From the NCBI GenBank assembly GCA_910578475.1, contig CAJTRK010000008.1:31082-95081 (forward strand): a DNA stretch of 64,000 nt, given 5' to 3'. Below are positions 1 through 64,000 of this stretch, piece by piece. A program made the translations under genes and the position numbers. Positions within the stretch are counted from its first letter, which is position 1, and every line of letters begins with the position of its first letter. Source of the stretch: an uncultured Lachnospiraceae bacterium. Its GTDB lineage: Bacteria > Bacillota > Clostridia > Lachnospirales > Lachnospiraceae. The notes beneath the pieces are model-generated. The model was given only the letters and a program-made list of their open reading frames with translations, did not search any database and was not told the origin of the DNA.

Positions 1-1
1 G

Positions 2-688
2 CTCGTAAGCGGCAAAATAGGTTCGGAAACCTTCGTCGGCGCGGAAGTGCGGTATCAGGGCATTCCTTACTACATGGAGCAGATGAATGAGTGGATTCGG
101 GACTTTGCGAAAGCAATCAACGATATTTTTACTGCGGGCGTTACCGCGGACGGCGAAGATGCAGGCATTCTTCTGACGGGTAATCTTTTGACGGAAAAAG
201 GTCAGTATACGGAAGGCTGGCTGGATGGCGTTACAAGAAACGATAAGGGAAAAGTAAACGACAAAGGTTATTATCATATTACGGCAGGAAATTTTGCGGT
301 AGCCGATGAGATTATGAAAGACGCTTCCAAACTCGGAACGAGATTTGACCCGACGGCCGGACAGGAAGAGTGCGAGCAGATTAAGAAAGTCATTTCCATG
401 ATAAATGATAAAAACCAGTTCAGTTTCCGCGGAAGAAATGCGGGCGGATTCCTGGAATGTGTGCTTTCGGACGCTGCATTGTCCGGAGAGAATGCGGAAA
501 CATTCTATACAACATATTTGAGTCTGGAAATGAGCATCGATAATCAGAGAATTTCCATTTCCGGCGTAGATGAGGATGAAGAGGCGGTCAGCCTTGTAAA
601 ATATCAAAATTCTTATACGCTGGCTTCCAAGATGATTTCCACATTGACGGAAGTGTACGACCGGCTGATTTTGCAGACTGGCGTTTAA
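2..688 (+). CDS. flgK: Flagellar hook-associated protein 1 (FlgK), C-terminal part; the 5-prime end lies upstream of the window
   Basis: The frame is open from base 2 with no stop; the track ORF starts at an internal GTG at 47. The C-terminus SLVKYQNSYTLASKMISTLTEVYDRLILQTGV is the conserved FlgK C-terminal helix. It is followed by flgL-fliW-csrA, as in Firmicutes. Confidence 0.8.
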   Translation, partial: LVSGKIGSETFVGAEVRYQGIPYYMEQMNEWIRDFAKAINDIFTAGVTADGEDAGILLTGNLLTEKGQYTEGWLDGVTRNDKGKVNDKGYYHITAGNFAVADEIMKDASKLGTRFDPTAGQEECEQIKKVISMINDKNQFSFRGRNAGGFLECVLSDAALSGENAETFYTTYLSLEMSIDNQRISISGVDEDEEAVSLVKYQNSYTLASKMISTLTEVYDRLILQTGV

Positions 689-761
689 GGCATAGTATGA
701 AGAGAAGTTCTAAAGCTCACGCCAGAGACATGGCGGTATAGTAAGAAAGGGATGGCGGAAT

Positions 762-2489
762 ATGAGAATCACAAACAGAATCATGCGGAATAACTCGTTG
801 TACAATATTAATCAGAATAAAATTCTGGAAGATAAGCTGAGCAATCAGATGACGAACCAAAGTAAAATTACAAGACCTTCCGACGACCCGGTCGTAGCAA
901 TCAGAGCGCTGCGTCTTCGTACGAATGTGACGATGGTGTCACAGTATTATGATAAGAATACGGAAGATGCGGACAGCTGGCTCTCCATTACGGGAGACGC
1001 GCTGAAAACGGTGAACGAGGTTTTGGAAGATATTTATGAGCAGGCCGAGACGGCTTCCAAGAAAAATTTCACGGCGGCGGATTTGGATATCGTGCTGACA
1101 CAGATGAATGCGCTTGCAAAAGAGTTTTATGCGAGCGGTAATGTTGACTATGCGGGACGTTATGTTTTTTCAGGATACAGAACGGATACGCCGATTACGT
1201 TTACCGAAGAGAATATCAAGGAATTTAATCAGGACCCCGATAACAGAAAAAGCTTTATCATTTCTGAAAGCCGGGGATATGGAGATATCAGCAGTATCAG
1301 TTATACGGACTGGCAGGGTGGAAACGGCGTAAAGGAAGACGAGACGCAGATTAAGAATACGACGTTGTACCGGTTCCGGTTATCCTATGACGATTTGGAT
1401 TTTGATGAGAACGTTACTTCTATTAAGCGGCAGCCGGATGGCAGCATGCAGGCTTTTGACAAAAACGGAAATCCTGTTCCGAACAATGCCTTTCAGTTCG
1501 ACATGACGGGCGTGGATGAACTGACCATTTATGAGGATGCGGAAAGCGCTTACAAAGATATTGCGGCGGATACGACCGGAACGAAGGTCGCATACATCCC
1601 GTCCACTGGGGAAATTGTTTTCGGAGAAGCATACTATAATGACCCGGTAAAAGTCAATGAAGGTATGCAGGTTAACGTGAAATACTCCAAGAGCACCTGG
1701 GAGGAAGGGGATATCAATCCGGTTCATTACTTCCACTGTATCGAAAGCGATGAGCAGAACATCGGCAAGGCGATGTCGCTGGAAACAGCCAAATCGACGC
1801 TGGAAAAGGCGCAGTCAGATTTGAAGCTGGTAGAGGCGGATAAGAACGCGACACAGGCGCAGCTCGATGCGGCGCGTCAGGCGGTAGAAGTCGCACAGGA
1901 AGCGGTAGACGATATTATGGGAAGAGTCATCGAGTATAATGCCGATGGCAAAGACCAGGATATTTATTATGCGATGGGCTTTAATCAGGACATTCAGGTA
2001 AATACCCATGCCAAAGAGGTTTTCACACATGATGTCAGAAGGGATATAGATGATTTCGAGATTTATCTGAAGCAGCTCAAAGATGTGGAAGCGGTAAAAG
2101 CGGATATTGAAAAGAAGATGAAAGAACACCCGGAAGATTCTGCGGAATATAAAGATTTACAGTTACAGATGGATGCAGCCGACAAAGCCTATACCTATAT
2201 CAGGGACAACGTGCAGAAAAAATTTGAAAATCAGCTGACAAAATGCCAGAATTATATTGATAAAACCAATGTGGCAGTAACGGAGAACGGTACGAGAGGA
2301 AGCCGTCTGGATTTGATTAAAAACAGACTGATGGGCCAGAAAGCTACTTTCAAAGACTTGCAGAGCAGCAACGAAGATGTGGATGTGACGGAAGTAGCCG
2401 TGCAGTTAAAGAGTTCGAAACTCACCTATGAAGCGGCGCTCGCGGCCACCAGCAAGATTATGCAGACAAACCTGATGAATTATATCTGA
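762..2489 (+). CDS. flgL: Flagellar hook-associated protein 3 (FlgL), unusually long at 575 aa
   Basis: The N-terminus MRITNRIM...ITRPSDDPVVAIRALRLR and the C-terminus VAVQLKSSKLTYEAALAATSKIMQTNLMNYI are flagellin-superfamily terminal helices. The gene sits directly after flgK. Confidence 0.85.
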   Translation: MRITNRIMRNNSLYNINQNKILEDKLSNQMTNQSKITRPSDDPVVAIRALRLRTNVTMVSQYYDKNTEDADSWLSITGDALKTVNEVLEDIYEQAETASKKNFTAADLDIVLTQMNALAKEFYASGNVDYAGRYVFSGYRTDTPITFTEENIKEFNQDPDNRKSFIISESRGYGDISSISYTDWQGGNGVKEDETQIKNTTLYRFRLSYDDLDFDENVTSIKRQPDGSMQAFDKNGNPVPNNAFQFDMTGVDELTIYEDAESAYKDIAADTTGTKVAYIPSTGEIVFGEAYYNDPVKVNEGMQVNVKYSKSTWEEGDINPVHYFHCIESDEQNIGKAMSLETAKSTLEKAQSDLKLVEADKNATQAQLDAARQAVEVAQEAVDDIMGRVIEYNADGKDQDIYYAMGFNQDIQVNTHAKEVFTHDVRRDIDDFEIYLKQLKDVEAVKADIEKKMKEHPEDSAEYKDLQLQMDAADKAYTYIRDNVQKKFENQLTKCQNYIDKTNVAVTENGTRGSRLDLIKNRLMGQKATFKDLQSSNEDVDVTEVAVQLKSSKLTYEAALAATSKIMQTNLMNYI

Positions 2490-2506
2490 TAGGAGAGGGA
2501 AAACTT

Positions 2507-2968
2507 ATGACGATAATGACAAAGGTGTTCGGCGAGATTACGATAGATGACGACAGGATTATCACATTTTCCAAAGGGATTGTGGGATTTCCGGAGCTGA
2601 CGCAGTTTGCATTGCTTCATGATTCGGAAAAAGGAACGGATTCCATTCATTGGCTGCAATCCATACAGGAGCCTGCGTTTGCGATGCCGGTTATGGACCC
2701 GCTTCGCGTATGCCCGGATTACAACCCGGAAGTCGATGACGAAATTTTGAGAAATCTTGGAGAATTGAACCCGGACGATATGCTTGTGCTTGTCACGATG
2801 ACTGTCCCGAAAGAGATTGAAAAAATGTCCGTCAACCTGAAAGGACCCGTTATTATTAACGCGACACGCAAAACGGCGATACAGGTCATTGTGGAAGGCG
2901 ATAATTATCCGGTTAAATTCCCGATATATGATATTTTTAATGAAAATAAAAAGAAAGCGGGTGAGTAG
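2507..2968 (+). CDS. fliW: Flagellar assembly factor FliW
   Basis: FGEITIDDDRIITFSKGIVGFPELTQFALL is a typical FliW N-terminus. Its stop abuts the csrA start (2968/2969). Confidence 0.9.
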   Translation: MTIMTKVFGEITIDDDRIITFSKGIVGFPELTQFALLHDSEKGTDSIHWLQSIQEPAFAMPVMDPLRVCPDYNPEVDDEILRNLGELNPDDMLVLVTMTVPKEIEKMSVNLKGPVIINATRKTAIQVIVEGDNYPVKFPIYDIFNENKKKAGE

Positions 2969-3187
2969 ATGTTAGCTTTATCCAGAAAAAAGAGCGAAGC
3001 GCTGATTATCAATAATAATATTGAAATTACAGTGCTTGAGATTAAAGGAGAACAGGTGAAGCTAGGCATCAGCGCACCGAAAGAAGTGCCCGTATACCGG
3101 AAAGAGGTTTATATGCAGATTCAGGATTCCAATCAGGAAGCGATAAATACGGACGGGCTGGAAGCTTTGCAGAATTTGCTGAGGTAG
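2969..3187 (+). CDS. csrA: Carbon storage regulator CsrA (flagellar type)
   Basis: The 72-aa product MLALSRKKSEALIINNNIEITVLEIKGEQVKLGISAPKEVPVYRKEVY is near-canonical CsrA. It is paired with fliW. Confidence 0.95.
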   Translation: MLALSRKKSEALIINNNIEITVLEIKGEQVKLGISAPKEVPVYRKEVYMQIQDSNQEAINTDGLEALQNLLR

Positions 3188-3202
3188 GTATGGAGAGCTG
3201 AA

Positions 3203-4198
3203 ATGAAGGATAAAATATCAGTCATCGTTCCGTGCTATCGTGTGGAAAACTATATTGACCGATGTCTTGACAGTCTGAAAACACAGACCTATGGCATGGA
3301 AAATCTGGAAATTATTCTGATAGATGATGCTTCCGAAGACGATACCCGTCGCCGACTGCTCCAATTTGAAGAAGAGCATTCCGAAAACGTGCTGGTAATT
3401 GCCTGTGAAGACAATGCCGGTCCCGGAACGACGAGAAACCTGGGCCTGAACTATGCCACAGGCGAATATATTGCCTTTGTTGACGCCGATGATATCGTGG
3501 ATAAATCCATGTTCGAGAGAATGCACGGCGTAATGAAGGAATTTGGGGTCGATATGGCAGAGTGCGGTTACAGAACCTTTTTCGACGGGGAAGAACTTTC
3601 CGTGGAAAAAAGAGACGACGACCGTCTGATGCGGATACAGACGCCGGAAGACAGGAGCCGTTTTATTTTGAACTCTTTCAGAACGGCGGTATGGGGCCGG
3701 CTCTATCAAAGAAGATTTCTGGAAGATAACGCACTGTTTTTTCCGGAAAATATGAATTATGGTGAGGACAATTTGTTTTCAGGACTTGCAATGCTACTTT
3801 GCGGGTCCTGTTATCATATTGGAGACACGCTGTATTATTATTACCAGAATGCGGAAGGACTCATCCGAAAACGAAATGACAGCGGAAGAATCAGACAGCT
3901 TGCGGACATTATGGAGCTGTATCTGACAGAGCTTGACGCAAGAGGTTTTTTGGACGGGGCTATGGCAGGATATGGGGTCGCGTTTGAGTGGTATATGATT
4001 TATAAATATTTCATGGACCCTGTCAGTTTTATAATTTCCAGACAAATTCCGGACTGGAAGGAGCAGGTCGGCTTTTTCCGGGGGAAACTCCTGAAGTATT
4101 TTCCAGATGCAGGTCGAAATCCATACCTTACCCGTGATAAAAGATGGAACGATTATGTCTTATTATTAAATGATGACAAATTTTCAGGAACCACTTAA
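3203..4198 (+). CDS. Family-2 (GT-A) glycosyltransferase
   Basis: ISVIVPCYRVENYIDRCLDSL, IILIDDASEDDT and FVDADD are GT2 signatures. It starts 15 nt after the csrA stop, so it is probably co-transcribed with the flagellar genes. Confidence 0.8.
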   Translation: MKDKISVIVPCYRVENYIDRCLDSLKTQTYGMENLEIILIDDASEDDTRRRLLQFEEEHSENVLVIACEDNAGPGTTRNLGLNYATGEYIAFVDADDIVDKSMFERMHGVMKEFGVDMAECGYRTFFDGEELSVEKRDDDRLMRIQTPEDRSRFILNSFRTAVWGRLYQRRFLEDNALFFPENMNYGEDNLFSGLAMLLCGSCYHIGDTLYYYYQNAEGLIRKRNDSGRIRQLADIMELYLTELDARGFLDGAMAGYGVAFEWYMIYKYFMDPVSFIISRQIPDWKEQVGFFRGKLLKYFPDAGRNPYLTRDKRWNDYVLLLNDDKFSGTT

Positions 4199-5371
4199 AA
4201 TTCGTATCATTTCCGCAAGACGCATTTCGTAGGTATGGTATCTGGCCGTTTTTTCATAGCCGTTCAGGGCGATTTCCAGCCGTTCCGCTTCATGATGCAG
4301 ATAATAATCCGCCTTTTGCATCAAATCTTCCATATTCTCGTACACTTCCAGGTCCTTTCCGATTTCAAAATATTCCGGAATTTCCGCCTGATAGTTTGTC
4401 AGCAGGAAACCGCCGCAGCCAAGCACATCCCAGATGCGAAGAGAAAGCCCGGTTTCGATTGGGCGCATTGTGATATTCAGGTTGATTTTGGACGCCTGAA
4501 ATATTTTGGGCATTTCCGTAAGCGTGCCTGCGCCGCCTTTTACATGGACACGCGGCAGCGAAGAGGCGTCGCTGCGGGTATAGAGCGAAACATGGAAGCG
4601 TTCGGAAAGGGCGGAAAGGACGGAGATTCTTTCTGCGTTTGCAAGTTTCATGCCGATATACTGATGCGCCACAAGATAGCGGTCCGTGTCAAGAAAAACA
4701 TCCTGCCCGCGGTAAAAGGCGGGGTCGGCGGCGGCAATCTCGCGGATGACTTCTTCGGAGAGCGTATCGTAGATGAAGTTATAGCCGAAGACTTTCTGCT
4801 GTGCCTGTATCAGCCCGTTTACATAGCCCTGCGTATAGGAAGAGAGCAGATTATCCGCCAATAGTCTGTCATAGCGGCTTTTTTCGGAATAAAGGGAACC
4901 GACAAAAGAAATGTCGCCGCCGTACTTTCGATAATCTTCCTCTGTCATGTCCATAATGACTTTTTCCCACCGTCTGACGTTCGTAGCCAGCGGAAGATAG
5001 AAGATATGCTCCGGATTATAGGGATGGAAAAAAGCATACTGCGCCCGGTCAAACAGAAAAATCCGGTTCCATTCGTTTTTCAGCGCGTTGGAAAAGAGTT
5101 CCGCAACGGGGCTGTCCACACTCCAGCAGACATAGGGAACTTTGAAATGATTACATGTATAGGAAATGGCCGGATAAAAATTCACACTGAACACAAAAGA
5201 AAGTTCGTGGGAAAGGAGCCATTCGGTTATCTTGGCACTGCAGCGGGAAGGAGAGACCTGTTTGTCCGTCATTTCCATTTTTTCCTGATGAACGGTGATG
5301 CCGAATGATTCAAATGCCTGTATGATATCCGGTTCACAGATGCTGTTGTACCGGTAAATGAGGATTTCCAT
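4184..5371 (-). CDS. CgeB-like / DUF3880-type GT-B glycosyltransferase (paralogue of 15143..16312)
   Basis: The 395-aa product has C-terminal GCGGFLLTNYQAEIPEYFEIGKDLEVYEN, resembling the CgeB-type Glyco_trans_1_2 domain. It aligns by eye along its full length with the 15143..16312 product. Its 3-prime end overlaps the convergent GT2 gene by 15 nt. Confidence 0.55.
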   Translation of the reverse strand: MEILIYRYNSICEPDIIQAFESFGITVHQEKMEMTDKQVSPSRCSAKITEWLLSHELSFVFSVNFYPAISYTCNHFKVPYVCWSVDSPVAELFSNALKNEWNRIFLFDRAQYAFFHPYNPEHIFYLPLATNVRRWEKVIMDMTEEDYRKYGGDISFVGSLYSEKSRYDRLLADNLLSSYTQGYVNGLIQAQQKVFGYNFIYDTLSEEVIREIAAADPAFYRGQDVFLDTDRYLVAHQYIGMKLANAERISVLSALSERFHVSLYTRSDASSLPRVHVKGGAGTLTEMPKIFQASKINLNITMRPIETGLSLRIWDVLGCGGFLLTNYQAEIPEYFEIGKDLEVYENMEDLMQKADYYLHHEAERLEIALNGYEKTARYHTYEMRLAEMIRILSGS

Positions 5372-5545
5372 AAATTTTTTGCCCCTTCCTGCCTCTTTTA
5401 TGTTATAATAAACACGGATTCAGCCGTCTGTGTTCTGGCATTGCAAGAGATTACAGCGGCTGTATTACCATATTTATATAAGAATACATAAGAACAGTGT
5501 AATGGAAAAAGAGAAAAGTTCCAAGAGAAATTTCCGAAAGAAATA

Positions 5546-5572
5546 TAAATTATTGTCATGATGTTCCGATAT
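5546..5572 (+). promoter_or_regulatory. Sigma-D (sigma-28)-type promoter for flaG-fliD-fliS
   Basis: TAAA (5546-5549), a 15-nt spacer, then TCCGATAT (5565-5572). The Bacillus sigma-D consensus is TAAA-N15-GCCGATAT. The site lies about 110 nt upstream of the flaG ATG and has the same architecture as the flagellin promoter. Confidence 0.7.
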
Positions 5573-5683
5573 ATACAACAAGGGACTATCTTTGCATATT
5601 TTTCATGCAAAACAGTCAGGACGATTCTAAAAGATTCAAAAATAAGGGATGATTTACAAACTATCACACGGAGGTGATTCAAA

Positions 5684-6151
5684 ATGGCACTCGAACCATT
5701 AAACAGCGTTATGACTTTTCAGGCACAGGATACAGTGAAGCCGAAAGTCCAGTCTGTGCAGCCGGCTGACATGGAAGTTTCTCCGGCAGACCAGACAGTC
5801 AGGGTGGATGCCACGACGGCTTCTGTCGTAAAGACGCAGTCGGAAGACGAAGAAGCGAGAGGCGGAAACAGCAAAGATAAGGATGCAAACGGGAATTCCA
5901 GGCAGGCGCTGAATTCTCAGCAGGCTATGGCATCTGAACCTTTGAAAAAAGCAATAGCGGAAATGAACCGTAAAATCAACAGCAAAGAAGAAGCAGTTTT
6001 CGGTGTCCACGAAGACACGAACAGAATCATGATTAAAATCGTGAACAAGGACACGAAGGAAATTGTCAAGGAATTCCCGCCGGAAAAGACACTCGATATG
6101 ATTGCGAAGGTCTGGGAAATCGCGGGGATTCTTGTAGATGAGAAGAGATAG
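5684..6151 (+). CDS. flaG: Flagellar protein FlaG
   Basis: The C-terminal VFGVHEDTNRIMIKIVNKDTKEIVKEFPPEKTLDMIAKVWE matches the FlaG family. GGAGG lies upstream of the ATG. The gene precedes fliD-fliS. Confidence 0.85.
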   Translation: MALEPLNSVMTFQAQDTVKPKVQSVQPADMEVSPADQTVRVDATTASVVKTQSEDEEARGGNSKDKDANGNSRQALNSQQAMASEPLKKAIAEMNRKINSKEEAVFGVHEDTNRIMIKIVNKDTKEIVKEFPPEKTLDMIAKVWEIAGILVDEKR

Positions 6152-6162
6152 GAGGAAGACAG

Positions 6163-8586
6163 ATGTCTATTAGAATTACAGGAATGTTCTCAGGACTCGA
6201 TACGGAGAGCATTATTTCCGAACTGGTATCGGCGCAGAGCGTTAAGAAAAATTCGCTCGTGAAAGCGCAGACGAAACTGAGCTGGAAGCAGGACGCATGG
6301 AAAGCGTTAAATACGAAAATTTACAATTTCTATACGAACACGCTCAGCGATATGCGTTATCAGAGTTCCTATTTGAAGAAAATCACGAAAGTATCCAATA
6401 CGAACGCAATCAGTGTTATTACGGGCGATAATGCGGTCGACGGTGTAAGAAGCGTGAAGGTTAATCAGCTTGCCAAAGGCGGAAGACTGACCGGAAGCAG
6501 CCTGTCTACGAAGAGCGGGGTTCATTTCAGCGGCGCCGCAAGTCTGGCACAGCTTCGTAAACACAGAGGCGGGGAAGTACTGGGAACAGGTTCCGATTCC
6601 GCATCTTTGTCCGGAAGTTTCCGGGTTGTCGGCGCGCAGGGACAGTATGTGGATTTCAGCATCAATGAGAACACGACGATTGACGATGTTGTCGGCATGA
6701 TAAAGAGCACGGGACTGAATGCGAATTATGACCAGGAAAGTCAGAGAATTTTTATCAGTTCCAAGAATACCGGCGCAGCCAATAACTTTAACCTGATAGC
6801 CGGTGACGAGGGCGGTATGAATGCACTGGCGCTTCTCGGCCTGCTGTCAAAGGACGATATTGTCAGCGCTGACCCGAGCAATCCGACGCAGACGGAAATC
6901 TGGGCCGGTTATAAAGATGACCAGGAAGCATACAATAAGCTGATTGCCGATGAAATCGCAAAACGCCAGGCGGCTTATGCTGAGGCGAACAAAAAGCTGG
7001 AAGCGGAAAATGAAGCGCTCAATAAGAAAAATGAAGCGTTGGATGAGGCCAATACGAAATTCTTCGGTGAGATGGATGATACGGATTATCTGGCGTCTGA
7101 ATTCAGCGCGAAGTTTGGCGAGTCATTGTCCGGCTATATGGATAAATTATATGGTGACGGCGGTCTTTATGACGAGATGCAGGCGGCCAAAAAGCAGCTG
7201 GAGGAAGCGAAGAATAATTCTGCTCTCACAGATGCCGATAAGGAGCAGCTCCAGAAGCGGTATGACGAAAAGAAAGCGGCATACGACGAGGCGGAGAAAA
7301 AAGTCACCGATTTCATGGAAGATATCTCTTACGGCCCGTTAGTGGAGAAAAAAGATGAAGACGGCAATACCGTTTACGACGATGAAGGTAAGCCGGTTAT
7401 GGTTCGTGAGGGCGGTCTGAAAAAGGAATATGAAGATGCGGTCAAGAACGGAACGGTAGACGATGCGCTCAAGGCAAAAGTAGATTCTGTCAATAAATGG
7501 TATGATGCGGCTGTTTCCCTGAAGGAGAATAAGGACGCGATTGTAGCAAACGAAGCGGTGATTGCCAGAAACGAGGCGCAAATCAAGGATAATGCCCAGT
7601 ATCTCGATAACGGCAAGGATGATGTTGATAACATCGCAATGTCTCCGATAGAGGCGCAGGTAAGGGGAGAATTTGACGCAAGAGTACAGACTGCGATAGA
7701 TACTTTGGCGGCGGTAAACGACGAGACTAAGGCAGGGATGTTCGGAGCCAGCAAAGTCAATGCGCAGGATGCGGAAATAGAGATTGACGGCGCTACGTTT
7801 ACATCCATGACGAATACGTTCAGCGTTAACGGTCTGACCCTGACGGCGCAGGAAGTAACGGACAAAGAAATTACGATGACGACCTCGACGGATACAGACG
7901 GTATCTACGGCATGATAAAGAATTTCTTTACCGAATACAATAAGCTTATCAATGAGATGGATTCTTTGTACAATGCGGAATCTTCAAAGGGATATGATCC
8001 GCTTCTTACTGAAGAAAAAGAGGCTCTGAGCGAAGGTGAAATCGAAGAGTGGGAGAAGAAAATCAAAGATTCTCTGCTTCGGAGAGACAGTACGTTAAGT
8101 TCGGTATCATTCAGCATGGTGTCTGTGATGCTGCAGGGTGCGGAAGTAAACGGTCAGAAAATGTATCTGTCGGACTTCGGTATTAACACGCTCGGATATT
8201 TTAAATCGAAGGATAACGAGAAGAATGCTTACCATATCGACGGTGACCCGGATGATGCGACGACGAAGGCAAACGAAGATAAGTTAAAGAAGATGATTGC
8301 TTCTGACCCGAATACGGTTATGGATTTCTTTACGAAGCTGTCTACCAATCTGTATGACGATTTGACAAAGAAACTGGCGGGAACCACGCTCAGCAGCGCG
8401 ATGACCGTATATAACGATAAGGTTATGAAGGAAGAGTATGATGATTATACCAGCAGAATCAAGAAAGAAGAAGATAAGCTGAATGCGATGATGGACAAAT
8501 GGTATAAAAAGTTTTCCCAGATGGAAGTTGCGATGTCCAAACTGGAATCCAGAAGCAGCTCGCTCGCAAGTATACTTGGCGGCTGA
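6163..8586 (+). CDS. fliD: Flagellar filament cap protein FliD (807 aa, with a long central K/E/A-rich insert)
   Basis: The N-terminus MSIRITGMFSGLDTESIISELVSAQSVKKNSL...KQDAWKAL and the C-terminus KFSQMEVAMSKLESRSSSLASILGG are typical of FliD. Confidence 0.9.
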   Translation: MSIRITGMFSGLDTESIISELVSAQSVKKNSLVKAQTKLSWKQDAWKALNTKIYNFYTNTLSDMRYQSSYLKKITKVSNTNAISVITGDNAVDGVRSVKVNQLAKGGRLTGSSLSTKSGVHFSGAASLAQLRKHRGGEVLGTGSDSASLSGSFRVVGAQGQYVDFSINENTTIDDVVGMIKSTGLNANYDQESQRIFISSKNTGAANNFNLIAGDEGGMNALALLGLLSKDDIVSADPSNPTQTEIWAGYKDDQEAYNKLIADEIAKRQAAYAEANKKLEAENEALNKKNEALDEANTKFFGEMDDTDYLASEFSAKFGESLSGYMDKLYGDGGLYDEMQAAKKQLEEAKNNSALTDADKEQLQKRYDEKKAAYDEAEKKVTDFMEDISYGPLVEKKDEDGNTVYDDEGKPVMVREGGLKKEYEDAVKNGTVDDALKAKVDSVNKWYDAAVSLKENKDAIVANEAVIARNEAQIKDNAQYLDNGKDDVDNIAMSPIEAQVRGEFDARVQTAIDTLAAVNDETKAGMFGASKVNAQDAEIEIDGATFTSMTNTFSVNGLTLTAQEVTDKEITMTTSTDTDGIYGMIKNFFTEYNKLINEMDSLYNAESSKGYDPLLTEEKEALSEGEIEEWEKKIKDSLLRRDSTLSSVSFSMVSVMLQGAEVNGQKMYLSDFGINTLGYFKSKDNEKNAYHIDGDPDDATTKANEDKLKKMIASDPNTVMDFFTKLSTNLYDDLTKKLAGTTLSSAMTVYNDKVMKEEYDDYTSRIKKEEDKLNAMMDKWYKKFSQMEVAMSKLESRSSSLASILGG

Positions 8587-8629
8587 TAACTGATAGTGGT
8601 ATGTGTTAAAATCAAGGAGGAGAATAACT

Positions 8630-9007
8630 ATGCCGGCACGCAACCCTTTTGCCGAATATGCAAACAATAAAATTTTAACCGCTTCACCGGCTGAAGTGAC
8701 GCTTATGCTTTATGAAGGTGCGATTAAATTCTGCAATATCGCGATTATAGCGATTGAGAACGGTGAAGTTGAGAAGGCGCACGTCAATATTAAAAAAACG
8801 CAGCGTATTATTGAAGAGTTTCGGAATACGTTAGACCGTCAGTACAAAGTTGCGGAAGATTTTGACAGAATATATGTGTATCTGCTTCAAAGGCTTCTGC
8901 AGGCCAATATCAAAAAGGATAAGGCGATACTGGAAGAAGTCAATATGCACCTGCGGAGCGTCAGGGATACATGGAAAGAGGTTATGAGACGTAACAGACA
9001 GGCGTAG
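8630..9007 (+). CDS. fliS: Flagellin-specific export chaperone FliS
   Basis: NPFAEYANNKILTASPAEVTLMLYEGAIKFCN is typical of FliS. The ATG at 8630 has AGGAGG about 10 nt upstream, so the track start at 8603 is less likely. Confidence 0.9.
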   Translation: MPARNPFAEYANNKILTASPAEVTLMLYEGAIKFCNIAIIAIENGEVEKAHVNIKKTQRIIEEFRNTLDRQYKVAEDFDRIYVYLLQRLLQANIKKDKAILEEVNMHLRSVRDTWKEVMRRNRQA

Positions 9008-9018
9008 AAAGGGAAGGC

Positions 9019-9495
9019 ATGAGTCAGAATATTGCACAGATTTTAATGCAGAGTCTTGAAAAAAAGAATCAGATACTGGATGATATTATCAGGGAAAATG
9101 CGTTGCAGGAAGAAATCTTAAAGCAGGATGAGCTCGATATGGACGCGCTGGATGCTTCCCTTAGCAGAATCGGCGAATACGCGGAGATGCTTGAGAAACT
9201 TGATGATGGTTTTGAAGCGGTCTATGATAAGGTTCGTACGGAAATTATGACGAACAAATCAAAATATCATGCGGAAATTACGCGGATGCAGAGCGATATT
9301 CAGCAGATTACCGATAAAGTCGTGAAAATCAATGCAGCCAGGATGCGCAATCAGATGCGGGCGGACGCGCAGTTCAAAAAGCAGGCGCAGGGCATCAAAA
9401 ACGCAATGTCTAAAACGAAGGTGAGCCGGAACTATTATAACAATATGAACAAACTCAATTATGTATCGCCTCAGTTTTACGACAGTAAAAAGTAG
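9019..9495 (+). CDS. Hypothetical coiled-coil protein in the slot downstream of fliS (possibly FliT-like or another export-chaperone-like protein)
   Basis: The 158-aa product is helical and rich in charged residues. B. subtilis has fliT in the same position. I recognise no diagnostic motif. Confidence 0.3.
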   Translation: MSQNIAQILMQSLEKKNQILDDIIRENALQEEILKQDELDMDALDASLSRIGEYAEMLEKLDDGFEAVYDKVRTEIMTNKSKYHAEITRMQSDIQQITDKVVKINAARMRNQMRADAQFKKQAQGIKNAMSKTKVSRNYYNNMNKLNYVSPQFYDSKK

Positions 9496-9502
9496 CGCTT
9501 TC

Positions 9503-9546
9503 GGGAAAAAAATCAAATTTTTTTGAAAAAAATTTGATTTTTGCCC
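9503..9546. repeat. A/T-only inverted repeat closed by GGG/CCC, abutting the flagellin promoter -35
   Basis: GGGAAAAAAATCAAATTTTTTT-G-AAAAAAATTTGATTTTTGCCC. The 17-bp arms are reverse complements. It sits between the stop at 9495 and the TAAA at 9547. Confidence 0.6.
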
Positions 9547-9573
9547 TAAAGTAAATCGGAGAAACTCCGATAT
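9547..9573 (+). promoter_or_regulatory. Sigma-D (sigma-28)-type promoter of the flagellin gene
   Basis: TAAA (9547-9550), a 15-nt spacer, then TCCGATAT (9566-9573). It leaves a leader of about 180 nt before the ATG at 9760. Confidence 0.8.
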
Positions 9574-9720
9574 ATAATACAAGTAAAGCAAGCTAATTAC
9601 TTACTTGACCAATGGTTACATTACAGCAATCGTTATTTTATAATGAAAGCCTTGTAACTGAGTAATGGGGCTGATGGCAGCGTACGAGCCGGAGGAACCA
9701 TTACAAGAAAAAAAAGATTG

Positions 9721-9751
9721 CGGCAAGGATGCCGTAAAAAATTCAAGGAGG
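9721..9751 (+). promoter_or_regulatory. Two CsrA-binding-type GGA sites in the flagellin 5-prime leader
   Basis: Site 1 is CGGCA-AGGA-TGCCG (9721-9734), with GGA in a 4-nt hairpin loop and a core CAAGGATG that matches the CsrA SELEX core CARGGAUG. Site 2 is CAAGGAGG (9744-9751), overlapping the Shine-Dalgarno sequence. Confidence 0.65.
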
Positions 9752-9759
9752 AATATAAT

Positions 9760-10818
9760 ATGGTAGTACAACACAACATTACAGCGATGAACTCTAACAG
9801 AATGCTTGGTTTGACAACAAGCGCTCAGGCAAAATCAACAGAAAGACTGTCTTCCGGTTACAAGATTAACCGTGCAGCAGATGATGCAGCAGGTCTTGCT
9901 ATTTCCGAGAAGATGAGACGTCAGATTAGAGGCCTTACACAGGCATCTGCAAACGCTCAGGATGGTATTTCTACTGTACAGACAGCAGAAGGTGCATTGG
10001 CAGAAGTTCAGGATATGTTACAGAGAATGAACGAGCTGGCTGTTAAAGGTGAGAACGGTACTCTTACAACAACAGACCGTGCATCCATCCAGGCTGAAAT
10101 CGGACAGTTGATGAGTGAAATCGACCGTGTTCAGAGTACAACTACTTTCAATGAGATGAACCTGTTAGACGGTTCCTTCATTAAAGGTCTTCAGGTTGGT
10201 GCAGAAGCTGGTCAGCACATCAACATCAGCATCGCAAACATGAGTATGGCTGGTCTTGCACACAACATTGATACCAAGCTGTATACGAAAGTTACATTCA
10301 GAAATCTTGCAGCAGGCAGCGTAAGCGGTACAATGTCAACTTATACACAGCATACTCTTACACAGTCCGGTGGTAAGGTAATGATTGGTCAAATGACTTC
10401 CGCTACGGTAAATACGTTTACCACAATCGGCGCTGGAAAGTACAACAAAGCTACATTAGACAGTGAGATGGCAACCAAGATTATGAATACCTTCATGAGA
10501 CTGGATGCTGGTAATGCACAGACTGTTGCTTCGGCTAAAGACTTCAACTCCCTGAACGCATTTATCAAGGGTGCTCTGTCCTTAGTATCTCAGCAGCGTT
10601 CTGACCTGGGTGCTATCCAGAACAGACTTGAGCACACAATCAACAACCTGAACAACATCGTTGAGAATACAACATCCGCAGAATCTGCTATCCGTGATAC
10701 AGATATTGCAACTGAGATGGTTAAGTACTCCAACAATGGTATCCTGCAGCAGGCTGGTACATCCATGTTGTCACAGGCAAATCAGGGCAATCAGCTGGCA
10801 CTGTCCTTACTTGGTTAA
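9760..10818 (+). CDS. fliC: Flagellin (352 aa)
   Basis: MVVQHNITAMNSNRMLG...LSSGYKINRAADDAAGLAISEKMR...QRMNELAV at the N-terminus and TEMVKYSNNGILQQAGTSMLSQANQGNQLALSLLG at the C-terminus. AAGGAGG lies 8 nt before the ATG at 9760, so the track start at 9718 is unlikely. The central region is Ser/Thr-rich. Confidence 0.95.
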   Translation: MVVQHNITAMNSNRMLGLTTSAQAKSTERLSSGYKINRAADDAAGLAISEKMRRQIRGLTQASANAQDGISTVQTAEGALAEVQDMLQRMNELAVKGENGTLTTTDRASIQAEIGQLMSEIDRVQSTTTFNEMNLLDGSFIKGLQVGAEAGQHINISIANMSMAGLAHNIDTKLYTKVTFRNLAAGSVSGTMSTYTQHTLTQSGGKVMIGQMTSATVNTFTTIGAGKYNKATLDSEMATKIMNTFMRLDAGNAQTVASAKDFNSLNAFIKGALSLVSQQRSDLGAIQNRLEHTINNLNNIVENTTSAESAIRDTDIATEMVKYSNNGILQQAGTSMLSQANQGNQLALSLLG

Positions 10819-10857
10819 TTACCGAAGTATTAGCGAACATTGCATAGTGAACTACCA

Positions 10858-10890
10858 ATCCCCACCCTTAAATAGGGTGGGGATTTTGCT
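10858..10890 (+). terminator. Rho-independent terminator of the flagellin gene
   Basis: ATCCCCACCC-ttaaata-GGGTGGGGAT is a perfect 10-bp stem followed by TTT. Confidence 0.8.
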
Positions 10891-10958
10891 ACCATCGAAA
10901 GAGTGGCTCTTTTTCTATGGCTTATAAGATTTTGGAATAATTCTCTGACAGAAATCTG

Positions 10959-12008
10959 CTAGCCGTCCATTCGTTGTAACGCTTCCAGAGCAGGCTCAAA
11001 TTCTCCGCATTTTTGATAATGCTGTCTGGCAATGTCTTTCTGCCCGAAAACTTCGTAAATATAGCCGATATAATAGGAGATGACTCTGGATTCTACCGAA
11101 TCCCGTGATGGTGCGGACAGAGCTTTGACGAGTTCCGGCAATGCTTTTAAATGCTGATTCAAATGAAGGTACATAACGCCAATCATACACAGGTAATCGG
11201 CATTATCGTTGTAATCATCGTAGAACGATAACAGGGAACGGGCTTCTTCCGCCTTATTATTGTCCAACAGGATATTGCCATAGTTACACACAAGTATACG
11301 CGTATAGTCTTCTTCCGGCGGTGGATTCCGCTTCATAGCCATCTTGAAGTATTCAAAAGCCTGTTCCTGATTTCTCATACAGAGATAACTCTGCGCCATC
11401 TGGAAATAGTTATACGGTTCATCGGGATTTTTTTCGATTTCCGGGAGCAGAAGTTCGATATCCCGCATGGATTTTTCGTATAATTTTTCGTCAGAGCCGA
11501 CATATCCTACATGGTCGGCTACGATGGGAAGGTTATAGCTGGTGGTGGAAATATTGGTAATCGGAACCAATATTTCATGAATCGGCCGTTCATAGCGGTA
11601 GTATTTTCTGTTAAAAAGCCGGTCGATAATCGTCGTCTGGCAATGCTTTTCCCCGTCGATTTCAAAATAGTCGAGCCGTTTGATAAGACCAACGCTTTTG
11701 GGATGTTCGGCCATAAGACGCTGTACCTGGTCGAAGTCAAATTCCAGAAGAAACTCATCGGTGTCCAGAACAAGAATCATATTATGAGAGGCACGGCTGA
11801 TAGAAAAATTTCTGGCGGCGCTGAAATCTTTTACCCATTCAAAATCGAATATTTTATCGGTGTATTTGCGGGCTACTTCTTTGGAATTATCGGCGGAGCC
11901 CGTATCTACAATGACAATTTCAAAAGGGTAGGGTTTGAGCGCTTCCAGACATTTCTCCAGATGCTCGGCTTCATTTTTGGTAATGATACATACGGAAATC
12001 GGAATCAT
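10959..12008 (-). CDS. GT2 + TPR glycosyltransferase, paralogue 1 of 5 (candidate flagellin glycosyltransferase)
   Basis: MIPISVCIITKNEAEHLEKCLEALKPYPFEIVIVDTGSADNS...DFSAARNF...LDTDEF is a GT2 domain. The C-terminal half is TPR-like (YFQMAQSY, AFEYFKMAM). The ATG at 12008 has AAGGAGA upstream, so the track start at 12053 is less likely. Confidence 0.75.
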   Translation of the reverse strand: MIPISVCIITKNEAEHLEKCLEALKPYPFEIVIVDTGSADNSKEVARKYTDKIFDFEWVKDFSAARNFSISRASHNMILVLDTDEFLLEFDFDQVQRLMAEHPKSVGLIKRLDYFEIDGEKHCQTTIIDRLFNRKYYRYERPIHEILVPITNISTTSYNLPIVADHVGYVGSDEKLYEKSMRDIELLLPEIEKNPDEPYNYFQMAQSYLCMRNQEQAFEYFKMAMKRNPPPEEDYTRILVCNYGNILLDNNKAEEARSLLSFYDDYNDNADYLCMIGVMYLHLNQHLKALPELVKALSAPSRDSVESRVISYYIGYIYEVFGQKDIARQHYQKCGEFEPALEALQRMDG

Positions 12009-12062
12009 GGCGGATGTCTCCTTTTTATTCTTGATGGTGCGGCATCGGTACACCGTATATGT

Positions 12063-13130
12063 TTAATTGTTCCTTTGATTTAAAACCTTCAGGCGCTCGA
12101 CAGCCGGCGCAAAACTGCCGCACTGTTGGTAGCAGGATACCGCGGCAGGGATGTCGCCGATAATTTCGCAGATTTCACCGGTCTGGTATACAGGAAGAAA
12201 ACTGTTCGCACCTTCCAGTCTGCATTGGGTCATGCCGACTGCCTTTTGATATTGTTCAAATGCCTGTTCGTACATTTGATTCTGCTTATAAATATTGCCC
12301 ATGAGATAGATAAAATCGGCCAGAGGAGAAAAAGCATCGTATATGCTTTCGAAACCGAGCGCCTCTTCTTTTTTGCCGGTGCGCAGGAGCGCATTTCCGT
12401 AAGAAACGACCATCGCCTGTACATAGGCCAGTTCCGGGTCCAAATCAAAAGAGAGACCCTTGCTGTAATAATCACAGGCGGCGGCATAGTCTTCGATGAT
12501 TTCACAGCTTTTTCCCAACTGATAGTACAGATAGGGACTTTCGGGGCCGCATTCGAGCTGTTTTTTCAGCAATGTATAATTGCGAAGGTACTTCGCACGC
12601 TGTTCTTCTTCCGTCATATCGTAGCCGGTATGAAAAATCGTGGTCTGTAACAGATAGGCGGAAATTTCTTTTCCACGTTTGGGAGTAAGCTGCTCATGAA
12701 TGATGCCCGTATAATGATAGAGTCTTCTGTCGAAGAAACGCTCCGTATTATCCGTGTTGTTGACAACCTGGACGCCGTTTTCCGTCACAAGATTTTCTCT
12801 GGAAACGGAACCGACGCTGTCGGATAAATGCTTACGGAAATAATTTAATTCCTCCACATCCATCGTTTTTATGTATTCGTCACAGTCGAGCATGAAAATC
12901 CAGTTATTGGAGGCCGCGCGCAGAGAAAAGTTTCTGGCGGCGCTGAAATCGTCGCACCATGCAAAATCAAGCACCTGGTCGGCATATTTTCCGGCAATCT
13001 CCTTTGTGCGGTCGGTGGAGCCGGTGTCTGCTACGACAATCTCAAAACCATAGGGTTTGATGGAGGAAAGACACTTTTCAATTCGCTTTTCTTCGTTTTT
13101 GGCAATAATACATACGGAAATGGGGTGCAT
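12063..13130 (-). CDS. GT2 + TPR glycosyltransferase, paralogue 2 of 5
   Basis: MHPISVCIIAKNEEKRIEKCLSSIKPYGFEIVVADTGSTDRT...DFSAARNF...LDCDEY, with a TPR-like C-terminal half. Confidence 0.75.
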   Translation of the reverse strand: MHPISVCIIAKNEEKRIEKCLSSIKPYGFEIVVADTGSTDRTKEIAGKYADQVLDFAWCDDFSAARNFSLRAASNNWIFMLDCDEYIKTMDVEELNYFRKHLSDSVGSVSRENLVTENGVQVVNNTDNTERFFDRRLYHYTGIIHEQLTPKRGKEISAYLLQTTIFHTGYDMTEEEQRAKYLRNYTLLKKQLECGPESPYLYYQLGKSCEIIEDYAAACDYYSKGLSFDLDPELAYVQAMVVSYGNALLRTGKKEEALGFESIYDAFSPLADFIYLMGNIYKQNQMYEQAFEQYQKAVGMTQCRLEGANSFLPVYQTGEICEIIGDIPAAVSCYQQCGSFAPAVERLKVLNQRNN

Positions 13131-13146
13131 GATAAAATCCTTTCTT

Positions 13147-14220
13147 TTACGTTATACCGAGTTCGTTCAGCCGTTCCACGGCAAGCGGGTAGCCATAGGC
13201 GGCAGCCCGTTGATAAAAGGAAACCGCAGAATTGATATCTCCTAACATTTCGTTAATCAGGCCGATATTGTAATAAGGAATATAGGTAGTGACCCCCTCG
13301 CTGCTGGCATCGGAACATTGCAATGCCCTGACAAATTCCATCATCGCTTTCATAGGCTGATTGGTTCTCAGATAAGAGACGCCAAGTGTACAGAGGAAGC
13401 TGGCATCCCCTGAAAAAGAGTCATAAAGAGGCGTAAAAAAGGCAATCGCTTCTTCGGCTCTTCCGGTAGAGTTCATGGAACGGAGATAAGCCTGGGCAAG
13501 TATCGGGAGCCAGGGCTGTGCGGGGTCAATCGGATGTTCGAAAGCCTGTTTATAATAGATGTAGGCGTTTTCATAATCTGCTATCGAGTTATAAGACTGC
13601 CCGACCTGAAAATAGAAATAAGAATCCTCGGGATTTTTTTCTATTTCTTTCAGAAGCAGGGTGTTATTTCGTTCTACTTTCTGCAGCATATCCTGTAAAC
13701 CGCCGCAGTAGCCCACATGGTCTACGGTGAGCGGAATTTCATAGCGTTCAAAATAGGTACTGTTTGTTTTGATGTCGGAAACCTGTTCGTGAATCGTATA
13801 ATTATAATGATAATATCGCTTATGGAACAGACGCTCCACGCGGTCCGGATAAGAAACGCGCATGCCGCCGCTGTCATAATAACTGTGGCGCAGAAGCATA
13901 CCAACGCTGCGGGGGTGTTCTTCAATCAGCCGGTAAATTTCATCCACGTTGATTTCCGTCAGAAATTCGTCGCAATCCAGAATTAACACATAATTATGCG
14001 TAGCCTTTTTCAGGGAAAAGTTTCTGGCGGCGCTGAAATCGTTGACCCATTCAAAATCATACACATAATCGGTGTATTTGCGGGCAATTTCCTTTGTGCG
14101 GTCAGTGGAACCGGTGTCTACAACGATAATTTCAAAATTGTAAGGCGCTAAAGGCGCCAGACATTTTTCGATATTCTTTTCTTCATTTTTGGCGATGATA
14201 CAGACTGAAATTGGAATCAT
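13147..14220 (-). CDS. GT2 + TPR glycosyltransferase, paralogue 3 of 5
   Basis: MIPISVCIIAKNEEKNIEKCLAPLAPYNFEIIVVDTGSTDRT...DFSAARNF...LDCDEF, with a TPR-like C-terminal half. Confidence 0.75.
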   Translation of the reverse strand: MIPISVCIIAKNEEKNIEKCLAPLAPYNFEIIVVDTGSTDRTKEIARKYTDYVYDFEWVNDFSAARNFSLKKATHNYVLILDCDEFLTEINVDEIYRLIEEHPRSVGMLLRHSYYDSGGMRVSYPDRVERLFHKRYYHYNYTIHEQVSDIKTNSTYFERYEIPLTVDHVGYCGGLQDMLQKVERNNTLLLKEIEKNPEDSYFYFQVGQSYNSIADYENAYIYYKQAFEHPIDPAQPWLPILAQAYLRSMNSTGRAEEAIAFFTPLYDSFSGDASFLCTLGVSYLRTNQPMKAMMEFVRALQCSDASSEGVTTYIPYYNIGLINEMLGDINSAVSFYQRAAAYGYPLAVERLNELGIT

Positions 14221-14309
14221 AGGTGTATTTCTCCTTTTAATGGTTAAATAGCAGCTTCAAAAACAGAAATTTTCGGATTGCCGCAAAACGGCGCTTTCCG
14301 GGCAGTATT

Positions 14310-15122
14310 TCAGACTTGCTGCAGAAAATACTGCATCATTGCGGATATTTGTGTTAAAATCCCCAGTTTTTCGGCGGACTCCAGAATTTCCTTTGTGACA
14401 TCATGGAAAATGCCGTATTGCAGGAAAGCGTCTTTATGAGTGGCAAGCATAAAGCACCGGGCCTCATAATAACCGGAAATATTATGGGACACGCCGTCTT
14501 TGCTCAGATTGACGCGCACCAATGGCTCCTCCTGAAAGGCGGTTTCATGGTCCCTGGCAATGCGCAGGAAGAAATCCCAATCCTCCAGACAGGTCAGAGA
14601 TTCGTTGAAAAGTCCGGCATTTTCCAGACATTTTCTGCGAAACAGAACACAGGGCGTTCCAATCGTATTTCTTTGCAGCATATACGGATAAATATGCCCC
14701 TGTTTTTCGGAAAGCGGAATGTTACTGCCCGGAACAAGAATGGTTGTGCCGTCAGCCTTCTGGCATACATAAGGGCAGTAGAGCAGCCCTGTTTCGGGGT
14801 TTTGCGTCATAAACGTCATCTGTTTTTCCAATTTATCGGGCATCCAGTAGTCATCGCTGTCCTGAAAGGCAATATAATCGTATTTCGCCTGCCGGATGCC
14901 TTCATTTCTTGCCGCCGCCACACCCTTGTTCGCGGGCATCTTCAGATAGCGGATGCGCGCGTCATTCATGGACTCTACCACTGTGTCAGTGTTGTCGTCA
15001 GAACCGTCATCGATGACCAGAAGTTCAAAATCCGCATCCGTCTGTTGTAGTACACTCTGTATGGAGGCGGGCAGGACATTCGCTCTGTTGTATGTTGGAA
15101 TGATAATGCTTACTTTATCCAT
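14310..15122 (-). CDS. Family-2 glycosyltransferase
   Basis: VSIIIPTYNRANVLPASIQSVLQQT, LLVIDDGSDDNT and FQDSDDYW. Confidence 0.8.
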   Translation of the reverse strand: MDKVSIIIPTYNRANVLPASIQSVLQQTDADFELLVIDDGSDDNTDTVVESMNDARIRYLKMPANKGVAAARNEGIRQAKYDYIAFQDSDDYWMPDKLEKQMTFMTQNPETGLLYCPYVCQKADGTTILVPGSNIPLSEKQGHIYPYMLQRNTIGTPCVLFRRKCLENAGLFNESLTCLEDWDFFLRIARDHETAFQEEPLVRVNLSKDGVSHNISGYYEARCFMLATHKDAFLQYGIFHDVTKEILESAEKLGILTQISAMMQYFLQQV

Positions 15123-15142
15123 GTAATTCCTTTCTGCCTGTC

Positions 15143-16312
15143 TTAGAAATTTCCTAACATTTCCCGGACGCGATGCCGGTAGGTATGGGCGGCGGCAATT
15201 TTGTCGTGTCCGTTCCCGGCAATCTGGATGCGTTCCGTCTCATGAGACAGATAATAATTGATTTTATCCAGTAAATCTCCTTTGCTTTCGTAAAAGTCGA
15301 AATCTTCTCCCGGCGTAAAATACTCCGGAAAGTCGTTCTGATAATTGCTCAGCAGAAAACCGCCGCTCCCCATAATGTCAAAAGCACGCTGCGGAATGCC
15401 GCTTAATATGCTGCGCAGCGATATATTCAGATTAATTCTGCTTCGGTTAAAGACGAGAGGCATTTCCTGATAATTATCGACGGTCCCGTGATTGGTAACG
15501 CCGTGTAAGGAAAAAGTACGGTCGTGCGTGAACAAATCAAAGGGATGACGCTCTGCAATGGTCCGAATCAAATCGTTCCGCTCCAGGCCCGTAATCTTGC
15601 GATTGATGACATATTGGGCATACAGGTATTCCTTTGTTTCAACGCCGTCGGCATTAGGCATAATGGGAAGAGCCTGATATAAGTCTTCCATGATGGGAGA
15701 TATTGTTTCCTGGATAAAATTATATCCGTGCACGTTCATTTGCGCGGACATTAACGCATCCAGATAGCCTTTCGCATAATCGGACAGATTTTCCATCCGT
15801 TCAAAGAAATTATGTTTCTCGGTATAGAGGGAGCCGATAAAAGAGATATCATATAAAAAGCGGGAGGCGTCCGTATCTGCGTTTGCGGTTTTGTCAGACG
15901 TCAGGGCATCCAAGCGTTCCACATTCGCAGCCATTGGCAGATAATGCACGGTCGGAATCCCTGCTTTATGAAATTCCAGATAAACCGCTTTGTCGAAAAC
16001 ATAAATGGTATTACACGGATGAATGGCCGTATAAGAATACAGCATCACATAAGGACTGTCATATATCCAGGAAATATAGCGGATGTTTTCCTTGTGACAG
16101 ACATTGGAAACGACGGGAAAATAATTGAAAGAAAAGACCAAATCCGGAGTCTCTTTGTGCAAAAGCGCCGGAAGCCCGGCGACAGAGGACGCATCGTTTC
16201 TTGCGTCTTTATTAAAAAAGGGAAAACAGACAATGGTATGTCCCTCTTTGCGGAAGGCGTCTTTCATATCTTCGTTTCCGTAACTTGCCCATTCGATAAA
16301 CAGTATTTTCAT
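15143..16312 (-). CDS. CgeB-like / DUF3880-type GT-B glycosyltransferase (paralogue of 4184..5371)
   Basis: MKILFIEWASYGNEDMKDAF at the N-terminus and GSGGFLLSNYQNDFPEYFTPGEDFDFYES near the C-terminus. It is collinear with the 4184..5371 product. Confidence 0.55.
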   Translation of the reverse strand: MKILFIEWASYGNEDMKDAFRKEGHTIVCFPFFNKDARNDASSVAGLPALLHKETPDLVFSFNYFPVVSNVCHKENIRYISWIYDSPYVMLYSYTAIHPCNTIYVFDKAVYLEFHKAGIPTVHYLPMAANVERLDALTSDKTANADTDASRFLYDISFIGSLYTEKHNFFERMENLSDYAKGYLDALMSAQMNVHGYNFIQETISPIMEDLYQALPIMPNADGVETKEYLYAQYVINRKITGLERNDLIRTIAERHPFDLFTHDRTFSLHGVTNHGTVDNYQEMPLVFNRSRINLNISLRSILSGIPQRAFDIMGSGGFLLSNYQNDFPEYFTPGEDFDFYESKGDLLDKINYYLSHETERIQIAGNGHDKIAAAHTYRHRVREMLGNF

Positions 16313-16555
16313 GTAAAAAACAATGCCATCCTCTCTGATTTTTCAATATGGCTTTTATGAATAACAGTATAGCAAAACTTTGGGGGTTTGGGAAGTGTGA
16401 GAAAGACGCTTTGTATTGACAGAACGAAAGTTATTCTATAAAGTATATATATCTTATTAATATAGTTAATATAAATATTTTTGGCAGGTAAATTCGGCGT
16501 TAAAGCATTTCAGACGCCGTCCTGATTTACGGGTTGACAAGAATGGAGGATTACG

Positions 16556-17272
16556 GTGAATATTGCAATGATTTTGGCAGGCGGTACGGATAACCGCTTT
16601 CAGATGAGCGTCCCGAAACAGTTCGTGAACGTATATAACCGTCCGGTAATTGTCTATACGCTGGAAGCGTTTCAGAAGCATGATGAAATCGACGCAATTA
16701 TGGTTTCCTGTCTGGACGGCTGGCAGGAAATGGTCAGAGCTTACGCGAAGCAGTTCAATATCAGCAAATTAAAATGGATTGTTTCCGGCGGCCGGGACGG
16801 ACAGGCTTCCGCGCGGAACGGTATTCTGGTACTGAAAGACGAATGCCGCGGGGATGATATCGTTGTCCTTCACGATTCCATAAGGCCCTTTGTTTCGGAG
16901 GAAATTATTACCGATAGTCTCAAAGTATGCAGGGTGCACGATATGGGAGTGGCGGCTGTGCGGACGATGGACACGATTATGCGGACGAACGACGGTATGG
17001 TGGGAACGGAAAGTATTTCCCGCTATTCGATTATCCGTATTCAGACGCCTCAGGCATACCGGATGGACCGGTTATGGGATATACACGAAAAAGCGATAGA
17101 AAAAGGAATCACCGGTGAAGTAGATACCAACAGTGTGATTTCGAGACTTGGAGAACCTGTTTATTTTTCAAAAGGCTCCGACCTGAATATGAAGATTAAT
17201 ACGGTAGAAGACGTGGAGATGTTCAAAGCATTATATAAGATGCGGCAGGAAGCGGAGAAGGAAAAAGCATAA
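16556..17272 (+). CDS. IspD/TarI-family cytidylyltransferase, copy 1
   Basis: IAMILAGGTDNRFQMSVPKQFVNVYNRPVIVYTLEAFQKH resembles the N-termini of TarI (ribitol-5-P cytidylyltransferase) and IspD. GTG start with GGAGG upstream. The glycine-rich loop reads GGTDNR rather than GGxGxR. Confidence 0.7.
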   Translation: MNIAMILAGGTDNRFQMSVPKQFVNVYNRPVIVYTLEAFQKHDEIDAIMVSCLDGWQEMVRAYAKQFNISKLKWIVSGGRDGQASARNGILVLKDECRGDDIVVLHDSIRPFVSEEIITDSLKVCRVHDMGVAAVRTMDTIMRTNDGMVGTESISRYSIIRIQTPQAYRMDRLWDIHEKAIEKGITGEVDTNSVISRLGEPVYFSKGSDLNMKINTVEDVEMFKALYKMRQEAEKEKA

Positions 17273-17368
17273 AGTTATATGATAAGAATATAGGTAAAAC
17301 TGACAATATCAAAAACACTGAAAGTTCTTAAATCCAAAAGAATGCAGAGGGACAAGGCTGAAAATCAC

Positions 17369-17447
17369 AGATTGTCAATCTTTGAAAGGAGCATGTTTAA
17401 GATTGAAAATTATAATTTTCAAAGATTGAAAATAAAGATTTTCAATC
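17369..17447. repeat. Nested palindromes and direct repeats built on GATTGAAAAT
   Basis: AGATTGTCAATCT (17369-17381). The palindrome TTGAAAATTATAATTTTCAA (17403-17422). GATTGAAAAT-aaag-ATTTTCAATC (17424-17447). Half-sites start at 17403, 17415, 17426 and 17438, so they are 11-12 bp apart. Confidence 0.6.
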
Positions 17448-17522
17448 GCGAGATTTGTGTCTGCGCGCTGCTTGCCACAAACTCGTTTATGCGCAAAAAG
17501 CAGCGCAGAAATGGAGTTAAAA

Positions 17523-18233
17523 ATGAATATAGCGCTTTTATTGGCCGGCGGCAGCGGAACAAGGACAGAGCAGGACGTTCCGAAACAGTTTTTTAACGTA
17601 TATGAAAAACCAATCATAATTTATACGCTGGAAGCATTTCAGAAACATCCGGACATTGACGGCATCATCGTGTCCTGCCTTGAAGGCTGGCACGAGATTT
17701 TGAGCGCTTATGCGAGGGAAGCGGGCATTACAAAACTGCGGAAAGTCGTCTGCGGCGGTGAGAACGGACAGGCTTCTGCCAGGAATGCGCTGCGGGAGTT
17801 AAAAGACATCTGCGGGGAGGACGATGTCGTTATCATACACGATGCCATACGACCGATGGTCTCTGCGGAAATCATATCCGACTGTATTGTGAAATGCAGA
17901 CAATATGGTTCCGGTCTTGCGGCAATGCGCTGCCAGGAAACGATTGTCGAGACAAACGACGGTATTAAAGGCGATACGGGCATCAGCCGGAATCATATCA
18001 TGCGGGTTCAGACGCCCCAGGCATATAAGTACGGAACTGTGATGAACGCTCATGAAAAGGCGTTGGAGCAGGGCATTACGAATGCGGTTTATACCAATAC
18101 GCTGATGCTGGATTTGGGAGAGACCCTTTATTTTGCGCAGGGCTCCGAGAAGAATCTGAAGATTACTACAATGGAAGATGTGGAGATTTTCAAGGCGCTG
18201 CTTCGGATGAAGAAGGAGGACTGGGTGAAGTGA
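17523..18233 (+). CDS. IspD/TarI-family cytidylyltransferase, copy 2
   Basis: MNIALLLAGGSGTRTEQDVPKQFFNVYEKPIIIYTLEAFQKH. It is collinear with copy 1. The ATG at 17523 follows GGAG, so the track start at 17457 is unlikely. Confidence 0.75.
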   Translation: MNIALLLAGGSGTRTEQDVPKQFFNVYEKPIIIYTLEAFQKHPDIDGIIVSCLEGWHEILSAYAREAGITKLRKVVCGGENGQASARNALRELKDICGEDDVVIIHDAIRPMVSAEIISDCIVKCRQYGSGLAAMRCQETIVETNDGIKGDTGISRNHIMRVQTPQAYKYGTVMNAHEKALEQGITNAVYTNTLMLDLGETLYFAQGSEKNLKITTMEDVEIFKALLRMKKEDWVK

Positions 18234-19246
18234 GCGGGGAAACTGAAGTATTTTCGAATTTCATATCATTGGGTTCAGCCTGTCAGACCGCGTCATCGAT
18301 GGAAAAATACGGATTAAGAGGCTGGTCGGGTCCTTTCGACTGGCTGGTCACTGACAGCCTGCAATGGGTACTGCATTACATGGAAACGGATTTTGCAGAT
18401 TTTCTGAAAAAGGAGAATCTGGAGCGCTGTCAGGAAAATCCAAAGACTTTTGTTGAAAGAAAAAGTGGGTTTATCTTTCGCCATGACCATGAATATCCGT
18501 TTGAGGATAAGTATGACAAATTAAAAGAAAAATATCAGAAAAAAATTGACCGGTTTCAAGAAGAAACGGTAAAGAAAACCTGTTTTCTCCGCACGGTCAT
18601 CAGTTCGGATGAAGTAAAATATATTGCCCGGAATTATGAATATATAAACGATATTATCAAAAGAAAGAATACCGAAAACGAAATTATTTTCTTATTGAGA
18701 CCGGACGCAGTAATCTGTGAACCGATTCCATTCCGGTATTATGTGATGCCAGGAAAGTGGAATGGCGGGCCGAACGCGGTCATCAGGAGCTGGTTTGACG
18801 GTGCGGATGAATTTCTGGAATATTGTATACGGCGTTATGATGTGATGACGCTCATGAAAAACATTGTATTTGACAGGAATAAACAGGAGAAAACATTTCA
18901 TAATACACAGACAAGATACCAGACATTACTGAAATTGACAGATTGTGATTTCCAAAAGATAGAAGTTCCTGAAAGCATTATTATCTATGGCGCAGGAAAC
19001 ATCGGCAGAAAATTTTATGAAAAAATAAAGGGAAAGTGTCATGTGGAGTGCTTTGTTGATAAAGACTGCGCAGGTAAAAGCATAGACAAAATACCGGTGC
19101 TGAAGCTGGAAGAAGCCGGAAGAGGAGAAAAGTTAATCTATATCGTTACGCCGACATATGATTTTCAGAAGATATATGAGGATATAAAAGCGCACGATGA
19201 CAGCGCGGAAATTATCTCATTAGACAGTATTCTGGGAAAAAACTGA
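18230..19246 (+). CDS. DUF1796-like (putative papain-like fold) protein with a C-terminal Rossmann-like module
   Basis: The N-terminus FISLGSACQTASSMEKYGLRGWSGPFDWLVTD resembles the DUF1796 signature. The C-terminus IIIYGAGNIGRKFYEKIKGKCHVECFVDKD...IPVL is the recurrent module. Its start overlaps the upstream stop. Confidence 0.5.
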   Translation: MSGETEVFSNFISLGSACQTASSMEKYGLRGWSGPFDWLVTDSLQWVLHYMETDFADFLKKENLERCQENPKTFVERKSGFIFRHDHEYPFEDKYDKLKEKYQKKIDRFQEETVKKTCFLRTVISSDEVKYIARNYEYINDIIKRKNTENEIIFLLRPDAVICEPIPFRYYVMPGKWNGGPNAVIRSWFDGADEFLEYCIRRYDVMTLMKNIVFDRNKQEKTFHNTQTRYQTLLKLTDCDFQKIEVPESIIIYGAGNIGRKFYEKIKGKCHVECFVDKDCAGKSIDKIPVLKLEEAGRGEKLIYIVTPTYDFQKIYEDIKAHDDSAEIISLDSILGKN

Positions 19247-19266
19247 ATGGATAAGAGGGAACAAAA

Positions 19267-20310
19267 ATGTCTGAAAAAAGCAATTGGCAGTTATTCTGTC
19301 AAAAATTGGATGATGTATTAAAAGAAACTTTGGATAAAGATATTATTATTTTTGGAAGCAATCCAGGCGGGGAATTTGTCAGGTGGTTTTATGAAACTTT
19401 TTATCACAAACAGGTAACGGCAGTAGTAGACCGTTGGAATCTGGATACCCATTATCAGGTGCACCATTTGATGTCATTGTACTATTTATGGACGGAGAAG
19501 GCCGTTATTATAAACACATTACCTGAGGATATCGGGCCGGAGAAAGAATTTAATGCGATAGGAGAAAACTGGGAGCGGACGGCATGGAAAAAAGAACAGA
19601 TTGTACCTCTTTATAAGGAAATTTTCGAGGAGGGGGGGGCAAGTAAGGACAGATATATAACATTTTACGACTGGCTGGAAGCAGAGCTTTCCTTAGATAT
19701 TTTAACATCTGTTCGAAGAGCCGATGTAAAAGGGAAAGAAAGTCACGGATACTATCCGACAGATTTTAGAATGATTTTGGAAGCGGCCGATACCGGCATA
19801 TTCGATAAGGATGCCGGCATCATGGATTTTGGATGTGGAAAGGGCGCGGCGATGATGGCGCTCAGAAATTGCGGATTTCGAAAAATTGCGGGAATTGAAT
19901 TTACAGATAGCATTTATGATATTATGTGTGATAATTTCAAAAAATCAGGGTATTGTGTAGAAAAGTGTACGAATGAGACAGTTCATAAAGAAGGCTTGCG
20001 TGAGGATATGTTTTATTGTTATTCGGGAGACGCGTCGGCTTTAAAAGAGGAGCTGGATAATTATCAGAATTTTTATTTCTTTAATCCGTTTTCTTATGAA
20101 TTGACAAGAAGGGTTCTGGGAAATATACTGGACAGCCTGGAACGAAAGCCGAGAAAGATGGCAGTTTTTTATGCAGAACCTATGTGCCACAGCATAATCA
20201 TGCAATCCGGTAAATTTGAACTTGTAAAGAAAATAGACAGATTTTTGGGCGGGGCAACTTATAGCGCTTATCTATATGAAACTTTTTATGATAGAAACTT
20301 TTGTCAGTGA
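19267..20310 (+). CDS. Class I SAM-dependent methyltransferase with an N-terminal Rossmann-like module; contains an in-frame G8 tract
   Basis: IMDFGCGKGAAMMALRNCGFRKIAGIEF is a motif-I type SAM-binding loop. The N-terminus reads IIIFGSNPGGEFVRWF...VVDRWN. The G8 tract lies at 19632-19639. Confidence 0.6.
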   Translation: MSEKSNWQLFCQKLDDVLKETLDKDIIIFGSNPGGEFVRWFYETFYHKQVTAVVDRWNLDTHYQVHHLMSLYYLWTEKAVIINTLPEDIGPEKEFNAIGENWERTAWKKEQIVPLYKEIFEEGGASKDRYITFYDWLEAELSLDILTSVRRADVKGKESHGYYPTDFRMILEAADTGIFDKDAGIMDFGCGKGAAMMALRNCGFRKIAGIEFTDSIYDIMCDNFKKSGYCVEKCTNETVHKEGLREDMFYCYSGDASALKEELDNYQNFYFFNPFSYELTRRVLGNILDSLERKPRKMAVFYAEPMCHSIIMQSGKFELVKKIDRFLGGATYSAYLYETFYDRNFCQ

Positions 20311-20370
20311 TATCCATATTAACAGCATGGTAATGTATGATAAAGCGGATGAAAGGAAAGTGAGGATACA

Positions 20371-22602
20371 ATGGTAAGAAGAGACATAACACAATTGGCT
20401 GTATGTGAGACACAACAGGAATTGGACAGTGTTCCTTTTGAGTGTTTGAGAAAATTTTATTTAGACAAGACATCGGAAATTATTTATTTTACAAAAGAGA
20501 AAAAGCTTTATGGGATTGTATGTACGCGTGAGGCGGTTAGCGGCAAAGATATTATAACAATTAATAAGTCTTTTACGGTTTTACAGGAAGGTGATATTGT
20601 AAAAGCCTGCAGAACATTTCAGTCAAGAAAAACAAGGATACATAAAATACCCATTGTCAACGCGCAGGGGGAATTAGTCGGCGATTATTCCAGTTGGGAC
20701 GATATGCTTTATATTGAAAGAAATCGAAACAGGTTAATGCGGAAAGAATCTGTAAAAAAGGTATTGGGAATCTATCATAAAATATACATGGTGAAATCCA
20801 TTGCCGAAAAGCTTCCGGTTTATATCCAACTGACAGGTTATTTAGAGCGTTTTGGCATTGAATATTTGCCATTGGATAAAGAGCAGATTGCAGGGAAGCT
20901 GTCAGAGAAGGCCTGTTTTATCTTTGTGGATGAGGATGAGAGAAGGGGAACAGAGTGTCTGTTCCAAATTGAACCTTGTTTTTATGATATTCGGGGAAAG
21001 TACATTTACGAATATGATATGCTGGCAAGTGCATTTGATAACTTAAAGTTCGTGACGTACAAAAGCCTGATGGTGCAGATAATGTACAATAATCAGTTTG
21101 AAACATTACAGGTGAAAAAGCCTGACAGTGTATATAGTGATTTGGTAGACGATAAAGTTTCATTTTTACTATCGGCATTGAATAAACGAGGCGTGAATTG
21201 TTTTTGTATATATAATTTTGAGGATAAAGATGTAATATCTGATTATTGTAAAGAATTTCAGAATGAAGTAAAAGAAAGAATGGCTAAATTTCCCAGAAAG
21301 CTTAAAAAGCCCTGGCCGCAAAAAGATGAAAATCCGGATTTTTTTGATGATTTATATCAAAATCCGGATTATGAAAAAGAAATTGTACAGAGAGAGACTT
21401 TTTTTCAGCTGACTGCATATGAGTATAAAAATGGCATTGAAGGTAAATACTGCAATGCAAAAAATGGCAGAAGGGTAACCTGCTTTCAGCCTGAAGAATA
21501 TATTGGAACAATCTATACTTTTGGCAGATGTATGATGTTAGGAGTATATGCGGAAGACCAGAATGCAATTACAAGTATTTTGCAGAAAAAGCTGATGGAA
21601 GCCGGATACGCATATCGGGTAGAAAATTGTGCAGATATGGTGAGGGCAGACTGTTCCATCGATGAAAGATTGCGTGAAATAGGTAAATTTAACCAAAATG
21701 ATATTATTGTTTTCTTTTCATCGCCGCCACACAGGTGTGTTGGTATACAAGGGATAGCATTAGAGCAAATTTTTGAAAAACATCAGATTCCAAGTACATG
21801 GGTAGAAGATACGGAATATGGACATTGCAATCATAAGGCAAATCGGATTATAGCTGATGAAATTTTGGAAATGGTAAAGCCCTGCCTTGTAAATAAACCG
21901 GAAACAAACGACAGAGAAGTGCAGTTTTGTATTCACGAAGAAATGAAGAATTATGTGTATCATAGATATATAGAACATTATTTTTCAGATTTTGCCGGTG
22001 GGAAATATGCTTCGGTTGGCGCAATCGTTATGGATTGCGACCCTTTTAGTATTGAGCACCGTTATTGGATAGAATGGGCAAGCAGACAGGTTGAGTTTTT
22101 AATTTTATTCATATTCGAGAGAGACGTGTTAACATTTTCTTTTGAAGAACGATATAAGATGGTCATAGAAGGAACAAAGGATATCGATAATATTATGGTT
22201 GTACCGAGTGGAGCGTGTATTCTTTCCGATGTAACGTTTCTGGAGTATTTTTCTGGAGATAAAAATGCGGTGATATATAATGCCAGAAATGACCTTAATG
22301 TATTTGCGGATTATATTGCGGAACTTCTTCATATTACACATCGCTTCGTAGGGAATGAAACAGAGCGGGAGAGCGTGAAAATTTATAATGAAGAGATGAA
22401 ACGGATTTTGCCGCAAAAGGGAATCAGTTGTGTTGAAATGCCGGCAATGCCGCAGGGTCAAGCTGTCTGTGCGCCTAAAGCAATAAGGTATTTAAGAAAT
22501 AAGGAATATGATAAAGCGTTTGAACTGCTTCCGGAAACAACTCAAAAATATATTATGAATCATCTTTATTTAACGGAAGAACTGAAAAGTCAGGCAGAAT
22601 GA
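20371..22602 (+). CDS. 743-aa multidomain protein: CBS-like N-terminus, an unknown central region and a CitC-type (citrate lyase ligase-like) nucleotidyltransferase/ligase C-terminal domain
   Basis: The C-terminal GAIVMDCDPFSIEHRYWIEWASRQVEFLILFIF...SFEERYKMVIEGTKDIDNIMVVPSGACILSDVTFLEYF...THRFVGNE aligns by eye with E. coli CitC (GAIVMNANPFTLGHRYL...LHLF...THRFVG). The N-terminal GELVGDYS-type segment looks CBS-like. Confidence 0.6.
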   Translation: MVRRDITQLAVCETQQELDSVPFECLRKFYLDKTSEIIYFTKEKKLYGIVCTREAVSGKDIITINKSFTVLQEGDIVKACRTFQSRKTRIHKIPIVNAQGELVGDYSSWDDMLYIERNRNRLMRKESVKKVLGIYHKIYMVKSIAEKLPVYIQLTGYLERFGIEYLPLDKEQIAGKLSEKACFIFVDEDERRGTECLFQIEPCFYDIRGKYIYEYDMLASAFDNLKFVTYKSLMVQIMYNNQFETLQVKKPDSVYSDLVDDKVSFLLSALNKRGVNCFCIYNFEDKDVISDYCKEFQNEVKERMAKFPRKLKKPWPQKDENPDFFDDLYQNPDYEKEIVQRETFFQLTAYEYKNGIEGKYCNAKNGRRVTCFQPEEYIGTIYTFGRCMMLGVYAEDQNAITSILQKKLMEAGYAYRVENCADMVRADCSIDERLREIGKFNQNDIIVFFSSPPHRCVGIQGIALEQIFEKHQIPSTWVEDTEYGHCNHKANRIIADEILEMVKPCLVNKPETNDREVQFCIHEEMKNYVYHRYIEHYFSDFAGGKYASVGAIVMDCDPFSIEHRYWIEWASRQVEFLILFIFERDVLTFSFEERYKMVIEGTKDIDNIMVVPSGACILSDVTFLEYFSGDKNAVIYNARNDLNVFADYIAELLHITHRFVGNETERESVKIYNEEMKRILPQKGISCVEMPAMPQGQAVCAPKAIRYLRNKEYDKAFELLPETTQKYIMNHLYLTEELKSQAE

Positions 22603-22628
22603 TTTACATTATAAGGAGGATGGAAACA

Positions 22629-22862
22629 ATGGAAGAGAGAATATTAAAAATATTGGAAGAACAGTGTGAGGAAGTATTGGATTATGATGGTGATAATATG
22701 ATGGAAGACGGCGTCATAGATTCTTTTACTGTTCTGGATATAATAAATGGCTTAGAAGAAGAATTTGATATCGAAATCGATGCAGATTATGTAATAGCGG
22801 AAAACCTAAAAAATAAAGATACAATTATTGCATTGGTCAGAAAAGTGTTGGCGGAAAATTGA
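22629..22862 (+). CDS. Acyl/peptidyl carrier protein (ACP/DltC-like, 77 aa)
   Basis: GVIDSFTVLDIINGLEEEFDIEIDADYV corresponds to the ACP DSL(D)TVELV..LEEEF phosphopantetheine-attachment helix. The candidate Ser codon is at 22722-22724. AAGGAGG lies 9 nt before the ATG at 22629. Confidence 0.7.
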   Translation: MEERILKILEEQCEEVLDYDGDNMMEDGVIDSFTVLDIINGLEEEFDIEIDADYVIAENLKNKDTIIALVRKVLAEN

Positions 22863-23074
22863 CGAGTTTATACATCGGAAGAGAAAAAGAGCCCGAACGC
22901 TTAGCAGTAATTATAAATACTCTGCCCAATAATTTAGGACCTGAGAATGAATTTGGTAATATAGGAGAGGTATGGGAGCGGACAGCATGGAAAGATGAAC
23001 AGATTATATCATTGTATGAAGAAATTTTTCCAAACAGCAGATTTGGGATATGGGCAAGTTTTATATATCACTAA
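22859..23074 (+). pseudogene. Remnant of a paralogue of the 19267..20310 methyltransferase gene
   Basis: AVIINTLPNNLGPENEFGNIGEVWERTAWKDEQIISLYEEIF aligns with AVIINTLPEDIGPEKEFNAIGENWERTAWKKEQIVPLYKEIF (19489-19640). It has no plausible start or RBS and lacks both flanking domains. Confidence 0.6.
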
Positions 23075-23098
23075 TATTATTTGATATGCTGCCGATAT
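23072..23098 (+). promoter_or_regulatory. Candidate sigma-D-like promoter inside the island
   Basis: TAAT (23072-23075), a 15-nt spacer, then GCCGATAT (23091-23098). The -10 is an 8/8 match to consensus and the -35 matches 3 of 4. Confidence 0.4.
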
Positions 23099-23151
23099 AT
23101 ACTTTAGCAAGGATTGCGATAGTGTTGCACGGAGGCAGAATAGCATTGAGT

Positions 23152-23196
23152 AAAACCTGTTATGCGTGTATTAATGCAATAACAGGTTTTTGTTTA
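23152..23196 (+). terminator. Intrinsic-terminator-like hairpin in the 200-nt gap before the TagF-like gene
   Basis: AAAACCTGTTAT, a 15-nt loop, then ATAACAGGTTTT, followed by TGTTTAT. The stem is a perfect 12 bp. Confidence 0.6.
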
Positions 23197-23273
23197 TGTT
23201 AATTGAATTCACAGTCTGATATGAGCATTTCACAATCACCTGATTCAAATTTAATAAAAAGGAACGGTATTTT

Positions 23274-25844
23274 ATGCGTAAGTTTCAGAAACAGCAGTTG
23301 TTAGATATTATTACAAGCCTGCATATTCTTCATCAGGAGAGTAAGGAAAAATTTGAGGAGAAAGATTATCCGACAATCCGTACAGCGCTGGCTGACTCTC
23401 AGGAAGCGGCAATTCAACTGGGTGAGGCTATTGAGAGAATGACGGGGAACGGAACAAAGGCGGTTGAATGTCTGGAAAAATACTGCGAGAAACTGTATCA
23501 GATAAGCATACAATTGGAAGAAATCTCCGCACAGAAGTTTTATAAGTCTTTAGAAGGCATATTGATAAAGGCTGAAAATGAAATTAATCATATTCCGGTT
23601 AGAAAAGAAATCGTATTCCTGCCGTACAAGGCGAGTATGTGGGATTCCCTGGAAAGTGTTTATCTGACAGCTAGAGAAGATAATAACTGTGATGTCTATG
23701 TTGTGCCGATTCCTTATTATGACAGAAGGGCTGACGGGAGCCTGGGGGAACTGCACTATGAAGGAAGCGAATATCCGAAGGATATAGTTATTACTGATTA
23801 CAGAGCGTATAATCTTGAAGAAAGACACCCGGATGTTATTTATATACATAATCCTTATGATGGCTGGAATAACGTAACCTGTCTGCCGGAATATTATTTT
23901 TGTAAGAATTTGCGAAATTTTACCGATTGTTTAGTGTATATACCTTATTTTATATTGGATGAAATAGAACCGAATGATAAAAACGGCGTGGAGAAGATGA
24001 AGCATTTTTGTTTTCTCCCAGGGGTTATATATTCACATAAAGTTATTGTGCAGTCTGAAAAGATGCGTCAGATTTATATTAACGAGTATGCCAGACAGGC
24101 AAAGGCACTTGGTTTGCCGGTTGATATGAAAGCGCTGGAAGAAAATATTTATGGGATTGGTTCACCGAAGCTTGATAAGGTACATAGCGTAAAGAAGGAT
24201 GAGCTGGAAATCCCGGCCGAGTGGCTCGGGATGATAGAGAAGCCTGACGGTTCATGGAAAAAAATAATTTTTTATAACACGAGCATTAACGCATTATTAA
24301 AATCTGATGAGAAGATGCTGGAAAAGATGCAGTCAGTGTTTGCATATTTTAAAGAAGTGCAGGAAGATATAACTCTTTTGTGGCGGCCGCATCCTCTGAT
24401 ACCAAATACGATTAAATCTATGAGACCTGTATTATGGGACAAATATAAGAAAATCGTAGAAAGATACAGGCAGGAAAACTGGGGAATCTATGATGACAGT
24501 TCCGATATGGACAGAGCCATAGCGCTCAGCGATGGGTATTATGGGGATTACAGCAGTATTGTACATTTGTATAAGGAAACAGGAAAACCGATTCTTCTGC
24601 AGGATGTAAATGTTACTTTTGAAAATTACGCAAAGGGGAGTAACTTATTTGTATCCAGTCCTATGTGGAATATAGAGAATAATAAGGCATGGTTTGTAAG
24701 TGAAGAATACAATATGCTGTTTTATGCCGAAATGGATACTGCCCAATGTGAGTTTGAGGCTGCGATACCGTACAAAGGCAGACGAGCATACAGAATGACG
24801 CCAAGATGTATGAAATGCGGCGACTGTATTTTTTGTATGCCGGATGATGGCGAATGTATAATGGTTTATCAGTGCAGCAGTCGGGAATTTTATGAGATTG
24901 AAATCGATAATCCCGATAAAGTGCGTCTTGGCATCGCCTATTTTTGGATGTATGAAGATAAGATATTTGCATTTTCCATAGGACTTAAAAAACTGATAGA
25001 GATAGATATCAGCCGAAGGAAAATAAATCATTATTTTTCATTCGATGTAAGTATAATGCCAGCCATAGAAGTGGCGGGAACGGAAATATACAGCCTTTTG
25101 AATCAGTCGGGATGTATTATATGCTTTGATATGATGAAAAAGGAAAGCATTTCATATATGCTGCCGGACATCGGAAAAGAATTTTATACACTTAGTTTCG
25201 ATGGAGAGAAGTTTTGGATGAGCGGCGCCTGTAAAGAAGTATATATTTGGAACAGAGAGGAAAATACAATTGAAACCATTGGGGGATTTCCTCCGGACTT
25301 TGGGATTTATAAAACTGTTGATAACGGAAACGGCGAAGAAATTGTTTTGGATTGTGAGAGCGAAGAATATGATGTGTGTGCATTTGCATATTCGATTGCC
25401 GCGGAAGGATATATATGGTTAATACCCTGTTGGACGAATAAGATATTGTATGTCAATCAAAATACATATGAAGTTAAAGCTTTGGAGATAGAGCATGAGG
25501 AGGAAACGGCATTAAGCGTAAAGAGAAATAATTTTTTCAGCGGCAGGTATATCCTGGAATATGTCAGGGAAAACCGATACATAGGGCTTTATTCCTATAA
25601 AAACAGATGTGTTTTTGAAATAGATGCCAGAGAAATCAATGTAAAGGAATATAACTATTATTTTAGCGAAGCGTGTTTACGGGAAGTGAAAAGTGCTGTT
25701 GCAGAAGAAAATACAGTTTATGAAAATAATATGCTTAATCTGACGAATTATTTTAATCAGCTGTTAGAGGATGATACAGCAAATGGCGGAACAGATTATG
25801 AAAATGCCGGAATAAATATCCATAAAGAAATGATGAAATACTGA
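23274..25844 (+). CDS. TagB/TagF-family (CDP-alditol phosphotransferase-like) protein with a C-terminal extension of about 400 aa of unknown fold
   Basis: The 856-aa product has IVFLPYKASMWDSLESVY, VIYIHNPYDGWNNVT, LVYIPYF and IGSPKLDK, which resemble the TagF-family core. The C-terminal half is Cys- and aromatic-rich and repetitive (possibly a beta-propeller). Assignment is from motif memory only. Confidence 0.5.
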   Translation: MRKFQKQQLLDIITSLHILHQESKEKFEEKDYPTIRTALADSQEAAIQLGEAIERMTGNGTKAVECLEKYCEKLYQISIQLEEISAQKFYKSLEGILIKAENEINHIPVRKEIVFLPYKASMWDSLESVYLTAREDNNCDVYVVPIPYYDRRADGSLGELHYEGSEYPKDIVITDYRAYNLEERHPDVIYIHNPYDGWNNVTCLPEYYFCKNLRNFTDCLVYIPYFILDEIEPNDKNGVEKMKHFCFLPGVIYSHKVIVQSEKMRQIYINEYARQAKALGLPVDMKALEENIYGIGSPKLDKVHSVKKDELEIPAEWLGMIEKPDGSWKKIIFYNTSINALLKSDEKMLEKMQSVFAYFKEVQEDITLLWRPHPLIPNTIKSMRPVLWDKYKKIVERYRQENWGIYDDSSDMDRAIALSDGYYGDYSSIVHLYKETGKPILLQDVNVTFENYAKGSNLFVSSPMWNIENNKAWFVSEEYNMLFYAEMDTAQCEFEAAIPYKGRRAYRMTPRCMKCGDCIFCMPDDGECIMVYQCSSREFYEIEIDNPDKVRLGIAYFWMYEDKIFAFSIGLKKLIEIDISRRKINHYFSFDVSIMPAIEVAGTEIYSLLNQSGCIICFDMMKKESISYMLPDIGKEFYTLSFDGEKFWMSGACKEVYIWNREENTIETIGGFPPDFGIYKTVDNGNGEEIVLDCESEEYDVCAFAYSIAAEGYIWLIPCWTNKILYVNQNTYEVKALEIEHEEETALSVKRNNFFSGRYILEYVRENRYIGLYSYKNRCVFEIDAREINVKEYNYYFSEACLREVKSAVAEENTVYENNMLNLTNYFNQLLEDDTANGGTDYENAGINIHKEMMKY

Positions 25845-25850
25845 GAAGGT

Positions 25851-26996
25851 ATGACAATGAGAGTGGTAATTTTAGCAGATGCAGACAGTATTTATTGTAA
25901 GGAATATATAGAGTATGTTCTTCTGGAGAAATATGAAGTACTGATTATAACCGGCTGTAATAAAAGATATCGTCAGTATTACAGGGAGAACGGTGTAAAA
26001 GTGCTTATCTGGATGCCGCCGCAGACACTGGAAGAAAGACTTGCGGACAGAATTTCGGACAAAATAAGACGTGATGATATATTTCATGTGCATTATGTAG
26101 AACCGCGTATTTTGAAATATTTCTGGAAGCCCTGGATAAAGTGCAGGAAACGCATACTGACATATTGGGGGAGCGACTTGCTCAGGCTTCCGCTTAAACA
26201 GATACGTTCTATGTGGCCATTTATTTATACTGCCAATGATATTATCGTGATGGATAATCATATGCGCAGAAAAATGAAGGCAGTAGTGTCAAAGCGGAAA
26301 TGGAACAGCGTAAAAAGCATTCCGCTCGGGATTCCGATGTTTGATACAATTGATGAAGTGTCAAAACGGATGTCTGTAAATGCGTGTAAACAGCATTTTG
26401 AACTGCCTGTTGATAAAATCATTGTATCGGTCGGGTATAATGCAGCCCGTGAACAGCAGCATTTGGAAATGATGCGAGAGGTAGTGAAGCTGCCGGAAGA
26501 ACTTTTAGATAAGATGTTTTTTGTATTTCATTTTGGTTACGGCGCAAAAGATACAGCTTATTGCAGGCAGTTATATAAACTGATGGAAGAAAACAATGTA
26601 CCTTATAAAGTACTGGAACAGTTTTTGGATAAGCATGAAACATCTGTTCTGCGGTTGAGCACAGACATCTTTTTATATGGACAGACTACGGATGCGATGT
26701 CGTCGAGCGTACTTGAATGTTTATATGCAGGCGCAGTATTGATAAAGCCGCAATGGCTTGACTATTCGGAGTTAAAAGGGATTAGCTTTTATGAGTATCA
26801 GCAGTTTGGTGAAATAAACGGCATTCTTGAAAATTTAATAGAAAAGGGCATAGACAGGATGCCGCAGAACAGGAAACCACTTTGGGAACAACAGTCATGG
26901 GATGTGCTTGTGCCGAGATGGAAAGCATTGTATAAGGAGAAAGCAAATGGCAAACGAAGAGGAAAGGTACATATGGCTAAACGGAGATATCGTTAA
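25851..26996 (+). CDS. Hypothetical protein, possibly a GT-B-fold glycosyltransferase
   Basis: MRVVILADADSIY...VLIITG, ILTYWGSDLL and SSSVLECLYAGAVLIKP look weakly GT4-like. Its 3-prime end overlaps the next gene by 50 nt. Confidence 0.3.
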   Translation: MTMRVVILADADSIYCKEYIEYVLLEKYEVLIITGCNKRYRQYYRENGVKVLIWMPPQTLEERLADRISDKIRRDDIFHVHYVEPRILKYFWKPWIKCRKRILTYWGSDLLRLPLKQIRSMWPFIYTANDIIVMDNHMRRKMKAVVSKRKWNSVKSIPLGIPMFDTIDEVSKRMSVNACKQHFELPVDKIIVSVGYNAAREQQHLEMMREVVKLPEELLDKMFFVFHFGYGAKDTAYCRQLYKLMEENNVPYKVLEQFLDKHETSVLRLSTDIFLYGQTTDAMSSSVLECLYAGAVLIKPQWLDYSELKGISFYEYQQFGEINGILENLIEKGIDRMPQNRKPLWEQQSWDVLVPRWKALYKEKANGKRRGKVHMAKRRYR

Positions 26997-27882
26997 GGTT
27001 GGGGATGCGAAGATAAACGTATTGGCTCCAACGGCTCAGTTTGGCGCAAATGTTTTTGAGGGAATCCGGTGCTATTTTAGTGAAGCAGGAAATCAGCTCT
27101 ATGCGTTCAGGCTGGAGGAACATTATAAGCGCTTACAGAACTCGGCAAAACTGTTTCGAATGAAGTGCCCTTATTCAACGGAAGAGCTGAAACATTTTAT
27201 GATAGACGTCGTTAAGGCCAATGGATATCGTGAAGACATTGCGGTCAGGCAGACACTATTTGTAGACGGATATGGGAGCTGGTTTTCCAGGGAACCGGTA
27301 GGTATGTTTATTGCGCCGATAGCGAAAAAAAGAATTGCCAATCCAATTGTGAAAGGAGAAAAAACCTGTGTGAGTTCATGGGAAAGAATCAGTGACAGGG
27401 ATATGTCTCCGAGAATCAAGGTAGGTGCAAACTATATTAATAGCAGGATGGCGAAGCTGGAGGCCATGGATAATGGATATGATTCGGCGTTGTTTTTAAA
27501 CAGACAGGGATTTGTGGCAGAAGGGACCGGTTCATGTTTCTTTATTGTAAAAGGCGGTTCATTGATAACGCCGATGCTGACAGATTCTATTCTGGAGAGC
27601 ATTACAAGAGATACGATAATGAAACTGGCGCAGAATGAACTCCATATGCCGGTGGTGGAACGGCATATGGACAGAACGGAATTATATACCTGTGACGAGG
27701 CCTTTTTCTGTGGCTCCGCAGTAGAAGTAACACCGGTTGTTCAGATAGACAGTCATGTGGTCGGAACCGGGAAGCCGGGAGAATGGACACAAAGAATTCA
27801 TAAACTGTATTTGGACGTGGCGACAGGCGAATATGAGAAATATACGAACTGGCTGACTCCGATATATGATTCACGTTCATAA
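26947..27882 (+). CDS. Class IV (branched-chain / D-amino-acid) aminotransferase
   Basis: [38 protein letters not shown] aligns with E. coli IlvE [45 protein letters not shown] lies before the ATG at 26947. Confidence 0.8.
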   Translation: [311 protein letters not shown]

Positions 27883-27914
27883 ATTAATATCATCAGGTAA
27901 AAGGAGAAGAAAGT

Positions 27915-28736
27915 ATGCCGTTAAAAATGATGTATATAACAAATAAGCCTAAGGTAGCGCAAATTGTAGAAAGACACCATGTGGAACGTATATGGGTGGA
28001 TTTGGAAATAAGAGGAAAAGTCGAGCGTCAGCATGGAAGAAATTCGGTGATATCAACTCATACGATAGAAGATGTGAGCGCTATTAAGAATAGTCTTTCC
28101 GTTGCAGATTTAATGGTAAGGGTAAATCCTGTTTTTGACGGCTCGCGCAAAGAGATAGATGAGTGTGTAAGAAGAGGCGCCGACATCATTATGCTTCCAT
28201 TTTTTACAGAGGCGGAAGATGTAAAAAAATTCCTCGATTATGTGGATGGCAGGGCCAGAACGATTTTGCTCGTGGAAACAATCGGCGCGGAAAAAAATCT
28301 GGAGGAAATATTAGCTTTAAAGGGCATTGATGAGGTACATATTGGATTGAATGATTTGCATATTCAATATAAAAATAAGTTTATGTTTGAACTGCTTTCT
28401 AACGGCAAGGTAGAAGAAATAACCGATAAAATTAAAAAAATCGGCATTCCATATGGTTTTGGAGGAATTGCGCGACTGGATGACGGGCTGCTTCCGGCAA
28501 GACATATTATCGCGGAACATTACCGGTTAGGCTCTTCGATGGCAATATTATCCAGAAGTTTTTATGATACATGGATATCTGACGATTATGAAGAAATCGA
28601 GAGAGCCTTTAAGTTCGGAATGCAAGAGATAAGAGAGTATGAGGAGCGCCTGGCGCATGAAACGCCGGAGTTTTTTGAAAATAACCGTAAGACAGTGATG
28701 GAAGAGGTTCAGGCCGTTTTGGATAAAATAGGCTGA
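27915..28736 (+). CDS. HpcH/HpaI aldolase / citrate-lyase-beta (CitE) family protein
   Basis: RIWVDLE, LMVRVNP, GADIIMLPFF...ED, ILLVETIGA and GIDEVHIGLNDL follow the HpcH-family TIM-barrel pattern. Confidence 0.55.
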   Translation: MPLKMMYITNKPKVAQIVERHHVERIWVDLEIRGKVERQHGRNSVISTHTIEDVSAIKNSLSVADLMVRVNPVFDGSRKEIDECVRRGADIIMLPFFTEAEDVKKFLDYVDGRARTILLVETIGAEKNLEEILALKGIDEVHIGLNDLHIQYKNKFMFELLSNGKVEEITDKIKKIGIPYGFGGIARLDDGLLPARHIIAEHYRLGSSMAILSRSFYDTWISDDYEEIERAFKFGMQEIREYEERLAHETPEFFENNRKTVMEEVQAVLDKIG

Positions 28737-28789
28737 GAAGCCGTTCCCTGACAGAATACAGGACTGGAAAAAGAGTATGGAGGTAGGTC

Positions 28790-30007
28790 ATGTTAGATTC
28801 ATATAAACAGTTAAAGGCAGCGGCGGATGAACATGGAGATGCTTTCTATATCCTGGACAGTCGATTGTTCGAACAGAATTATGACGACATGCTGTCCGCA
28901 TTCTGTTCCTATTATCCGAATACTCATATTGCATATTCATATAAAACAAATTATATGCCGAAACTTTGCAGAATAATTCAGGAAAAGGGCGGATATGCGG
29001 AGGTAGTGTCCGAGCTGGAATGGCAGCTTGCCGTGAAAACGGGAGTAAAGCCGTCGGATATATATTATAACGGGCCGTATAAGAAAAAAGAATATATTGA
29101 AAAATGTCTTCTTTCGGGTGTCCATATCAATCTGGATTCCATGTATGAAGTTGAAATTGTTGCGGAAATTGCGAAAAGGAACAGGGACAGGAAATTGGAG
29201 GCAGGCATAAGATGTAATGTGGATATCGGCCAGGATGAACCGTCCCGCTTTGGGTTTTATACACAGTCAGGAGAACTTGTCGGAATTGTGCGGAAACTGA
29301 ACGATTTGGGAAATGTAAAAGTAACGGGCCTGCATTGTCATTTACCATTTCGTTCGTTGGACTCTTTTAAGGAACGCGTCCGCATTATGTATACAATACT
29401 GGAACAGTTTCCGGAATACGAATGGTCCTATTTGAGCTTTGGCGGCGGATATATGGGAAAGGTAGACGAAGAAATGGCCAGGACATTTGCATTTGTGCCG
29501 CCAACATACGAGGATTATGCACAGGTCGTTGCGGGTGGGATGAAAGTGTTTTTTGAAAACCGGCAGCATAAACCGAAACTCATCATAGAGCCGGGCAGCG
29601 CACTGGTCGCTGATACCATGAAATATGTAACACGGGTGGTAGATATTAAATATGTAAGGGATAAATATATCGCTACGCTTTCCGGAAGTATTTATAATAT
29701 GAATCCTTCCACAAAGGGAATTAAACGTCCCATCGCCGTATATTCGGACAAACAGCAGGAACATTTCTATGAGAACGTGGATATGGCGGGATATACATGT
29801 ATCGAGTCGGACTATTTGTATAGAGGCTATCAGGGAAATCTGTCCCGGGGGGACTTTGTTGTATTCCATAACGTCGGCTCATACAGTCTTGTTATGAAAC
29901 CCCCGTTCATTCTGCCGGATGTTCCGTGCCTGGAAGAGGATGGAGAGAAGACTGTAATTGTGAAAAAGAAACAGCGTGAAGAGAGTATTTTTGCGGATTT
30001 CATATGA
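28790..30007 (+). CDS. PLP-dependent decarboxylase, Orn/DAP/Arg decarboxylase family (fold type III)
   Basis: DAFYILDSRLFEQNY...HIAYSYKTNYMPKLCRII...GGYAEVVSELEW contains a Lys equivalent to the YAxKAN PLP lysine. FGGGY and EPGSALV are also present. Confidence 0.7.
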   Translation: MLDSYKQLKAAADEHGDAFYILDSRLFEQNYDDMLSAFCSYYPNTHIAYSYKTNYMPKLCRIIQEKGGYAEVVSELEWQLAVKTGVKPSDIYYNGPYKKKEYIEKCLLSGVHINLDSMYEVEIVAEIAKRNRDRKLEAGIRCNVDIGQDEPSRFGFYTQSGELVGIVRKLNDLGNVKVTGLHCHLPFRSLDSFKERVRIMYTILEQFPEYEWSYLSFGGGYMGKVDEEMARTFAFVPPTYEDYAQVVAGGMKVFFENRQHKPKLIIEPGSALVADTMKYVTRVVDIKYVRDKYIATLSGSIYNMNPSTKGIKRPIAVYSDKQQEHFYENVDMAGYTCIESDYLYRGYQGNLSRGDFVVFHNVGSYSLVMKPPFILPDVPCLEEDGEKTVIVKKKQREESIFADFI

Positions 30008-30059
30008 GCAGAAAAGAGATAACGGGCATTAATATCAGAAAGTGGGATAAGGAAAGCAA

Positions 30060-31004
30060 ATGAGTGACAAGAAGCTGGTTACGCAGATTATGTGCTATTA
30101 TAACGAAAAAAAATATTTAGGAGACGCCATTCGCAGTATATTGGCTCAGAGCTATGCCAATTGGGAGCTGATTCTGATTGACGATGGCTCTACGGATGGA
30201 AGCCATGAAACAGCGGAATCATTTCAGGATGACAGAATTATACATGTTTCCAATAAAGAAAATCATGGACTGGCATGGTGCCGCAATCAGGGATTATCGC
30301 TGGCGAAAGGAGAATATATCGGCTTTGTAGATGCTGACGATATAGCACGCAAGGACAAACTAAAAAAAATGGTCGATTATCTCGATTCTCACGAAGATGT
30401 TCTGGTATTAAGCGGAGGATGTATTTATATAGACAAATATGGAAATAAGCTGTCACAAAGAGAAGGGATTATTTGTGAAGACGCAGATATCAGAGCATAT
30501 ATGCTGTTTGGAAACTGTATGGCGGGTCCCTGTGCTCTTTTCCGGAGAGCGGTAATTGATAAGTATCATATAGCGCATGATATTGTTATGCGGACTTCAC
30601 AGGATTATTTTTTCTGGCAGAAATGTCTTCGCCATGGAAAATTTTATAATCTGGAAGAGCCGTTGTTTTATTATAGGATTGGGCATAACTCCCAGAGCAA
30701 CAGGACGGTTAAACGCGACCCTGAAAAGAATCAGAATATTTTACTGAAAATTCTTCATTACGCATGGCGTTCAAGGGGCTTTCGATTGAATCGAGGGGAT
30801 ATTACTTATATATACAGATATATATATCATCAGGAGCGGTTTACATCTTTCAATGATTATATAAAAGGATATAAATTGTATCGCAAAATAAAGAAACAGG
30901 AGTCCGGGTTAAACCTGCCGGAAGGTTCTCAAATTTTAGCTCTGTACAAAGAATTTTTGAAAAAACACATGAGGAATGATATAAAGCACATAGCAGTTTT
31001 ATAA
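30060..31004 (+). CDS. Family-2 glycosyltransferase
   Basis: VTQIMCYYNEKKYLGDAIRSILAQS, LILIDDGSTDGS and FVDADD. Confidence 0.8.
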   Translation: MSDKKLVTQIMCYYNEKKYLGDAIRSILAQSYANWELILIDDGSTDGSHETAESFQDDRIIHVSNKENHGLAWCRNQGLSLAKGEYIGFVDADDIARKDKLKKMVDYLDSHEDVLVLSGGCIYIDKYGNKLSQREGIICEDADIRAYMLFGNCMAGPCALFRRAVIDKYHIAHDIVMRTSQDYFFWQKCLRHGKFYNLEEPLFYYRIGHNSQSNRTVKRDPEKNQNILLKILHYAWRSRGFRLNRGDITYIYRYIYHQERFTSFNDYIKGYKLYRKIKKQESGLNLPEGSQILALYKEFLKKHMRNDIKHIAVL

Positions 31005-31060
31005 AAGGCAGAACAGAAAATGAAGGTTGGCGAATCAACAATATTCGGAGGAAAAGTAAA

Positions 31061-31849
31061 GTGGAAAATCAGATATATGATGACGCATTCTATAAAAACA
31101 GAAATGAAGAGACGAAATATTCGGCTGAAAGAATTATAGATGCACTTTTTAAGCGTTTATATAAGATGCCTCAGAGCATGGTAGATGTAGGATGTGGGGT
31201 TGGAACCTGGCTCGGCGTTGTCCATTCAAAGTATGGTGTAGAAACTGTCATTGGGATGGATGGAGATTATGTACCAAGACAATATCTGCAAATAGACAAG
31301 GACAATTTTATTCCCTGTAATCTGGAGGATTATCAGGCAGAAAAAATTTTAATAAAAAATGGAAATAAGAAATTCGGTCTGGCCGTTTCGCTTGAAGTGG
31401 CGGAGCATATTCAAAGAAAAAATGCAAGAAAATTTGTCAGGAATTTATGCGGGCTGAGTGATGTTATATTGTTTTCCGCGGCATTGGCGAAACAGGGAGG
31501 CGATGGTCATGTAAATGAACAAAGGCTTTCATACTGGATAAAGCTTTTTGCCGAAAACGGTTATCGTTTTTGTGATGTTATCCGGGCGGATATCTGGAAT
31601 GATAAGAAAATACCTGTCTGGTACAGAAATAATGTTGTGGTATTCTGCAATTCCGGAGATGAAATAATTCGTACGGAAGGTGTTGAACCGATAATTGATA
31701 TGGTTCATCCGGATTTGTATGAAGCAAAAGTAAAAATTTACGAAGAGCAGATAAGGCAGTTGGAACAGGATGGTAAAGTGATGCGTCTGCTCAAGCGTGA
31801 ATGTAAAAAAACCGCAGATAAAATTACAAGTCTTATATATCGGGATTGA
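31061..31849 (+). CDS. Class I SAM-dependent methyltransferase
   Basis: SMVDVGCGVGTWLG (motif I) and LAVSLEVAEHI. GTG start. Confidence 0.65.
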   Translation: MENQIYDDAFYKNRNEETKYSAERIIDALFKRLYKMPQSMVDVGCGVGTWLGVVHSKYGVETVIGMDGDYVPRQYLQIDKDNFIPCNLEDYQAEKILIKNGNKKFGLAVSLEVAEHIQRKNARKFVRNLCGLSDVILFSAALAKQGGDGHVNEQRLSYWIKLFAENGYRFCDVIRADIWNDKKIPVWYRNNVVVFCNSGDEIIRTEGVEPIIDMVHPDLYEAKVKIYEEQIRQLEQDGKVMRLLKRECKKTADKITSLIYRD

Positions 31850-31878
31850 TAACCTTTATATGGAGGTAGTTTGGAAAG

Positions 31879-33279
31879 ATGCAACAGCGCAAAGACTGGA
31901 TTGACATAATTGTAGATAAAGTGCATGAAAATTATAATGGGCGCCAGGTCGTAATATGGGGATTCTTTGAGACATCCTGCACCATAAGCGGTAAATTAAA
32001 GGAGCGTTACGGAATCAGTACGGCCTTCTATGTAGACGGCAATGCTGCTAAAACAGATAATGTACAGGTTTTTCATCCGGACTGTTTAGACGGTAAATCA
32101 GATACCTGTTATGTAGTAATTCCGCTGACGTTTTATCAGTCAATCAAAGAAAAAATATCAGAGTACGGATATAAAGAGGACATAGATTATTATTATTTTT
32201 GCGGTTGTATTTTACGGCAGGAACCGGATTATTTTGAAGATGCACACGGAAATAAGATTATAGGGAACTATAAAGGACTTAAATTTGCTTTTTTTGGATT
32301 TCATTCGACGATTGAACTTGGAGATAACATACAGTTTCAGAATACATGTCTTTATTTCTTTTCCGATGATTCGAGAATAAAGATTGGAAGTAATGTGGAG
32401 CTGAAAGAAAACGTTATCCACATATATAATAGTTCCAATATGATAGTTGGAAGTAGTACAGAGCTGAAAGAAAATACCATTTACATACATAATCATTCAG
32501 AAGCGCTTATTGGAGACGGCACAAAGCTGAAAGGCAATCTTTTCAATATTAAAAATTCAGCTAAAACGTTATTGGAGGAGAGTGTACACTTTGAAAACGT
32601 ACAGATGGTTATCAGAGATAATGCAAGGCTGGAAACAAAAGACGGCTCTTTGATAAAAGGCCTGCATATTAGCGTATATGAGCACGGAGAAGCTTTATTG
32701 GGACAAAACACGGAGGTTACGGGAGATGTTTGGGAAATAAGGGAAAACGCCAGGCTGCATATAGGAAACGGCGGAAAATTTATATATAGCATTGGTGGAA
32801 AAAGTTCCATACATATTGCCGAGAATGCCGGTATGATAATCGGTAACAATTTTCATATTTTGGAAAATTACCGTTTTGTGGTAGCTTCCGGTACAAAAAT
32901 CTTAATAGGCAATGATTGTGTTATGTCTTATAACATCACAATGTATAGCAGTGATTTGCATTCCATTTTTGATGTTGTTACCGGAGAAAATATTAATTCC
33001 AATGATGAAATTAAGAAAGAACGGAAAATTGTAATAGGAAATCATGTATGGTTAGGGGTCCATGTCACTGTTCTATATAACACGCAAATCGGCGACGGAA
33101 GTGTAATAGGGGCTATGAGTCTGGTAAAGAGTAAGATTCCAAACAACTGTATAGCGGCAGGTTCTCCTGCCAGAGTAGTAAGACGTGATATTGCATGGAG
33201 TATGAATGATGGAGCTGCGGATATTTCTGATTGCGGAGAGGAATATGTCAATTTAACGGAAGAATCCCGGAAGGAGTAA
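31879..33279 (+). CDS. Hexapeptide-repeat (LbH) acyl/acetyltransferase with an N-terminal Rossmann-like module and a central beta-helix-like repeat region
   Basis: The C-terminus IGNHVWLGVHVTVLYNTQIGDGSVIGAMSLVKSKIPNNCIAAGSPARVV is a typical LbH O-acetyltransferase end. Repeats of about 22 aa read ...LKEN.I.I.N.S....G. The N-terminus reads VVIWGFFETS...FYVDGN. Confidence 0.7.
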   Translation: MQQRKDWIDIIVDKVHENYNGRQVVIWGFFETSCTISGKLKERYGISTAFYVDGNAAKTDNVQVFHPDCLDGKSDTCYVVIPLTFYQSIKEKISEYGYKEDIDYYYFCGCILRQEPDYFEDAHGNKIIGNYKGLKFAFFGFHSTIELGDNIQFQNTCLYFFSDDSRIKIGSNVELKENVIHIYNSSNMIVGSSTELKENTIYIHNHSEALIGDGTKLKGNLFNIKNSAKTLLEESVHFENVQMVIRDNARLETKDGSLIKGLHISVYEHGEALLGQNTEVTGDVWEIRENARLHIGNGGKFIYSIGGKSSIHIAENAGMIIGNNFHILENYRFVVASGTKILIGNDCVMSYNITMYSSDLHSIFDVVTGENINSNDEIKKERKIVIGNHVWLGVHVTVLYNTQIGDGSVIGAMSLVKSKIPNNCIAAGSPARVVRRDIAWSMNDGAADISDCGEEYVNLTEESRKE

Positions 33280-33285
33280 AAATTC

Positions 33286-34398
33286 ATGTACAGTGGCAGG
33301 AAAGAAGTAATTGTATATGGTTTAGGAAAAGATTTTGAAGATTTCAGGAAGACGATTGAAGCGGAATACCAGGTCGTAGGATACAGTGATACGGATATTG
33401 ATAAAGCGAACCGATACAGTCCCTTTATTGCAGTGGATGAGATTCGGGAAAAAGAGAATCATGTGCTGATTACAAGTACAAAATATTTCGACGAAATAAA
33501 GGCATCTCTAATCGCCAAAGGGATAGGTGAAGACAGGATAGAGGAAGGTGGTCTTGAAAGGCTGATACAAAAGCCTGTGTTGGTGGTAACAATACATGCC
33601 GGAATGGGAAACATACTGTTTTGCTATGCCTTTGGGCAGATGTTGCAGGAAATTCATCCGGAAGTACCCGTATATTATGATATTTCATGGTATTTTGAGA
33701 TTAACAGACCTTTTGCCAGACTGCTTACGCATTTGGAAAAAATGTTCCATCTTTCGCTGCCGGCAGCAGACGAAGAAACTGTAAAAAGGGCAAAAAGGCA
33801 GGGATATACAGTTCAAAGAGAGTCTTTGGTATTTGAGGAAAAATACTTTAAGATAAATCAAGGCTTTTTCCGGGGCTATTGGGAGACCAGTAAATATTTC
33901 AGCGGCGTAAAAGAAAAAATCAGAGAAACGTATCAGTTTGATGAAGCATTTTTATCGGCAGAGCAGAAGAACATATTGAAGAAAATACGGAATACGGAAT
34001 CCGTAGCAGTCTGGTTCCGCCGGGGCGATTATCTGGCGCCGGAGAATATAGGATGTTTTGGAAACATTTGTACGCAGGAGTATTATGACAAGGCTATGAA
34101 TTATATGAAATCCAGATATAAGGATGCCGCGTTTTTTATCTTTTCAAATGATTCGGAATATATTGCAGAACATTATAGCGAATACAATTTGATGCTTTAT
34201 GACGATGATACTTCTGATATTAAAGATTATGATATGTATCTTATGTCATCCTGTAAGCATTTAATCATTGCGAACAGCACGTTTTCCTGGTGGGCGGCAT
34301 GGCTGCACGGTGATAAAGGAACTATTATAGCGCCTGAGAAGTGGCTGAATGAACGTGAAGATACGGATATATGGGAAGAATACTGGATAAAAATGTAA
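33286..34398 (+). CDS. GT11-family (alpha-1,2-fucosyltransferase-like) glycosyltransferase with an N-terminal Rossmann-like module
   Basis: The GT11 motifs HAGMGNILFCYAFG, VAVWFRRGDY and IIANSTFSWWAAWL are present. The N-terminus reads VIVYGLGKDFEDF...VVGYSDTD. Confidence 0.75.
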   Translation: MYSGRKEVIVYGLGKDFEDFRKTIEAEYQVVGYSDTDIDKANRYSPFIAVDEIREKENHVLITSTKYFDEIKASLIAKGIGEDRIEEGGLERLIQKPVLVVTIHAGMGNILFCYAFGQMLQEIHPEVPVYYDISWYFEINRPFARLLTHLEKMFHLSLPAADEETVKRAKRQGYTVQRESLVFEEKYFKINQGFFRGYWETSKYFSGVKEKIRETYQFDEAFLSAEQKNILKKIRNTESVAVWFRRGDYLAPENIGCFGNICTQEYYDKAMNYMKSRYKDAAFFIFSNDSEYIAEHYSEYNLMLYDDDTSDIKDYDMYLMSSCKHLIIANSTFSWWAAWLHGDKGTIIAPEKWLNEREDTDIWEEYWIKM

Positions 34399-34432
34399 AA
34401 GTTCTTATCAAGATATAAAGGTGGAAAGACAT

Positions 34433-35212
34433 ATGAAAGTGGTTATTCTGGCAGGAGGACTTGGAACGCGGATATCGGAGGAGAGTTACTTAAAACCAAA
34501 ACCGATGGTAGAAATCGGCGGTATGCCTGTTATATGGCATATTATGAAGATATACTCACATTATGGTTTTAACGACTTTATTATATGCGCCGGATATAAG
34601 CAGTATATTATAAAAGAGTTTTTTGCAAATTACTTTTTTCATAGAAGCAATATTACGTTTGATTTTACCAATGGAAAACAGGATATGGTTATTCATAATA
34701 ATTTACTGGAACCGTGGAAAGTTACGGTCGTTGATACTGGCTTAAATACCATGACCGGGGGCAGAATCAAACGTATCAAAAATTACATAAACAGTGAACC
34801 GTTTTTCCTGACCTATGGAGACGGAGTTTCAGATGTCAATATAAACGAGCTTTTAAAATACCATAAAAGTAAAGGTAAACTGCTGACATTGATGGGAATA
34901 AAGCCGGAGAGCCGTTTCGGGATTATGGATTTATCCGAGGATGGAAATATTATTAACTTCAGAGAGAAGAGCAGACAGGACAGCGATTGGATAAACGGCG
35001 GTTTTATGATATGCAGCCCGGAGGTTATCGACTATATAAAAGGCGATGATACGGCGTTTGAAAAAGAACCGATGGAAAAGATGGCAGCTGCGGGAGAAGC
35101 GGCTTGTTACAGATATGACGGTTTCTGGCAATGTATGGATACGATGAGAGATAAGAATAAACTGGAAGAATTATGGGAATGCGGAAAGGCTCCCTGGAAA
35201 GTGTGGGAATAA
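34433..35212 (+). CDS. rfbF: Glucose-1-phosphate cytidylyltransferase
   Basis: MKVVILAGGLGTRISEESYLKPKPMVEIGGMPVIWHIMKIYSHYGFNDFIICAGYKQYIIKEFFANYF is near-canonical RfbF. AAGGTGGA lies before the ATG at 34433. Confidence 0.9.
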   Translation: MKVVILAGGLGTRISEESYLKPKPMVEIGGMPVIWHIMKIYSHYGFNDFIICAGYKQYIIKEFFANYFFHRSNITFDFTNGKQDMVIHNNLLEPWKVTVVDTGLNTMTGGRIKRIKNYINSEPFFLTYGDGVSDVNINELLKYHKSKGKLLTLMGIKPESRFGIMDLSEDGNIINFREKSRQDSDWINGGFMICSPEVIDYIKGDDTAFEKEPMEKMAAAGEAACYRYDGFWQCMDTMRDKNKLEELWECGKAPWKVWE

Positions 35213-35276
35213 CTGCATTCTGCACAACGGAAGAAGTTATCTGATTTCATAATAAGGAAAGGATGGAAAATACTTT

Positions 35277-35840
35277 ATGGGTTCAAAAATTTCAATTGAG
35301 AGTTTGGAAATTGAGGGATTAAAAATAATAACTCCCTTCTATGCCGAAGACGAGAGAGGGTATTTTCTCAAAGATTTTGAAAGAAATATATATCAGAGTC
35401 TGGGACTGGAAAATTCATTGAGCGAAAGCATGGTCACAAAATCCAAAAAGGGTGTTATACGCGGCCTGCATTTTCAGATAAACCACCCACAGACCAAACT
35501 GGTGAGTGTTTTACGGGGGGAAGTGCTGGATATCGCAGTAGATTTAAGAAAAAATTCAGACACTTTCGGAAAGTGGAAGGCGGTGACATTGTCGGAAGAA
35601 AATCGAAAAACCTTTTATATACCGGCGGGCTTTGCTCATGGTTATCAAGTTTTACGGGAAGATACGCTGGTTTCATACAAATGTATTGGGGATTATGATG
35701 CGGAGACTGATTCTGGAATCGCATATCATGATAAAGACCTGGGTGTTGTCTGGATGGAAGGTTATGGGGTAATTACATCCGAAAGAGATAAAACGCTCAT
35801 GACCTTTGAAGAATTTAAGAATACCTATGGCGGATTGTAG
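35277..35840 (+). CDS. RfbC/RmlC-family cupin sugar-nucleotide 3,5-(or 5-)epimerase
   Basis: DERGYFLKDF, GVIRGLHFQ, KLVSVLRGEVLDIAVDLR and FYIPAGFAHGY. Confidence 0.8.
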   Translation: MGSKISIESLEIEGLKIITPFYAEDERGYFLKDFERNIYQSLGLENSLSESMVTKSKKGVIRGLHFQINHPQTKLVSVLRGEVLDIAVDLRKNSDTFGKWKAVTLSEENRKTFYIPAGFAHGYQVLREDTLVSYKCIGDYDAETDSGIAYHDKDLGVVWMEGYGVITSERDKTLMTFEEFKNTYGGL

Positions 35841-35857
35841 GATGGAAAGGAGAAATT

Positions 35858-36808
35858 TTGAAAGAAAGGAAAGTTATCATCACGGGGGCAGCTGGCTTTA
35901 TCGGATATGCCCTGACTAAGAAATATAGTGAAATGCAGGTAAAAGTTTACGCTGTTGTCAGGGAAGAAAGCCAAAATCTTCAGGATTTGCATGGTTTGCA
36001 TGGTGTTGAGATTGTCAAATGCAATCTTGAACACTATACGCATTTAGAAGAATTGATTGAAGAAAGGGAGTTTGATGCTTTTTTCCATTTAGCGTGGCAG
36101 GGTTCGGGCGGAAAGGATAAGAATAAAGGCGCACAAAATCTGGAAGTACAGCTGGATAATGTAAAATATTCCTGCGATGCGGTGCATGCGGCTAAGAAAC
36201 TGGGATGTCGTAAATTCATTTTCGCAGCAAGTCTCATGGAATATGAAGTCATGAAATTAATGGAAACGGAACTGGATTCCAATAAAAGAAACATTTACAT
36301 GACTGCAAAATTAACGGCGCATTATATGACCAAGATTGAAGCAAATGATTTGGGTATTGATTATAACGCGGCGATTATATCCAACGTATTCGGCAAAGGA
36401 GAAATTTCGGACCGGTTTATCTATACCACACTGTGTAATATGCTGCAGGGAGTGAGGACGAAATTTTCGGAAGCAAAGCAGCCATATGACTTTGTATATA
36501 TAGACGATGCGGCAGAAATGCTGGCCCTTGTAGCTGAAAAAGGCTTGAGGAATAAAAATTATTATATCGGGAGTATGGAGCCGCGCAGACTCAGGGATTA
36601 TATTTATGAAATGAGGGACTGTATAGACCCATCCCTTGAGATTGGAATCGGAGAATATAAACAGTACCTCGGAGTATATCTGACTTATGACGAGCTGGAT
36701 ATTAAGGCATGTTACAAAGATTTTGGTTTTACACCGCGTTATTCATTTAAAGACGGTATTATGCAGACAATAGAATGGTTGAAGACATTGAAGACATATG
36801 GAGGATGA
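35858..36808 (+). CDS. NAD(P)-dependent extended-SDR sugar-nucleotide epimerase/reductase
   Basis: VIITGAAGFIGYAL (GxxGxxG) and YMTAK (YxxxK). TTG start preceded by AAGGAG. Confidence 0.75.
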   Translation: MKERKVIITGAAGFIGYALTKKYSEMQVKVYAVVREESQNLQDLHGLHGVEIVKCNLEHYTHLEELIEEREFDAFFHLAWQGSGGKDKNKGAQNLEVQLDNVKYSCDAVHAAKKLGCRKFIFAASLMEYEVMKLMETELDSNKRNIYMTAKLTAHYMTKIEANDLGIDYNAAIISNVFGKGEISDRFIYTTLCNMLQGVRTKFSEAKQPYDFVYIDDAAEMLALVAEKGLRNKNYYIGSMEPRRLRDYIYEMRDCIDPSLEIGIGEYKQYLGVYLTYDELDIKACYKDFGFTPRYSFKDGIMQTIEWLKTLKTYGG

Positions 36809-36812
36809 TAGT

Positions 36813-37793
36813 ATGAAAAGAGTACACCCATTGAGAGCAGTCTATAAAGTAATTGATAATACATCTGCTGAGGACAAGAAAACACATTTAAGGGAATTTC
36901 CTAAAATAATCGAACTGGAACTTACGAATATCTGTAATTTTAAGTGTATGATGTGTAAGACCGGAGACGGAAGTTCCATACGAGAAAAAGGCATGATGAC
37001 AGACGAGATATTTGATAAGATGATTGCTGAAATCAAAGACAGGGATGTTGTGCTTAAATTTGTAGGACATGGTGAAAGCCTTTTGCACCCAAATTTCCTG
37101 AAATACGCCAAAATTGCGAAAGACAACGGCATACTCTGTCATCTTACAACAAACGGCAGCCGTTTGACGGAAGATATTATGCAGCAGCTTATCGATATGA
37201 AATTTGATTCTGTTAAATTTTCATTTCAGGGCATAGACAGAGAGAGCTATTTATTCATGAGACGGACAGACTTTTTTGATGGTCTGATGGATGTTATCAG
37301 TAAATTTTCCACGCTCAGAGGAGAAAAGGAAGCTCCCTATATTTCGCTCTCAACTTCTGTTACAGATGAATCGGAAGCGCAAATTGAGGAATTCAGGAAT
37401 AAATGTGAGAAGATTTGCGACGAACTGGAGGTTGGAAAGACCTCTCTTGAGTGGCTGAATACAAGCTTAATAGAAGACGAAAAGAAGCGGCATGAAATAG
37501 AAACAATGAAAAACGAGCAGGCGGGTTATAAAATACGTTATCGTTGCTGCACGCAGGTATGGGATATATTGCGGTTATGCTGGAATGGCGATGTAGGTTC
37601 ATGCTGCGGTGACTGGGACGGAGTTATGGTCTTGGGAAATATAAAAGACAATACGCTGAAAGAATTATGGACCTGTGACAAACAAAATTCATATAGGGAA
37701 ATATTGGCTGTTGGAAATTATGAAGCGCTCCCGTTGTGTAAACATTGTTATGACTATATGGGATATACGGGGAATGAAAACAAACTGGTTTAG
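36813..37793 (+). CDS. Radical SAM enzyme with a Cys-rich SPASM/twitch-like C-terminal domain
   Basis: LELTNICNFKCMMC is a CX3CX2C motif (36933-36956). The C-terminus reads CCTQVWDILRLCWNGDVGSCCGDWDG...LCKHC. GGAGGA precedes the ATG at 36813, which is 4 nt after the upstream stop. Confidence 0.8.
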   Translation: MKRVHPLRAVYKVIDNTSAEDKKTHLREFPKIIELELTNICNFKCMMCKTGDGSSIREKGMMTDEIFDKMIAEIKDRDVVLKFVGHGESLLHPNFLKYAKIAKDNGILCHLTTNGSRLTEDIMQQLIDMKFDSVKFSFQGIDRESYLFMRRTDFFDGLMDVISKFSTLRGEKEAPYISLSTSVTDESEAQIEEFRNKCEKICDELEVGKTSLEWLNTSLIEDEKKRHEIETMKNEQAGYKIRYRCCTQVWDILRLCWNGDVGSCCGDWDGVMVLGNIKDNTLKELWTCDKQNSYREILAVGNYEALPLCKHCYDYMGYTGNENKLV

Positions 37794-37829
37794 TCCTCAA
37801 GCTCGCAGGCTGAAAGAAAGGCATGGTTA

Positions 37830-38900
37830 ATGATGGACATCTCATGGTATAAGGGTAAAAAAGTATTGGTTACCGGTCATACGGGGTTTAAGGGTGCATG
37901 GCTTTGCCAGACTTTGTTTCTGGCAGGCGCGGACGTTGTGGGTTATGCCTTAAAAGCAGCTGAAAACTGCGCTTTATTCGACTTAATACATCTGGAAAGC
38001 CATATGAAATCAATAGAGGGCGATATACGGGATTTAGAACATCTGATGAAAGTTCTGACTGAGGAAAAGCCGGAAATTGTAATTCATATGGCGGCGCAGC
38101 CGCTTGTAAGAGAATCTTATAAGGAACCGGTATATACATATGAGACCAATGTAATGGGAACGGTAAATGTCCTTGAGTGTATAAGACAGACGGATTGTGT
38201 CAAATCGTTTCTGAATGTCACGACGGACAAAGTTTATCATAATAAGGAATGGGAATGGGGATACCGTGAAAATGAGGAACTGAACGGTTATGACCCCTAT
38301 TCCAATTCGAAGTCCTGCTCGGAACTTGTCACAAGCTGCTATGTCAATTCTTTTTTTCAGGGCCTGGACATGGCGGTTTCCACGGCCAGGGCCGGAAATG
38401 TCATAGGCGGCGGAGATTTTGCAGCAGACCGGATATTGCCCGACTGCGTAAGAGCGGCAATGAAAAAAGATGATATTATTTTGCGGAATCCGTATTCCGT
38501 CCGGCCTTACCAACATGTGCTTGAGGCTTTGAACGCATATTTAACGATAGTGCGAAAACAGTATGAAGATAAAACTTTAGCGGGAAGTTATAATGTTGGA
38601 CCGGATGAAAACGGATGCTGCTCGACAGGTGAGCTTGCGACAATATTCTGTGAAAAATGGAATGATTTGACGGGGGCAGGCATCAAATGGATTGCACAAT
38701 CGGATGCGGAAGCTGTGCATGAGGCGAATTTTTTAAGGCTGGATTCATCGAGGATAAAATCCGTTCTTGGATGGAGGCCTGTTTGGAATATTGAAACCGC
38801 GATACATAAGACTGCGGACTGGTCAAAGGCGTATGCCGATAACGAGGATATGGAGAAGATTACGAATGTGCAGATTAGGGAGTATTATCGGATGCAATAG
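37830..38900 (+). CDS. rfbG: CDP-glucose 4,6-dehydratase
   Basis: WYKGKKVLVTGHTGFKGAWLCQTLFLAGADVVGYAL, YSNSKSCSELV and the length (356 aa) are typical of RfbG. Confidence 0.85.
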   Translation: MMDISWYKGKKVLVTGHTGFKGAWLCQTLFLAGADVVGYALKAAENCALFDLIHLESHMKSIEGDIRDLEHLMKVLTEEKPEIVIHMAAQPLVRESYKEPVYTYETNVMGTVNVLECIRQTDCVKSFLNVTTDKVYHNKEWEWGYRENEELNGYDPYSNSKSCSELVTSCYVNSFFQGLDMAVSTARAGNVIGGGDFAADRILPDCVRAAMKKDDIILRNPYSVRPYQHVLEALNAYLTIVRKQYEDKTLAGSYNVGPDENGCCSTGELATIFCEKWNDLTGAGIKWIAQSDAEAVHEANFLRLDSSRIKSVLGWRPVWNIETAIHKTADWSKAYADNEDMEKITNVQIREYYRMQ

Positions 38901-38943
38901 AGCATTATCTAAAGTCAAAACTGCAGTTTGCACTTATATTGTA

Positions 38944-39189
38944 ATGAAAGAGTGGATTGAGAACGGAGAGTTTCATCAAGTCAATAAAATTGTAGTTGTG
39001 GGAACAAAACGGCAGGCAGTTATGGTTAAATATCTTTTTCGGAAGTCCGAGAAGAACATATATTATTGTGAGAAGCCTGACCAAATTTGCGAATGTAAAA
39101 ACAGAACCAAATGGATTGTATTTGAAAACAAAGCAAAGAGAAATCTTTTGCGTAAAGATTACCATGTATTGATAGTGCCTGATATTTGA
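38944..39189 (+). pseudogene. Possible decayed or orphan copy of the Rossmann-like module (82-aa ORF with no RBS)
   Basis: KIVVVGTKRQAVMVKYLF...IYYCEKPD...DYHVLIVPDI loosely follows the recurrent module pattern. No Shine-Dalgarno sequence precedes the ATG at 38944. It lies in a 305-nt gap. Confidence 0.2.
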
Positions 39190-39206
39190 GTATCTGGGAG
39201 AAGACA

Positions 39207-40457
39207 ATGAGAGTATTAGTAGTTGATGTGAATTTTGATTATAAAAATCCGATGTATCGACAATTTTATACATCCCTTATGGGATGTATGGAAGTGGATT
39301 TTTTTGGACCGGGGTATGTATCGCGAGCGTGTCTGGAAAAGGGAATCGGCCAATATTTAAGTGAAAATGGAAAATATGATGCAATATTAGTGGGAACTTA
39401 TTTTGTCTATTCTTCAGGGGAAAAAGGATTACGATTTGATGCTTATAAGGTACATCGGCATACGATACCTTTTTATCGTGTGAATGATGCCTGGCAATGT
39501 TGTGGCAAAATACTGGAAGAACTGAAAAAGATTGAGGGCATCGTTAAATTATTTATATATTATGAAGACTTTATGTCATTGCCTGTTGGTGATAAAAGCA
39601 TCTGCCAGAAACTAATCGACTGCGGTTTCTATATTCTGAGCTGGCCGATAGAATATATGAAAGAGTATTCTGCGAGGCTGATGCACCAATATAGTTATCT
39701 GACAAATAACGCATATAAATTAGCCAGTGAATATACGGCAAATTATGTACCGATTCCGCTTCACGGAATTGGATATCATGAAATATTTATCAGAAATTTT
39801 TCTGACAGGGACTATGACTGGTGTATTCCCGGAAATAGAGCAAAAATTTATTATCCGGAAAGAGCCGTAGTGCACGAGACGCTGGAAGAAAAACGGAAAA
39901 AAATATGGGATGACGACCCTTTTCAAACATTATCCGTTGATACAATCAGGCGGGAACATATGGAATGGTATCACTTTCGGAATAAGCAGGAAAAAATTTT
40001 GTCCTGGCTGTGGGGGAAAGATAAATATATCCCATCCCATCCCAAAATGAATTATATTGCAGCTTGCAGAGAACAGTACCTGGAGAGTATGAGAGCTTCG
40101 AAACTTGTATATGCGGACTGCGGAGCCGGTATGTGTTTTGTGAGAAAGTATTTTGAAGCCGGAGCATGTGGAGCGGTATTGGTTGCAAAAAAAGTTCCGG
40201 GAATGAAAGAAATGGGATTTATCCATGATGTGAATTGCATTATTGTGGAAAAATATGATGACATCATAAATATTGATAAAAAATACACAATGCAGGAACT
40301 GGAAGTTATTGCAAAAAATGGCCAAAAGTTTATTATGGAAAAGCATATGCTTGTTCACAGGGCGGAGGCATTGTCACGGACGATAAAGTCAATTATGGAT
40401 GGTAATTATATCGGCGCATTTTGGGAAGATGGAAATTATATGATAAAGCAAAGATGA
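39207..40457 (+). CDS. Hypothetical protein, divergent CgeB-like / GT-B C-terminal domain
   Basis: LVYADCGAGMCFVRKYFEAGACGAVLVAKKVPGMKEMGFIHDVNCIIVE resembles the sugar-donor half of GT-B enzymes. The ATG at 39207 follows GGGAGAAG. Confidence 0.35.
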   Translation: MRVLVVDVNFDYKNPMYRQFYTSLMGCMEVDFFGPGYVSRACLEKGIGQYLSENGKYDAILVGTYFVYSSGEKGLRFDAYKVHRHTIPFYRVNDAWQCCGKILEELKKIEGIVKLFIYYEDFMSLPVGDKSICQKLIDCGFYILSWPIEYMKEYSARLMHQYSYLTNNAYKLASEYTANYVPIPLHGIGYHEIFIRNFSDRDYDWCIPGNRAKIYYPERAVVHETLEEKRKKIWDDDPFQTLSVDTIRREHMEWYHFRNKQEKILSWLWGKDKYIPSHPKMNYIAACREQYLESMRASKLVYADCGAGMCFVRKYFEAGACGAVLVAKKVPGMKEMGFIHDVNCIIVEKYDDIINIDKKYTMQELEVIAKNGQKFIMEKHMLVHRAEALSRTIKSIMDGNYIGAFWEDGNYMIKQR

Positions 40458-40467
40458 GGGAACAGAG

Positions 40468-41601
40468 ATGGATTTTATACCAGTAAACGAACCGCTGTTA
40501 AATGGAAATGAGAAAAAATATTTATGTGAATGTATTGATACGGGATGGATTTCTTCGGAAGGTCCGTTTGTTAAAGAATTTGAAAACAAAATGAGCGCAA
40601 CAGTCAATCGGAAATATGGCATTGCCGTATCCAACGGAACGGCGGCGTTGGAGGTAGCGGCCCAGGCGCTCGGAATTCAAAAAGGCGATGAAGTAATCAT
40701 GCCTGCATTTACGATTATTTCCTGTGCTATGGCAGTTACGAAACTTGGAGCGGTTCCGGTATTGGTAGACAGCAGTCTGGATACCTGGAATATGAATGTG
40801 GATGAAATAGAAGCCAAAATAACGTCCAGAACAAAGGCAATTATGATTGTTCATATATACGGTCTTCCGGTTGACGCAGAGCCGATTCTTGCGCTTGCGG
40901 AGAAATATAATTTAAAAATCATCGAAGATGCGGCAGAAATGCACGGACAGACCTATAAAGGTAAATGTTGTGGAAGTTTCGGCGATATCAGCACATTCAG
41001 CTTTTATCCGAATAAGCACATAACAACCGGCGAAGGCGGCATGATAGTTACGGATGACGAAGAGCTGGCGGAAAGATGCCGTATGCTGAGAAATTTATGC
41101 TTTAGAAAAGATTTCAGATACATGCACGATGAAATCAGTGATAATTACAGATTTACGAATCTGCAGGCGGCAGTCGGACTCGCACAGTTGGAAAGACTGG
41201 AGGAGTTTGTGGAGCGTAAAAGAACAATGGGCAGCTATTATACAGAGAAGCTGCGCAAGATAGAAGGCGTAACGCTCCCTGTTGAAAAGACGGAATATGC
41301 GGAAAATATTTATTGGGTATATGGATTGTTATTGAAGGAAGACATGCAGGCCGATAACCGGGAAGTACAGAAGCTGCTGGCAGAGGAAGGAATTGGTTCA
41401 AGAACCTTTTTCTGGTGTATACATGAGCAGCCTGTATACCGTAATATGGGATTATTTTTGGATGAAACTTATCCCAATGCCGAGTATCTTGCAAGAAAAG
41501 GGTTTTATATTCCAAGCGGTCTGGCACTGACAACGGAACAAATGGACGAAGTAGTGCGGAAGCTGACGAAAGTAATGGAACTGTTAAACAGGCGGAAATA
41601 A
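40468..41601 (+). CDS. DegT/DnrJ/EryC1/StrS-family PLP sugar aminotransferase
   Basis: IPVNEPLLNGNEKKYLCECIDTGWISSEGPFVKEFE, SNGTAAL and FSFYPNKHITTGEGGMI. The catalytic Lys is present, so this is an aminotransferase rather than an E1-type 3-dehydrase. Confidence 0.85.
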   Translation: MDFIPVNEPLLNGNEKKYLCECIDTGWISSEGPFVKEFENKMSATVNRKYGIAVSNGTAALEVAAQALGIQKGDEVIMPAFTIISCAMAVTKLGAVPVLVDSSLDTWNMNVDEIEAKITSRTKAIMIVHIYGLPVDAEPILALAEKYNLKIIEDAAEMHGQTYKGKCCGSFGDISTFSFYPNKHITTGEGGMIVTDDEELAERCRMLRNLCFRKDFRYMHDEISDNYRFTNLQAAVGLAQLERLEEFVERKRTMGSYYTEKLRKIEGVTLPVEKTEYAENIYWVYGLLLKEDMQADNREVQKLLAEEGIGSRTFFWCIHEQPVYRNMGLFLDETYPNAEYLARKGFYIPSGLALTTEQMDEVVRKLTKVMELLNRRK

Positions 41602-41644
41602 AGCGGAAAAATATTGGAAAACAGTATCCGGAGGTATGAGGTAA

Positions 41645-42793
41645 ATGAGAAAGAAAATTGGATTATTACTGCCTACAAGGCCGCAGGATGGAGGACAGCA
41701 TCAGTATGCTTTATTGATTATGAACGCCCTTGTAAAAAAGAAAGATGCCGATTACGATTTGGTAGCATTCTGCGGAAACGATTATTGGCGCAAATGGTGT
41801 AAGAAAAAGGGAGTGCGGTATATAAAACATTCCATGCCGGATATTTCCATGAAAGAGAGGCTGTTTAATTATCGATTTCCATTGCCTGCAAAGTTATATT
41901 ATACCTATATGACATCATTTGGAAAAACAATCCGGGCAGAAAAGATAGATATCCTGTTTTCTACGCAGCAGGGAATGTATCTGCCTGATTATGCGGTAAA
42001 ACTGATGAGTCCGGTGCATGACCTGATGCACAGATATGAACCGGATTTCCCGGAAGTCAAAGATTCCTTCGAAAGCCGTGAGCTTCATATGAAGAGTCTG
42101 GCGAAATACACAACCTGCATACTGGTAGACTCCAAAGTAGGTAAAAGACAGTTCGAGGAATCTTATATCAAAACAAAAAAAAGACGACCGCATATTATCA
42201 GTCTGCCGTTTATAGCGCCTGAACATATACAGAAAACAGAAGAAGCGTACATAGAAGTTCCCGATAAATATGTTTTCTATCCTGCGCAGTTTTGGAAACA
42301 CAAAAATCATGTGAATCTGCTGAAAGCAATTCAAATCCTGGCGGAAAGCCTCAGCGATATCCATCTTGTTTTGGTCGGTTCGGAAAGAAATAACGGCAGA
42401 GAGATAAAAAAGTATATTCGGGATAATGGATTGGAAAGCCATGTTACGATTTTGGGGTTTGTCAGTGATGAAAATATAACTTACCTGTACAGACATGCGG
42501 TCGGCCTGATAATGCCTTCTTATTTCGGACCAACGAATATTCCGCCGTTAGAGGCTATGGCGCTTGGATGTCCGGTGGCGGTATCCAATAAATATGCCAT
42601 GCCCGAACAGGTAGGCAGGGCAGGATTGTTATTTCATCCCGATTCGCCGGAAGAGATGGCAGACTGCATCAAAAGATTATGGACTGATGATAAGCTAAGA
42701 GAAAGAATGCGGAAAGACGGATATCAGAGAAGTAAGATGTGGACAAAAGAGAAATTTGAAAAGAAATTATACAAAATTATAGATACCATTTAA
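41645..42793 (+). CDS. GT4 (GT-B, group 1) glycosyltransferase
   Basis: FYPAQFWKHKNHVNLLKA, LVLVGSE and LIMPSYFGPTNIPPLEAMALGCPVAVSN. Confidence 0.8.
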   Translation: MRKKIGLLLPTRPQDGGQHQYALLIMNALVKKKDADYDLVAFCGNDYWRKWCKKKGVRYIKHSMPDISMKERLFNYRFPLPAKLYYTYMTSFGKTIRAEKIDILFSTQQGMYLPDYAVKLMSPVHDLMHRYEPDFPEVKDSFESRELHMKSLAKYTTCILVDSKVGKRQFEESYIKTKKRRPHIISLPFIAPEHIQKTEEAYIEVPDKYVFYPAQFWKHKNHVNLLKAIQILAESLSDIHLVLVGSERNNGREIKKYIRDNGLESHVTILGFVSDENITYLYRHAVGLIMPSYFGPTNIPPLEAMALGCPVAVSNKYAMPEQVGRAGLLFHPDSPEEMADCIKRLWTDDKLRERMRKDGYQRSKMWTKEKFEKKLYKIIDTI

Positions 42794-42824
42794 ATCAGCA
42801 CATATATTCATAAGGGAGAAGAAT

Positions 42825-43259
42825 ATGGGACATGTAGAAGAAGTAAAGAAAAAAGATAAACTGCTGGCAATGATTATTCGTAACGATTATACTTGTGAAG
42901 GCGTGGATTTTATCACGCCGAACGAGTATTCACAGCAGGTAGCTTATATGCACCATCCGACAGGCAAAACGATAGACGCGCATGTGCATAATATGGTTCA
43001 CAGAAATGTGGTATTAACACAGGAAGTTCTGTTCATCAAAAAAGGTATTTTAAGAGTGGATTTTTACGATGAATACGAAGACTATCTGGAAAGCAGAGAT
43101 TTGCATGCCGGAGACATTATACTGCTTGTTTCGGGCGGACATGGTTTCCAGGTGTTGGAAGAAGTTGAAATGATAGAGGTCAAACAGGGGCCTTACGCCG
43201 GGGACCAGGATAAAAAAAGATTCGAAGGCGTGGACAATGCTCAGATAGTATATCGGTGA
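42825..43259 (+). CDS. Cupin-fold protein (sugar isomerase/epimerase-like; specificity unknown)
   Basis: HHPTGKTIDAHVH...VLFIKKGILRVDFYD...GDIILLVSGGHGF follows a two-motif cupin pattern. It lies between GT and methyltransferase genes. Confidence 0.45.
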   Translation: MGHVEEVKKKDKLLAMIIRNDYTCEGVDFITPNEYSQQVAYMHHPTGKTIDAHVHNMVHRNVVLTQEVLFIKKGILRVDFYDEYEDYLESRDLHAGDIILLVSGGHGFQVLEEVEMIEVKQGPYAGDQDKKRFEGVDNAQIVYR

Positions 43260-43275
43260 CAGGGAAGAGAAAGGC

Positions 43276-44047
43276 ATGGTGAACAGTATGGAAGTTTTTC
43301 AGGATTATGCGTATTACTACAATGCGTTTTATCAGGATAAGGACTATACGGCCGAAGCAAAACAGGTTGACGAACTGTTGAAGAAATACGGAGAGAATGT
43401 AAAGAATATAATTAATTACGGATGCGGGACCGGCAGACACGATATTGAACTGGCCAAAATCGGATATTGCTGCACCGGCATTGATATGAGCCGGCTCATG
43501 ATAGATATCGCAAAAGAAAACAGTCAAAATGAAAAGATGCCGATTCATTTTGAGGTGGGCGATATTCGGAATTATGAGCCTGAAAAAAAGTATGATGCGG
43601 TTATATCGTTATTTCATGTTATAAGTTATCAGAATGAAAATAAAGATATACTGGATGCTTTTTGTTCTGCAAGAAAAGCTTTAGATGGGGGGGGGCATTT
43701 TTTTGTTTGATGTATGGTATGGACCAGGCGTATTGAGCGATAAACCGGAAGTGCGGGTAAAAGAGGTCCAGGATGATAAGCACAGACTGGTGCGTATTGC
43801 AAGACCTGTTATGTATGATGAAAAAAATGTCGTAGATGTTTGTTATGAAGTACTGGTTATCAATAAAAAATCAAATGAAACAAAAATGATAAACGAAACA
43901 CATCATATGCGGTATTTCTTCAGGCCGGAACTGGAATTTTATTTGAAAAACGCAGGGTTTGAATTGGTCGATAATCTGGATTGCATGACGCTCGGAAAAA
44001 CCGGTTACGATTCGTGGACAAGTTACTTTGTCGCGAAAGCTGTGTAA
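43276..44047 (+). pseudogene. Class I SAM-dependent methyltransferase split by a frameshift in a G9 tract (candidate phase-variable gene, OFF as sequenced)
   Basis: ORF 43276..43710 (IINYGCGTGRHDIELAK...LFHVISY...ARKALDGGGHFFV-stop) and ORF 43685..44047 (GGGIFLFDVWYGPGVL...) are consecutive parts of one methyltransferase. The junction is G9 (43687-43695) followed by CA and T7. Removing one G fuses them into a protein of about 256 aa. Confidence 0.8.
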
Positions 44048-44072
44048 TGATGATTGTAAAGGGAGGAAGCTC

Positions 44073-45122
44073 ATGGTAAAGCTGTTAGTCTGGGGAACCG
44101 GAAACTTTGCGCGAAAATTTATAAACAACGGGTATGGAGGAGAAATCATCGGATTTATAGAAACACATAAATCTGCCGACAGGTTCATGGACAGGCCGGT
44201 ATTCGACAGCCGGAATCTGCCGGAGGAATACGACTATATTATTGTTGCCAATTCTTATGTCGCAGAGATATATGATTTGTGCCTGAAACAAAATATCGAT
44301 ATTTCCAAAATGATTTTTTTATACGGTGTAAAAAACAGGATAGGCTGTGCCGAACCTTCCGTATTAAAGGAAATATTATTAGAAAAAAATTATACGGTTT
44401 ATTGTGCGGAGTTTCATTTACTGGAAGATACGTTTTTGAATGTTGATATGGCTGAATATCAGCGATTAAACAAACGTCCCAGTTTTGATATCCGGGAGCA
44501 GTACATGTGGCCGGTTATCAAGGATAAATATTCTTATGCCGGAACCATCGGAAACTATTTCTGGCAGGATTTATGGGCGGCGAGACTGATTCTGAAATCG
44601 GGCATCCGGCAGCATTTCGACATCGGCTCCAGACTGGATGGGTTTATTGCTCATTTGCTGGCGGCGGATATAGACGTTACGATGATTGACGTCCGCAAAT
44701 TTCCGGGAGAGGTAGAACGCCTGCATACAATTGTGGATGATGCGACGAGCCTTCACCAAATACCTGATGACAGCATCGGAAGTATTTCCGCTTTATGCTC
44801 ACTGGAACATTTTGGACTCGGAAGATACGGCGATTCCATTGACCCGGAGGCATGTTTTAAATGCTTTGATAACATTCAAAGAAAAATGAAGAAAGGAGGC
44901 AGATTGTATATATCGCTTCCTATCGGAAAAGAAAGAGTGGAATTTAACGCCCACAGGGTATTTTATGCAAGCACGGTAGAAGAATGTTTTTCCTCTCTGC
45001 GGCTGAAAGAATTTGCCTGTACGGCGGAAGGAAAGATTGAATATAATGTAGATATTCATAAGTATGACGAAGACACTCACAACGGTGAGTACCGGTATGG
45101 CCTGTTCTTTTTTGAAAAATAG
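44073..45122 (+). CDS. DUF268-like putative methyltransferase with an N-terminal Rossmann-like module
   Basis: HFDIGSRLDGFIAHLL...VTMIDVR, SALCSLEHFGLGRYGD and KKGGRLYISLPIG. The N-terminus reads LLVWGTGNFARKFINNGYGGEIIGFIE. GGGAGGA precedes the ATG at 44073. Confidence 0.5.
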   Translation: MVKLLVWGTGNFARKFINNGYGGEIIGFIETHKSADRFMDRPVFDSRNLPEEYDYIIVANSYVAEIYDLCLKQNIDISKMIFLYGVKNRIGCAEPSVLKEILLEKNYTVYCAEFHLLEDTFLNVDMAEYQRLNKRPSFDIREQYMWPVIKDKYSYAGTIGNYFWQDLWAARLILKSGIRQHFDIGSRLDGFIAHLLAADIDVTMIDVRKFPGEVERLHTIVDDATSLHQIPDDSIGSISALCSLEHFGLGRYGDSIDPEACFKCFDNIQRKMKKGGRLYISLPIGKERVEFNAHRVFYASTVEECFSSLRLKEFACTAEGKIEYNVDIHKYDEDTHNGEYRYGLFFFEK

Positions 45123-45194
45123 ATTGTTTATGGATATCATGAAATAAAAGAAGATGAATGTCAGAAAACAATCATCATTCGGAGAATACATAAT

Positions 45195-46064
45195 ATGAAT
45201 ATTGTAAAGATATCCGATGGACTTGGAAACCAGATGTTTCAATATGCCTTTGCCCGTAAACTTCAGATAGATACGGGCAGAACAGTATATTTGGATATAC
45301 GTTATATTAATAACGAAGACAGGGATGCGCGAAAAGAAAATAATTATTATACCGACAGAAACGATTGCAGACAATATGGATTGGATAATTTCAGAATCAG
45401 ATTACCTGTTGCGGACGAGAAACATTTGCGGAACTGGAATTACCTTCATCAAAAAGGAAAAGTGCATCAGGGAATTTACACAATGGCAAAGAACGGCCTG
45501 TGGCCGTTTGGCTACTGTGATGAAGACATGAACGGTGTAAATACAAATACGAATCTGCCGATGTATTATAAAGGATATTTCTTTCATTTAAAATATTTCG
45601 ATGCCATCAAAGAAGAATTAAAAAAAGAATTTTTATTAAAGCACAAACTGAAACTGCCGGCAGAATTAAGAGAAATTTTATCAGACAACAATACCGTCAG
45701 CGTTCATGTGCGTAGAGGTGATTTTTTAAAACTGAACAGAGATATAAGCCGGAAAGACTATTATCCGAGAGCGCTGCAAATGATAGAAGCGAAGGTAGAA
45801 AATCCCATATACCTGTTTTTTTCCGATGATATAGCATGGGTAAAAGAAAATATAAGGACAAAGGGGAAGGCTGTCTATATCAGCGATATGGGATTTCGGG
45901 ATTATGAGGAATTGGCGATAATGAAACACTGTAAATACAATATTATCGCAAACAGCACTTTTAGCTATTGGGCGGCTTATTTAAATTCGCATCCGGACAA
46001 AATAGTAATTTGTCCCAGACATTGGAAAAGCAATATTATTCCGAAAGACTGGGTGTGCCTTTAG
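45195..46064 (+). CDS. GT11-family (alpha-1,2-fucosyltransferase-like) glycosyltransferase
   Basis: SDGLGNQMFQYAFARKL, VSVHVRRGDF and IIANSTFSYWAAYL are canonical GT11 motifs. Confidence 0.85.
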   Translation: MNIVKISDGLGNQMFQYAFARKLQIDTGRTVYLDIRYINNEDRDARKENNYYTDRNDCRQYGLDNFRIRLPVADEKHLRNWNYLHQKGKVHQGIYTMAKNGLWPFGYCDEDMNGVNTNTNLPMYYKGYFFHLKYFDAIKEELKKEFLLKHKLKLPAELREILSDNNTVSVHVRRGDFLKLNRDISRKDYYPRALQMIEAKVENPIYLFFSDDIAWVKENIRTKGKAVYISDMGFRDYEELAIMKHCKYNIIANSTFSYWAAYLNSHPDKIVICPRHWKSNIIPKDWVCL

Positions 46065-46127
46065 GCAGTTTTTGAATGAAATTATGATGGAAACGTCAGA
46101 CAGAAAAATGGAAAAGGAGAAAAATCA

Positions 46128-46616
46128 ATGAAAAAAGGTATTATCGGAGTATTATCATTATTAACAGGTGCGGCAGTAGGAGCAGCGGCAGGCGCGGTAA
46201 GCGCAGGAAAGAATGCAGGAGAGAAGATAAACAGCAGGCAGGAACTTGCTGATAAACATCTTGCATTATATCTGATGATGAATCAGTGGGTAAAAGTGAA
46301 ACAGGAAGGGAAAAATCTGTCTTCTTATTTTGAAAAGAATGGTTATAAGAAGATTGCCATATATGGCATGAACTATGTAGGAGAGACGCTGTTGGAAGAG
46401 CTTAAAGGAACAGGCGTGGAAGTTGCATATGCAATAGATAAAAATGCAGAAAGAATTTATGCGGATATCGATGTATATACACCGGATGATGATTTGGGAC
46501 AGGTAGATGCTGTCGTTGTCACCGCAATTACTTTTTTTGATGAAATAGAAGAGCTGTTAAGCGATAAGACAGACTGTCCGGCGATTTCCTTAGAAGATGT
46601 ATTATATGAAGTATAA
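46128..46616 (+). CDS. Small protein: a Gly/Ala-rich hydrophobic N-terminus plus a stand-alone copy of the Rossmann-like module
   Basis: MKKGIIGVLSLLTGAAVGAAAGAVSAG is followed by KKIAIYGMNYVGETLLEELKGTGVEVAYAIDKN...VDAVVVTA. Confidence 0.5.
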   Translation: MKKGIIGVLSLLTGAAVGAAAGAVSAGKNAGEKINSRQELADKHLALYLMMNQWVKVKQEGKNLSSYFEKNGYKKIAIYGMNYVGETLLEELKGTGVEVAYAIDKNAERIYADIDVYTPDDDLGQVDAVVVTAITFFDEIEELLSDKTDCPAISLEDVLYEV

Positions 46617-46633
46617 AGTATGGTGAAAAAAAT

Positions 46634-47989
46634 ATGCAGACTGTTTCCATCATCATAACCGTATACAACGGAGCGGATTATCTGGAGGAATGCCTGGAAA
46701 GCGTGTTATCCCAGACATTAAGTGATACGGAGGTTATCTGTGTAGACGACGCTTCGACGGATAACACGCCTCAGATTCTGAAGGCCTATGAGAATAAAAT
46801 AACTGTCATCACCAATACGGAGAACTGCATGGCCGGAGAGTCCAGGAACAGAGGCTTTCAAAAGGCGGTTGGCGAGTATGTCGTATTTTTGGACGCGGAT
46901 GACGTCTATGAGCCGGATATGCTGCAGAAAGCTTATCATAAAGCCAAATCCTGTGGAGCGGATATCTGCATTTTTAAAGAGGATTTATTTTCGGACAGCC
47001 TTGAGAAGCGGACGAATTATGCTTACGCCGAGTCAATAATGAAAGAACTGGGAGAGCGGGCCTTTTTTTCCCCGAAAGAGCTGTCTGATACGCTTTTTGA
47101 CCTGTGGAACGGATGGGCCTGGGATAAATTATTCCGCCGGGAGTTTATTTTGGAGACAGGCTTAAAATTCCAGAAGCTGAAATCATCCAATGACGGTTTC
47201 TTTGTGCACGCTGCGCTTGCCTGTGCGGAAAGAATTTCGCTGCTGAATGAAGTTCTGGTTCATCATAGGATGGGAAATGGGAACAGCGTATCCAATACGC
47301 GTGACCAGGCATGGGAATCCTGTTTGATGTACCTGAAAGAACTGAGAAGCTATTTGCTTCATAAAGGGTTGTTTGCGTGTTATGAAGGAAGTTATCTCAA
47401 CTGGACGATGGACTTCCTGTATTGGAATTATCAGACGCTGAATGAAATAAACCGGGGAAAGCTGGCGGATGCCATGAGAAGTTTTTTCCTTGATGAGCTG
47501 AATGTGCCGCAGTATGACAGAAAAGACTTTTATAATGATTTTTACGAGTGGTTTGCCGGCTGCATCATCAGACAGGAAGAACATAAAATTCCGCTTTCGG
47601 AAGATGAACGGTTTCGGAAAATATATCAGCAGAATAAGCAGAAAATGGAAGCATTATATCAATATCTGTCTTCACGTCATTGGAAAGCGGCATTATGGGG
47701 AGCAGGAATCCGGGGACGGGCATTCGCAGAAGTATACGGCGGAAAATGGGACTGCCTGGAGTGTGCGTATGACATGGACGAGAGTAAACAGGGGAAAATG
47801 CTGCCAGGCGGGCTTTTGATTCGGAAATTTGATGTACGGAAGAAAGATGAAATTGATTGCATTTTAGTCCTGAACGAGGCGCATCTGCTATCCACGGCAG
47901 AAAGCTTAGGTGAAAAAAAAGCAGTTCTTTTTGATATGAATCTTTATCTCGATACGCCATATGAAATCGAAGATTGTGTAGTGAAATGA
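46634..47989 (+). CDS. Family-2 glycosyltransferase with a C-terminal Rossmann-like module
   Basis: VSIIITVYNGADYLEECLESVLSQT, VICVDDASTDNT and FLDADD. The C-terminus reads AALWGAGIRGRAFAEVYGG...AYDMD. Confidence 0.8.
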   Translation: MQTVSIIITVYNGADYLEECLESVLSQTLSDTEVICVDDASTDNTPQILKAYENKITVITNTENCMAGESRNRGFQKAVGEYVVFLDADDVYEPDMLQKAYHKAKSCGADICIFKEDLFSDSLEKRTNYAYAESIMKELGERAFFSPKELSDTLFDLWNGWAWDKLFRREFILETGLKFQKLKSSNDGFFVHAALACAERISLLNEVLVHHRMGNGNSVSNTRDQAWESCLMYLKELRSYLLHKGLFACYEGSYLNWTMDFLYWNYQTLNEINRGKLADAMRSFFLDELNVPQYDRKDFYNDFYEWFAGCIIRQEEHKIPLSEDERFRKIYQQNKQKMEALYQYLSSRHWKAALWGAGIRGRAFAEVYGGKWDCLECAYDMDESKQGKMLPGGLLIRKFDVRKKDEIDCILVLNEAHLLSTAESLGEKKAVLFDMNLYLDTPYEIEDCVVK

Positions 47990-48065
47990 ATATGTGCCGG
48001 TATATATATCATATTATATAAAATGGATACGGAAAGAGATATTGAAAAGGGATGGAGAAAAAATA

Positions 48066-49430
48066 ATGGATGATATCAAAGTATCAGTTTTGGTATATGT
48101 GTTAAATGATAAAGTTCATATAGAGAAGTGCGTGAGAAGCGTTATGCAGCAAACCCTGAAGGAGCTGGAAATACTGCTGATTGATGGAGGCAGTACCGAT
48201 GGTACGCTGGAAAAATTGGAACAGCTGCAAAAAGAGGATTCCCGGATAAAGATAATCAGGAGCGGCGCCGGTGTAGGTTTGCAGTTCAATACCGGATGCA
48301 AGGCGGCAGCGGGGAAATATATCGGAATATGTGAATCGGATGATTATCTGCTCCCGGATATGTACGAGCGGCAGTACGCGGTTGCGGAGCAGTTTGAACT
48401 GGACGTATTAAGGGCAAATATAAATCGTTTTTGTGGAGATGGGGACAGGCAGTATGATTTTCCGTTTGCGGTATCTGCCGACAGAACATTGTATGATACG
48501 CTTCTGTATCCGCAGGAGGATGCAAGGTTTTTGGGGTTGGGAGTGAACTGCTTCTGGAGCGGATTATACAGAAAAGAATTTTTACTGGCTAAGGATATCT
48601 CTATGAACGAGACAAAAGGCGCTTCTTATCAGGATACGAGCTTTTCTTTTCTGACACAGATGTATGCGGAGCGGGCCTATGTGATGAGCGATGCTTTTTA
48701 CTGCTATCGCATTGACAATCCAAATTCCTCTGTCAATAATCCGCAGAAGGCAGCTTTGCTGAATACGGAATACCGGTTGTTGAAAGAGAAGCTGAAACAA
48801 CGTAATCTTTGGGAAAAGTACAGGGAAATATATTGGAAATGGCGGGTCAACGGTTATTTCTGGGCCTATGATAATGTATCGGAAGAGGGGAAAGCCGAGT
48901 ATCTTCCGGTCTTTTATAAAGACATCAGGGAAGAAATGGAGTCAGAACTTTACCTGGGAACGGAACTTTCCGGAAAGGAACGGGCGTTATGTGAAAGCGG
49001 CAGAGGTTCTCTGGCGGAATTTGGTGATTTTCTGGAACGGGCGGATGCGCTGAGAAAACAGGAAGAAAAGAAAATAAGAGAAATCGGGACAGACGGTCAA
49101 ACGGTTATTTTCGGAGCGGGAAATCTGGGACTGCTGGCAAGTGGATATCTGGAACAGAAAGGGAAGAAGGCGGCTGCCTATATCGATAATGCTGCCTGGA
49201 AATGGGACAGCCTTTTTTACGGTCTTCCGGTTTTATCACCCGAAGAAGGCGTCTGTCAATATCCGGACGCTGCGTATATTATTGCGAATGCCGCTCATGG
49301 ACAGGAAATGAAAGAACAGCTGAACAGTCTGGGAATCCGTGATGACAAAGTCGTTATCTGTGACAATTATGATTTGTTTATCGCGCATATCTTAGTTCCT
49401 TATTGGAAGAAGGGCGGCAGCAATGATTAG
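48066..49430 (+). CDS. Family-2 glycosyltransferase with a C-terminal Rossmann-like module
   Basis: VSVLVYVLNDKVHIEKCVRSVMQQT, ILLIDGGSTDGT and CESDDY. The C-terminus reads VIFGAGNLGLLASGYLEQKGKKAAAYIDN...GLPVLSPEE. The ATG at 48066 is preferred over the track start at 47994. Confidence 0.8.
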   Translation: MDDIKVSVLVYVLNDKVHIEKCVRSVMQQTLKELEILLIDGGSTDGTLEKLEQLQKEDSRIKIIRSGAGVGLQFNTGCKAAAGKYIGICESDDYLLPDMYERQYAVAEQFELDVLRANINRFCGDGDRQYDFPFAVSADRTLYDTLLYPQEDARFLGLGVNCFWSGLYRKEFLLAKDISMNETKGASYQDTSFSFLTQMYAERAYVMSDAFYCYRIDNPNSSVNNPQKAALLNTEYRLLKEKLKQRNLWEKYREIYWKWRVNGYFWAYDNVSEEGKAEYLPVFYKDIREEMESELYLGTELSGKERALCESGRGSLAEFGDFLERADALRKQEEKKIREIGTDGQTVIFGAGNLGLLASGYLEQKGKKAAAYIDNAAWKWDSLFYGLPVLSPEEGVCQYPDAAYIIANAAHGQEMKEQLNSLGIRDDKVVICDNYDLFIAHILVPYWKKGGSND

Positions 49431-50610
49431 TATAATTGTACCCGTTTATAATGTCGGTTCGTATTTACCAAAATGTATCGACAGTATCTTAAAACAGACC
49501 TGCGGTGACTTTGAGCTGATTCTGGTGGACGACGGTTCAACGGATGATTCGCCTCAGATTTGTGACAGCTATAAAGAAAAGGACGCAAGAGTTGTCGTCA
49601 TACATAAACAGAATGAAGGCCTGGTCAGGGCAAGAAAGACAGGACTGCAAAAGGCAGCTGGCCAATATATCTGCTATGTGGATGGCGATGACTGGATAGA
49701 AGCCGATATGATAGAGCATTTATCGGAAAAAATGGCGGAGACAGGAGCTGACCTGGCAGCTTCCGGCCTTTATTGTGAGTCGGAAGATTCTGTCCAGAAA
49801 TTACATGGAAAATTGGAAGCCGGAATTTATGATACAAAAGAGATTCTTTCAATCATGTTATATACCGGAGAATTTTATGAATTTGGCGTCAGCCAGTTCG
49901 CCTGTACAAAATTGTTTCGAAGAGATTTATTATGGGATGTCCAGATACAGGTGGATGACAGAATTAATTGCGGTGAAGATGTGGCCGTGACATATCCCTA
50001 TATTCTCCGGACACAAAAGATTTGTATATCGGATTATATCGGATATCACTATATACAGCGGGCCGGTTCCATCGTAGGATGTTTTGATTCTGACGAATAT
50101 GACAGAAATAAAATACTGATTGCATATTTGAAAAATATCTTTGACCGGTCAGCTTATGCGGAATGTCTGCTCAGGCAGTTAAACCAGTATGCCAAAAATT
50201 TATTTCTGACACGCAATATCGCCTGTTTTGATGTTCTTCAAAAGGATGAAATACTGATGCCTTATGGCGGCATACCGGTAAATGCCCGCATTATCCTGTA
50301 TGGGGCCGGAAAAATGGGACAGAGCCTGTACAGGTATCTGAAAGGCCGGGATTCCATAGAAGTGGTGGACTGGCTGGATAAAAATTCCGCCGTATATCAA
50401 AAAAAAGGTATGGAAGTGCATTGCCCCGATTGTTTGAAAAAAATACAGGATAAGGCATATGATTTTCTCTTGATTGCGGTAAACAGCCAGAAGGCGGTAA
50501 AAAGCATTTATTGCTGTTTAGAGGAAATGGGCGTAAACGCGGAAAAGATAAAGTGGCTGAGGGAAGAGTTTATCAGGGAAGATTACTTTATACTGGATGC
50601 GTTTGCATGA
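49423..50610 (+). CDS. Family-2 glycosyltransferase with a C-terminal Rossmann-like module
   Basis: ISIIVPVYNVGSYLPKCIDSILKQT, LILVDDGSTDDS and YVDGDD. The C-terminus reads IILYGAGKMGQSLYRYLKGRDSIEVVDWLDKN. It overlaps the upstream gene by 8 nt. Confidence 0.8.
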   Translation: MISIIVPVYNVGSYLPKCIDSILKQTCGDFELILVDDGSTDDSPQICDSYKEKDARVVVIHKQNEGLVRARKTGLQKAAGQYICYVDGDDWIEADMIEHLSEKMAETGADLAASGLYCESEDSVQKLHGKLEAGIYDTKEILSIMLYTGEFYEFGVSQFACTKLFRRDLLWDVQIQVDDRINCGEDVAVTYPYILRTQKICISDYIGYHYIQRAGSIVGCFDSDEYDRNKILIAYLKNIFDRSAYAECLLRQLNQYAKNLFLTRNIACFDVLQKDEILMPYGGIPVNARIILYGAGKMGQSLYRYLKGRDSIEVVDWLDKNSAVYQKKGMEVHCPDCLKKIQDKAYDFLLIAVNSQKAVKSIYCCLEEMGVNAEKIKWLREEFIREDYFILDAFA

Positions 50611-50649
50611 AGTTTTGAGAACTTTGAGCGGGGAAAAAGGAGAAACGGC

Positions 50650-51837
50650 ATGGACATGGAAATCATTTTATTTGGAAGCGGAGCGATTGGCCAGGAGGCC
50701 CTTGCTTTTCTGGGAAATAGTAATGTCGTATGTTTTTGCGATAATAATCCCGAACTGGCGGGAAAAGAAAAACATGGAAAGACAGTGATTCCATTTCAGG
50801 AATTAAAGCAGGAACATAAAGAAGCGGTTGTGGTCATTTCTGCGAACCGTAAAATAGCATATGAGATTGTAAATCAGTGTGAAGAAAATGAAATCCGGGA
50901 TTATGTGTTTTATGAATCTTTGAAGGATTTATATCCGGAAAGGAAGGATGCTCTGGCATTTTTATCGGATTCGGAAAACCGGACAAACATGCGGAAAGAT
51001 ATCTATTTTGCCAAGATAAAGGAATTACAGGAACAGGTAGATTATTTAAAAAGACACGCGGATATAAGGCATATGAAGCCTGCCACAGGAGAACTTCGAA
51101 AGTGGCAGCTGGAACTTGCGGACATGTCGGAGGAGTTTTTTGAGAAATTGCACGGGTTGGATATAAAGCCTTTCTTAGACGGCGGCAATTTATTGGGATA
51201 TGTCAGACATAATGGATTTATTCCGTGGGATGATGATATTGACTTTGCGCTCATTAGAGACGAATATGAAAAACTGAAGGATTTTTGCCGGAAAAATATT
51301 TGTTCCATGCAAGAGTTTGCGAACAGAAAAAATACAGACGTTCATAATGTTACCGGAATGGAAAACTATTATTGGATTAATTTTGGTGATTTTATCAGAA
51401 TTGTCAAGCACGTTCCGGGTGGAAACGATTTAAGAGTTGAATTTTTTTCATTGGATTTTTATAACGATGCCTATACTTTTGAAGAATTGATGAAATTTTC
51501 GGAAGAGGTACGGAAAAAAATGATAAAAGGTTCCTTTGAAGAAATGGCAAGTTTTTTTGAAGCCGTACTGAATGAAAATCGTCAAAATATTGTCAAAGAC
51601 AGCAGTCATATTTATTTCGGAATAGATAACATGGAAATTCGGAATACGCACAGTAAAAACCAGTGGATTCCCAAAGAGGTTATATTTCCCTTACAAAGGA
51701 TTCAGTTTGAAGGAAAATCTTTCTGGGTACCGAATAAACCGGAAGAATTTCTGCAGTATGAATATGATTCTATCTGGGATTATCCCGATGATGTCGGAGC
51801 ACCAAAGCATTATGGCGGTTTGGGAATATCCGAATGA
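50650..51837 (+). CDS. LicD-family phospho(choline/alditol) transferase with an N-terminal Rossmann-like module
   Basis: FLDGGNLLGYVRHNGFIPWDDDIDFAL is the LicD signature. The N-terminus reads IILFGSGAIGQEALAFLGNSNVVCFCDNN...GKTVIPFQEL. Confidence 0.75.
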   Translation: MDMEIILFGSGAIGQEALAFLGNSNVVCFCDNNPELAGKEKHGKTVIPFQELKQEHKEAVVVISANRKIAYEIVNQCEENEIRDYVFYESLKDLYPERKDALAFLSDSENRTNMRKDIYFAKIKELQEQVDYLKRHADIRHMKPATGELRKWQLELADMSEEFFEKLHGLDIKPFLDGGNLLGYVRHNGFIPWDDDIDFALIRDEYEKLKDFCRKNICSMQEFANRKNTDVHNVTGMENYYWINFGDFIRIVKHVPGGNDLRVEFFSLDFYNDAYTFEELMKFSEEVRKKMIKGSFEEMASFFEAVLNENRQNIVKDSSHIYFGIDNMEIRNTHSKNQWIPKEVIFPLQRIQFEGKSFWVPNKPEEFLQYEYDSIWDYPDDVGAPKHYGGLGISE

Positions 51838-51883
51838 TTATAGAAACAGAACACTTGGAAACGATTGTTTCCATAGCTTATAA

Positions 51884-53518
51884 GTGGGTGGAAGCAGGGT
51901 GAATGACGATAACAGAGAAACTTCTGTCAGAAATGCGATTATTCTGGCAGCAGGATACGGAATGAGAATGGTTCCCGCGGACAGGGAGATACCCAAAGGG
52001 CTTCTCGAAGTGTACGGGGAGCCATTAATTGAACGGCTTATCAAACAGTTGCAGGAAGCCGGTATATCGGAAATCTATGTGGTAGTCGGATATAAAAAAG
52101 AAAAGTTTGAATATCTGATAAAAAGATATGGGGTGAAGCTGATTTTCAATGCAGAATACGCAGAAAAAAACAGTCTGTATTCTTTAAAAGCAGCTGCGGG
52201 ATATTTATCCGATTCCTATATTATTCCATGCGATGTATGGTGTAAAAGGAATCCGTTCCGTCGTCAGGAATCCGGTTCATGGTATATGGTCGGTTCTCTG
52301 ATGGATAAAGAAAGCCTCGTACGGGTGGATTCCTCCGGAGAACTTGTTCTGGTTCCCAAAGATAATTCTGGAAATACAATGATTGGCATTTCGTATCTGG
52401 CAAAAGAGCAGGCGGCTGTCGTCAGAGACAAAATGACAGCGCTTTGCAGAGAGAATGGCAATGCAGAACTCTTATGGGAAGAGGCATTGCTTAACCGGGC
52501 CGAAAATAAGATGATGATACGGTCAAGGCTTGTTGACGCGGACGATGTGGTGGAAATCAATACCTATGAGCAGCTGCGCGAACTGGATAAAAATTCAAGT
52601 CATCTGCAATCGGATGCAATCGCGGCAGCGGCCGAAATAATAGGCGTTGGAAATGATGAAATTGTCGATATATCTGTTTTAAAAAAAGGGATGACAAACC
52701 GCTCTTTTCTGTTTTCATGCCGCAACCGGAAATATATTATGAGGATTCCGGGAGAAGGGACCCAACAGCTTATCGACAGGCGTGCAGAGGCAGAAGTGTA
52801 TCAAAGCCTGAAAGGAAAAGGCATTTGCGATAATGTTATCTATATGAATGCGGAAAACGGGTATAAAATAACGGAATTTATAGAGGGAACGAGAGTATGC
52901 GACCCGTTTAACCCCAAAGATTTAGTAATCTGTATGGAGAAACTGCGTGCATTTCACGAGCAGGAATTCGGCGTGGAGAGGGAGTTTCACATTTTTGAAC
53001 AGATTGAATTTTATGAAGCCCTGTGGGGCGGAAAACCGTCTGCATATCAGGACTATGAGACTACAAAAGAGCGGGTAATGCGGCTGCAGTCCTATATCAA
53101 TGCCCATACGGATAAAAAAGTATTGACGCACATAGATGCTGTTCCGGATAATTTTCTGATTATGGAGGATGAAAAGGGAGCCTGTGAAGTCCGGATTATC
53201 GATTGGGAATATGCCGGGATGCAGGACCCGCATATCGATATTGCAATGTTCTGCATCTATTCAATGTATGAAAAAGAGCAGGTGGATAATCTGATTGATA
53301 TTTATTTTCAGCAGAACTGTCCTGACGAGACAAGAGTAAAAATTTACTGCTATATAGCCGCCTGCGGCCTGCTGTGGAGTAACTGGTGCGAATATAAAGC
53401 GATACTGGGCGTTAAATTTGGGGAGTATTCCCAAAGACAGTATGATTATGCAAGAGAGTATTATCAGATTGTGCAGGATATTTTAAGCCGGGAAGAGGAT
53501 GAAGGATGTATTACATAA
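51884..53518 (+). CDS. Bifunctional nucleotidyltransferase (LicC-like) / choline-ethanolamine-type kinase (LicA-like) fusion
   Basis: The N-terminus reads NAIILAAGYGMRMVP...PKGLLEVYGEPLIERLIKQLQEAGISEIYVVVGY. The C-terminus has LTHIDAVPDNFLI (HxDxxxxN) and RIIDWEYAGMQDPHIDIAMF, a choline kinase motif. The start (GTG 51884 or 51899) is uncertain. Confidence 0.7.
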   Translation: MGGSRVNDDNRETSVRNAIILAAGYGMRMVPADREIPKGLLEVYGEPLIERLIKQLQEAGISEIYVVVGYKKEKFEYLIKRYGVKLIFNAEYAEKNSLYSLKAAAGYLSDSYIIPCDVWCKRNPFRRQESGSWYMVGSLMDKESLVRVDSSGELVLVPKDNSGNTMIGISYLAKEQAAVVRDKMTALCRENGNAELLWEEALLNRAENKMMIRSRLVDADDVVEINTYEQLRELDKNSSHLQSDAIAAAAEIIGVGNDEIVDISVLKKGMTNRSFLFSCRNRKYIMRIPGEGTQQLIDRRAEAEVYQSLKGKGICDNVIYMNAENGYKITEFIEGTRVCDPFNPKDLVICMEKLRAFHEQEFGVEREFHIFEQIEFYEALWGGKPSAYQDYETTKERVMRLQSYINAHTDKKVLTHIDAVPDNFLIMEDEKGACEVRIIDWEYAGMQDPHIDIAMFCIYSMYEKEQVDNLIDIYFQQNCPDETRVKIYCYIAACGLLWSNWCEYKAILGVKFGEYSQRQYDYAREYYQIVQDILSREEDEGCIT

Positions 53519-54213
53519 AGAGAGCGATTATTCTGGCGGCAGGAATGGGAAACAGAATGAGTCCCGTGACAAAGAAGACTCCGAAACCGCTGATTCGGGT
53601 AAATGGCACGCGAATCATTGATACGGCGATACAGGGGTTAAGAGCGAATGGGATTCAGGAAATTTATGTGGTGACAGGTTATCTGAAAGAACAATTCAGT
53701 GGCCTGGAGAAAGATTATCCGGGATTAAAGCTGATTGAAAATCCTTATTATGCCGAATGCAATAATATTTCCTCCCTGTATATGGCAAGGGAGTATATCG
53801 GGGATGCGATGATACTGGATGGAGACCAGATAATTTATAATAACAGCGTTCTTGCGCCGGAATTTGTCCGTTCGGGATATAATGCCGTATGGGTGGAAAA
53901 CGGAACGGATGAGTGGTTAATGACGGTCAAAGATGATATTGTAACCAATTGCAGCCGTGTCGGCGGAAAAGAAGGCTGGCAGTTATTCAGCATTTCCAGA
54001 TGGAATACGGAAGACGGGGAAAGATTAAAAAAGCATTTGGAAACAGAATTTGAAAGAAAGAAGAATACCCAGATTTATTGGGACGATATTGCGATGTTCT
54101 TATATCAGCGGGAATACCGACTGGGAATTTATCCAATGTCTCAGGGGGATATTGTTGAGGTTGATAATTTGTATGAGCTTGCGGCGCTGGATAGAAGTTA
54201 CGCGGCGGAATGA
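53506..54213 (+). CDS. LicC-like nucleotidyltransferase (CTP:phosphocholine cytidylyltransferase family)
   Basis: RAIILAAGMGNRMSPVTKKTPKPLIRVNGTRIIDTAIQGLRANGIQEIYVVTGY. It overlaps the upstream gene by 13 nt. Confidence 0.7.
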   Translation: MYYIKRAIILAAGMGNRMSPVTKKTPKPLIRVNGTRIIDTAIQGLRANGIQEIYVVTGYLKEQFSGLEKDYPGLKLIENPYYAECNNISSLYMAREYIGDAMILDGDQIIYNNSVLAPEFVRSGYNAVWVENGTDEWLMTVKDDIVTNCSRVGGKEGWQLFSISRWNTEDGERLKKHLETEFERKKNTQIYWDDIAMFLYQREYRLGIYPMSQGDIVEVDNLYELAALDRSYAAE

Positions 54214-55760
54214 GAGGAAACATGAACAAAACTCAGAAATTAAAGGACCAAATTGACTGGGTTTCAATAATCGTACCGTTTCTGGGAGTTAGTGCGCTTT
54301 GTGCTGTTTTTATGATATTTCCGGGGCAGTCTGCGATAATTCTGCAGATTATCCGTGGATTTCTTGGAGATGAATGCGGAATATATTATGCGGTATTGGG
54401 TGTTGGCATACTTCTCTGCACAATCTATATCGCTTTTTCCAGATATGGACAAGTCAGACTGGGAGAAGGAAAACCCTTGTATTCCTCCTTTACATGGGGA
54501 ACCATGATTTTTACATCTACAATGGCGGCAGACATTCTCTTTTATTCGCTGATTGAATGGGCTTTGTATGCGAATGAGCCGCATATTGAGAAGATGGGAG
54601 GAATACAAAATTGGGCTTCTACCTACCCATTGTTTCACTGGGGGCCGATTGCCTGGAGTTTTTACATTGCTCTGGCGGTGGCCTTTGGCTTTATGCTGCA
54701 TGTCAGACATTGTGAAAAACAAAAGTTTTCAGAAGCATGCAGACCGATTTTAGGTTGTAAGATAGACGGCGTTTGGGGAAAAGTGATTGATTTGATAGCA
54801 ATATTTGCATTGATTGCCGGAACTGCGACTACCTTTTCGCTCGCGACGCCTTTACTTTCATCGGCATTCAGTAAAGTACTGGGGATTTCGGCAGGAAGAG
54901 GAGGAACCATCGTCATATTGCTTCTGATAGCATTTATCTATACGTTGACTGTATGGTTTGGAATGAAAGGTATTTCAAAACTGGCTTCCTGGTGCACTTA
55001 TCTGTTCTTTGTATTATTACTTTATTTTTTAATCGGCGGCGGAGAAACCGTTTACATTTTGGAAACGGGATTTTCTGCGATTGGAAATCTGATTCAGAAT
55101 TTTATCGGAATATCTACCTGGATGGACCCTCTGCGCGAAAGCAGCTTTCCACAGAACTGGACGATATACTATTGGGCATATTGGATGGTCTGGTGCGTTG
55201 CGACTCCGTTTTTTATCGGTTCTATCAGCAAAGGAAGAACTGTCAAAAATACGATTCTCGGGGGATACGGATGGGGAATTGCAGGAACATTCACGTCATT
55301 TATTATTCTTGGCAACTATGGATTGGCGCAGCAGGTGAAGCATGGACTGGATGTGGCCGGATTCATTGCCGATGGCGGGGCATATTCGGACGCGATTCTG
55401 ATAATTTTTGAAACAATGCCGCTTGAACGGATTGGGCTGCTTCTCCTGGTAGTAACCATGATTGCATTTTACTCTACGACATTTGATTCCATTACAATGG
55501 TGGTTTCTTCTTATTCATATAAAAAGCTTCCGGTCGGGCAGGAGCCGGATAAACGGGTCAGAACTTTTTGGGCTGTTATGTTTATCGTGTTTCCGATTGC
55601 GCTTATATTTTCAGAAAGCTCTATGTATCATTTGCAGTCCGTATCGATTATCGCGGCATTTCCGATTGGACTGGTTGTATTGTTAATCATCGCAAGCTTT
55701 TTTAAAGACATTAAAAAGTATTGGCTGAGCGCAAATGGAAAGGATGCAGAAAATCAATGA
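54210..55760 (+). CDS. BCCT-family (betaine/carnitine/choline) transporter
   Basis: The protein is polytopic and hydrophobic. WTIYYWAYWMVWCVATPFFIGSISKGRTVKN matches the BCCT signature region. The ATGA arrangement overlaps the upstream stop. Confidence 0.85.
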   Translation: MRGNMNKTQKLKDQIDWVSIIVPFLGVSALCAVFMIFPGQSAIILQIIRGFLGDECGIYYAVLGVGILLCTIYIAFSRYGQVRLGEGKPLYSSFTWGTMIFTSTMAADILFYSLIEWALYANEPHIEKMGGIQNWASTYPLFHWGPIAWSFYIALAVAFGFMLHVRHCEKQKFSEACRPILGCKIDGVWGKVIDLIAIFALIAGTATTFSLATPLLSSAFSKVLGISAGRGGTIVILLLIAFIYTLTVWFGMKGISKLASWCTYLFFVLLLYFLIGGGETVYILETGFSAIGNLIQNFIGISTWMDPLRESSFPQNWTIYYWAYWMVWCVATPFFIGSISKGRTVKNTILGGYGWGIAGTFTSFIILGNYGLAQQVKHGLDVAGFIADGGAYSDAILIIFETMPLERIGLLLLVVTMIAFYSTTFDSITMVVSSYSYKKLPVGQEPDKRVRTFWAVMFIVFPIALIFSESSMYHLQSVSIIAAFPIGLVVLLIIASFFKDIKKYWLSANGKDAENQ

Positions 55761-55852
55761 TTACGAACGAGCGGTAAACTGGGTAAAAAATAATTATTCG
55801 GACGAAGGAAAGTAGAAAAACCTTGCAAAACGGATTGGAACGGAGGAGTTTT

Positions 55853-57133
55853 ATGGGAAAGGAATGCGAGAACGATGCTGACAGATTTTCCGGTATTCTT
55901 GAAAAGCCCTTCTGCATCTACGGCGCCGGCATCGTTGCGACCAGCGTTTACACCGCAATCCGGACGCTGTACCGGAAAAAACCTCTTTTTTTCCTGGTAT
56001 CGGATGCTGCGGAAGGAAAGCCGGACGAGAACCCATATGAAATAAACGGTATTCCGGTAAAAAGAATGTCCGAATGGAAGCCTGGGAAATTTTCAGCAGG
56101 AAGCCGGCCGGAATACTATCTCGTTGTCGCTCCCGAGACGCATCATCCCGCCATAACGGAGTCATTGCATTCTCTGCGGATAGAAGATTCCCGAATCGTT
56201 CTGTTTACCGGTGAACTGGAAAATCAGTTTATGGAAGCCTATTACAGCAGCCTGCCGGGATGCGGCACGGTAAAGAAACTGTTGGCCGCAAAAGCGGGAT
56301 ATGCGCAGGAAACTGTTGCTATGAAAGAAATCGTAAAGAAGCCTGATTATGCAAGAGAGGATACTGCAGCAGAATCAGCGGCAGGATTGGCCATCATGAT
56401 ACCGCATGAAGCTGAGACGACCGCGGCCCGTAAGCCGGATATCCTCCGCGTCTTTCAGGCCAAATGTCATGTGGACCGCCCCTTACAGAATCCGGTACAG
56501 AACCCTTCTTATGTGTACCCGATTCAGGTCGGCGCAGACCTTACGGAGCAGATTATCTCCGGACTGCAGGATAATCAGGGGGAAAATATTTCCTGCAAAA
56601 ACCGCAATTACTGTGAGCTGACCGCTACATATTATGCCTGGAAGAATTGTCAGGCGGCTTACAAGGGATTATGCCATTACCGGCGGATTTTTGAAATAGA
56701 TGACTGCCAGATGCGGGAGTTGATGAACCGGCGGGAGGAATGGGATGTGATTCTTCCCTATCCGTCCGTCCATTATCCGAACATTTCTACACAGCATCTT
56801 CGCTATATCCGGGAGGAAGACTGGCAGGCGATGCTGCGGGCATTGGAAGAAACTGCGCCGGATTATTTTGCGGCCTGGCGGCAACTGGTCGATGGCGGAG
56901 AGCAGTTCTTTTATAATTACAATATGCTGATTGCCAGAGCCGAAGTATTTGACGATTACTGCGATTTCCTTTTTTCCGTTCTGGAGCGGGCGGAAGCGCT
57001 GACGACGCCGAAGGGATGGGAGCGGGCTGACCGTTTTGCGGGATATATGGGCGAGAATCTGACGACGCTTTATTTTTTGAAAAACAAAGATAAATTAAAG
57101 ATTTTACATGCGGGAAAACGATGGCTGGTTTAA
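55853..57133 (+). CDS. DUF4422-type putative glycosyltransferase with an N-terminal Rossmann-like module
   Basis: ILRVFQAKCHVDRPL, YPIQVGA, NRNYCELTATYYAWKN and GLCHYRRIFE resemble DUF4422. The N-terminus reads FCIYGAGIVATSVYTAI...FLVSD...INGIPV. GGAGG precedes the ATG at 55853. Confidence 0.6.
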   Translation: MGKECENDADRFSGILEKPFCIYGAGIVATSVYTAIRTLYRKKPLFFLVSDAAEGKPDENPYEINGIPVKRMSEWKPGKFSAGSRPEYYLVVAPETHHPAITESLHSLRIEDSRIVLFTGELENQFMEAYYSSLPGCGTVKKLLAAKAGYAQETVAMKEIVKKPDYAREDTAAESAAGLAIMIPHEAETTAARKPDILRVFQAKCHVDRPLQNPVQNPSYVYPIQVGADLTEQIISGLQDNQGENISCKNRNYCELTATYYAWKNCQAAYKGLCHYRRIFEIDDCQMRELMNRREEWDVILPYPSVHYPNISTQHLRYIREEDWQAMLRALEETAPDYFAAWRQLVDGGEQFFYNYNMLIARAEVFDDYCDFLFSVLERAEALTTPKGWERADRFAGYMGENLTTLYFLKNKDKLKILHAGKRWLV

Positions 57134-57180
57134 TTGTGACCTTTTCAAACCATAAAACAGTCTAAAAGAAAGGCAAAATT

Positions 57181-58263
57181 ATGACACAGATAATTTCAAA
57201 CAGTGATAATCGGGTATATCAGAAAAATGACGCTGCGTCGGCATCCGTGGAGGCGGCCCTGCCGCTGGAAGCGCTAGCCGGCAAGACAGTCCTTCTGTCC
57301 GGCGCGACGGGCATGATTGGAAAATGTATGATAGACCTGTTGATGCAGTATAATCACAATCATATGGAAGGAGAACCGATTCGTATCGTTGCCTTGAGCC
57401 GAAACCGTCAGAGTGCGGAGAAACGGCTGGCGGAATATTGGAAGGAAGAAGCTTTCCGTTATTTTGCCTGTGATGTCAATCAGGAAATCCCGGAGTGCGG
57501 TCAGGCGGATTACGTTATTCATGCGGCGAGCAATACGCATCCCCTGCAATATTCCCAGGATTCTATCGGGACGATTACGGCAAATGTGATTGGAACGAAG
57601 AACCTGTTGAATTATGCGGTTTCCCATAAAACGGAGCGTTTCTGTTTTGTTTCGTCAGTAGAAATATATGGGGAGAACCGGGGAGATGTGGAACGGTTTC
57701 AGGAGGATTATCTCGGTTATCTGAACTGTAATACGCTGCGCGCCGGGTATCCAGAGAGCAAGCGGGTGGGAGAAACGCTGTGTAACGCCTATGGTCAGAC
57801 TTATCAGCTTGATTTCGTTATTCCGAGACTGAGCAGGACGTATGGACCGACCATGCTTCCTTCTGACTCCAAAGCGATTGCACAGTTCATTAAGAAAGCG
57901 GCTGCAGGGGAAGACATTGTTCTGAAAAGCGCGGGCACACAGTTGTATTCCTATGCTTATGCGCCGGATGCGGCAACGGGGATTCTCACAGTATTGCTGA
58001 AAGGAAAGAGCGGAGAGGCCTATAATGTTTCTGATACGGATTCAGAAGTAACGTTAAGGCAGATAACGGAATGGCTGGCAGAAGACAATGGTGTAAAAGT
58101 AACGTTTGAAGTGCCGGATGTGACCGAGCAGGCCGGTTATTCGACTGCGACGAGAGCGCTTCTCGATACGGAAAAAATAGCGGCGCTTGGGTGGCGGCCG
58201 CAGACGCATATGCGGGAAGGACTTATGGAAACGGTAAGAAGTCTGCGGGAAACGCAGTCCTGA
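57181..58263 (+). CDS. NAD-dependent extended-SDR sugar-nucleotide epimerase/dehydratase/decarboxylase family protein
   Basis: VLLSGATGMIGKCMIDLL (GxxGxxG) and YPESKRVGE (YxxxK). Confidence 0.75.
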   Translation: MTQIISNSDNRVYQKNDAASASVEAALPLEALAGKTVLLSGATGMIGKCMIDLLMQYNHNHMEGEPIRIVALSRNRQSAEKRLAEYWKEEAFRYFACDVNQEIPECGQADYVIHAASNTHPLQYSQDSIGTITANVIGTKNLLNYAVSHKTERFCFVSSVEIYGENRGDVERFQEDYLGYLNCNTLRAGYPESKRVGETLCNAYGQTYQLDFVIPRLSRTYGPTMLPSDSKAIAQFIKKAAAGEDIVLKSAGTQLYSYAYAPDAATGILTVLLKGKSGEAYNVSDTDSEVTLRQITEWLAEDNGVKVTFEVPDVTEQAGYSTATRALLDTEKIAALGWRPQTHMREGLMETVRSLRETQS

Positions 58264-58301
58264 CGGTCGGAGAATGTAATCCCGGCAGATGGGCCTGCGT
58301 T

Positions 58302-59414
58302 TTACGTCAGCTCCCGCAGTCTCTTCCGCGCCATCTCAAAACCACCGCACTTCCGGTAATATTTTCTTGCCTCGTCTTTTTGTCCGGTGCATTCGTAAAT
58401 AACACCGATATTATAGTATGCGCGGTAGCTGTTGATGCCTTCCACCGAAAACTGTTCCATAGAGGTACACTTTATAAACTCTTCAACAGCTTCCGTAAAC
58501 AGGCCGTTGTTCATATAAATCAGTCCCATCAGGAAGACAAAATCGGCCCGGACGGCGAAGACTTCATAAATATTCTCAAGCTGTAAAGCTTCCTGAAAGC
58601 GTTTCATATCCAGCAGACAATATCCATAAGATTCCACCATATTCTGAACATAATCCTGAGAGGGCTCTATATCCATGGAAAGTCCGAGGTTAAACCATTC
58701 ATAAGCTTTCTCATAGTCTTTCAGTTTCATACAGCTCTGGGCAAGCTGATAATAAAGATAGGCATCGGGGCCGGCGGTCTTGAGTTCCTGCTCCAGCAGG
58801 GCGATGTTTCGGCGGGATTTCGCCTGCATTTCTTCCTCAGAACCGTCATAACCGACATGAAGGACGGTAATCGGAGCGGCATAGACCGGTATGGGCTGTG
58901 AAGCATCGGATATGTCTGCTTCGGCGGAGGAACCTTCGACGCTGCAATCTTTCGTACAAGTTAGTTTCCGCGTCACCTGTTCGTGGATTTTTCCGCTAAA
59001 ACAATAGTATTTTCTGTTAAAAAAGCGGCAGAGCCGCACATTTTCGAAGTTGGTCAGTCCGTTTTGCCGAAAGCGGTTGCGCAGCAAGATGCGCCCGGCC
59101 CGTTCGGGATACTGCGCCATCAGTCCGGACAGTTCTTTCTCATCGAGATGCTCCAGGTATTCGTCGCAGTCGAGGCTGAGAATCCAGTCGTTGGAAGCCT
59201 TCAGGACCGCAAAGTTCTTGGCGGCGCTAAAATCGTTTATCCAGTCGAAGTGATAAATTTTATCAGTGTATTTTGCTGCGATTTCCAGGGTCTTATCGGT
59301 AGACCCTGTATCCACCAAAACTATCTCGTAATGGTAGGGTTTTATCCTTTTTAAACATTCTTCTATATGTTGTTCTTCATTTCTGGCAATGATACAAACG
59401 GATATTTGCAGCAT
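58302..59414 (-). CDS. GT2 + TPR glycosyltransferase, paralogue 4 of 5
   Basis: MLQISVCIIARNEEQHIEECLKRIKPYHYEIVLVDTGSTDKT...DFSAAKNF...LDCDEY, with a TPR-like C-terminal half. Confidence 0.75.
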   Translation of the reverse strand: MLQISVCIIARNEEQHIEECLKRIKPYHYEIVLVDTGSTDKTLEIAAKYTDKIYHFDWINDFSAAKNFAVLKASNDWILSLDCDEYLEHLDEKELSGLMAQYPERAGRILLRNRFRQNGLTNFENVRLCRFFNRKYYCFSGKIHEQVTRKLTCTKDCSVEGSSAEADISDASQPIPVYAAPITVLHVGYDGSEEEMQAKSRRNIALLEQELKTAGPDAYLYYQLAQSCMKLKDYEKAYEWFNLGLSMDIEPSQDYVQNMVESYGYCLLDMKRFQEALQLENIYEVFAVRADFVFLMGLIYMNNGLFTEAVEEFIKCTSMEQFSVEGINSYRAYYNIGVIYECTGQKDEARKYYRKCGGFEMARKRLRELT

Positions 59415-59416
59415 GA

Positions 59417-60463
59417 TTACAGTTCTTCCAATCTTTTTACGGCATTGTTATAGTCTCCGCATTTCTGATAGTATTCCCGTGCTTTGTCTTTATCGCCCAA
59501 CGTTTCATAAATAAAGCCGATATTATAGTAGGCGCGGTAGCTGTTGACGCCCTTACGGGAATAGGAAGTCAGGGTCGTTGCTTTTTCAAATTCCCGGATT
59601 GCTTTATCCCACATATTTTTTTTCATATAAACAACACCCATCATATAAACGAAATCGGCGTGATGAGAAAACTGTTCATATTTATTCTTAAGCGCCATTG
59701 CCAAATCATATTTGGCAAGTTCAATCAGACAGTAGCCATACGTTTCGGTCATGCTCTGGACAAAGGCGGAGTTAGGGTCTGCGTTGAGTTCCAGACCGAG
59801 TTTGTGATAGTAAGCGGCCTTTTCCAGGTCATTAAGCGAAATATAATTTTGGCCGAGCTGGAAATAGATATAAGGATTCGGCCCTTTCAGTTCCAGGTCG
59901 TGCAGAAGCATTTCCAGGTTACGGGCAGCGCGCATCCGCTTATCCGATTCCGCCACATAGCCTTCATGATAAAAGGTCAGTGGAATCGGAAAGGTATTCG
60001 GTTCCTTTCCGTCAAGCGTTGTGACCTGTTCGTGAATATTCCCTTCATAATGGCAGTAGTTCCGGTTAAAAAGCCTTCCGATGCGCTCGGACATGACGGA
60101 GCGGACGCCCTGAAGGGTATACGGATTGTTGCGGATAATCATGCCGACGGAGGTCAGGTTATCCTCCAGAGCTTCTTCAATGTCTGCAAGATTAATATTT
60201 TCCAGATATTCGTCACAGTCGATGGCAAGAATCCAGTCGTTCGATGCCTGCGCAATGGAAAAATTTCTGGCGGCGCTAAAGTCGTCGCACCAGTCAAAAT
60301 GGAAAACTTTATCGGTATATTTTCGGGCGGTTTCCATCGTTCTGTCAACGGAACCCGTATCGACAACGATAATTTCAAATTTACATGGCCGGAGCCTTTT
60401 TAAACATTCTTCAATATGGATATCTTCATTTTTTGCAATCATGCAGACGGAAACAGGGAACAT
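59417..60463 (-). CDS. GT2 + TPR glycosyltransferase, paralogue 5 of 5
   Basis: MFPVSVCMIAKNEDIHIEECLKRLRPCKFEIIVVDTGSVDRT...DFSAARNF...IDCDEY. The start at 60463 is chosen by alignment with the paralogues. The track start at 60517 would add 18 aa. Confidence 0.75.
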   Translation of the reverse strand: MFPVSVCMIAKNEDIHIEECLKRLRPCKFEIIVVDTGSVDRTMETARKYTDKVFHFDWCDDFSAARNFSIAQASNDWILAIDCDEYLENINLADIEEALEDNLTSVGMIIRNNPYTLQGVRSVMSERIGRLFNRNYCHYEGNIHEQVTTLDGKEPNTFPIPLTFYHEGYVAESDKRMRAARNLEMLLHDLELKGPNPYIYFQLGQNYISLNDLEKAAYYHKLGLELNADPNSAFVQSMTETYGYCLIELAKYDLAMALKNKYEQFSHHADFVYMMGVVYMKKNMWDKAIREFEKATTLTSYSRKGVNSYRAYYNIGFIYETLGDKDKAREYYQKCGDYNNAVKRLEEL

Positions 60464-60618
60464 GGTTATCATCATGCCTTTCTTTTGCGGGTTATGTAAA
60501 ATCTTATATGAGACCATTTTATCATGTTCTGAGGATTCCGCAACCTATAAATTCCTATATTTTCTCCCGGTTTTTTCTATGCTTTTTGCCCAATAAATCA
60601 TGTTGATTTTCTGCTATT

Positions 60619-60648
60619 TTGACCAAAGTAACGAAATTTCGTTAAAAT
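60619..60648 (+). promoter_or_regulatory. Sigma-A-like promoter with an embedded perfect palindrome (candidate operator)
   Basis: TTGACC (60619-60624), an 18-nt spacer, then TAAAAT (60643-60648). The spacer contains the perfect 14-bp palindrome AACGAAATTTCGTT (60630-60643). Confidence 0.5.
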
Positions 60649-60767
60649 AATGGAATAAGTGGTTCCTTTTCGCCGGCAAATGTGGTAAAGTAATAATAAG
60701 TCATGGGAGATAAGGGGGAATTATCTTCTCGGTGAGTATAATGATTACTTTTAAGGAGGACTGGTTT

Positions 60768-61109
60768 ATGACCAAGGCAGAAATTTTAAAGACAGAGATT
60801 TTAACACAGTATAAGAGCGTCAGACAATTTGCAATTGAGATGGAAATCCCCTATTCTACGCTCGTAACGGCTCTTGACAGAGGCATCGAAGGAATGGCAT
60901 ACGGAACTGTTATCAGGATGTGCGACAAATTGAATCTTAATCCTGTTGATTTTTCCCCGCTTGATAAGAAAAGTCCACTGGGCAGTAAGATTCTGGAAAA
61001 CAGAGTTATGCAGTACTACATCAAACTGAACAAGACCGGCAGGAAGAAAGCGCTGGAGCTGATGGAAGATTATGCACAGCTTGAGAAATATCAGGCAGCA
61101 GAACAGTGA
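60768..61109 (+). CDS. Small helix-turn-helix (XRE-like) transcriptional regulator
   Basis: YKSVRQFAIEMEIPYSTLVTALDRG is an HTH segment. AAGGAGGA lies 8 nt before the ATG at 60768. The stop overlaps the glf start (GTGATG). Confidence 0.6.
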   Translation: MTKAEILKTEILTQYKSVRQFAIEMEIPYSTLVTALDRGIEGMAYGTVIRMCDKLNLNPVDFSPLDKKSPLGSKILENRVMQYYIKLNKTGRKKALELMEDYAQLEKYQAAEQ

Positions 61110-62257
61110 TGCAGTACGATTATCTGGTGGTTGGCGCGGGACTGTTCGGAGCCGTGTTCGCACATGAGATGAAGAAAAAGGGCAGCAAAGTCCTTGTCAT
61201 CGACAAAAGAGAACATATTGCCGGAAATATTTATACGGAATCCGTTCTTAACATCAACGTGCATAAATACGGCGCACATATTTTTCATACATCGGATGAA
61301 AAAATATGGAATTATATCGGACAGTTCGCAACTTTCAATCATTACATTAACTCGCCGATAGCGAGATACCATGAGGAACTGTACAATCTTCCTTTTAATA
61401 TGAACACTTTCAGTAAGATGTGGGGTGTCGTAACGCCTGCAGAGGCGAAAGCGGAAATTGCGCGGCAGATAGAGGAACTTCATATCGAAGAGCCTCAGAA
61501 TCTGGAAGAACAGGCGCTTTCTCTGGCGGGAAGAGATGTGTACGAGAAACTTGTCAAAGGTTATACGGAGAAACAGTGGGGACGGGAATGTAAAGAACTG
61601 CCGGCCTTTATTATTAAAAGGCTGCCGCTGCGTTTTACCTATGACAACAATTATTTTAATGACCCGCATCAGGGGATTCCGGTCGGCGGTTATACCCGTA
61701 TCGTGGAAAAGATGCTTGACGGTATCGAAGTAATAACCGGGGTCAGTTATCAGGAATATATAGAGTCTTCCCCGACGGGAGGCAAAACGATATTTACTGA
61801 CAGACAGGGAAATACCTTCGACAAAGTGTTATATACGGGTATGCTCGATGAATTTTTCCAATTTCAGTTAGGGCATCTGGAATACCGGGCCCTTCGATTT
61901 GAGCAGGAAGAACTGCCGGAATGTGAGAATTATCAGGGCAATGCGGTCGTTAATTATACGGACCGGGAGACTGCCTATACGAGAATCATCGAACACAAAC
62001 ATTTTGAGTTTGGGAAACAGCCCGGAACCGTTATTACGCGAGAATACCCGACGGAATGGAAACCGGGAGAGGAACCCTACTATCCGGTAAACAACGAAAA
62101 GAACAATGCTTTATTTGCCGCATACCGGAAGCTTGCCGAAACACAGCCGCAGGTTCTGTTCGGCGGACGCCTCGGAGCGTATCAGTACTACGATATGGAT
62201 AAAGTAATAGCGGCAGCTTTAGAGATGGTGGAAAAGGAAGCAGCCAGAGCGAATTAG
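61109..62257 (+). CDS. glf: UDP-galactopyranose mutase
   Basis: MQYDYLVVGAGLFGAVFAHEMKKKGSKVLVIDKREHIAGNIYTE...VHKYGAHIFHT...GGRLGAYQYYDMDKVIAAAL is canonical Glf. Confidence 0.9.
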   Translation: MQYDYLVVGAGLFGAVFAHEMKKKGSKVLVIDKREHIAGNIYTESVLNINVHKYGAHIFHTSDEKIWNYIGQFATFNHYINSPIARYHEELYNLPFNMNTFSKMWGVVTPAEAKAEIARQIEELHIEEPQNLEEQALSLAGRDVYEKLVKGYTEKQWGRECKELPAFIIKRLPLRFTYDNNYFNDPHQGIPVGGYTRIVEKMLDGIEVITGVSYQEYIESSPTGGKTIFTDRQGNTFDKVLYTGMLDEFFQFQLGHLEYRALRFEQEELPECENYQGNAVVNYTDRETAYTRIIEHKHFEFGKQPGTVITREYPTEWKPGEEPYYPVNNEKNNALFAAYRKLAETQPQVLFGGRLGAYQYYDMDKVIAAALEMVEKEAARAN

Positions 62258-62272
62258 CTCTGGCTGTTTTAT
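62241..62272 (+). terminator. Rho-independent terminator overlapping the glf stop codon
   Basis: CAGCCAGAGC-gaatta-GCTCTGGCTG is a perfect 10-bp stem followed by TTTTATATT. Confidence 0.8.
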
Positions 62273-62281
62273 ATTGAGGAG

Positions 62282-62465
62282 CCTCTACCGCCAGCCGGGC
62301 CGGAAGGAAGCATCGTTTTCTGGCGGAGACCCTTGAAGAGCGCCGGCATTTAGCGCAAAGGCGGCTTTGCAGCATTTGCGCTTAGTACCGCTGCTGCTCT
62401 TCACGGAGCGGGAGCGTGCCTCCAAAGAAAATGATGCTTCCTTCCGGCCCGGCTGGCGGTGGAGG
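62282..62465 (+). repeat. 184-nt GC-rich extended hairpin with 40-nt terminal inverted arms
   Basis: Arm 1 (62282-62321) is CCTCTACCGCCAGCCGGGCCGGAAGGAAGCATCGTTTTCT. Arm 2 (62426-62465) is AGAAAATGATGCTTCCTTCCGGCCCGGCTGGCGGTGGAGG. They are complementary at 38 of 40 positions. Inner pairs such as GAAGAGC/GCTCTTC and AGCGCAAA/TTTGCGCT extend the stem. Confidence 0.7.
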
Positions 62466-62644
62466 TCCAACCCCATTTTCTTCTCCGCAAACTCTTGACA
62501 ACAGCCTTAAAACTGCTATAATCATCTTAAATAATTTGAATATCAAAATATTAATATTTCAAACTATATGCAAAATTGATTTGCAGGCACAAGTTTACTG
62601 CAAAAGTTTGCGGCGAAAATTTTGCCTGGATAGGAGGATTCGTG

Positions 62645-64000
62645 ATGAACTGGGATGAAGCAATTCAGGAATTGGACGAAAGACGGAAAAAAGCGCTTGC
62701 GGGAGGCGGAAAAGCCAGAGTGGAAAAACAGCATGCGGGCGGAAAGATGACGGCGAGAGAAAGAATCGAAGTGCTTCTCGATAAAGATACATTTGTCGAA
62801 GTGGACGGATTCGTGGAATCCAGAATTGACGATTTTGATTTGGATAAAAGGCGCGTTCCGGGAGATGGTGTCGTTACGGGCTATGGTAAGATAGACGGCA
62901 GGCTGGTTTTTGTATCCAGCGAGGATTTTACCGTAATCGGCGGTACTTTGGGAGAATATCACTCTTTCAAAATCTGCCGGATTCAGGACATGGCGATGCA
63001 GATGCGCGCACCGCTTATCTGTATTAATGACAGCGGCGGCGCCAGAATCGAGGAAGGAATTTCGTCTCTCAGCGGGTACAGCGGTATGTTCCTGCGGCAT
63101 ACACAGGCATCCGGGGTGATTCCGCAGATTGCGGTTATTCTCGGCCCCTGCTCCGGCGGAGCCTGCTATGCGCCGGCCATTTGTGACTTCATTTTTATGG
63201 TAAAAGATATTTCCAAGATGTTCATTACCGGCCCGAATGTGGTAAAGACCGTCATCAACGAGGAAGTGTCGGTGGAAGAACTGGGCGGAGCGGAAATCCA
63301 TGCCAAAAAGAGCGGCGTTTCTCATTTTACCTATGATTCGGAAGGGGAATGCCTGATGGGCGTCCGTAAACTGTTATCCTATCTTCCGGGCAATAATACG
63401 GAGAAACCTCCCGTTATCGACACGAAAGAGCGGCAGAGCCGTCTGCAGGGCGTCAGCAGAGTTTTTGGAAGATTTAACAGAACGGAAAATGCCGCGAAAG
63501 CAAAAGCGGATAAAATCAGAGATATCGTGCCGGATAATTCAAGGCATGCCTATGATGTAAAAGAAGTCATCGATTGTATTGTAGACGAAGGCAGTTTTTT
63601 TGAGGTGCAGAAAGAGTTTGCCATGAACGGTGTCGTCGGATGGGGAAGAATGGAAGGCAAAGTGGTCGGTTTTATTGCCAATCAGCCGAACGTGATGGGC
63701 GGTTCCCTCGATTATCATGTATCCGACAAGATTGCCCGTTTCATCCGTTTTTGTGACTGCTTCAACATTCCTCTTGTTACGCTGATTGACGTGCCTGCCT
63801 TTTTGCCGGGAACCGCACAGGAACATAACGGTATCATCCGGCATGGAGCGAAGATTTTGTATGCTTATTCGGAGGCAACCGTACCCAAAATCTCCCTGAT
63901 TATGCGAAAAGCATATGGGGGAGCTTATATCGCAATGAACTCGAAAGAAATGGGCGCGGATATCGTTTATGCGTGGCCGATTGCGGAAATTGCGGTCATG
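62645..64000 (+). CDS. Acyl-CoA carboxyltransferase (methylmalonyl-CoA decarboxylase alpha / propionyl-CoA carboxylase beta family); the 3-prime end lies beyond the window
   Basis: This gene is absent from the ORF track because no stop lies in the window. My own translation gives MNWDEAIQELDERRKKALAGGGKARVEKQHAGGKMTARERIEVLLDKDTFVEVDGF...GDGVVTGYGKIDGRLVFVSSEDFTVIGGTLGE...INDSGGARIEEG...PQIAVILGPCSGGACYAPA...FITGPNVVK. TAGGAGGA precedes the ATG at 62645. The frame is open for 452 codons. Confidence 0.9.
   Translation, partial: MNWDEAIQELDERRKKALAGGGKARVEKQHAGGKMTARERIEVLLDKDTFVEVDGFVESRIDDFDLDKRRVPGDGVVTGYGKIDGRLVFVSSEDFTVIGGTLGEYHSFKICRIQDMAMQMRAPLICINDSGGARIEEGISSLSGYSGMFLRHTQASGVIPQIAVILGPCSGGACYAPAICDFIFMVKDISKMFITGPNVVKTVINEEVSVEELGGAEIHAKKSGVSHFTYDSEGECLMGVRKLLSYLPGNNTEKPPVIDTKERQSRLQGVSRVFGRFNRTENAAKAKADKIRDIVPDNSRHAYDVKEVIDCIVDEGSFFEVQKEFAMNGVVGWGRMEGKVVGFIANQPNVMGGSLDYHVSDKIARFIRFCDCFNIPLVTLIDVPAFLPGTAQEHNGIIRHGAKILYAYSEATVPKISLIMRKAYGGAYIAMNSKEMGADIVYAWPIAEIAVM

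What the first reader, a model, noticed from the sequence alone, without database searches (positions are those of the whole stretch)
20371..22862. CitC-like adenylating ligase fused to CBS-like and unknown domains, followed by an ACP/DltC-type carrier protein, with no citrate lyase or Dlt partners
The C-terminal 200 aa or so of the 743-aa protein aligns convincingly with citrate lyase ligase CitC, which makes acetyl-AMP and loads a carrier thiol. The next gene encodes a classical 4-helix carrier with a DSF serine, not a CitD-type gamma subunit. CitF, CitX, CitG, DltB and DltD equivalents are all absent. The nucleotidyltransferase signature reads PFSIEH (22042-22059) instead of PFTLGH, a Gly-to-Glu change in the HxGH-type motif, so activity or substrate may differ. 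An HpcH/CitE-family gene lies 5 kb downstream (27915..28736), so three citrate-lyase-related folds recur in a glycan context. My inference is a carrier-protein-dependent acylation or aminoacylation step that decorates the flagellar glycan. I do not know of a described example.
Basis: partly seen in the sequence, partly recalled or inferred. Interest (0 to 1): 0.8.

Follow-up and report, generated by a model that had tools for sequence, protein, structure and literature searches.

The report
Carrier-linked flagellar glycan acyltransferase with disabled ligase domain
This gene pair in a gut Lachnospiraceae flagellar sugar-decoration island is real, but the big protein is better read as a four-domain acyl-transfer enzyme whose conserved business end is a cysteine-containing esterase-like domain and whose citrate-lyase-ligase-like domain has lost its ATP-binding signature, so it probably takes its cargo from the neighbouring carrier protein rather than loading it.

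Summary
A 743-aa ORF (20371-22602) ends in a full-length CitC-type domain (PF08218, E 9.5e-43) reading PFSIEH. A 77-aa ACP/DltC-like carrier (22629-22862, Ser32) follows. The window has no citrate lyase or Dlt partners.

- **Architecture.** The protein is CBS pair, an unknown alpha/beta domain, a divergent SGNH/GDSL-like domain with Cys for the nucleophilic Ser (C387, H485, D444 and R368 near-invariant in 129 distant relatives), then the CitC-like domain.
- **Superfamily.** The SGNH-like plus CitC-like module defines a large uncharacterised superfamily (1,529 representatives), often fused to glycosyltransferases.
- **Relatives.** In Lachnospiraceae the gene forms tandem arrays of 1-4 paralogs, mostly without a carrier. 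Where the carrier occurs, a DltA-like amino-acid-adenylating ligase often follows it. One close relative keeps only a gutted pseudogene of that ligase, and the window has none.
- **Motif loss.** All 8 copies lacking the HxGH glycine sit beside the carrier, against 3 of 25 that keep it. The domain stays under purifying selection (omega about 0.1).

Best reading: a soluble, Dlt-like (amino)acyl transfer from carrier to Cys387 to flagellin glycan, with the CitC-like domain repurposed as a docking domain. What loads the carrier in this genome is unknown. No biochemistry exists.

The parts
20371..22602 (+). 743-aa four-domain protein ('CitCL'): CBS pair, alpha/beta domain, SGNH-like Cys domain, CitC-like nucleotidyltransferase domain
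   Evidence: ORF. AF2 model pLDDT 91.1, pTM 0.90. 74 full-length homolog clusters.
20371..20769 (+). D1, residues 1-133: CBS-pair-like domain
   Evidence: Pfam CBS E 6e-4, below cut-off. Weak PDB match to CBS protein MJ0100. PF00571 precomputed for several homologs. Beta-alpha-beta-beta-alpha x2 in the model.
20770..21438 (+). D2, residues 134-356: alpha/beta domain of unknown kind (motif DEDERRG)
   Evidence: No Pfam hit, no PDB profile hit and no Foldseek relative. Conserved within the roughly 700-750-aa family.
21439..22005 (+). D3, residues 357-545: divergent SGNH/GDSL-like domain with Cys in place of the nucleophilic Ser
   Evidence: Diverse profile against PDB: 9otv E 7.1e-5, and 12 of 13 hits are SGNH hydrolases. 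Foldseek is only weakly SGNH-enriched. R368, G385, C387, D396, N419, D444 and H485 are conserved in at least 126 of 129 distant representatives.
21529..21531 (+). Codon of Cys387, candidate acyl-accepting nucleophile (aligned on the GDS serine)
   Evidence: 128/129 Cys and 1 Ser. Alignments 'FGpC' against 'LGDS'/'FGDS'. Coordinates.
21823..21825 (+). Codon of His485, candidate general base (aligned on the block V 'IHPN' histidine)
   Evidence: 126/126 His. Alignments. Coordinates.
22006..22575 (+). D4, residues 546-735: CitC-like (PF08218) nucleotidyltransferase domain, degenerate in this copy
   Evidence: PF08218 E 9.5e-43. Foldseek best matches PPAT/CoaD, E 1.6e-6. 16 of 53 superfamily-conserved positions changed, against 1 of 53 in canonical paralogs. 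omega about 0.10-0.12 within the clade.
22042..22059 (+). Degenerate HxGH-type motif PFSIEH (family PFxKGH; Gly562 to Glu)
22465..22488 (+). Degenerate SxSxxR-type motif VCAPKAIR (family (I/V)SASxVRK; Ser to Cys, Ser to Pro, Arg705 to Ile)
22613..22619 (+). Shine-Dalgarno AAGGAGG of the carrier gene
   Evidence: Read directly. 9-nt spacer to the ATG at 22629.
22629..22862 (+). 77-aa ACP/DltC-type carrier protein (phosphopantetheine-site serine Ser32, codon 22722-22724)
   Evidence: Orthologs in 11 locus types including the window, with conserved IDSF (DSY in L007). The exact sequence is on 399 contigs. omega 0.03-0.21.
22859..23074 (+). 71-aa ORF: remnant of a paralog of the methyltransferase-like gene 19267-20310, lying where relatives have the DltA-like ligase
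   Evidence: 61% identity to residues 69-120 of the 19267-20310 product. No ANL remnant in the window.
23152..23197 (+). Intrinsic-terminator-like hairpin with U-rich tail ending the transcription unit
   Evidence: -24.3 kcal/mol, z -5.1. Not picked up by the consensus scan because of its loop length.

Best explanation
The 743-aa protein belongs to a large, uncharacterised superfamily built on a two-domain module. One domain is a divergent SGNH/GDSL-like domain whose nucleophile is an invariant cysteine. The other is a CitC-type nucleotidyltransferase domain.

In canonical members the likely chemistry is 'activate and transfer' without CoA. The CitC-like domain makes an acyl-adenylate from a free acid and ATP, as CitC and TmcAL do. 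The acyl group passes to the cysteine thiol, and the SGNH-like domain delivers it to a hydroxyl or amino group of a glycan.

The window copy belongs to a sub-clade that always sits next to a dedicated DltC-like carrier protein. That carrier was ancestrally loaded by a DltA-like amino-acid-adenylating ligase. In this sub-clade the ATP-binding signature of the CitC-like domain is lost, but the domain remains under purifying selection. It therefore most likely no longer adenylates. Instead it would dock the (amino)acyl-phosphopantetheine arm of the carrier, consistent with its PPAT-like fold. The cargo would pass to Cys387 and then to the flagellin glycan. This would be a soluble, cytoplasmic analogue of DltC to DltD transfer that needs no DltB or DltX.

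Shown: domain architecture, residue conservation, motif loss, gene-neighbourhood patterns and selection.

Inferred: every chemical step, the identity of the acyl group (probably an amino acid) and the acceptor.

Unknown: what loads the carrier in this genome, where the DltA-like gene is absent from the 64 kb.
For: Architecture and confidence.

SGNH-like D3:
- Profile hits at E 7.1e-5, with 12 of 13 hits SGNH. Cys aligns on the GDS Ser and His on the block V His.
- Near-invariance of R368, C387, D444 and H485 over 129 representatives that are at most 50% identical. The one exception at 387 is Ser.

Obligate D3-D4 pairing: minimal 410-454-aa forms, plus fusions to GT2, RgpF, ricin lectin and CBS.

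Flagellin glycosylation context.

Tandem arrays of 1-4 paralogs, with D3 constant (0-2 of 18 changed) and D4 variable (1-19 of 53).

Carrier and ligase:
- The ACP ortholog is followed by an ANL ligase that passes TIGR01733 (349.5 against cut-off 317.4) and is DltA-like.
- ANL pseudogene after the ACP in L024.

Motif loss: glycine lost only in ACP-proximal copies, 8/8 against 3/25, in at least two independent losses. One of these was predicted before the locus was fetched.

Selection: D4 omega 0.10-0.12 in the clade. ACP omega 0.12-0.21 in ANL-less lineages.

Precedents:
- DltD forms a covalent D-Ala-Ser intermediate from DltC-borne D-Ala (PMC12148441).
- TmcAL uses acetate plus ATP (PMC13602947).
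- CitC acetylates a phosphopantetheine-type thiol via acetyl-AMP (established knowledge).
- ACP plus AMP-dependent synthetase pairs occur in other flagellin glycosylation islands (PMC4875605, PMC7874193).
Against: - There is no biochemical datum for any member.
- The structural match of D3 to SGNH folds is weak: Foldseek best E 0.07, prob at most 0.75, TMt at most 0.47. Pfam does not see it.
- I know of no Cys-nucleophile SGNH enzyme, so there is no precedent.
- The window, L023, L021, L007 and L001 have the carrier but no ANL ligase within the sequence available. A loader is therefore missing from the model in half of the carrier-containing loci.
- In the window and L007 there is also no canonical paralog nearby.
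- The window copy keeps His563, so residual adenylation cannot be excluded.
- The Gly-loss/ACP association rests on only two or so independent evolutionary events.
- dS is near saturation for several comparisons.
Confidence: 0.5

Rival explanations
1. First reader's model. The CitC-like domain of this protein is still an adenylating enzyme with altered specificity. It activates a carboxylate or amino acid and itself loads the neighbouring carrier, so the pair is self-sufficient.
For: - The minimal pair 'degenerate copy + carrier, no intact ANL ligase' recurs in the window, L024 and L007. L023 and L021 also lack an ANL ligase but carry a canonical D3-D4 protein or paralog nearby.
- Both genes remain under purifying selection after ANL loss.
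- The window copy keeps His563.
- In L023 a protein with a fully canonical CitC-like domain occupies the ANL position after the carrier, hinting that CitC-like domains can serve the carrier.
- CitC itself loads a phosphopantetheine-type thiol (established knowledge).
Against: - Gly562 to Glu, Arg705 to Ile, Asn555/557 to Asp and Ser700/702 changed, against 93-97% conservation for Gly562 and Arg705 and 89-95% for the others across the superfamily.
- Clade members L018e and L021e have lost the motif His as well.
- The ancestral neighbour of the carrier is a DltA-like ligase.
- Glycine loss is confined to carrier-linked copies, which suggests relaxed need for ATP chemistry.
Confidence: 0.25
2. 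The conserved Cys-His domain is not an acyltransferase. It could be a hydrolase, thioesterase or editing domain. Or it could be an ammonia-generating (glutaminase-type) domain, with the CitC-like domain adenylating a sugar carboxylate to form an amide. On either reading the carrier has an unrelated role.
For: - A Cys-His pair in a flavodoxin-like alpha/beta fold also fits amidotransferase-type chemistry.
- Most characterised SGNH enzymes are hydrolases.
- A UDP-glucose dehydrogenase lies just upstream in L023.
- Asparagine-synthase-type genes lie in L027 and L029, showing that carboxylate and amide chemistry occurs in these islands.
Against: - Profile and fold hits are to SGNH esterases or acyltransferases, never to glutamine amidotransferases.
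- The tight ACP association of one clade is left unexplained.
Confidence: 0.12
3. The pair in this genome is a non-functional relic left after a rearrangement removed the DltA-like ligase and the transketolase half.
For: - ANL and TKc are absent.
- A gene fragment (22859-23074) lies at the junction.
- L014 shows the flanking genes contiguous without this cassette.
Against: - Both ORFs are intact.
- The exact proteins recur on hundreds of contigs.
- omega is 0.10-0.21 at unsaturated dS for the carrier among ANL-less lineages.
- All D3 catalytic-candidate residues are retained.
Confidence: 0.08
4. The CitC-like domain family acts here as a true nucleotidyltransferase, for example cytidylyl or adenylyl transfer to a polyol-phosphate or sugar, and does not activate carboxylates.
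For: - Same fold as PPAT, TagD and NMNAT.
- Faint PF01467 and PF05636 hits.
- IspD-like and TagF-like genes flank it in the window.
Against: - PF08218 scores of 146-222 bits, against about 18-31 bits for PF01467.
- Obligate fusion to a Cys/His acyl-enzyme-type domain.
- Separate dedicated cytidylyltransferases are already present.
Confidence: 0.05

Closest known systems
CitC, [citrate (pro-3S)-lyase] ligase (TIGR00124; PF08218)
   Same: The C-terminal 180 residues are a full-length PF08218 domain. Canonical paralogs keep CitC's PFT(L/K)GH and ISASxVR motifs. CitC activates a carboxylate as acyl-AMP and transfers it to a thiol on a phosphopantetheine-type arm.
   Different: - No GNAT-like N-terminal half: only profile positions 139-330 match, at 134.8 bits against a cut-off of 262.
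- 545 unrelated N-terminal residues instead.
- No citDEFXG genes nearby.
- The motifs are degenerate in the window copy.
- The neighbouring carrier is a 4'-phosphopantetheine ACP type, not CitD.
Dlt D-alanylation pathway (DltA ANL ligase, DltC carrier, DltB MBOAT, DltX, DltD SGNH transferase; PMC12148441)
   Same: - A DltC-like carrier.
- In relatives, a DltA-like amino-acid-adenylating ligase directly after the carrier.
- An SGNH-type domain as the candidate final transferase working through a covalent acyl-enzyme.
   Different: - Everything is soluble and cytoplasmic, with no DltB or DltX.
- The SGNH-like domain has Cys instead of Ser and is fused to CBS, an unknown domain and a CitC-like domain.
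- The target would be a flagellin glycan, not teichoic acid.
- The carrier and ligase score below the DltC and DltA equivalog cut-offs.
- The ligase is missing from this window.
TmcAL (HIGH-nucleotidyltransferase acetate ligase; PMC13602947)
   Same: Same nucleotidyltransferase superfamily (faint PF05636 hits). It uses a free acid plus ATP and transfers the acyl group directly to an acceptor without CoA or a carrier. This is the behaviour proposed for canonical paralogs.
   Different: The acceptor is tRNA cytidine. It has no SGNH-like domain. The sequence relationship is only remote.
ACP plus AMP-dependent synthetase modules of Gram-negative flagellin glycosylation islands (PMC4875605, PMC7874193)
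   Same: A dedicated carrier protein plus an adenylating ligase embedded in a flagellin glycosylation island.
   Different: Those islands carry fatty-acid-type partners (FabG, LuxC/E). None is reported with a CitC-like or Cys-SGNH-like protein. Their chemistry is also unproven.
SGNH O-acyltransferases and esterases of glycans (PatB, OatA, and the NeuA C-terminal esterase)
   Same: SGNH-type block I, II and V layout and a glycan-modifying context. NeuA also fuses a nucleotidyltransferase to an SGNH domain (from my own knowledge).
   Different: - Cys nucleophile.
- No membrane partner.
- The acyl donor is proposed to be an adenylate or a carrier thioester rather than acetyl-CoA-derived.
- Structural similarity is weak.

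Membership tests
CitC / [citrate (pro-3S)-lyase] ligase (TIGR00124) | Whole-protein score at or above the equivalog cut-off (262.1 bits), covering both halves of the model | tested here: not met
   134.8 bits. Only model positions 139-330 are matched, by residues 547-732.
CitC / [citrate (pro-3S)-lyase] ligase (TIGR00124) | C-terminal citrate-lyase-ligase domain (PF08218) | tested here: met
   E 9.5e-43, profile 1-182 of 182.
CitC / [citrate (pro-3S)-lyase] ligase (TIGR00124) | Intact nucleotide-binding motifs (PFT/xxGH and ISASxVR) | tested here: not met
   PFSIEH and VCAPKAIR. The superfamily has Gly in 108/116 and Arg in 104/107.
CitC / [citrate (pro-3S)-lyase] ligase (TIGR00124) | Genomic association with citrate lyase subunits (citDEF) and citX/citG | tested here: not met
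   None in the 64 kb. None in 30 related loci.
CitC / [citrate (pro-3S)-lyase] ligase (TIGR00124) | Acetate:SH-citrate lyase ligase activity | not testable with these tools
   Needs an enzyme assay.
Acyl/peptidyl carrier protein (PF00550) / DltC | Conserved D-S-x serine at the phosphopantetheine site, aligned with ACP Ser36 | tested here: met
   IDSF aligned to E. coli ACP ADSL. Conserved in all orthologs, with DSY in L007.
Acyl/peptidyl carrier protein (PF00550) / DltC | Score above the curated cut-offs (PF00550 20.8; DltC NF003464 68) | tested here: not met
   18.7 bits and 29.1 bits. A significant E-value (1.7e-4) to ACP structures by phmmer.
Acyl/peptidyl carrier protein (PF00550) / DltC | Holo-form (4'-phosphopantetheinylated) and acylated in vivo | not testable with these tools
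   Needs MS or a PPTase assay.
SGNH/GDSL hydrolase superfamily (domain D3) | Significant sequence-profile relationship to known SGNH structures | tested here: met
   9otv at E 7.1e-5. 12 of 13 listed hits are SGNH/GDSL enzymes. E 0.0035 with the narrower profile.
SGNH/GDSL hydrolase superfamily (domain D3) | Block I nucleophilic serine (GDS) | tested here: not met
   The position is Cys in 128/129 representatives and Ser in 1.
SGNH/GDSL hydrolase superfamily (domain D3) | Block V catalytic histidine and block II glycine/asparagine region | tested here: met
   H485 (126/126) aligns on the 'IHPN' His. 'RVvNxG' aligns on the block II 'VvNaG'.
SGNH/GDSL hydrolase superfamily (domain D3) | SGNH three-layer alpha/beta fold by structure comparison | tested here: inconclusive
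   Foldseek finds no hit at E 1e-3 or better. The top weak hits are enriched for SGNH esterases (prob 0.5-0.75, TMt at most 0.47). No Pfam GDSL hit.
Dlt pathway | DltA ligase adjacent to the carrier | tested here: not met
   Absent from the window, with no remnant. A DltA-like ligase (340 bits, below cut-offs 476/560) is present in L005, L018, L019 and L027 and is a pseudogene in L024.
Dlt pathway | DltB (MBOAT), DltX and DltD membrane components | tested here: not met
   No MBOAT or DltD family hit in the window.
CBS-pair domain (PF00571) for D1 | Score above the Pfam cut-off (24 bits), two tandem CBS motifs | tested here: inconclusive
   20.5 bits with one motif detected. The secondary structure fits a pair. 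Homologs P0223 and P0199 have CBS hits.

The most novel reading that the evidence does not exclude
The SGNH-like(Cys) plus CitC-like module defines a previously unrecognised, widespread class of soluble, CoA-independent 'adenylate-and-transfer' glycan acyltransferases with a thioester acyl-enzyme. Within it, a Lachnospiraceae clade has turned the ligase domain into a pseudo-enzyme that docks an aminoacyl carrier protein. The result would be a cytoplasmic Dlt-like aminoacylation pathway for flagellin glycans.
Probability: 0.35. Interest if true: 0.8.

Novelty: new variant of a known kind. Interest (0 to 1): 0.66.

Why it matters
Ester- or amide-linked acyl and aminoacyl decorations of bacterial surface glycans shape immune recognition, including flagellin sensing in the gut. 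For many of them the enzymes that install them are unknown.

If the module works as proposed, it would add a third route for glycan acylation, using a free acid plus ATP or a carrier thioester. The two known routes are acetyl-CoA-dependent acyltransferases and MBOAT/SGNH pairs. It would assign a function to more than 1,500 representative proteins now annotated only as 'citrate lyase ligase C-terminal domain-containing', 'cytidyltransferase-like' or 'hypothetical'. It would also give a clear example of a ligase domain becoming a docking pseudo-enzyme once a separate ligase-carrier pair supplies the activated group.

The tandem arrays of 1-4 paralogs, with a constant transfer domain and a variable ligase domain, suggest a combinatorial way to diversify flagellar glycans in abundant gut commensals.

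Tried and rejected
- **Full-length fold search.** Foldseek on the full-length model returned only the C-terminal PPAT-like domain, so a separate D2+D3 model was needed.
- **First D3 model attempt.** It was redone with trimmed database homologs.
- **D2+D3 fold search.** Foldseek on D2+D3 gave no significant hit. D2 stays unassigned. The SGNH call for D3 rests on sequence profiles, not on fold.
- **Pfam on isolated D2 and D3.** Nothing found.
- **PDB profile for D2.** Only a designed protein and noise.
- **Literature.** Searches for a CitC-like domain in flagellin or polysaccharide loci, and for CitC/TmcAL together, found nothing relevant.
- **Arg705 idea.** I considered that loss of Arg705 alone marks carrier dependence and rejected it. 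R705Q copies with an intact GH motif occur as last-in-array genes with no carrier or ligase (L028, L029).
- **Citrate-lyase-like system.** I considered that the HpcH-like gene forms a citrate-lyase-like system with the pair and rejected it. It is in another transcription unit, it is a generic family hit, and relatives do not conserve it next to the pair.
- **Terminator scan.** The consensus scan missed the hairpin after the carrier. Direct folding shows it.
- **Model geometry.** Coordinates are not exposed to scripts, so the distance from C387 to the D4 pocket could not be measured.
- **Organism.** The exact species could not be named. The closest flanking genes are in an uncultured Lachnospiraceae MAG (L014).

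Full report
**1. What is there**

The window is a Lachnospiraceae-type flagellar glycosylation island. It holds flagellin genes (762-2489, 9718-10818), FliD, FliW and FlaG. It also holds many GT2/TPR and DUF3880-type glycosyltransferases, rml-type sugar-nucleotide enzymes, methyltransferases and a radical SAM enzyme.

- ORF 20371-22602 (+) encodes 743 aa.
- Residues 549-728 match PF08218 (citrate lyase ligase C-terminal domain) end to end, E 9.5e-43.
- The CitC equivalog model TIGR00124 matches only its C-terminal half and scores 134.8 bits against a cut-off of 262.
- The next gene is a carrier protein. Its real start is best placed at 22629 (AAGGAGG at 22613-22619), giving 77 aa.
- Its IDSF serine (Ser32, 22722-22724) aligns on Ser36 of E. 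coli ACP (PDB, E 1.7e-4). Its best NCBIfam hit is DltC (E 7e-7). It scores just under the Pfam PP-binding cut-off.
- No citrate lyase subunit, CitX/G, DltA, DltB or DltD is encoded in the 64 kb.

**2. Architecture of the large protein**

An AlphaFold2 model built on 57 homologs is confident (pLDDT 91.1, pTM 0.90). Four domains can be delimited.

- **D1 (1-133)** is CBS-pair-like. The sequence support is weak.
- **D2 (134-356)** is an alpha/beta domain with a DEDERRG motif. It has no detectable relative by Pfam, PDB profile search or Foldseek.
- **D3 (357-545)** carries the family's invariant residues.
  - A profile of D3 finds SGNH/GDSL hydrolases in the PDB and almost nothing else.
  - With a profile built from distant superfamily members, the best hit (9otv, lysophospholipase L1-like esterase) has E 7.1e-5. 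Twelve of the thirteen listed hits are SGNH enzymes (TesA, thioesterase I, CrmE10, GDSL esterases) (narrower profile).
  - In the alignments the invariant Cys387 falls on the GDS serine ('FGpC' against 'LGDS'/'FGDS'). 'RVvNxG' falls on block II. His485 falls on the block V 'IHPN' histidine.
  - Structure comparison of a separate D2+D3 model (pLDDT 85.7) is only weakly consistent. No hit reaches E 1e-3. The top of the list is enriched in SGNH esterases, with prob 0.5-0.75 and TMt up to 0.47.
  - I therefore call D3 a divergent SGNH-like domain with Cys replacing the nucleophilic Ser. The sequence evidence is significant and the fold evidence is inconclusive.
- **D4 (546-735)** is the CitC-like nucleotidyltransferase domain. 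Its best structural matches are phosphopantetheine adenylyltransferases (E 1.6e-6).

**3. A large superfamily built on D3+D4**

An HMM of D2+D3 searched against 1.84 billion representatives finds 1,529 proteins at E 1e-3 or better and 607 at E 1e-10 or better.

Nine of the ten remote or differently sized hits scanned carry PF08218 directly after the D3-like region; the tenth (P0150) gave only a weak CBS hit. The minimal form is just D3+D4 (410-454 aa). Other forms fuse the module to GT2 glycosyltransferases, RgpF, ricin-type lectin or CBS domains. That fusion pattern indicates a role in glycan modification.

Conservation across 129 representatives at most 50% identical to each other:

| Domain | Residue | Conserved in |
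|---|---|---|
| D3 | R368 | 129/129 |
| D3 | G385 | 129/129 |
| D3 | C387 | 128/129 (the exception is Ser) |
| D3 | D396 | 127/129 |
| D3 | N419 | 127/129 |
| D3 | D444 | 127/129 |
| D3 | H485 | 126/126 |
| D4 | G562 | 108/116 |
| D4 | H563 | 109/116 |
| D4 | R705 | 104/107 |

Public sources call these proteins 'citrate lyase ligase C-terminal domain-containing', 'cytidyltransferase-like' or 'hypothetical'. I found no paper describing them.

**4. The window copy has a degenerate ligase domain**

The window protein keeps all the near-invariant D3 residues; only T399 and G421 differ among the 18 superfamily-conserved D3 positions. It differs at 16 of 53 conserved D4 positions. Canonical paralogs differ at 1 of 53.

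The changes include N555D, N557D, G562E, S700C, S702P, V704A and R705I. Both nucleotide-binding signatures of this enzyme superfamily are therefore affected.

The G-to-E change is shared by a clade: the window, L023e, L024e, L018e, L019e and L021e, with L007/P0026 carrying G-to-R. Within that clade L018e (Q) and L021e (S) have also lost the motif histidine.

The domain is nonetheless not decaying. Within the clade its omega is about 0.10-0.12, the same as the other domains. dS is close to saturation in several of these comparisons.

**5. Gene neighbourhoods**

Thirty related loci were examined, nearly all Lachnospiraceae MAGs plus Eubacterium plexicaudatum ASF492.

- The gene forms tandem arrays of 1-4 paralogs.
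- The arrays are embedded in a conserved set of genes: two radical SAM/SPASM enzymes, a split transketolase, a NodU-like carbamoyltransferase, an unknown ~575-aa protein and methyltransferases.
- An ortholog of the carrier, found with a dedicated HMM, is present in only some loci. Most family members have no carrier within 10 kb.
- Where the carrier is present, it is followed in L005, L018, L019 and L027 by an ANL ligase. The gap is 7 nt in L018 and L019, and the genes overlap in L005 and L027.
- The two ligases scanned (L018 and L005) pass NCBIfam's amino-acid-adenylation-domain cut-off (349.5 and 335.3 bits against 317.4). They score 340 and 306 bits on DltA models, below the equivalog cut-offs.
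- The ancestral module is therefore a DltA/DltC-like aminoacyl-carrier pair.
- In L024 (81% identical large protein) the DNA right after the carrier holds a gutted ligase pseudogene. Residues 1-131 and 446-507 remain.
- In L023 (83%) a different 806-aa D3-D4 protein with fully canonical PFTLGH/ISASRVR motifs occupies that position.
- In the window there is no trace of the ligase. There is only a 71-aa fragment of a methyltransferase-like paralog (22859-23074), then a strong terminator hairpin at 23152-23197 (-24.3 kcal/mol, z -5.1).
- The carrier has stayed under purifying selection among the ligase-less lineages (omega 0.12-0.21 at dS 0.3-0.66). Its exact sequence occurs on 399 contigs.

**6. 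A pattern that discriminates between models**

All eight copies lacking the motif glycine are the copy nearest to a carrier gene. Only 3 of the 25 copies that keep the glycine are. Fisher p is about 1.2e-5, uncorrected for phylogeny.

The loss occurred at least twice: in the window's clade, and as G-to-A in L027e, which lies in another clade. The L027 case was a prediction made before its locus was fetched.

Loss of Arg705 alone does not track the carrier (L028, L029).

The simplest reading is that copies served by a ligase-carrier pair no longer need their own ATP chemistry.

**7. Mechanism proposed**

*Canonical members (inferred).* D4 makes an acyl-adenylate from a free acid and ATP. CitC does this by established knowledge, and TmcAL does it with acetate (PMC13602947). 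The acyl group moves to Cys387 of D3, and D3 transfers it to a glycan hydroxyl or amine. SGNH acyltransferases such as PatB and DltD work in the same way through a covalent acyl-serine (PMC12148441).

*Window clade (inferred).* The cargo, probably an amino acid, arrives as a thioester on the carrier. The PPAT-like D4 is retained as a docking site for the phosphopantetheine arm. Cys387 takes the cargo and passes it to the flagellin glycan. Because flagellin is glycosylated in the cytoplasm, no DltB/DltX-type membrane relay is needed.

*What is missing.* The loader of the carrier in this genome is unknown. It could be encoded elsewhere, or D4 could retain activity.

**8. Comparison with the known, and verdict**

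The protein works partly like CitC and partly like DltD but is a member of neither.

- It fails the CitC equivalog test, lacks the N-terminal half, has no cit genes nearby and lacks the motifs.
- As an SGNH protein it fails the defining serine.

Carrier plus AMP-dependent synthetase pairs are already known from flagellin glycosylation islands of Enterobacteriaceae and Aeromonas (PMC4875605, PMC7874193). The carrier itself is therefore not novel.

New elements are the Cys-SGNH-like/CitC-like module, its breadth, its paralog arrays, and the apparent conversion of the ligase domain into a non-catalytic partner of a carrier protein. I rate the finding as a new variant of known kinds (adenylate-forming ligase, carrier protein, SGNH transferase). 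Interest is about 0.66.

Noticed in passing
window 22859-23074: A 71-aa ORF that is a fragment of a paralog of the methyltransferase-like gene 19267-20310 (61% identity to its residues 69-120). It lies exactly where relatives have the DltA-like ligase, suggesting a recombination that removed the ligase.
   Followed up: partly
window 19267-23200 vs L014:605-3807: In L014 the IspD-like (93% identical), DUF1796 (82%) and TagF-like (71%) genes are contiguous. The window's methyltransferase-like / CitC-like / carrier / fragment segment therefore looks like an inserted or rearranged cassette between DUF1796 and the TagF-like gene.
   Followed up: partly
window 50650-55760: A phosphocholine-type module inside the flagellar glycosylation island: LicD (50650-51837), an NTP-transferase plus choline-kinase fusion (51884-53518), a second NTP_transf_3 protein (53506-54213) and a BCCT choline/betaine transporter (54210-55760). 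This hints that the flagellin glycan may carry phosphocholine.
   Followed up: no
window 26902-30007: Three consecutive genes: an ilvE-like class IV aminotransferase (passes NF005146), an HpcH/HpaI-family aldolase-like protein and a lysA-like PLP decarboxylase. Together they could make an unusual amino acid or amine for the glycan. No link to the CitC-like gene was found.
   Followed up: no
window 16556-18233 and 23274-25844: Two tandem IspD/TarI-like cytidylyltransferases and an 856-aa protein. The N-terminal half of the 856-aa protein is weakly TagF-like (CDP-glycerol glycerophosphotransferase). Its C-terminal ~400 residues have no family hit. This suggests a phospho-linked polyol or amino-alcohol substituent.
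   Followed up: no
L001, L002, L003, L018, L019, L021, L027-L030 (around the CitC-like arrays): A conserved companion set: two radical SAM/SPASM enzymes, a transketolase split into N and C halves that flank the array, a NodU-like carbamoyltransferase and an unknown ~575-aa protein. The window lacks this whole set (it has only an unrelated radical SAM/SPASM gene at 36798-37793).
   Followed up: partly
L023:8764-11184: An 806-aa protein directly after the carrier gene. It has a different ~420-aa N-terminus, then an SGNH-like(Cys) domain and a fully canonical CitC-like domain (PFTLGH, ISASRVR; TIGR00124 189.8 bits). It occupies the position the DltA-like ligase has elsewhere.
   Followed up: partly
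window 20770-21438 (residues 134-356 of the large protein): A confidently modelled alpha/beta domain with a conserved DEDERRG motif. It has no detectable relative in Pfam, PDB sequences or PDB folds.
   Followed up: partly
L030:8001-12271: A glycine-retaining copy (P0052) followed by the transketolase C-half, a GNAT acetyltransferase and a more distant carrier homolog (45% identity), with no ANL ligase. This is another variant of the carrier arrangement.
   Followed up: partly

Follow-up and report, generated by a model that had tools for sequence, protein, structure and literature searches.

A G tract inside a methyltransferase gene of an uncultured Lachnospiraceae bacterium looks like a Campylobacter-style slippage switch, which would be OFF in the window (the whole 64-kb stretch of DNA analysed here). 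Based on tract lengths in public assemblies, we put at about 80% the probability that slippage switches this gene of a flagellar glycosylation island, that its product N-methylates an amino sugar, as predicted, and that a second tract in the island forms an independent switch. As is found in contingency genes, the tract is intragenic, its length differs among genomes that are identical apart from it, on several backgrounds, and an intact ORF is toggled.

The G tract and the split gene

The earlier note had read two consecutive ORFs as the halves of one class I methyltransferase, and Pfam matches, an identical 256-aa public protein and a motif alignment bear this out. The break falls at the G9 tract, as proposed, with CA and T7 behind it; positions 43680-43710 read TTTAGAT-GGGGGGGGG-CA-TTTTTTT-GTTTGA. 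Our frame check also agreed with the proposed reading, in that the G9 frame ends in LDGGGHFFV-stop and deletion of one G gives a single 256-aa ORF (...ALDGGGIFLFDVWYGPGVL...) that is open to the stop at 44047. G8, G5 and G11 are in frame, and G7, G9, G10 and G12 are out of frame, with translation stopping after 143-153 residues.

In the proposed switch, the tract would be a hypermutable simple-sequence repeat that gains or loses G's through slipped-strand mispairing at replication. G8 (in principle also G5 and G11) would give the full 256-aa enzyme (ON), and G7, G9, G10 and G12 would bring a stop before the C-terminal half of the fold (OFF), which would be the state of the window. The tract occupies codons 138-140 of 256 (Gly138-140; GGG GGG GGC in the G8 allele), past the SAM-binding motifs I-III and at a helix-to-strand junction (helix 122-134, strand 136-148 in the AF2 model), and the OFF fragment lacks the stretch 141-256, where the rest of the strands and the substrate lid are found. 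The remnant C-terminal frame is probably not translated separately, because direct reading of the sequence found no Shine-Dalgarno sequence upstream of its ATG. The downstream DUF268 gene has a strong Shine-Dalgarno sequence of its own and so could be translated whether or not the switched gene is. Scans for promoters and terminators around the methyltransferase gene did not rise above the shuffled expectation, and no terminator-like site was found on the + strand between 39293 and 44777.

Table 1 Features of the window (positions from its first letter).
Feature	Position	Strand	Remarks
Flagellar genes	47..10818	+	rod/hook C-terminal-domain protein, FlgL-like, FliW, FlaG, FliD, FliS, flagellin
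Flagellin	9718-10818	+	upstream of glycan island
Three GT2-TPR paralogues	10959..14220	-	candidate flagellin glycosyltransferases
Glycan biosynthesis island	16556..58263	+	about 42 kb, one strand
Second tract-bearing gene	19267..20310	+	347 aa; GxGxG motif (DFGCGKG); putative methyltransferase
Second poly-G tract, G8	19632..19639	+	in frame (ON) in window
Glucose-1-P cytidylyltransferase	34421-35212	+	nucleotide-sugar module (34421..38900)
RmlC-like epimerase	35277-35840	+	nucleotide-sugar module
SDR reductase	35858-36808	+	nucleotide-sugar module; Pfam
Radical SAM/SPASM enzyme	36798-37793	+	nucleotide-sugar module; Pfam
CDP-glucose 4,6-dehydratase	37830-38900	+	nucleotide-sugar module
DegT-family sugar aminotransferase	40468..41601	+	closest to perosamine synthetase (3bn1, 1.8e-87)
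Cupin-like protein	42825..43259	+	144 aa; directly upstream of methyltransferase; weak WbuC-family match
Complete methyltransferase gene	43276..44047	+	256 aa with G8; frameshifted (OFF) in window
OFF-state N-terminal fragment	43276..43710	+	144 aa, ends ...ALDGGGHFFV-stop; exact product P0121
Remnant C-terminal reading frame	43685..44047	+	120 aa, ATG at 43685
G9 homopolymeric tract	43687..43695	+	proposed switch; then CA, T7 at 43698-43704
DUF268 methyltransferase-like gene	44073..45122	+	downstream; strong Shine-Dalgarno AAGGGAGG at about 44058
Two further GT2-TPR paralogues	58302..60517	-	closing island

Tract-length alleles in public assemblies

Population evidence was drawn from ENA, Logan and NCBI assemblies, in which alleles were looked up by exact product sequence. 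The G8 product (256 aa, P0001, 100% identical) was present on 230 contigs and the G9 product on 156, followed by G10 (4), G7 (1) and G12 (1); collection index blocks numbered 508 for G8 and 273 for G9. The ON:OFF ratio of 60:40 is indicative only, considering that contig counts are not independent and many runs may share mouse colonies. A scan of JGI metagenomes with AAAGCTTTAGATGGGGGN{0,9}CATTTTTTTGTTTGATG gave no match. The earlier note had suggested comparing tract length across genomes, and what this returned is no single fixed intact length.

For 14 public loci we checked the tract length in the DNA itself, comparing each locus with the window by pairwise megablast. On the window haplotype (0 SNPs over about 20.4 kb) we found G7 (L092), G8 (L001) and G9 (the window and L004), and also G10, with 0 SNPs over 3.3 kb in L091 and 2 SNPs over 9.3 kb in L090. 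Two more haplotypes, B and C, differ from the window by 56 and 117 SNPs, respectively; B carried G8 (L003) and G9 (L006), and C carried G9 (L005) and G10 (L088, L089), the loci of each haplotype being mutually identical outside the tract. This corresponds to at least four independent tract-length changes across haplotypes and, with no SNP in 20,434 sites, to a rate of change at least about 10^4 times that of the average site. BATT21-1 samples, from one study and one haplotype, had both G8 and G10, and G9 and G7 in gene 19267-20310. Several lengths on the same strain background are what is expected of a slippage hotspot; we infer replication slippage as the cause, and the changes may be reversible within a lineage. 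The single other indel in 20 kb was a haplotype-linked T at 33282.

A homopolymer sequencing or assembly error, in which all tracts would really be G8 and the G9 reading spurious, here or generally, is highly improbable. Homopolymers are error-prone and the window is known from its assembly alone, yet the G9 contigs include SPAdes NODE_1154 (cov 80), NODE_95 (cov 51) and NCBI MAGs, and among 25 loci no length variation was found in 39 A/T runs of ≥7 and one G6. G9 also far outnumbers G7, unlike the symmetric or deletion-biased pattern of errors, and at an Illumina per-read error of about 1% consensus calls cannot err 40% of the time. For the window itself this alternative is no longer needed, because L004, an independent SPAdes contig at 80x, matches it without a difference over 20.4 kb, and this includes the G9.

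A plain pseudogene was rejected, as OFF alleles are identical to ON alleles beyond the tract. Further disabling mutations, which the earlier note had named as the mark of such a pseudogene, were absent: when OFF alleles from 13 loci and four haplotypes were repaired to G8, we counted 0 amino-acid differences and 0 internal stops. Neighbouring genes showed no abundant truncated forms, with 270-474 exact-copy contigs per gene.

Recoding is a very unlikely alternative to a true ON/OFF switch. Here transcriptional or +1 ribosomal slippage on G9 would partly restore the frame, and G9 would be a low-expression allele and not a null. Judging from the sequence, a +1 shift on GGG-GGG-GGG permits perfect tRNA-Gly re-pairing, the G9 allele is very frequent, and productive G-tract slippage has been discussed for Bifidobacterium breve pili (PMC9187656). 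Against recoding, a stimulatory element and a conserved slippery context are both lacking, G7, G10 and G12 occur too, and the in-frame G8 is the commonest length.

A second, independently varying tract

The second tract, in gene 19267-20310, would switch independently of the first. This gene may encode a methyltransferase, as its GxGxG motif hints; its Pfam, NCBIfam and PDB matches were all sub-threshold (Methyltransf_23 E=0.004, below cut-off). Its G8 product (347 aa) was found on 233 contigs, its G9 product (126 aa, P0138) on 32 and its G7 product (130 aa, P0143) on 14, and on the window haplotype the DNA confirmed all three lengths, G7 in L101, G8 in the window and G9 in L095. L095 and L001 are one contig (ERZ28569012 scaffold_113), on which gene 19267-20310 is OFF and the methyltransferase ON, the reverse of the window, where gene 19267-20310 is ON and the methyltransferase OFF. 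The two tracts vary independently of each other, and one strain would thus be able to display at least four combinations.

Run statistics, orthologues and other species

The "AT-rich block" in which the earlier note had set the tract has a GC content of about 40%. A G8/G9 run in 64 kb is not significant on composition alone. The window holds two G/C runs of ≥7, the G9 at 43687 and the G8 at 19632; 1.09 runs of ≥8 are expected under a first-order Markov model against the two observed, and GGGGGGGG has 3 overlapping matches against 1.42 expected from dinucleotide shuffles, 24 of 100 of which reach 3. Since the composition test is not significant, length polymorphism in public assemblies is the decisive evidence, and not the presence of the run. 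Runs of 6-7, on the other hand, are strongly depleted in the window (2 observed vs about 15.7 expected), and an expectation scaled to this depletion gives about 0.14 runs of ≥8 vs 2 observed (Poisson p about 0.009, by our own arithmetic). GGG is the rarest Gly codon in the window (13%), and just one of the 64 Gly-Gly pairs of its other genes is GGG-GGG, that one being the second tract.

A GTDB genome scan retrieved methyltransferase orthologues from 80 species (best match 77% identity); these relatives came mostly from mouse-gut catalogues, and the host species is represented by MAGs in public data. The orthologous tract site was located by regular expression in 31 of the 80 loci, and in those 31 it reads xGG with mixed codons and a G run of at most 6. 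A sister strain has NPGG at this site and EEGEAS at the site of the second tract. As judged from these sequences, the G tract is lineage-specific.

Equivalent islands in three or more other species, most or all of them Lachnospiraceae, were found to carry variable G9-G11 tracts. An FkbM methyltransferase of the bacterium 1xD42-87 species occurs as a protein of 337 aa on 338 contigs and as shorter ones of 52 aa (204 contigs) and 47 aa (31 contigs); a TIGR04325-family methyltransferase of the COE1/MD335 species has several tract alleles; and the L061 orthologue of the methyltransferase, whose tract lies in motif I, is 253 aa long on 6 contigs and 210 aa long on 5. Across the islands of other species, 9 G/C runs of ≥9 were observed vs 2.6 expected, and 32 runs of 6-7 vs 110 expected.

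These data bear on a tolerated mutational hotspot, in which the tract slips in a dispensable gene and frameshifts drift up with no selected ON/OFF function. OFF alleles at about 40% of contigs, sister strains and 31 orthologues that do without the tract, and a G8-G9 run that is not improbable by composition would all suit such a hotspot. We nevertheless consider it unlikely, given that the OFF alleles (13 loci, 4 haplotypes) carry no second lesion, that long runs are in excess while those of 6-7 fall about 3- to 8-fold short of expectation, that two codons of the tract are the rarest one for Gly, that variable tracts are seen again in genes for glycan tailoring in three or more other species, and that the commonest length is the in-frame one. 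The proposed switch may bring a selective benefit.

Enzyme identity and predicted substrate

The repaired protein scores 59 bits against Methyltransf_25 (cut-off 27), and Methyltransf_31, _11, _23 and _12 are above cut-off too. With a Rossmann-like fold, a GxGxG motif I (NYGCGTGRH, invariant) and Pfam matches above the gathering score, it has the marks of a class I SAM-dependent methyltransferase. A phmmer search against PDB recovered DesVI (8.5e-16), KedS8 (4.7e-12) and TylM1 (4e-8), and Foldseek with the AF2 model (pLDDT 82) aligned CalS10 (TM 0.80), TylM1 (0.79) and DesVI (0.75) at an rmsd of 2.8-4.4 A. Membership of the TylM1/DesVI-type NDP-amino-sugar N-methyltransferases is suggested by these sequence and model comparisons, in which the top matches are uncharacterised methyltransferases and the fold is shared with C-methyltransferases; no NCBIfam equivalog reaches its cut-off for this protein. 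The enzyme resembles TylM1, DesVI, CalS10 and KedS8 in fold, size, an N-terminal aromatic-rich helix and linkage to a DegT-family aminotransferase, but identity is about 20-22%, the nucleotide carrier is probably CDP where theirs is dTDP, and the context is protein glycosylation where theirs is antibiotic biosynthesis.

In 75 of 80 species, the methyltransferase orthologue has a DegT homologue no more than 3 kb away. Considering the TylM1/DesVI-like fold together with this linkage, the enzyme probably N-methylates an amino sugar, and the DegT aminotransferase at 40468-41601 is, by sequence, the likely maker of the amino group that is modified. Remote fold match and gene linkage make amino-sugar N-methylation at the nucleotide-sugar stage the more likely activity. 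Its substrate would most likely be an NDP-amino-6-deoxyhexose produced by the neighbouring cytidylyltransferase, 4,6-dehydratase and DegT aminotransferase. If so, switching would alter one tailoring step of the flagellin glycan, and the glycoform might shift by 14 or 28 Da or lose a sugar.

The dTDP (Rml) pathway had been our first assumption for the nucleotide-sugar module and was set aside, as NCBIfam finds CDP-glucose enzymes instead; equivalogs above cut-off in the module were TIGR02623, TIGR01221 and TIGR02622. The cupin-like gene accompanies the methyltransferase in 65 of 80 species. Its product was considered as an FdtA/QdtA/Tyl1a-type 3,4-ketoisomerase, which would lead to a 3-dimethylamino sugar, and found no support in this role: the WbuC-family match is weak, and a sequence search found no PDB relative. 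The aminotransferase at 40468-41601 resembles 4-aminotransferases such as perosamine synthetase.

Flagellin as the probable acceptor of the glycan

The island holds GT2, GT4 and GT11 transferases, a TagF-like protein and several methyltransferases, as well as LicD with choline kinase, an IspD/TarI-like gene and a BCCT transporter. A hydropathy scan, which is a crude method, found no Wzx, Wzy or ABC exporter in the island, the BCCT transporter being the only multi-TM protein. The glycan genes are embedded in the flagellar filament cluster and adjoin flagellin, with FliD, FliS, FlaG and FliW upstream. The flagellar glycosylation context proposed in the earlier note was thereby upheld, with FlgK/FlgL-like genes also upstream and GT2-TPR genes on the flanks. 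In Clostridium islands, the GT2+TPR architecture serves to predict flagellin glycosyltransferases (PMC13317340). Synteny and the lack of an exporter point to flagellin as the acceptor.

The switch could also be real with a glycan that is attached to an S-layer or cell-wall polymer instead of flagellin, which we regard as fairly unlikely. Teichoic-acid-type polymers typically involve such genes as the TagF-like, IspD/TarI-like, LicD and choline-kinase ones of the island, yet a flippase, polymerase or ABC exporter is missing from it, and it lies between flagellin/FliD/FliS and five GT2-TPR genes. TagF-like and methyltransferase genes are also reportedly present in the flagellin modification locus of C. 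difficile (Faulds-Pain et al. 2014), which counts against a cell-wall polymer.

Comparison with known switches

Cj1295 of Campylobacter jejuni controls one flagellin glycan decoration (PMC3068675), and the poly-G contingency genes in the flagellin glycosylation locus of this species include Cj1295 and the maf family (PMC6321876, PMC8355987). Shared with C. jejuni are intragenic G tracts of about 8-10 in flagellin O-glycan tailoring genes (predicted ones here), whose length shifts the frame, and several tracts per island, which would allow combinatorial glycoforms. C. jejuni is an epsilonproteobacterium without MutSL, however, whereas the host here is a Gram-positive Lachnospiraceae in which switching is proposed from assemblies. 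Mismatch-repair status sets slippage rates. The sugars also differ, with CDP-6-deoxyhexose/amino-sugar derivatives and a phosphocholine module predicted here and pseudaminic or legionaminic acids in C. jejuni, and the switched genes here are class I and FkbM-type methyltransferases that are unrelated to Cj1295 or Maf.

The sortase-pilus switch of Bifidobacterium breve depends on replication slippage in a G tract, and the mix of tract lengths shifts in the mouse gut (PMC9187656). It resembles the present case as an intragenic G tract that toggles a surface structure of a gut commensal; that switch, however, concerns a pilus structural gene in Actinobacteria and was followed by error-corrected sequencing, whereas ours concerns a glycan-tailoring enzyme and draws on between-assembly evidence. 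In Neisseria, LOS and pilin glycans are phase-variable through poly-G tracts in lgt and pgtA (PMC2192423, PMC2193922). Poly-G tracts in glycan-building genes and stochastic glycoforms of a surface antigen are common to both, but the Neisseria genes are pathogen glycosyltransferases for LOS and pilin, and those here are commensal methyltransferases for a putative flagellin glycan. Clostridioides difficile, likewise a Firmicute gut bacterium with flagellar heterogeneity, has a flagellar switch (RecV) with a heterogeneous flagellar phenotype (PMC5386303), but this switch works by site-specific inversion of the DNA ahead of flgB, so that entire flagella, and toxins with them, go ON or OFF, and it involves neither simple-sequence repeats nor glycan tailoring.

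Our search of the open-access literature returned no report of phase variation by simple-sequence repeats, whether in Lachnospiraceae or in the flagellar glycosylation of clostridia. The mechanism is already known, and the clade and the genes are new.

Implications for gut Lachnospiraceae

Lachnospiraceae flagellins are dominant commensal antigens, and CBir1- and A4-type flagellins are antibody and T-cell targets in Crohn's disease and in mouse colitis. To our knowledge, the means by which Lachnospiraceae vary what the host sees are largely unknown. The locus offers a mechanism that is heritable and whose state sequence data reveal, with two independent proposed poly-G switches in one strain and similar ones in three or more additional species. 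Since tract lengths are readable from metagenomes, they would allow ON/OFF states to be related to host genotype, IgA coating, inflammation and phage load without culture. For annotation, "split" methyltransferase genes in such MAGs should neither be labelled pseudogenes nor be tacitly repaired as homopolymer errors.

At a wider scale, and with odds that we place just short of even, gut Lachnospiraceae may have convergently evolved a Campylobacter-like "phasome" in flagellin-glycan tailoring enzymes (mainly methyltransferases), with several independent poly-G switches per strain and combinatorial glycoforms in vivo. If this is true, near-even ON/OFF states in gut metagenomes would reflect balancing selection by IgA, innate recognition or flagellotropic phages, and the selected antigens would belong to a class implicated in colitis. 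Apart from this wider possibility, our findings would add Gram-positive commensals to Campylobacter and Helicobacter as hosts of simple-sequence-repeat contingency loci in flagellar glycosylation.

Tract length of the methyltransferase gene

The gene is interrupted at a G9 tract, where the window reads ...AAAGCTTTAGAT GGGGGGGGG CA TTTTTTT GTTTGA.... Removing one G yields a single 256-aa ORF with methyltransferase Pfam domains, which bears out the claim, made earlier from the sequence, that two ORFs are one class I methyltransferase split at the tract. Lengths of G5, G8 and G11 are in frame (ON), and G6, G7, G9, G10 and G12 are out of frame. The tract codes for Gly138-140, at the junction preceding strand 136-148 of the AlphaFold model. 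Truncation here takes away all later strands and the substrate lid of the model, so an inactive OFF product is expected; the G9 allele may be partly read through by slippage.

When the product expected from each tract length was looked up by exact sequence, G8 (256 aa) was recovered in 230 contigs, G9 (144 aa) in 156, G10 (153 aa) in 4, and G7 (152 aa) and G12 (145 aa) in one each, these contigs not being independent samples. The products of G5, G6 and G11 were not found by this look-up of public contigs. A 256-aa protein retrieved by homology search (P0001) was 100% identical to the G8-repaired product. As a control, neighbouring genes had 270-474 exact-copy contigs each, and the control look-up found no abundant truncated variants of them.

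For 14 of the allele-bearing contigs, retrieved with 10-kb flanks, DNA was compared with the window. On the window haplotype, contigs with 0 SNPs over ~20.4 kb carried G7 (L092), G8 (L001) or G9 (L004, and the window itself), and G10 also occurred on this haplotype (L091, 0 SNPs over 3.3 kb; L090, 2 SNPs over 9.3 kb). Haplotype B (56 SNPs versus the window) included G8 (L003) and G9 (L006), and haplotype C (117 SNPs) G9 (L005) and G10 (L088, L089), the members of each being mutually identical outside the tract; G12 (L094) was on a fourth background. The sole other indel across all compared loci was a haplotype-linked T at 33282, and 39 other homopolymers of at least 7 (four of them A8) and a G6 showed no length change in these loci. 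Since lengths differ on shared backgrounds, the tract has changed independently at least four times without substitution in the surrounding 20 kb, which excludes an ordinary fixed indel. The same repeated change makes it very unlikely that G9 is a consensus-level sequencing error, the alternative raised in the earlier note; also against such an error, several contigs are SPAdes assemblies at 50-80x and the G9 count is far above that of G7.

Every OFF allele, once repaired to G8, codes for exactly the ON protein. The gene is therefore not decaying, and a pseudogene was ruled out. The earlier note had proposed slipped-strand switching, to be abandoned if related genomes shared one fixed length that keeps the gene intact or carried further disabling mutations; the proposal is strengthened by the five lengths found, three of them on otherwise identical backgrounds, and by the intact repaired alleles. 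We consider it probable (roughly 0.8) that slippage at positions 43687-43695 truly turns the gene ON and OFF and that the window shows it OFF. We are somewhat less sure that this serves as an adaptive switch of flagellin-glycan methylation. From the differences between assemblies we infer heterogeneity within populations, as well as the rate and reversibility of switching.

A second tract and the age of both

Only two G/C runs of at least 7 occur within the 64 kb, the G9 and a G8 in gene 2, a putative methyltransferase gene. By base composition alone, long G runs are not significant (GGGGGGGG has 3 overlapping matches versus 1.42 expected, and 24 of 100 shuffles reach 3). Runs of 6-7 are strongly depleted in the window (2 observed, where a first-order Markov model predicts ~15.7), so both tracts are outliers of the empirical run-length distribution. 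GGG is the rarest glycine codon (13%).

Gene 2 was found as its G8 product in 233 contigs; the G9 form (126 aa, ...EEGGGK-stop) was in 32 and the G7 form (130 aa, ...EEGGQVRTDI-stop) in 14. At the DNA level, the window haplotype over 20.4 kb bears G7 (L101, 1 SNP), G8 (window) and G9 (L095, 0 SNPs), and other haplotypes bear G7 or G9. Both L095 and L001 are parts of one contig, ERZ28569012 scaffold_113, in which gene 2 is OFF and the methyltransferase ON; the window has the opposite pair, and the two tracts thus switch independently. An in-frame allele of gene 2 (P0140, 346 aa, 25 contigs) lacks one GAG of GAGGAG (19620-19631) just before the tract, which is another small slippage polymorphism.

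A sister strain in the same 90% clusters is without both tracts, reading ALNPGGCF and EEGEAS at the sites. The site could be located in 31 of 80 other-species orthologues, which have xGG with mixed codons and a G run of at most 6. Both tracts are therefore recent, lineage-specific acquisitions.

Predicted function and the flagellar glycan island

Once repaired to G8, the gene encodes a class I SAM methyltransferase: five Pfam methyltransferase domains score above their cut-offs, and no curated NCBIfam equivalog is reached. By sequence, the named relatives in the PDB are DesVI, KedS8, TylM1 and CalS10, and the AlphaFold model of the protein (pLDDT 82) aligns to CalS10 and TylM1 with TM 0.79-0.80. 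Within 3 kb of the orthologue lie a DegT homologue in 75 of 80 species and a cupin in 65 of 80. The best-supported reading is a predicted N-methyltransferase acting on an NDP-amino-6-deoxyhexose; the substrate, the protein accepting the glycan and any fitness effect are putative. The gene that follows is preceded by a strong Shine-Dalgarno sequence of its own, and no terminator lies between the two, so polar effects should be limited.

Features of the window around the two tracts and the glycan island
Feature	Position	Strand	Remarks
Flagellin	9718-10818
Three GT2-TPR genes	10959-14220	minus	after flagellar genes
Glycan island	16.5-58 kb		~42 kb, co-directional
Gene 2, putative methyltransferase	19267-20310		347 aa, intact in window
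G8 tract	19632-19639		in gene 2
N-terminal methyltransferase fragment	43276-43710		144 aa, ends LDGGGHFFV-stop
Remainder of methyltransferase	43685-44047		C-terminal part
G9 tract	43687-43695		in methyltransferase
Two GT2-TPR genes	58302-60517	minus	close glycan island
Glucose-1-P cytidylyltransferase, CDP-glucose 4,6-dehydratase, RmlC-like epimerase			near switched gene; NCBIfam equivalogs above cut-off
Reductase and radical SAM enzyme			near switched gene
DegT aminotransferase			near switched gene; best PDB match perosamine synthetase, 1.8e-87
GT4 glycosyltransferase and 144-aa cupin			near switched gene

The window begins with flagellar genes (rod/hook C-terminal-domain protein, FlgL-like protein, FliW, FlaG, FliD, FliS and flagellin), and the GT2+TPR architecture is a predictor of flagellin glycosyltransferases in Clostridium islands (PMC13317340). 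A hydropathy scan found no multi-TM island protein other than a BCCT choline transporter, hence no flippase, polymerase or ABC exporter. This gene content agrees better with glycosylation of proteins in the cytoplasm than with a wall polymer. The flagellar glycosylation context suggested earlier is thus upheld by flagellin, FliD and FliS upstream, GT2-TPR genes at both island ends and the lack of an exporter. The five GT2-TPR genes are paralogous, an unusually large candidate set for the single flagellin gene in the window.

Several other features of the island were observed. A phosphocholine module (50650-55760; LicD, an NTP-transferase/choline-kinase fusion, a second NTP transferase and the BCCT transporter) suggests, from gene content, a phosphocholine-decorated flagellin glycan. 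A radical SAM/SPASM enzyme inside the CDP-6-deoxyhexose gene set (36798-37793) reached no curated family and so may catalyse an unusual sugar modification. At 20371-22862 lie a gene for a 743-aa protein whose C-terminal domain is of the citrate-lyase-ligase type and, after it, a 77-aa ORF (weak phosphopantetheine-attachment match); they may provide a carrier-protein-dependent acylation step of the glycan pathway. The C2185-like_N domain is common to many island proteins (33286-51837), fused to GT11, DUF268, GT2 and LicD; a 162-aa protein (46128-46616) has only a weak match to it. Tandem IspD/TarI-like cytidylyltransferase paralogues lie at 16556-18233, and because many public contigs stop at ~17.4-17.5 kb, this repeat seems to break assemblies. 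Haplotype C (L005/L088 1-1980 versus window 33286-35250) is without the GT11-like gene (33286-34398), and instead a 445-aa DegT-family gene separates its cytidylyltransferase and RmlC-like genes; from this cassette difference, the strains probably make different sugars. The size of the 445-aa product prompts a guess at an E1-dehydrase-type enzyme.

Known systems and other species

The mechanism is that of a classical SSR contingency locus. Its nearest known counterpart is the flagellin glycosylation locus of Campylobacter jejuni (e.g., Cj1295; PMC3068675), and Bifidobacterium breve pili are a gut-commensal precedent for G-tract slippage (PMC9187656). In C. difficile, the known Firmicute case, flagellar phase variation works by DNA inversion, whereas the switch proposed here depends on G-tract length. 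In a full-text search of open-access papers, we found SSR phase variation described neither for Lachnospiraceae nor for clostridial flagellar glycosylation. What is new is therefore a known mechanism in a new clade and new gene families, with a different glycan chemistry.

Nine G runs of at least 9 (2.6 expected) were counted in the loci that flank the orthologues of other species, where runs of 6-7 are depleted (32 observed versus 110 expected). G9-G11 tracts were located in methyltransferase, GT4 and acyltransferase genes beside the orthologous methyltransferase, at loci of the bacterium 1xD42-87 species (L054/L106) and Lachnospiraceae COE1/MD335 (L012) and at L061, L059, L060, L038 and L028. 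The species are mostly mouse-gut Lachnospiraceae, and several tracts vary in length across public assemblies (cluster look-ups). An FkbM methyltransferase of the 1xD42-87 species occurs as a 337-aa ON form (338 contigs) and as 52-aa (204) and 47-aa (31) forms; a TIGR04325-family methyltransferase of COE1/MD335 has G10 forms (57 contigs), a +1 form, MICGGGG... (28), and others. In L060 (Fretibacterium) and L061 the tract is within the methyltransferase orthologue itself, at a site different from that of the window. The L061 orthologue, with the tract in motif I (GCGGG), is 253 aa (6 contigs) or 210 aa (5), and a neighbouring acyltransferase is 344 aa (4) or split into 105 + 227 aa (5). In the L059 species, an unnamed gene with a GxGxG motif occurs only split (141 and 139 aa) apart from one intact 270-aa copy, in contigs too few for a judgement. 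L106 has a pair of tracts within a single island (6732, 10130), one ON and one OFF. Given varying tracts in the islands of several species, poly-G switches are a recurrent feature of the glycan-tailoring genes there.

Follow-up and report, generated by a model that had tools for sequence, protein, structure and literature searches.

Four consecutive genes on the + strand of the window (the whole stretch of 64,000 nucleotides of DNA that was analysed) encode a long LicD-family phosphotransferase, a LicC-like/LicA-like fusion protein, a second LicC-like cytidylyltransferase and a BCCT-family transporter. On this order the open reading frames and Pfam profiles agree with a preliminary description of the locus, which had also called the four genes overlapping. 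The last two junctions do overlap, by 13 nt between the fusion gene and the free-standing LicC gene (53506/53518) and by 4 nt between the LicC and BCCT genes (54210/54213), but the LicD and fusion genes are separated by an intergenic gap of 46–61 nt.

The LicD gene (50650..51837, + strand) follows a good ribosome-binding site (AAAGGAG) and encodes a protein of 395 aa that matches Pfam LicD (PF04991) at 86.9 bits (cut-off 22.6). A small N-terminal Rossmann-like domain (∼residues 1–90) is joined by a helical linker to a C-terminal LicD/FKRP-like catalytic domain. The AlphaFold model had a pLDDT of 92.2; Foldseek matched its C-terminal domain to FKRP (E 5e-7) and its N-terminal domain to the WbpM-like, Rex and PglB N-terminal domains. 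The sequence PWDDDID, which contains the DxD metal motif, was invariant in the 46 LicD sequences of the family alignment (A1). Profile, DxD motif and FKRP-like nucleotidyltransferase-type fold all place the protein in the LicD family, and against the NCBIfam cholinephosphotransferase model (Mf1) it scored 54 bits, for a cut-off of 225. It belongs to a subfamily of ∼400 aa that is typical of equivalent islands on related contigs (L007, L091, L093 and L094).

At the other end of the module, the transporter of 516 aa (54210..55760, + strand) matches Pfam BCCT (PF02028) at 391.5 bits and scores 401.9 against TIGR00842, slightly below the cut-off of 407.55. A better ribosome-binding site precedes an alternative start, ATG 54222. 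The profile, at least nine hydrophobic segments (∼12 transmembrane segments being expected) and the aromatic TM8 box (YWMVW; full box stretch WTIYYWAYWMVW) identify a BCCT-family protein, which presumably imports choline. However, the closest solved relative is the DMSP importer DddT (6e-85), followed by CaiT (1e-49) and only then BetT (5e-40), which counts against choline import, and the box residues do not discriminate substrates. No EamA-type gene (LicB) was found in the window, which is therefore not a canonical licABCD locus.

Kinase and nucleotidyltransferase domains

The fusion gene (51884..53518, + strand) encodes 544 aa, or 539 aa from the GTG at 51899 used as the start in public gene calls, with Pfam matches to NTP_transf_3 (residues 18–118) and Choline_kinase/APH (263–487). 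Its LicA-type choline kinase domain (52631..53518, + strand) scores 63.7 bits against PF01633 (cut-off 29), and its closest solved relative is pneumococcal LicA (4R77; E 8e-31, residues 257–523). The kinase motifs of the preliminary description were found, namely THIDAVPDNF (the Brenner HxDxxxxN motif) and the choline-kinase motif IDWEYAG, which lies in the stretch IDWEYAGMQDPHIDIA. In the 4R77 alignment the domain keeps the catalytic residues D176, N181, D194 and E196 as well as the choline cage Y197, W251, W254, Y268 and V178, plus T29 (residue roles from PMC4364537). The rim residue E213 is replaced by Tyr, which counts against a choline reading. From these residues, the predicted substrate of the kinase domain is choline.

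The free-standing enzyme (53506..54213, + strand, 235 aa; Pfam NTP_transf_3/NTP_transferase) aligns with LicC (1JYK) over its full length (E 6.8e-36, residues 6–228). It carries the GxGxR...K signature and the aromatic residues W136, Y190 and W191, which are head-group residues in LicC. The metal/phosphate and head-group residues D105, D107, D192 and E216 are likewise retained, and R129 is replaced by Val (D105, D192, R129 and E216 as given in PMC6697681). Members of its cluster are named 'phosphocholine cytidylyltransferase family protein' at NCBI, and in the close relative L091 its orthologue (77% identity) is the sole nucleotidyltransferase. By its sequence, the free nucleotidyltransferase is a conserved LicC-type enzyme, a predicted CTP:phosphocholine cytidylyltransferase.

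The fused N-terminal domain (51899..52630, + strand, boundary approximate; residues 17–235 by the match to 1JYK) also has LicC as its closest solved relative (1JYK, E 1.2e-27) and retains the nucleotide/metal residues G14, G16, R18, K28, D107 and E216. Its head-group pocket, however, is altered (Y85K, D105P, W136E, Y190L, D192E and D218N; most homologues have Phe at position 190), in a pattern that was conserved in 16 of the 17 homologues aligned. We have thus not filed this domain as a phosphocholine cytidylyltransferase: its fold is LicC-like, but the pocket residues differ. The domain is absent from L091. The two nucleotidyltransferase domains of the preliminary description are both real, but they are not equivalent, and on these residues the fused one is best described as a divergent accessory domain.

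Flagellar setting and a swappable slot

The module lies in an island of ∼45 kb directly downstream of fliD and a flagellin gene. Flagellar genes identified with Pfam occupy 47–10818, those for FlgL-like, FliW, FlaG, FliD and flagellin lying at 762–10818, and GT2-TPR genes of the GmaR type flank the glycosylation train at either end, confirming that the module is embedded in a flagellar context. The flagellin (9760..10818, + strand; Pfam Flagellin_N and Flagellin_C, NCBIfam flagellin Hag) is the presumed protein acceptor; its central region is Ser/Thr-rich (21% Ser+Thr), and its gene has a sigma-D-like promoter at 9547–9572. Three GT2-TPR glycosyltransferase genes adjoin it (10959..14220, − strand) and two more, also assigned by Pfam GT2 and TPR matches, stand at the end of the island (58302..60517, − strand), so that these five genes for protein-directed enzymes bracket the train. 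Their best solved relative is GmaR, the flagellin O-GlcNAc transferase of Listeria (E 2.4e-32), followed by SunS.

Directly upstream of the module, three GT2 glycosyltransferases (46634..50610, + strand; Pfam GT2), each with a C-terminal Rossmann-like domain and without transmembrane segments, probably build the acceptor glycan; the trio and the module are kept together in L001–L007. Downstream (55853..58263, + strand; Pfam) lie genes for a DUF4422 protein and an NAD-dependent epimerase/dehydratase, a pair kept in L007, L091, L093 and L094. DUF4422 is a family of uncharacterised function, and its member here has a Rossmann-like domain at the N terminus. No intergenic terminator-like site was found between the module and the flanking transferase genes, and the cassette is apparently co-transcribed with glycosyltransferase genes. 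The promoter of the train appears to be of sigma-A type rather than sigma-D type, which counts against the pathway favoured below.

Among 52 large open reading frames, the BCCT transporter is the only polytopic membrane protein; thus Wzx, Wzy, an ABC exporter and a polyprenyl-phosphate transferase are all missing from the island. Flagellin and filament genes as neighbours, protein-directed GT2-TPR enzymes and no lipid-carrier machinery are together the marks of a cytoplasmic flagellin glycosylation island of the GmaR/FgtA type, and suggest that the island glycan is carried on flagellin.

Comparison with a conspecific strain (L094) revealed that the module occupies a swappable slot. In blastn alignments the flanks were 97–99% identical, with sharp breaks at 50611 and 55751 of the window. 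In place of these 5.14 kb (50611..55751), L094 has a 3.17-kb cassette encoding two methyltransferases, a HAD protein like SerB/ThrH (phosphoserine-phosphatase-like) and a nucleotidyltransferase. The head-group slot varies between strains, and the choline cassette is one of its alleles.

Relation to known systems

The preliminary description recognised the logic of the Lic pathway here, and the Pfam domains and best solved relatives (4R77 and 1JYK) bear this out, with scores well beyond what chance would give. As in the Lic-1 system (LicA, LicB, LicC and LicD) of Streptococcus pneumoniae and Haemophilus influenzae, import would be followed by choline kinase, cytidylyltransferase and LicD transfer to a glycan, and the window kinase and free LicC are nearest, among solved structures, to the pneumococcal enzymes, with substrate residues conserved. 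The window differs from Lic-1 in having a BCCT transporter instead of LicB, an additional divergent LicC-like domain fused to the kinase, and a LicD of ∼400 aa with an added Rossmann-like domain. Its predicted acceptor is a flagellin glycan made in the cytoplasm, whereas that of Lic-1 is teichoic acid or lipo-oligosaccharide. Unlike in Lic-1, no repeat tracts suggestive of phase variation were found in the lic genes of the window.

The combination of a BCCT transporter with two nucleotidyltransferase domains is present as first described, but it is not special to this locus. Cassettes of kinase, LicC and BCCT occur widely in Lachnospiraceae, as a rule in Wzx/Wzy wall-polysaccharide loci, where an HTH-LicC-LicA fusion, LicC and a BCCT or EamA permease are encoded in the same order; the three supply genes are orthologous (54–69% identity) and both nucleotidyltransferase domains are there. 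These wall cassettes have an N-terminal HTH, Wzx/Wzy genes, short LicDs (233–275 aa, beside flippases and polymerases) and a choline-binding-repeat protein. In the window version, by contrast, the HTH has been lost, the LicD partner is long and the surroundings are those of a flagellar island. We conclude that what is new here is the setting of the choline cassette in a flagellin island, the BCCT transporter and the second nucleotidyltransferase being ordinary traits of a widespread cassette.

A functional parallel concerns flagellin itself. In the type A flagellin glycan modification of Clostridium difficile (FgtA with FtaABCD), and in the related b-type system of Pseudomonas aeruginosa PAO1, a CDP-activated zwitterionic phospho-head group is placed on a flagellin sugar by genes that adjoin the flagellin glycosyltransferase, and FtaA/B/C of C. 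difficile build a phospho-N-methylthreonine head group on flagellin GlcNAc (PMC4441256, PMC10714395, bioRxiv 10.64898/2026.02.12.704994). The window module is likewise predicted to add a CDP-activated head group to a sugar on flagellin. Its head group, however, would be imported choline rather than phosphothreonine made inside the cell, its transferase is of LicD/FKRP type rather than TagF-like as FtaD is, and its glycan would be far larger, judged from ∼40 island genes. The module was rejected as a member of the Fta system, since it is without FtaD, FtaA (HAD), FtaB (nucleotidyltransferase) and FtaC (methyltransferase) and works alike only. The L094 allele, judged by its predicted proteins, resembles the FtaABC flagellin-glycan system in composition, with FtaA/B/C-like genes and LicD instead of FtaD.

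A further parallel is found in FKRP and fukutin, eukaryotic CDP-ribitol ribitol-phosphate transferases of the LicD superfamily. Among solved structures, FKRP has the fold closest to that of the LicD catalytic domain. It shares the DxD metal site and adds a phospho-alcohol to a protein-linked O-glycan, but sequence identity is only 16–18%, donor and accessory domains differ, and FKRP works in the eukaryotic Golgi.

Predicted pathway and its alternatives

In the pathway that we favour, and judge rather likely to be correct, the four genes form a self-contained supply-and-transfer cassette: choline would be taken up, converted to CDP-choline and passed on, in the cytoplasm, to the O-glycan of flagellin. 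The BCCT transporter would import choline from the gut lumen, the LicA-type kinase domain would phosphorylate it and the free LicC-type enzyme would make CDP-choline. The fused nucleotidyltransferase domain may help in this step, or its substrate may be a related amine. A GmaR-type enzyme would start the glycan on flagellin and soluble glycosyltransferases of the island would extend it, still in the cytoplasm, before the long LicD moved phosphocholine from CDP-choline to a sugar hydroxyl of the flagellin glycan. Export of the decorated flagellin would then display phosphocholine on the filament. What the genes encode, which active-site residues they keep, where they lie and what replaces them in L094 is shown by the sequences; from this we infer that the substrate is choline, the donor CDP-choline and the acceptor the flagellin glycan.

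The acceptor may be questioned first. CDP-choline might be made as predicted while LicD decorates a wall polysaccharide or teichoic acid encoded by genes elsewhere, the flagellar position being incidental. Cassettes ∼62% identical do stand in Wzx/Wzy loci of other Lachnospiraceae, the search for lipid-carrier genes covered the window only, and the classic LicD acceptors are lipid-linked glycans; we know of no LicD enzyme that acts on a protein-bound glycan. No flagellar structural genes were seen within 10 kb of related long-LicD loci, so that the flagellar link of those loci consists of GT2-TPR genes only. Nevertheless, the window LicD is of the long island type rather than the short wall type, its additional Rossmann-like domain recurs in the adjacent transferases of the island, the HTH of wall-type fusion proteins is absent from the window fusion, and an Fta-like cassette is an alternative allele at the slot. 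Together with the GmaR-type flanks and the absence of lipid-carrier, flippase, polymerase and export genes from the island, these features strengthen the original proposal of the flagellin glycan as target, and we regard a wall acceptor as unlikely.

Alternatively, the flagellin glycan could be decorated with another onium compound or amino alcohol (ethanolamine, mono- or dimethylethanolamine, or a choline analogue), or with two head groups, one for each nucleotidyltransferase. The preliminary caution about the head group was fair. BCCT specificity is unreadable from sequence, with DddT as the nearest solved relative, and E213 of LicA is Tyr here. Furthermore, LicD-family donors are varied: FKRP is the closest fold, and relatives are paired with phosphonate genes. 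The pocket of the fused domain is conserved but more acidic, its D192E paralleling the Glu of the aminoethylphosphonate-specific PntC (PMC6697681). Even so, the LicA-type kinase keeps its aromatic cage of four residues and the free LicC its pocket residues, and L091 has only LicA and the LicC orthologue. For the BCCT transporter the support for choline comes from context, which also bears on the head group: a LicB-type permease can take its place (an EamA/LicB-type permease in cassette L149), and in Hominiventricola a protein with choline-binding repeats adjoins the orthologous cassette. The evidence favours choline, and we think a different head group improbable, a shade more so than a wall acceptor.

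It is very improbable that no glycan is decorated and that CDP-choline serves phosphatidylcholine synthesis, as with LicC-LicA fusions in spirochaetes (LicCA of Treponema denticola), or choline serves osmoprotection, BCCT transporters being typically osmolyte importers, because a LicD transferase belongs to the cassette, the island has no membrane CDP-alcohol phosphatidyltransferase (BCCT being its sole membrane protein) and the cassette lies within a run of glycosyltransferase genes and is apparently transcribed together with them.

When bacteria display phosphocholine on their surface, it is a classic epitope of host mimicry and immune recognition, bound by C-reactive protein, the PAF receptor and natural T15-type antibodies; its known carriers are teichoic acids, lipo-oligosaccharide, pili and EF-Tu. 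We found no report in the literature of phosphocholine on flagellin, in line with the preliminary description, whose author was unaware of it as an established flagellin decoration. In Crohn's disease the flagellins of Lachnospiraceae are dominant commensal antigens, and how they interact with TLR5 and antibody is being actively studied. For the latter, compare bioRxiv 10.1101/2025.07.18.665615.

If the favoured pathway is correct, flagellin antigens would need to be read differently, both because a bacterium found in hundreds of human-gut assemblies would have a phosphocholine-bearing flagellar glycan and because strains swap head-group cassettes. Its enzymology would be new as well: it would extend the reach of the LicD family in bacteria to protein-bound acceptors, as with FKRP in mammals, and show that the CDP-head-group chemistry recently established for C. 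difficile FtaD is more general. More tentatively, as a proposal that we hold to be somewhat likelier to fail than to stand, flagella of gut Lachnospiraceae may carry strain-variable zwitterionic head groups, added by a dedicated long-LicD family to protein-bound glycans: phosphocholine or an N-methylated phospho-amino acid in this species, phosphonate in relatives. The phosphocholine allele would then give an immunodominant flagellin a host-like epitope reactive with C-reactive protein and natural antibodies, and the slot would be a locus of antigenic variation and immune modulation. The module itself was conserved across hundreds of gut metagenome contigs.

The four-gene module and its island

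Four consecutive plus-strand ORFs occupy 50650-55760, and ORF reading and Pfam agreed with the preliminary description of them: a LicD of 395 aa (Pfam LicD, 86.9 bits), a single 544-aa protein in which a LicC-like nucleotidyltransferase (NTP_transf_3) is fused to a LicA-like kinase (Choline_kinase/APH), a free-standing LicC of 235 aa (NTP_transf_3/NTP_transferase) and a BCCT transporter (BCCT, 391.5 bits). Both motifs quoted in that description, THIDAVPDNF and IDWEYAGMQDPHIDIA, were found in the sequence. The genes had also been called overlapping, which holds for the last two junctions (13 and 4 nt) but not for the LicD and fusion genes, which are separated by a short spacer. Because public gene calls begin the fusion at GTG 51899, giving 539 aa, the 544-aa ORF has no exact public record; ATG 54222, preceded by a better ribosome-binding site, is a possible start of the BCCT gene. 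No terminator-like site was found between the module genes or between the module and its neighbours.

At the start of the window lie late flagellar genes (the C-terminal fragment of a rod/hook gene, an FlgL-like gene, fliW, flaG, fliD and flagellin). Three minus-strand GT2-TPR genes come next, and then a plus-strand train (16556-58263) with some 40 genes for sugar nucleotides and transferases; two more GT2-TPR genes and glf stand at the island end. The GT2-TPR proteins most resembled the Listeria flagellin O-GlcNAc transferase GmaR (E 2.4e-32) and, after it, the peptide glycosyltransferase SunS. A hydropathy scan of the 52 large ORFs revealed the BCCT as the one polytopic membrane protein; a flippase, a polymerase, an ABC exporter and a polyprenyl-phosphate transferase are all missing. 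This lack of lipid-linked machinery, together with the GT2-TPR context, is a signature of stepwise cytoplasmic protein glycosylation, and we conclude from gene content that the island is predicted to glycosylate protein stepwise in the cytoplasm rather than to build a lipid-linked polymer. The central region of the flagellin is Ser/Thr-rich. Sigma-D-type promoter matches (TAAA-N16-CCGATA) precede only flaG (5546-5571) and the flagellin gene (9547-9572); none was found in front of the train, which has a sigma-A-like promoter (TTGACA-N17-TATAAA, 16416-16445).

The leading alternative is that the acceptor is a wall polymer, and related cassettes do occur beside polysaccharide genes elsewhere. Homologues of the fusion protein number in the thousands, and those at ~60% identity come from many Lachnospiraceae and have an extra N-terminal HTH. 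In Hominiventricola filiformis, genes in the order HTH-LicC-LicA, LicC, BCCT end a Wzx/Wzy polysaccharide locus with two short LicDs, and the cassette adjoins a 1130-aa protein with choline-binding repeats. Two further cassettes adjoin a Wzx-type flippase gene: the wall-type cassette L149 has in addition Wzy and a short LicD, and the second has a TagF-like gene. In L149 an EamA (LicB-type) permease takes the place of the BCCT; at that position (12631-14458) it is accompanied by an extra free choline kinase. Yet another organism encodes the three catalytic domains in one 831-aa polypeptide, with the BCCT next. The BCCT in place of LicB and the two nucleotidyltransferase domains, which had been singled out in the window, are indeed present, but because they recur in other Lachnospiraceae cassettes they are traits of the cassette family and not peculiar to this locus. 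The cassette itself is common; its setting is uncommon. Given the gene content of the island, we consider a wall polymer an unlikely acceptor and the flagellin glycan the probable one.

Choline as the probable head group

When all solved structures were searched, the C-terminal half of the fusion was nearest to LicA, the choline kinase of pneumococcus (4R77, E 8e-31), and the N-terminal half to pneumococcal LicC (1JYK, E 1.2e-27). In an alignment to LicA (pneumococcal numbering), interpreted through the published structure (PMC4364537), the four residues of catalysis (D176, N181, D194, E196) are conserved, the quaternary-amine cage (V178, Y197, W251, W254, Y268) is complete, T29 is also kept, and the sole change among the positions compared is that of the rim residue E213 to Tyr. 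The free 235-aa protein matched LicC over its full length and more strongly than did the fused domain (E 6.8e-36), its second solved relative being the phosphonate cytidylyltransferase PntC. A MAFFT alignment (pneumococcal LicC numbering) showed G14, G16, R18, K28, D105, D107, W136, Y190, W191, D192 and E216 conserved in the free LicC and its orthologues; D105, D192 and E216 are among the LicC residues named in PMC6697681.

The same comparison of the fused domain (51899-52630) showed conserved nucleotide and metal residues and an altered pocket: K85, P105, E136, L190 (a position that is mostly Phe in homologues), E192 and N218. Of 17 aligned homologues, 16 share this pattern, which argues that the fused domain is under selection for a function other than that of the LicC pocket; across the window domain and homologues P0029-P0120 the strongly conserved non-LicC pocket reads K85, P105, E/D136, F/L190, W191, E192, N218. 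The D192E change parallels aminoethylphosphonate-specific PntC, which has Glu at the LicC D192 position (PMC6697681). Most fusion homologues carry the N-terminal HTH domain, which is absent from the window protein. At L091, a related locus whose long LicD is 70% identical to that of the window, the kinase stands alone without a fused nucleotidyltransferase domain and the single nucleotidyltransferase is an orthologue of the free LicC (77% identity). This arrangement identifies the free enzyme as the predicted essential cytidylyltransferase and the fused domain as accessory.

The nearest solved relatives of the BCCT were, in order, the DMSP importer DddT, CaiT and BetT, and neither these relatives nor the residues of its aromatic TM8 box discriminated between substrates. 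Support for choline comes instead from the exchange of the BCCT for a LicB-type permease and from the choline-binding-repeat neighbour in other cassettes. The PntC-like Glu of the fused domain is among the points that a different or additional head group would have in its favour; with the amine cage of the kinase complete, we regard such a head group as improbable and choline as probably the one used.

Interchangeable cassettes and the long LicD subfamily

L094, a metagenomic contig of the same species, has flanking genes 97-99% identical in nucleotide sequence to those of the window, and in it the segment carrying the four module genes (window 50611-55751) is swapped for 3.17 kb (L094 13769-16937) encoding two methyltransferases, a SerB/ThrH-type HAD protein that carries a DxDxT motif near its N-terminus, and a nucleotidyltransferase of 220 aa. 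Judged by domain composition and the DxDxT motif rather than by alignment, this replacement has the composition of C. difficile FtaA, FtaB and FtaC, a phosphoserine-phosphatase-like protein, a cytidylyltransferase and an N-methyltransferase that make CDP-N-methylthreonine for transfer to flagellin GlcNAc (PMC4441256, PMC10714395, bioRxiv 10.64898/2026.02.12.704994). No TagF-like FtaD was found in the part of L094 read. The swap indicates that two or more head-group cassettes can stand in for each other in this slot, the choline module being one of them, and the other occupant resembles in its composition a known flagellin-glycan modification system. The C. difficile flagellin glycan can also carry aminoethylphosphonate (PMC8861647), a precedent for zwitterionic phospho(no) head groups on flagellin glycans. 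L094 has instead of FtaD a long LicD of a second type (398 aa, 10001-11197), inserted between two GT2 genes (window ~47990-48065), and strain L005 has this LicD plus the choline module.

A supply of CDP-alcohols to the LicD from two IspD-like genes 33 kb upstream was judged less likely, because the supply genes at 51899-55760 travel with the LicD as one swappable block and because the upstream genes have a weak TagF-like candidate of their own. Besides the two IspD-like cytidylyltransferases, that upstream region (16556-25844) encodes a DUF1796 protein, a protein of 743 aa whose C-terminal domain is of the citrate-lyase-ligase type, and one of 856 aa whose TagF-like match is weak and below the cut-off (PF04464, E 5.9e-4); the region may be a second phospho-head-group module of the island.

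In an AlphaFold model of the window LicD (pLDDT 92.2, built on 46 homologues), the C-terminal domain matched the structure of FKRP, a CDP-ribitol ribitol-phosphate transferase (E 5e-7), and the N-terminal 90 residues formed a small Rossmann-like domain resembling those of WbpM, Rex and PglB/VioB. The motif PWDDDID is invariant across the LicD family alignment. A genome-collection scan with this alignment, which matched mainly generic LicD motifs, gave among the matches listed a single long-form locus, L011, and otherwise almost nothing but short LicDs, which came from many phyla.

The long LicD family (~400 aa) has several hundred members, located, where the context was readable, in islands of soluble transferases, many of which share its Rossmann-like C2185-like_N domain; an epimerase and DUF4422 are often present, and GT2-TPR genes in several. 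The genes that accompany the long LicD differ: the window species, L007 and L091 have the choline cassette, L093, L095 and L118 have PEP mutase and phosphonopyruvate decarboxylase, and L092 has other nucleotidyltransferases. The long LicD thus looks like a general head-group transferase of such islands. At L093 (1399-11206), three long LicDs share a cluster with a PEP-mutase fusion and a TPP enzyme resembling phosphonopyruvate decarboxylase, and the island also contains glf, DUF4422, an epimerase and a pair of GT2-TPR genes; long LicDs are likewise clustered with these phosphonate genes at L095 and L118, which predicts phosphonate head groups in the same island type.

The ~90-aa Rossmann-like domain is N-terminal on the window LicD (50650-50920) and DUF4422 protein (55823-57133) and C-terminal on three GT2s (46634-47989, 47994-49430, 49423-50610). 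It occurs also in L091-L094 and on methyltransferases in related islands, and leaves a weak mark on a DUF268 protein in public gene calls. The domain carries a GxGxxG motif, with an additional FCDNN motif in LicDs, is assigned by Pfam to C2185-like_N or as PglD_N-like, and could serve in nucleotide binding, as a scaffold or in flagellin recognition. DUF4422 (window 55853-57133), which had no match in PHROGs, recurs together with the UDP-galactopyranose mutase gene glf (window 61109-62257) at the ends of the related islands L007 and L093, and therefore might be a galactofuranosyltransferase.

A putative route to phosphocholine on flagellin

Choline would be imported by the BCCT, phosphorylated by the LicA domain and converted to CDP-choline by the free LicC; the long LicD would then, still in the cytoplasm, move phosphocholine onto one of the sugars of the flagellin glycan as it grows, and the decorated flagellin would leave through the flagellar export apparatus. 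Based on sequence and context within the 64-kb window, we favour choline and the flagellin glycan jointly, with reasonable though not high confidence. The module shares its chemistry with the Lic-1 pathway, and the island shares its architecture of cytoplasmic flagellin glycan modification with the C. difficile type A system. A full-text literature search found no report of phosphocholine on flagellin or of a choline kinase in a flagellar glycosylation locus; within the literature searched, a LicD-type transferase with imported choline in a flagellin island is a new combination. Genes of the module species occur on hundreds of gut contigs.

No phase-variable repeats of the kind seen in H. influenzae licA or as poly-G in C. 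upsaliensis were found in the lic genes. A poly-G tract at 43687-43695, between ORFs 43276-43710 and 43685-44047, lies exactly at the split of a methyltransferase gene: the window and strains L001 and L003 have G9 and a frameshift, and in strains L002, L004 and L006 the tract is G8 and the 256-aa protein is intact. The split gene looks like a phase-variable contingency gene, comparable to those of Campylobacter flagellar glycosylation loci. A second G8 tract (19632-19639) lies within ORF 19267-20310, whose 347-aa product has weak methyltransferase similarity.
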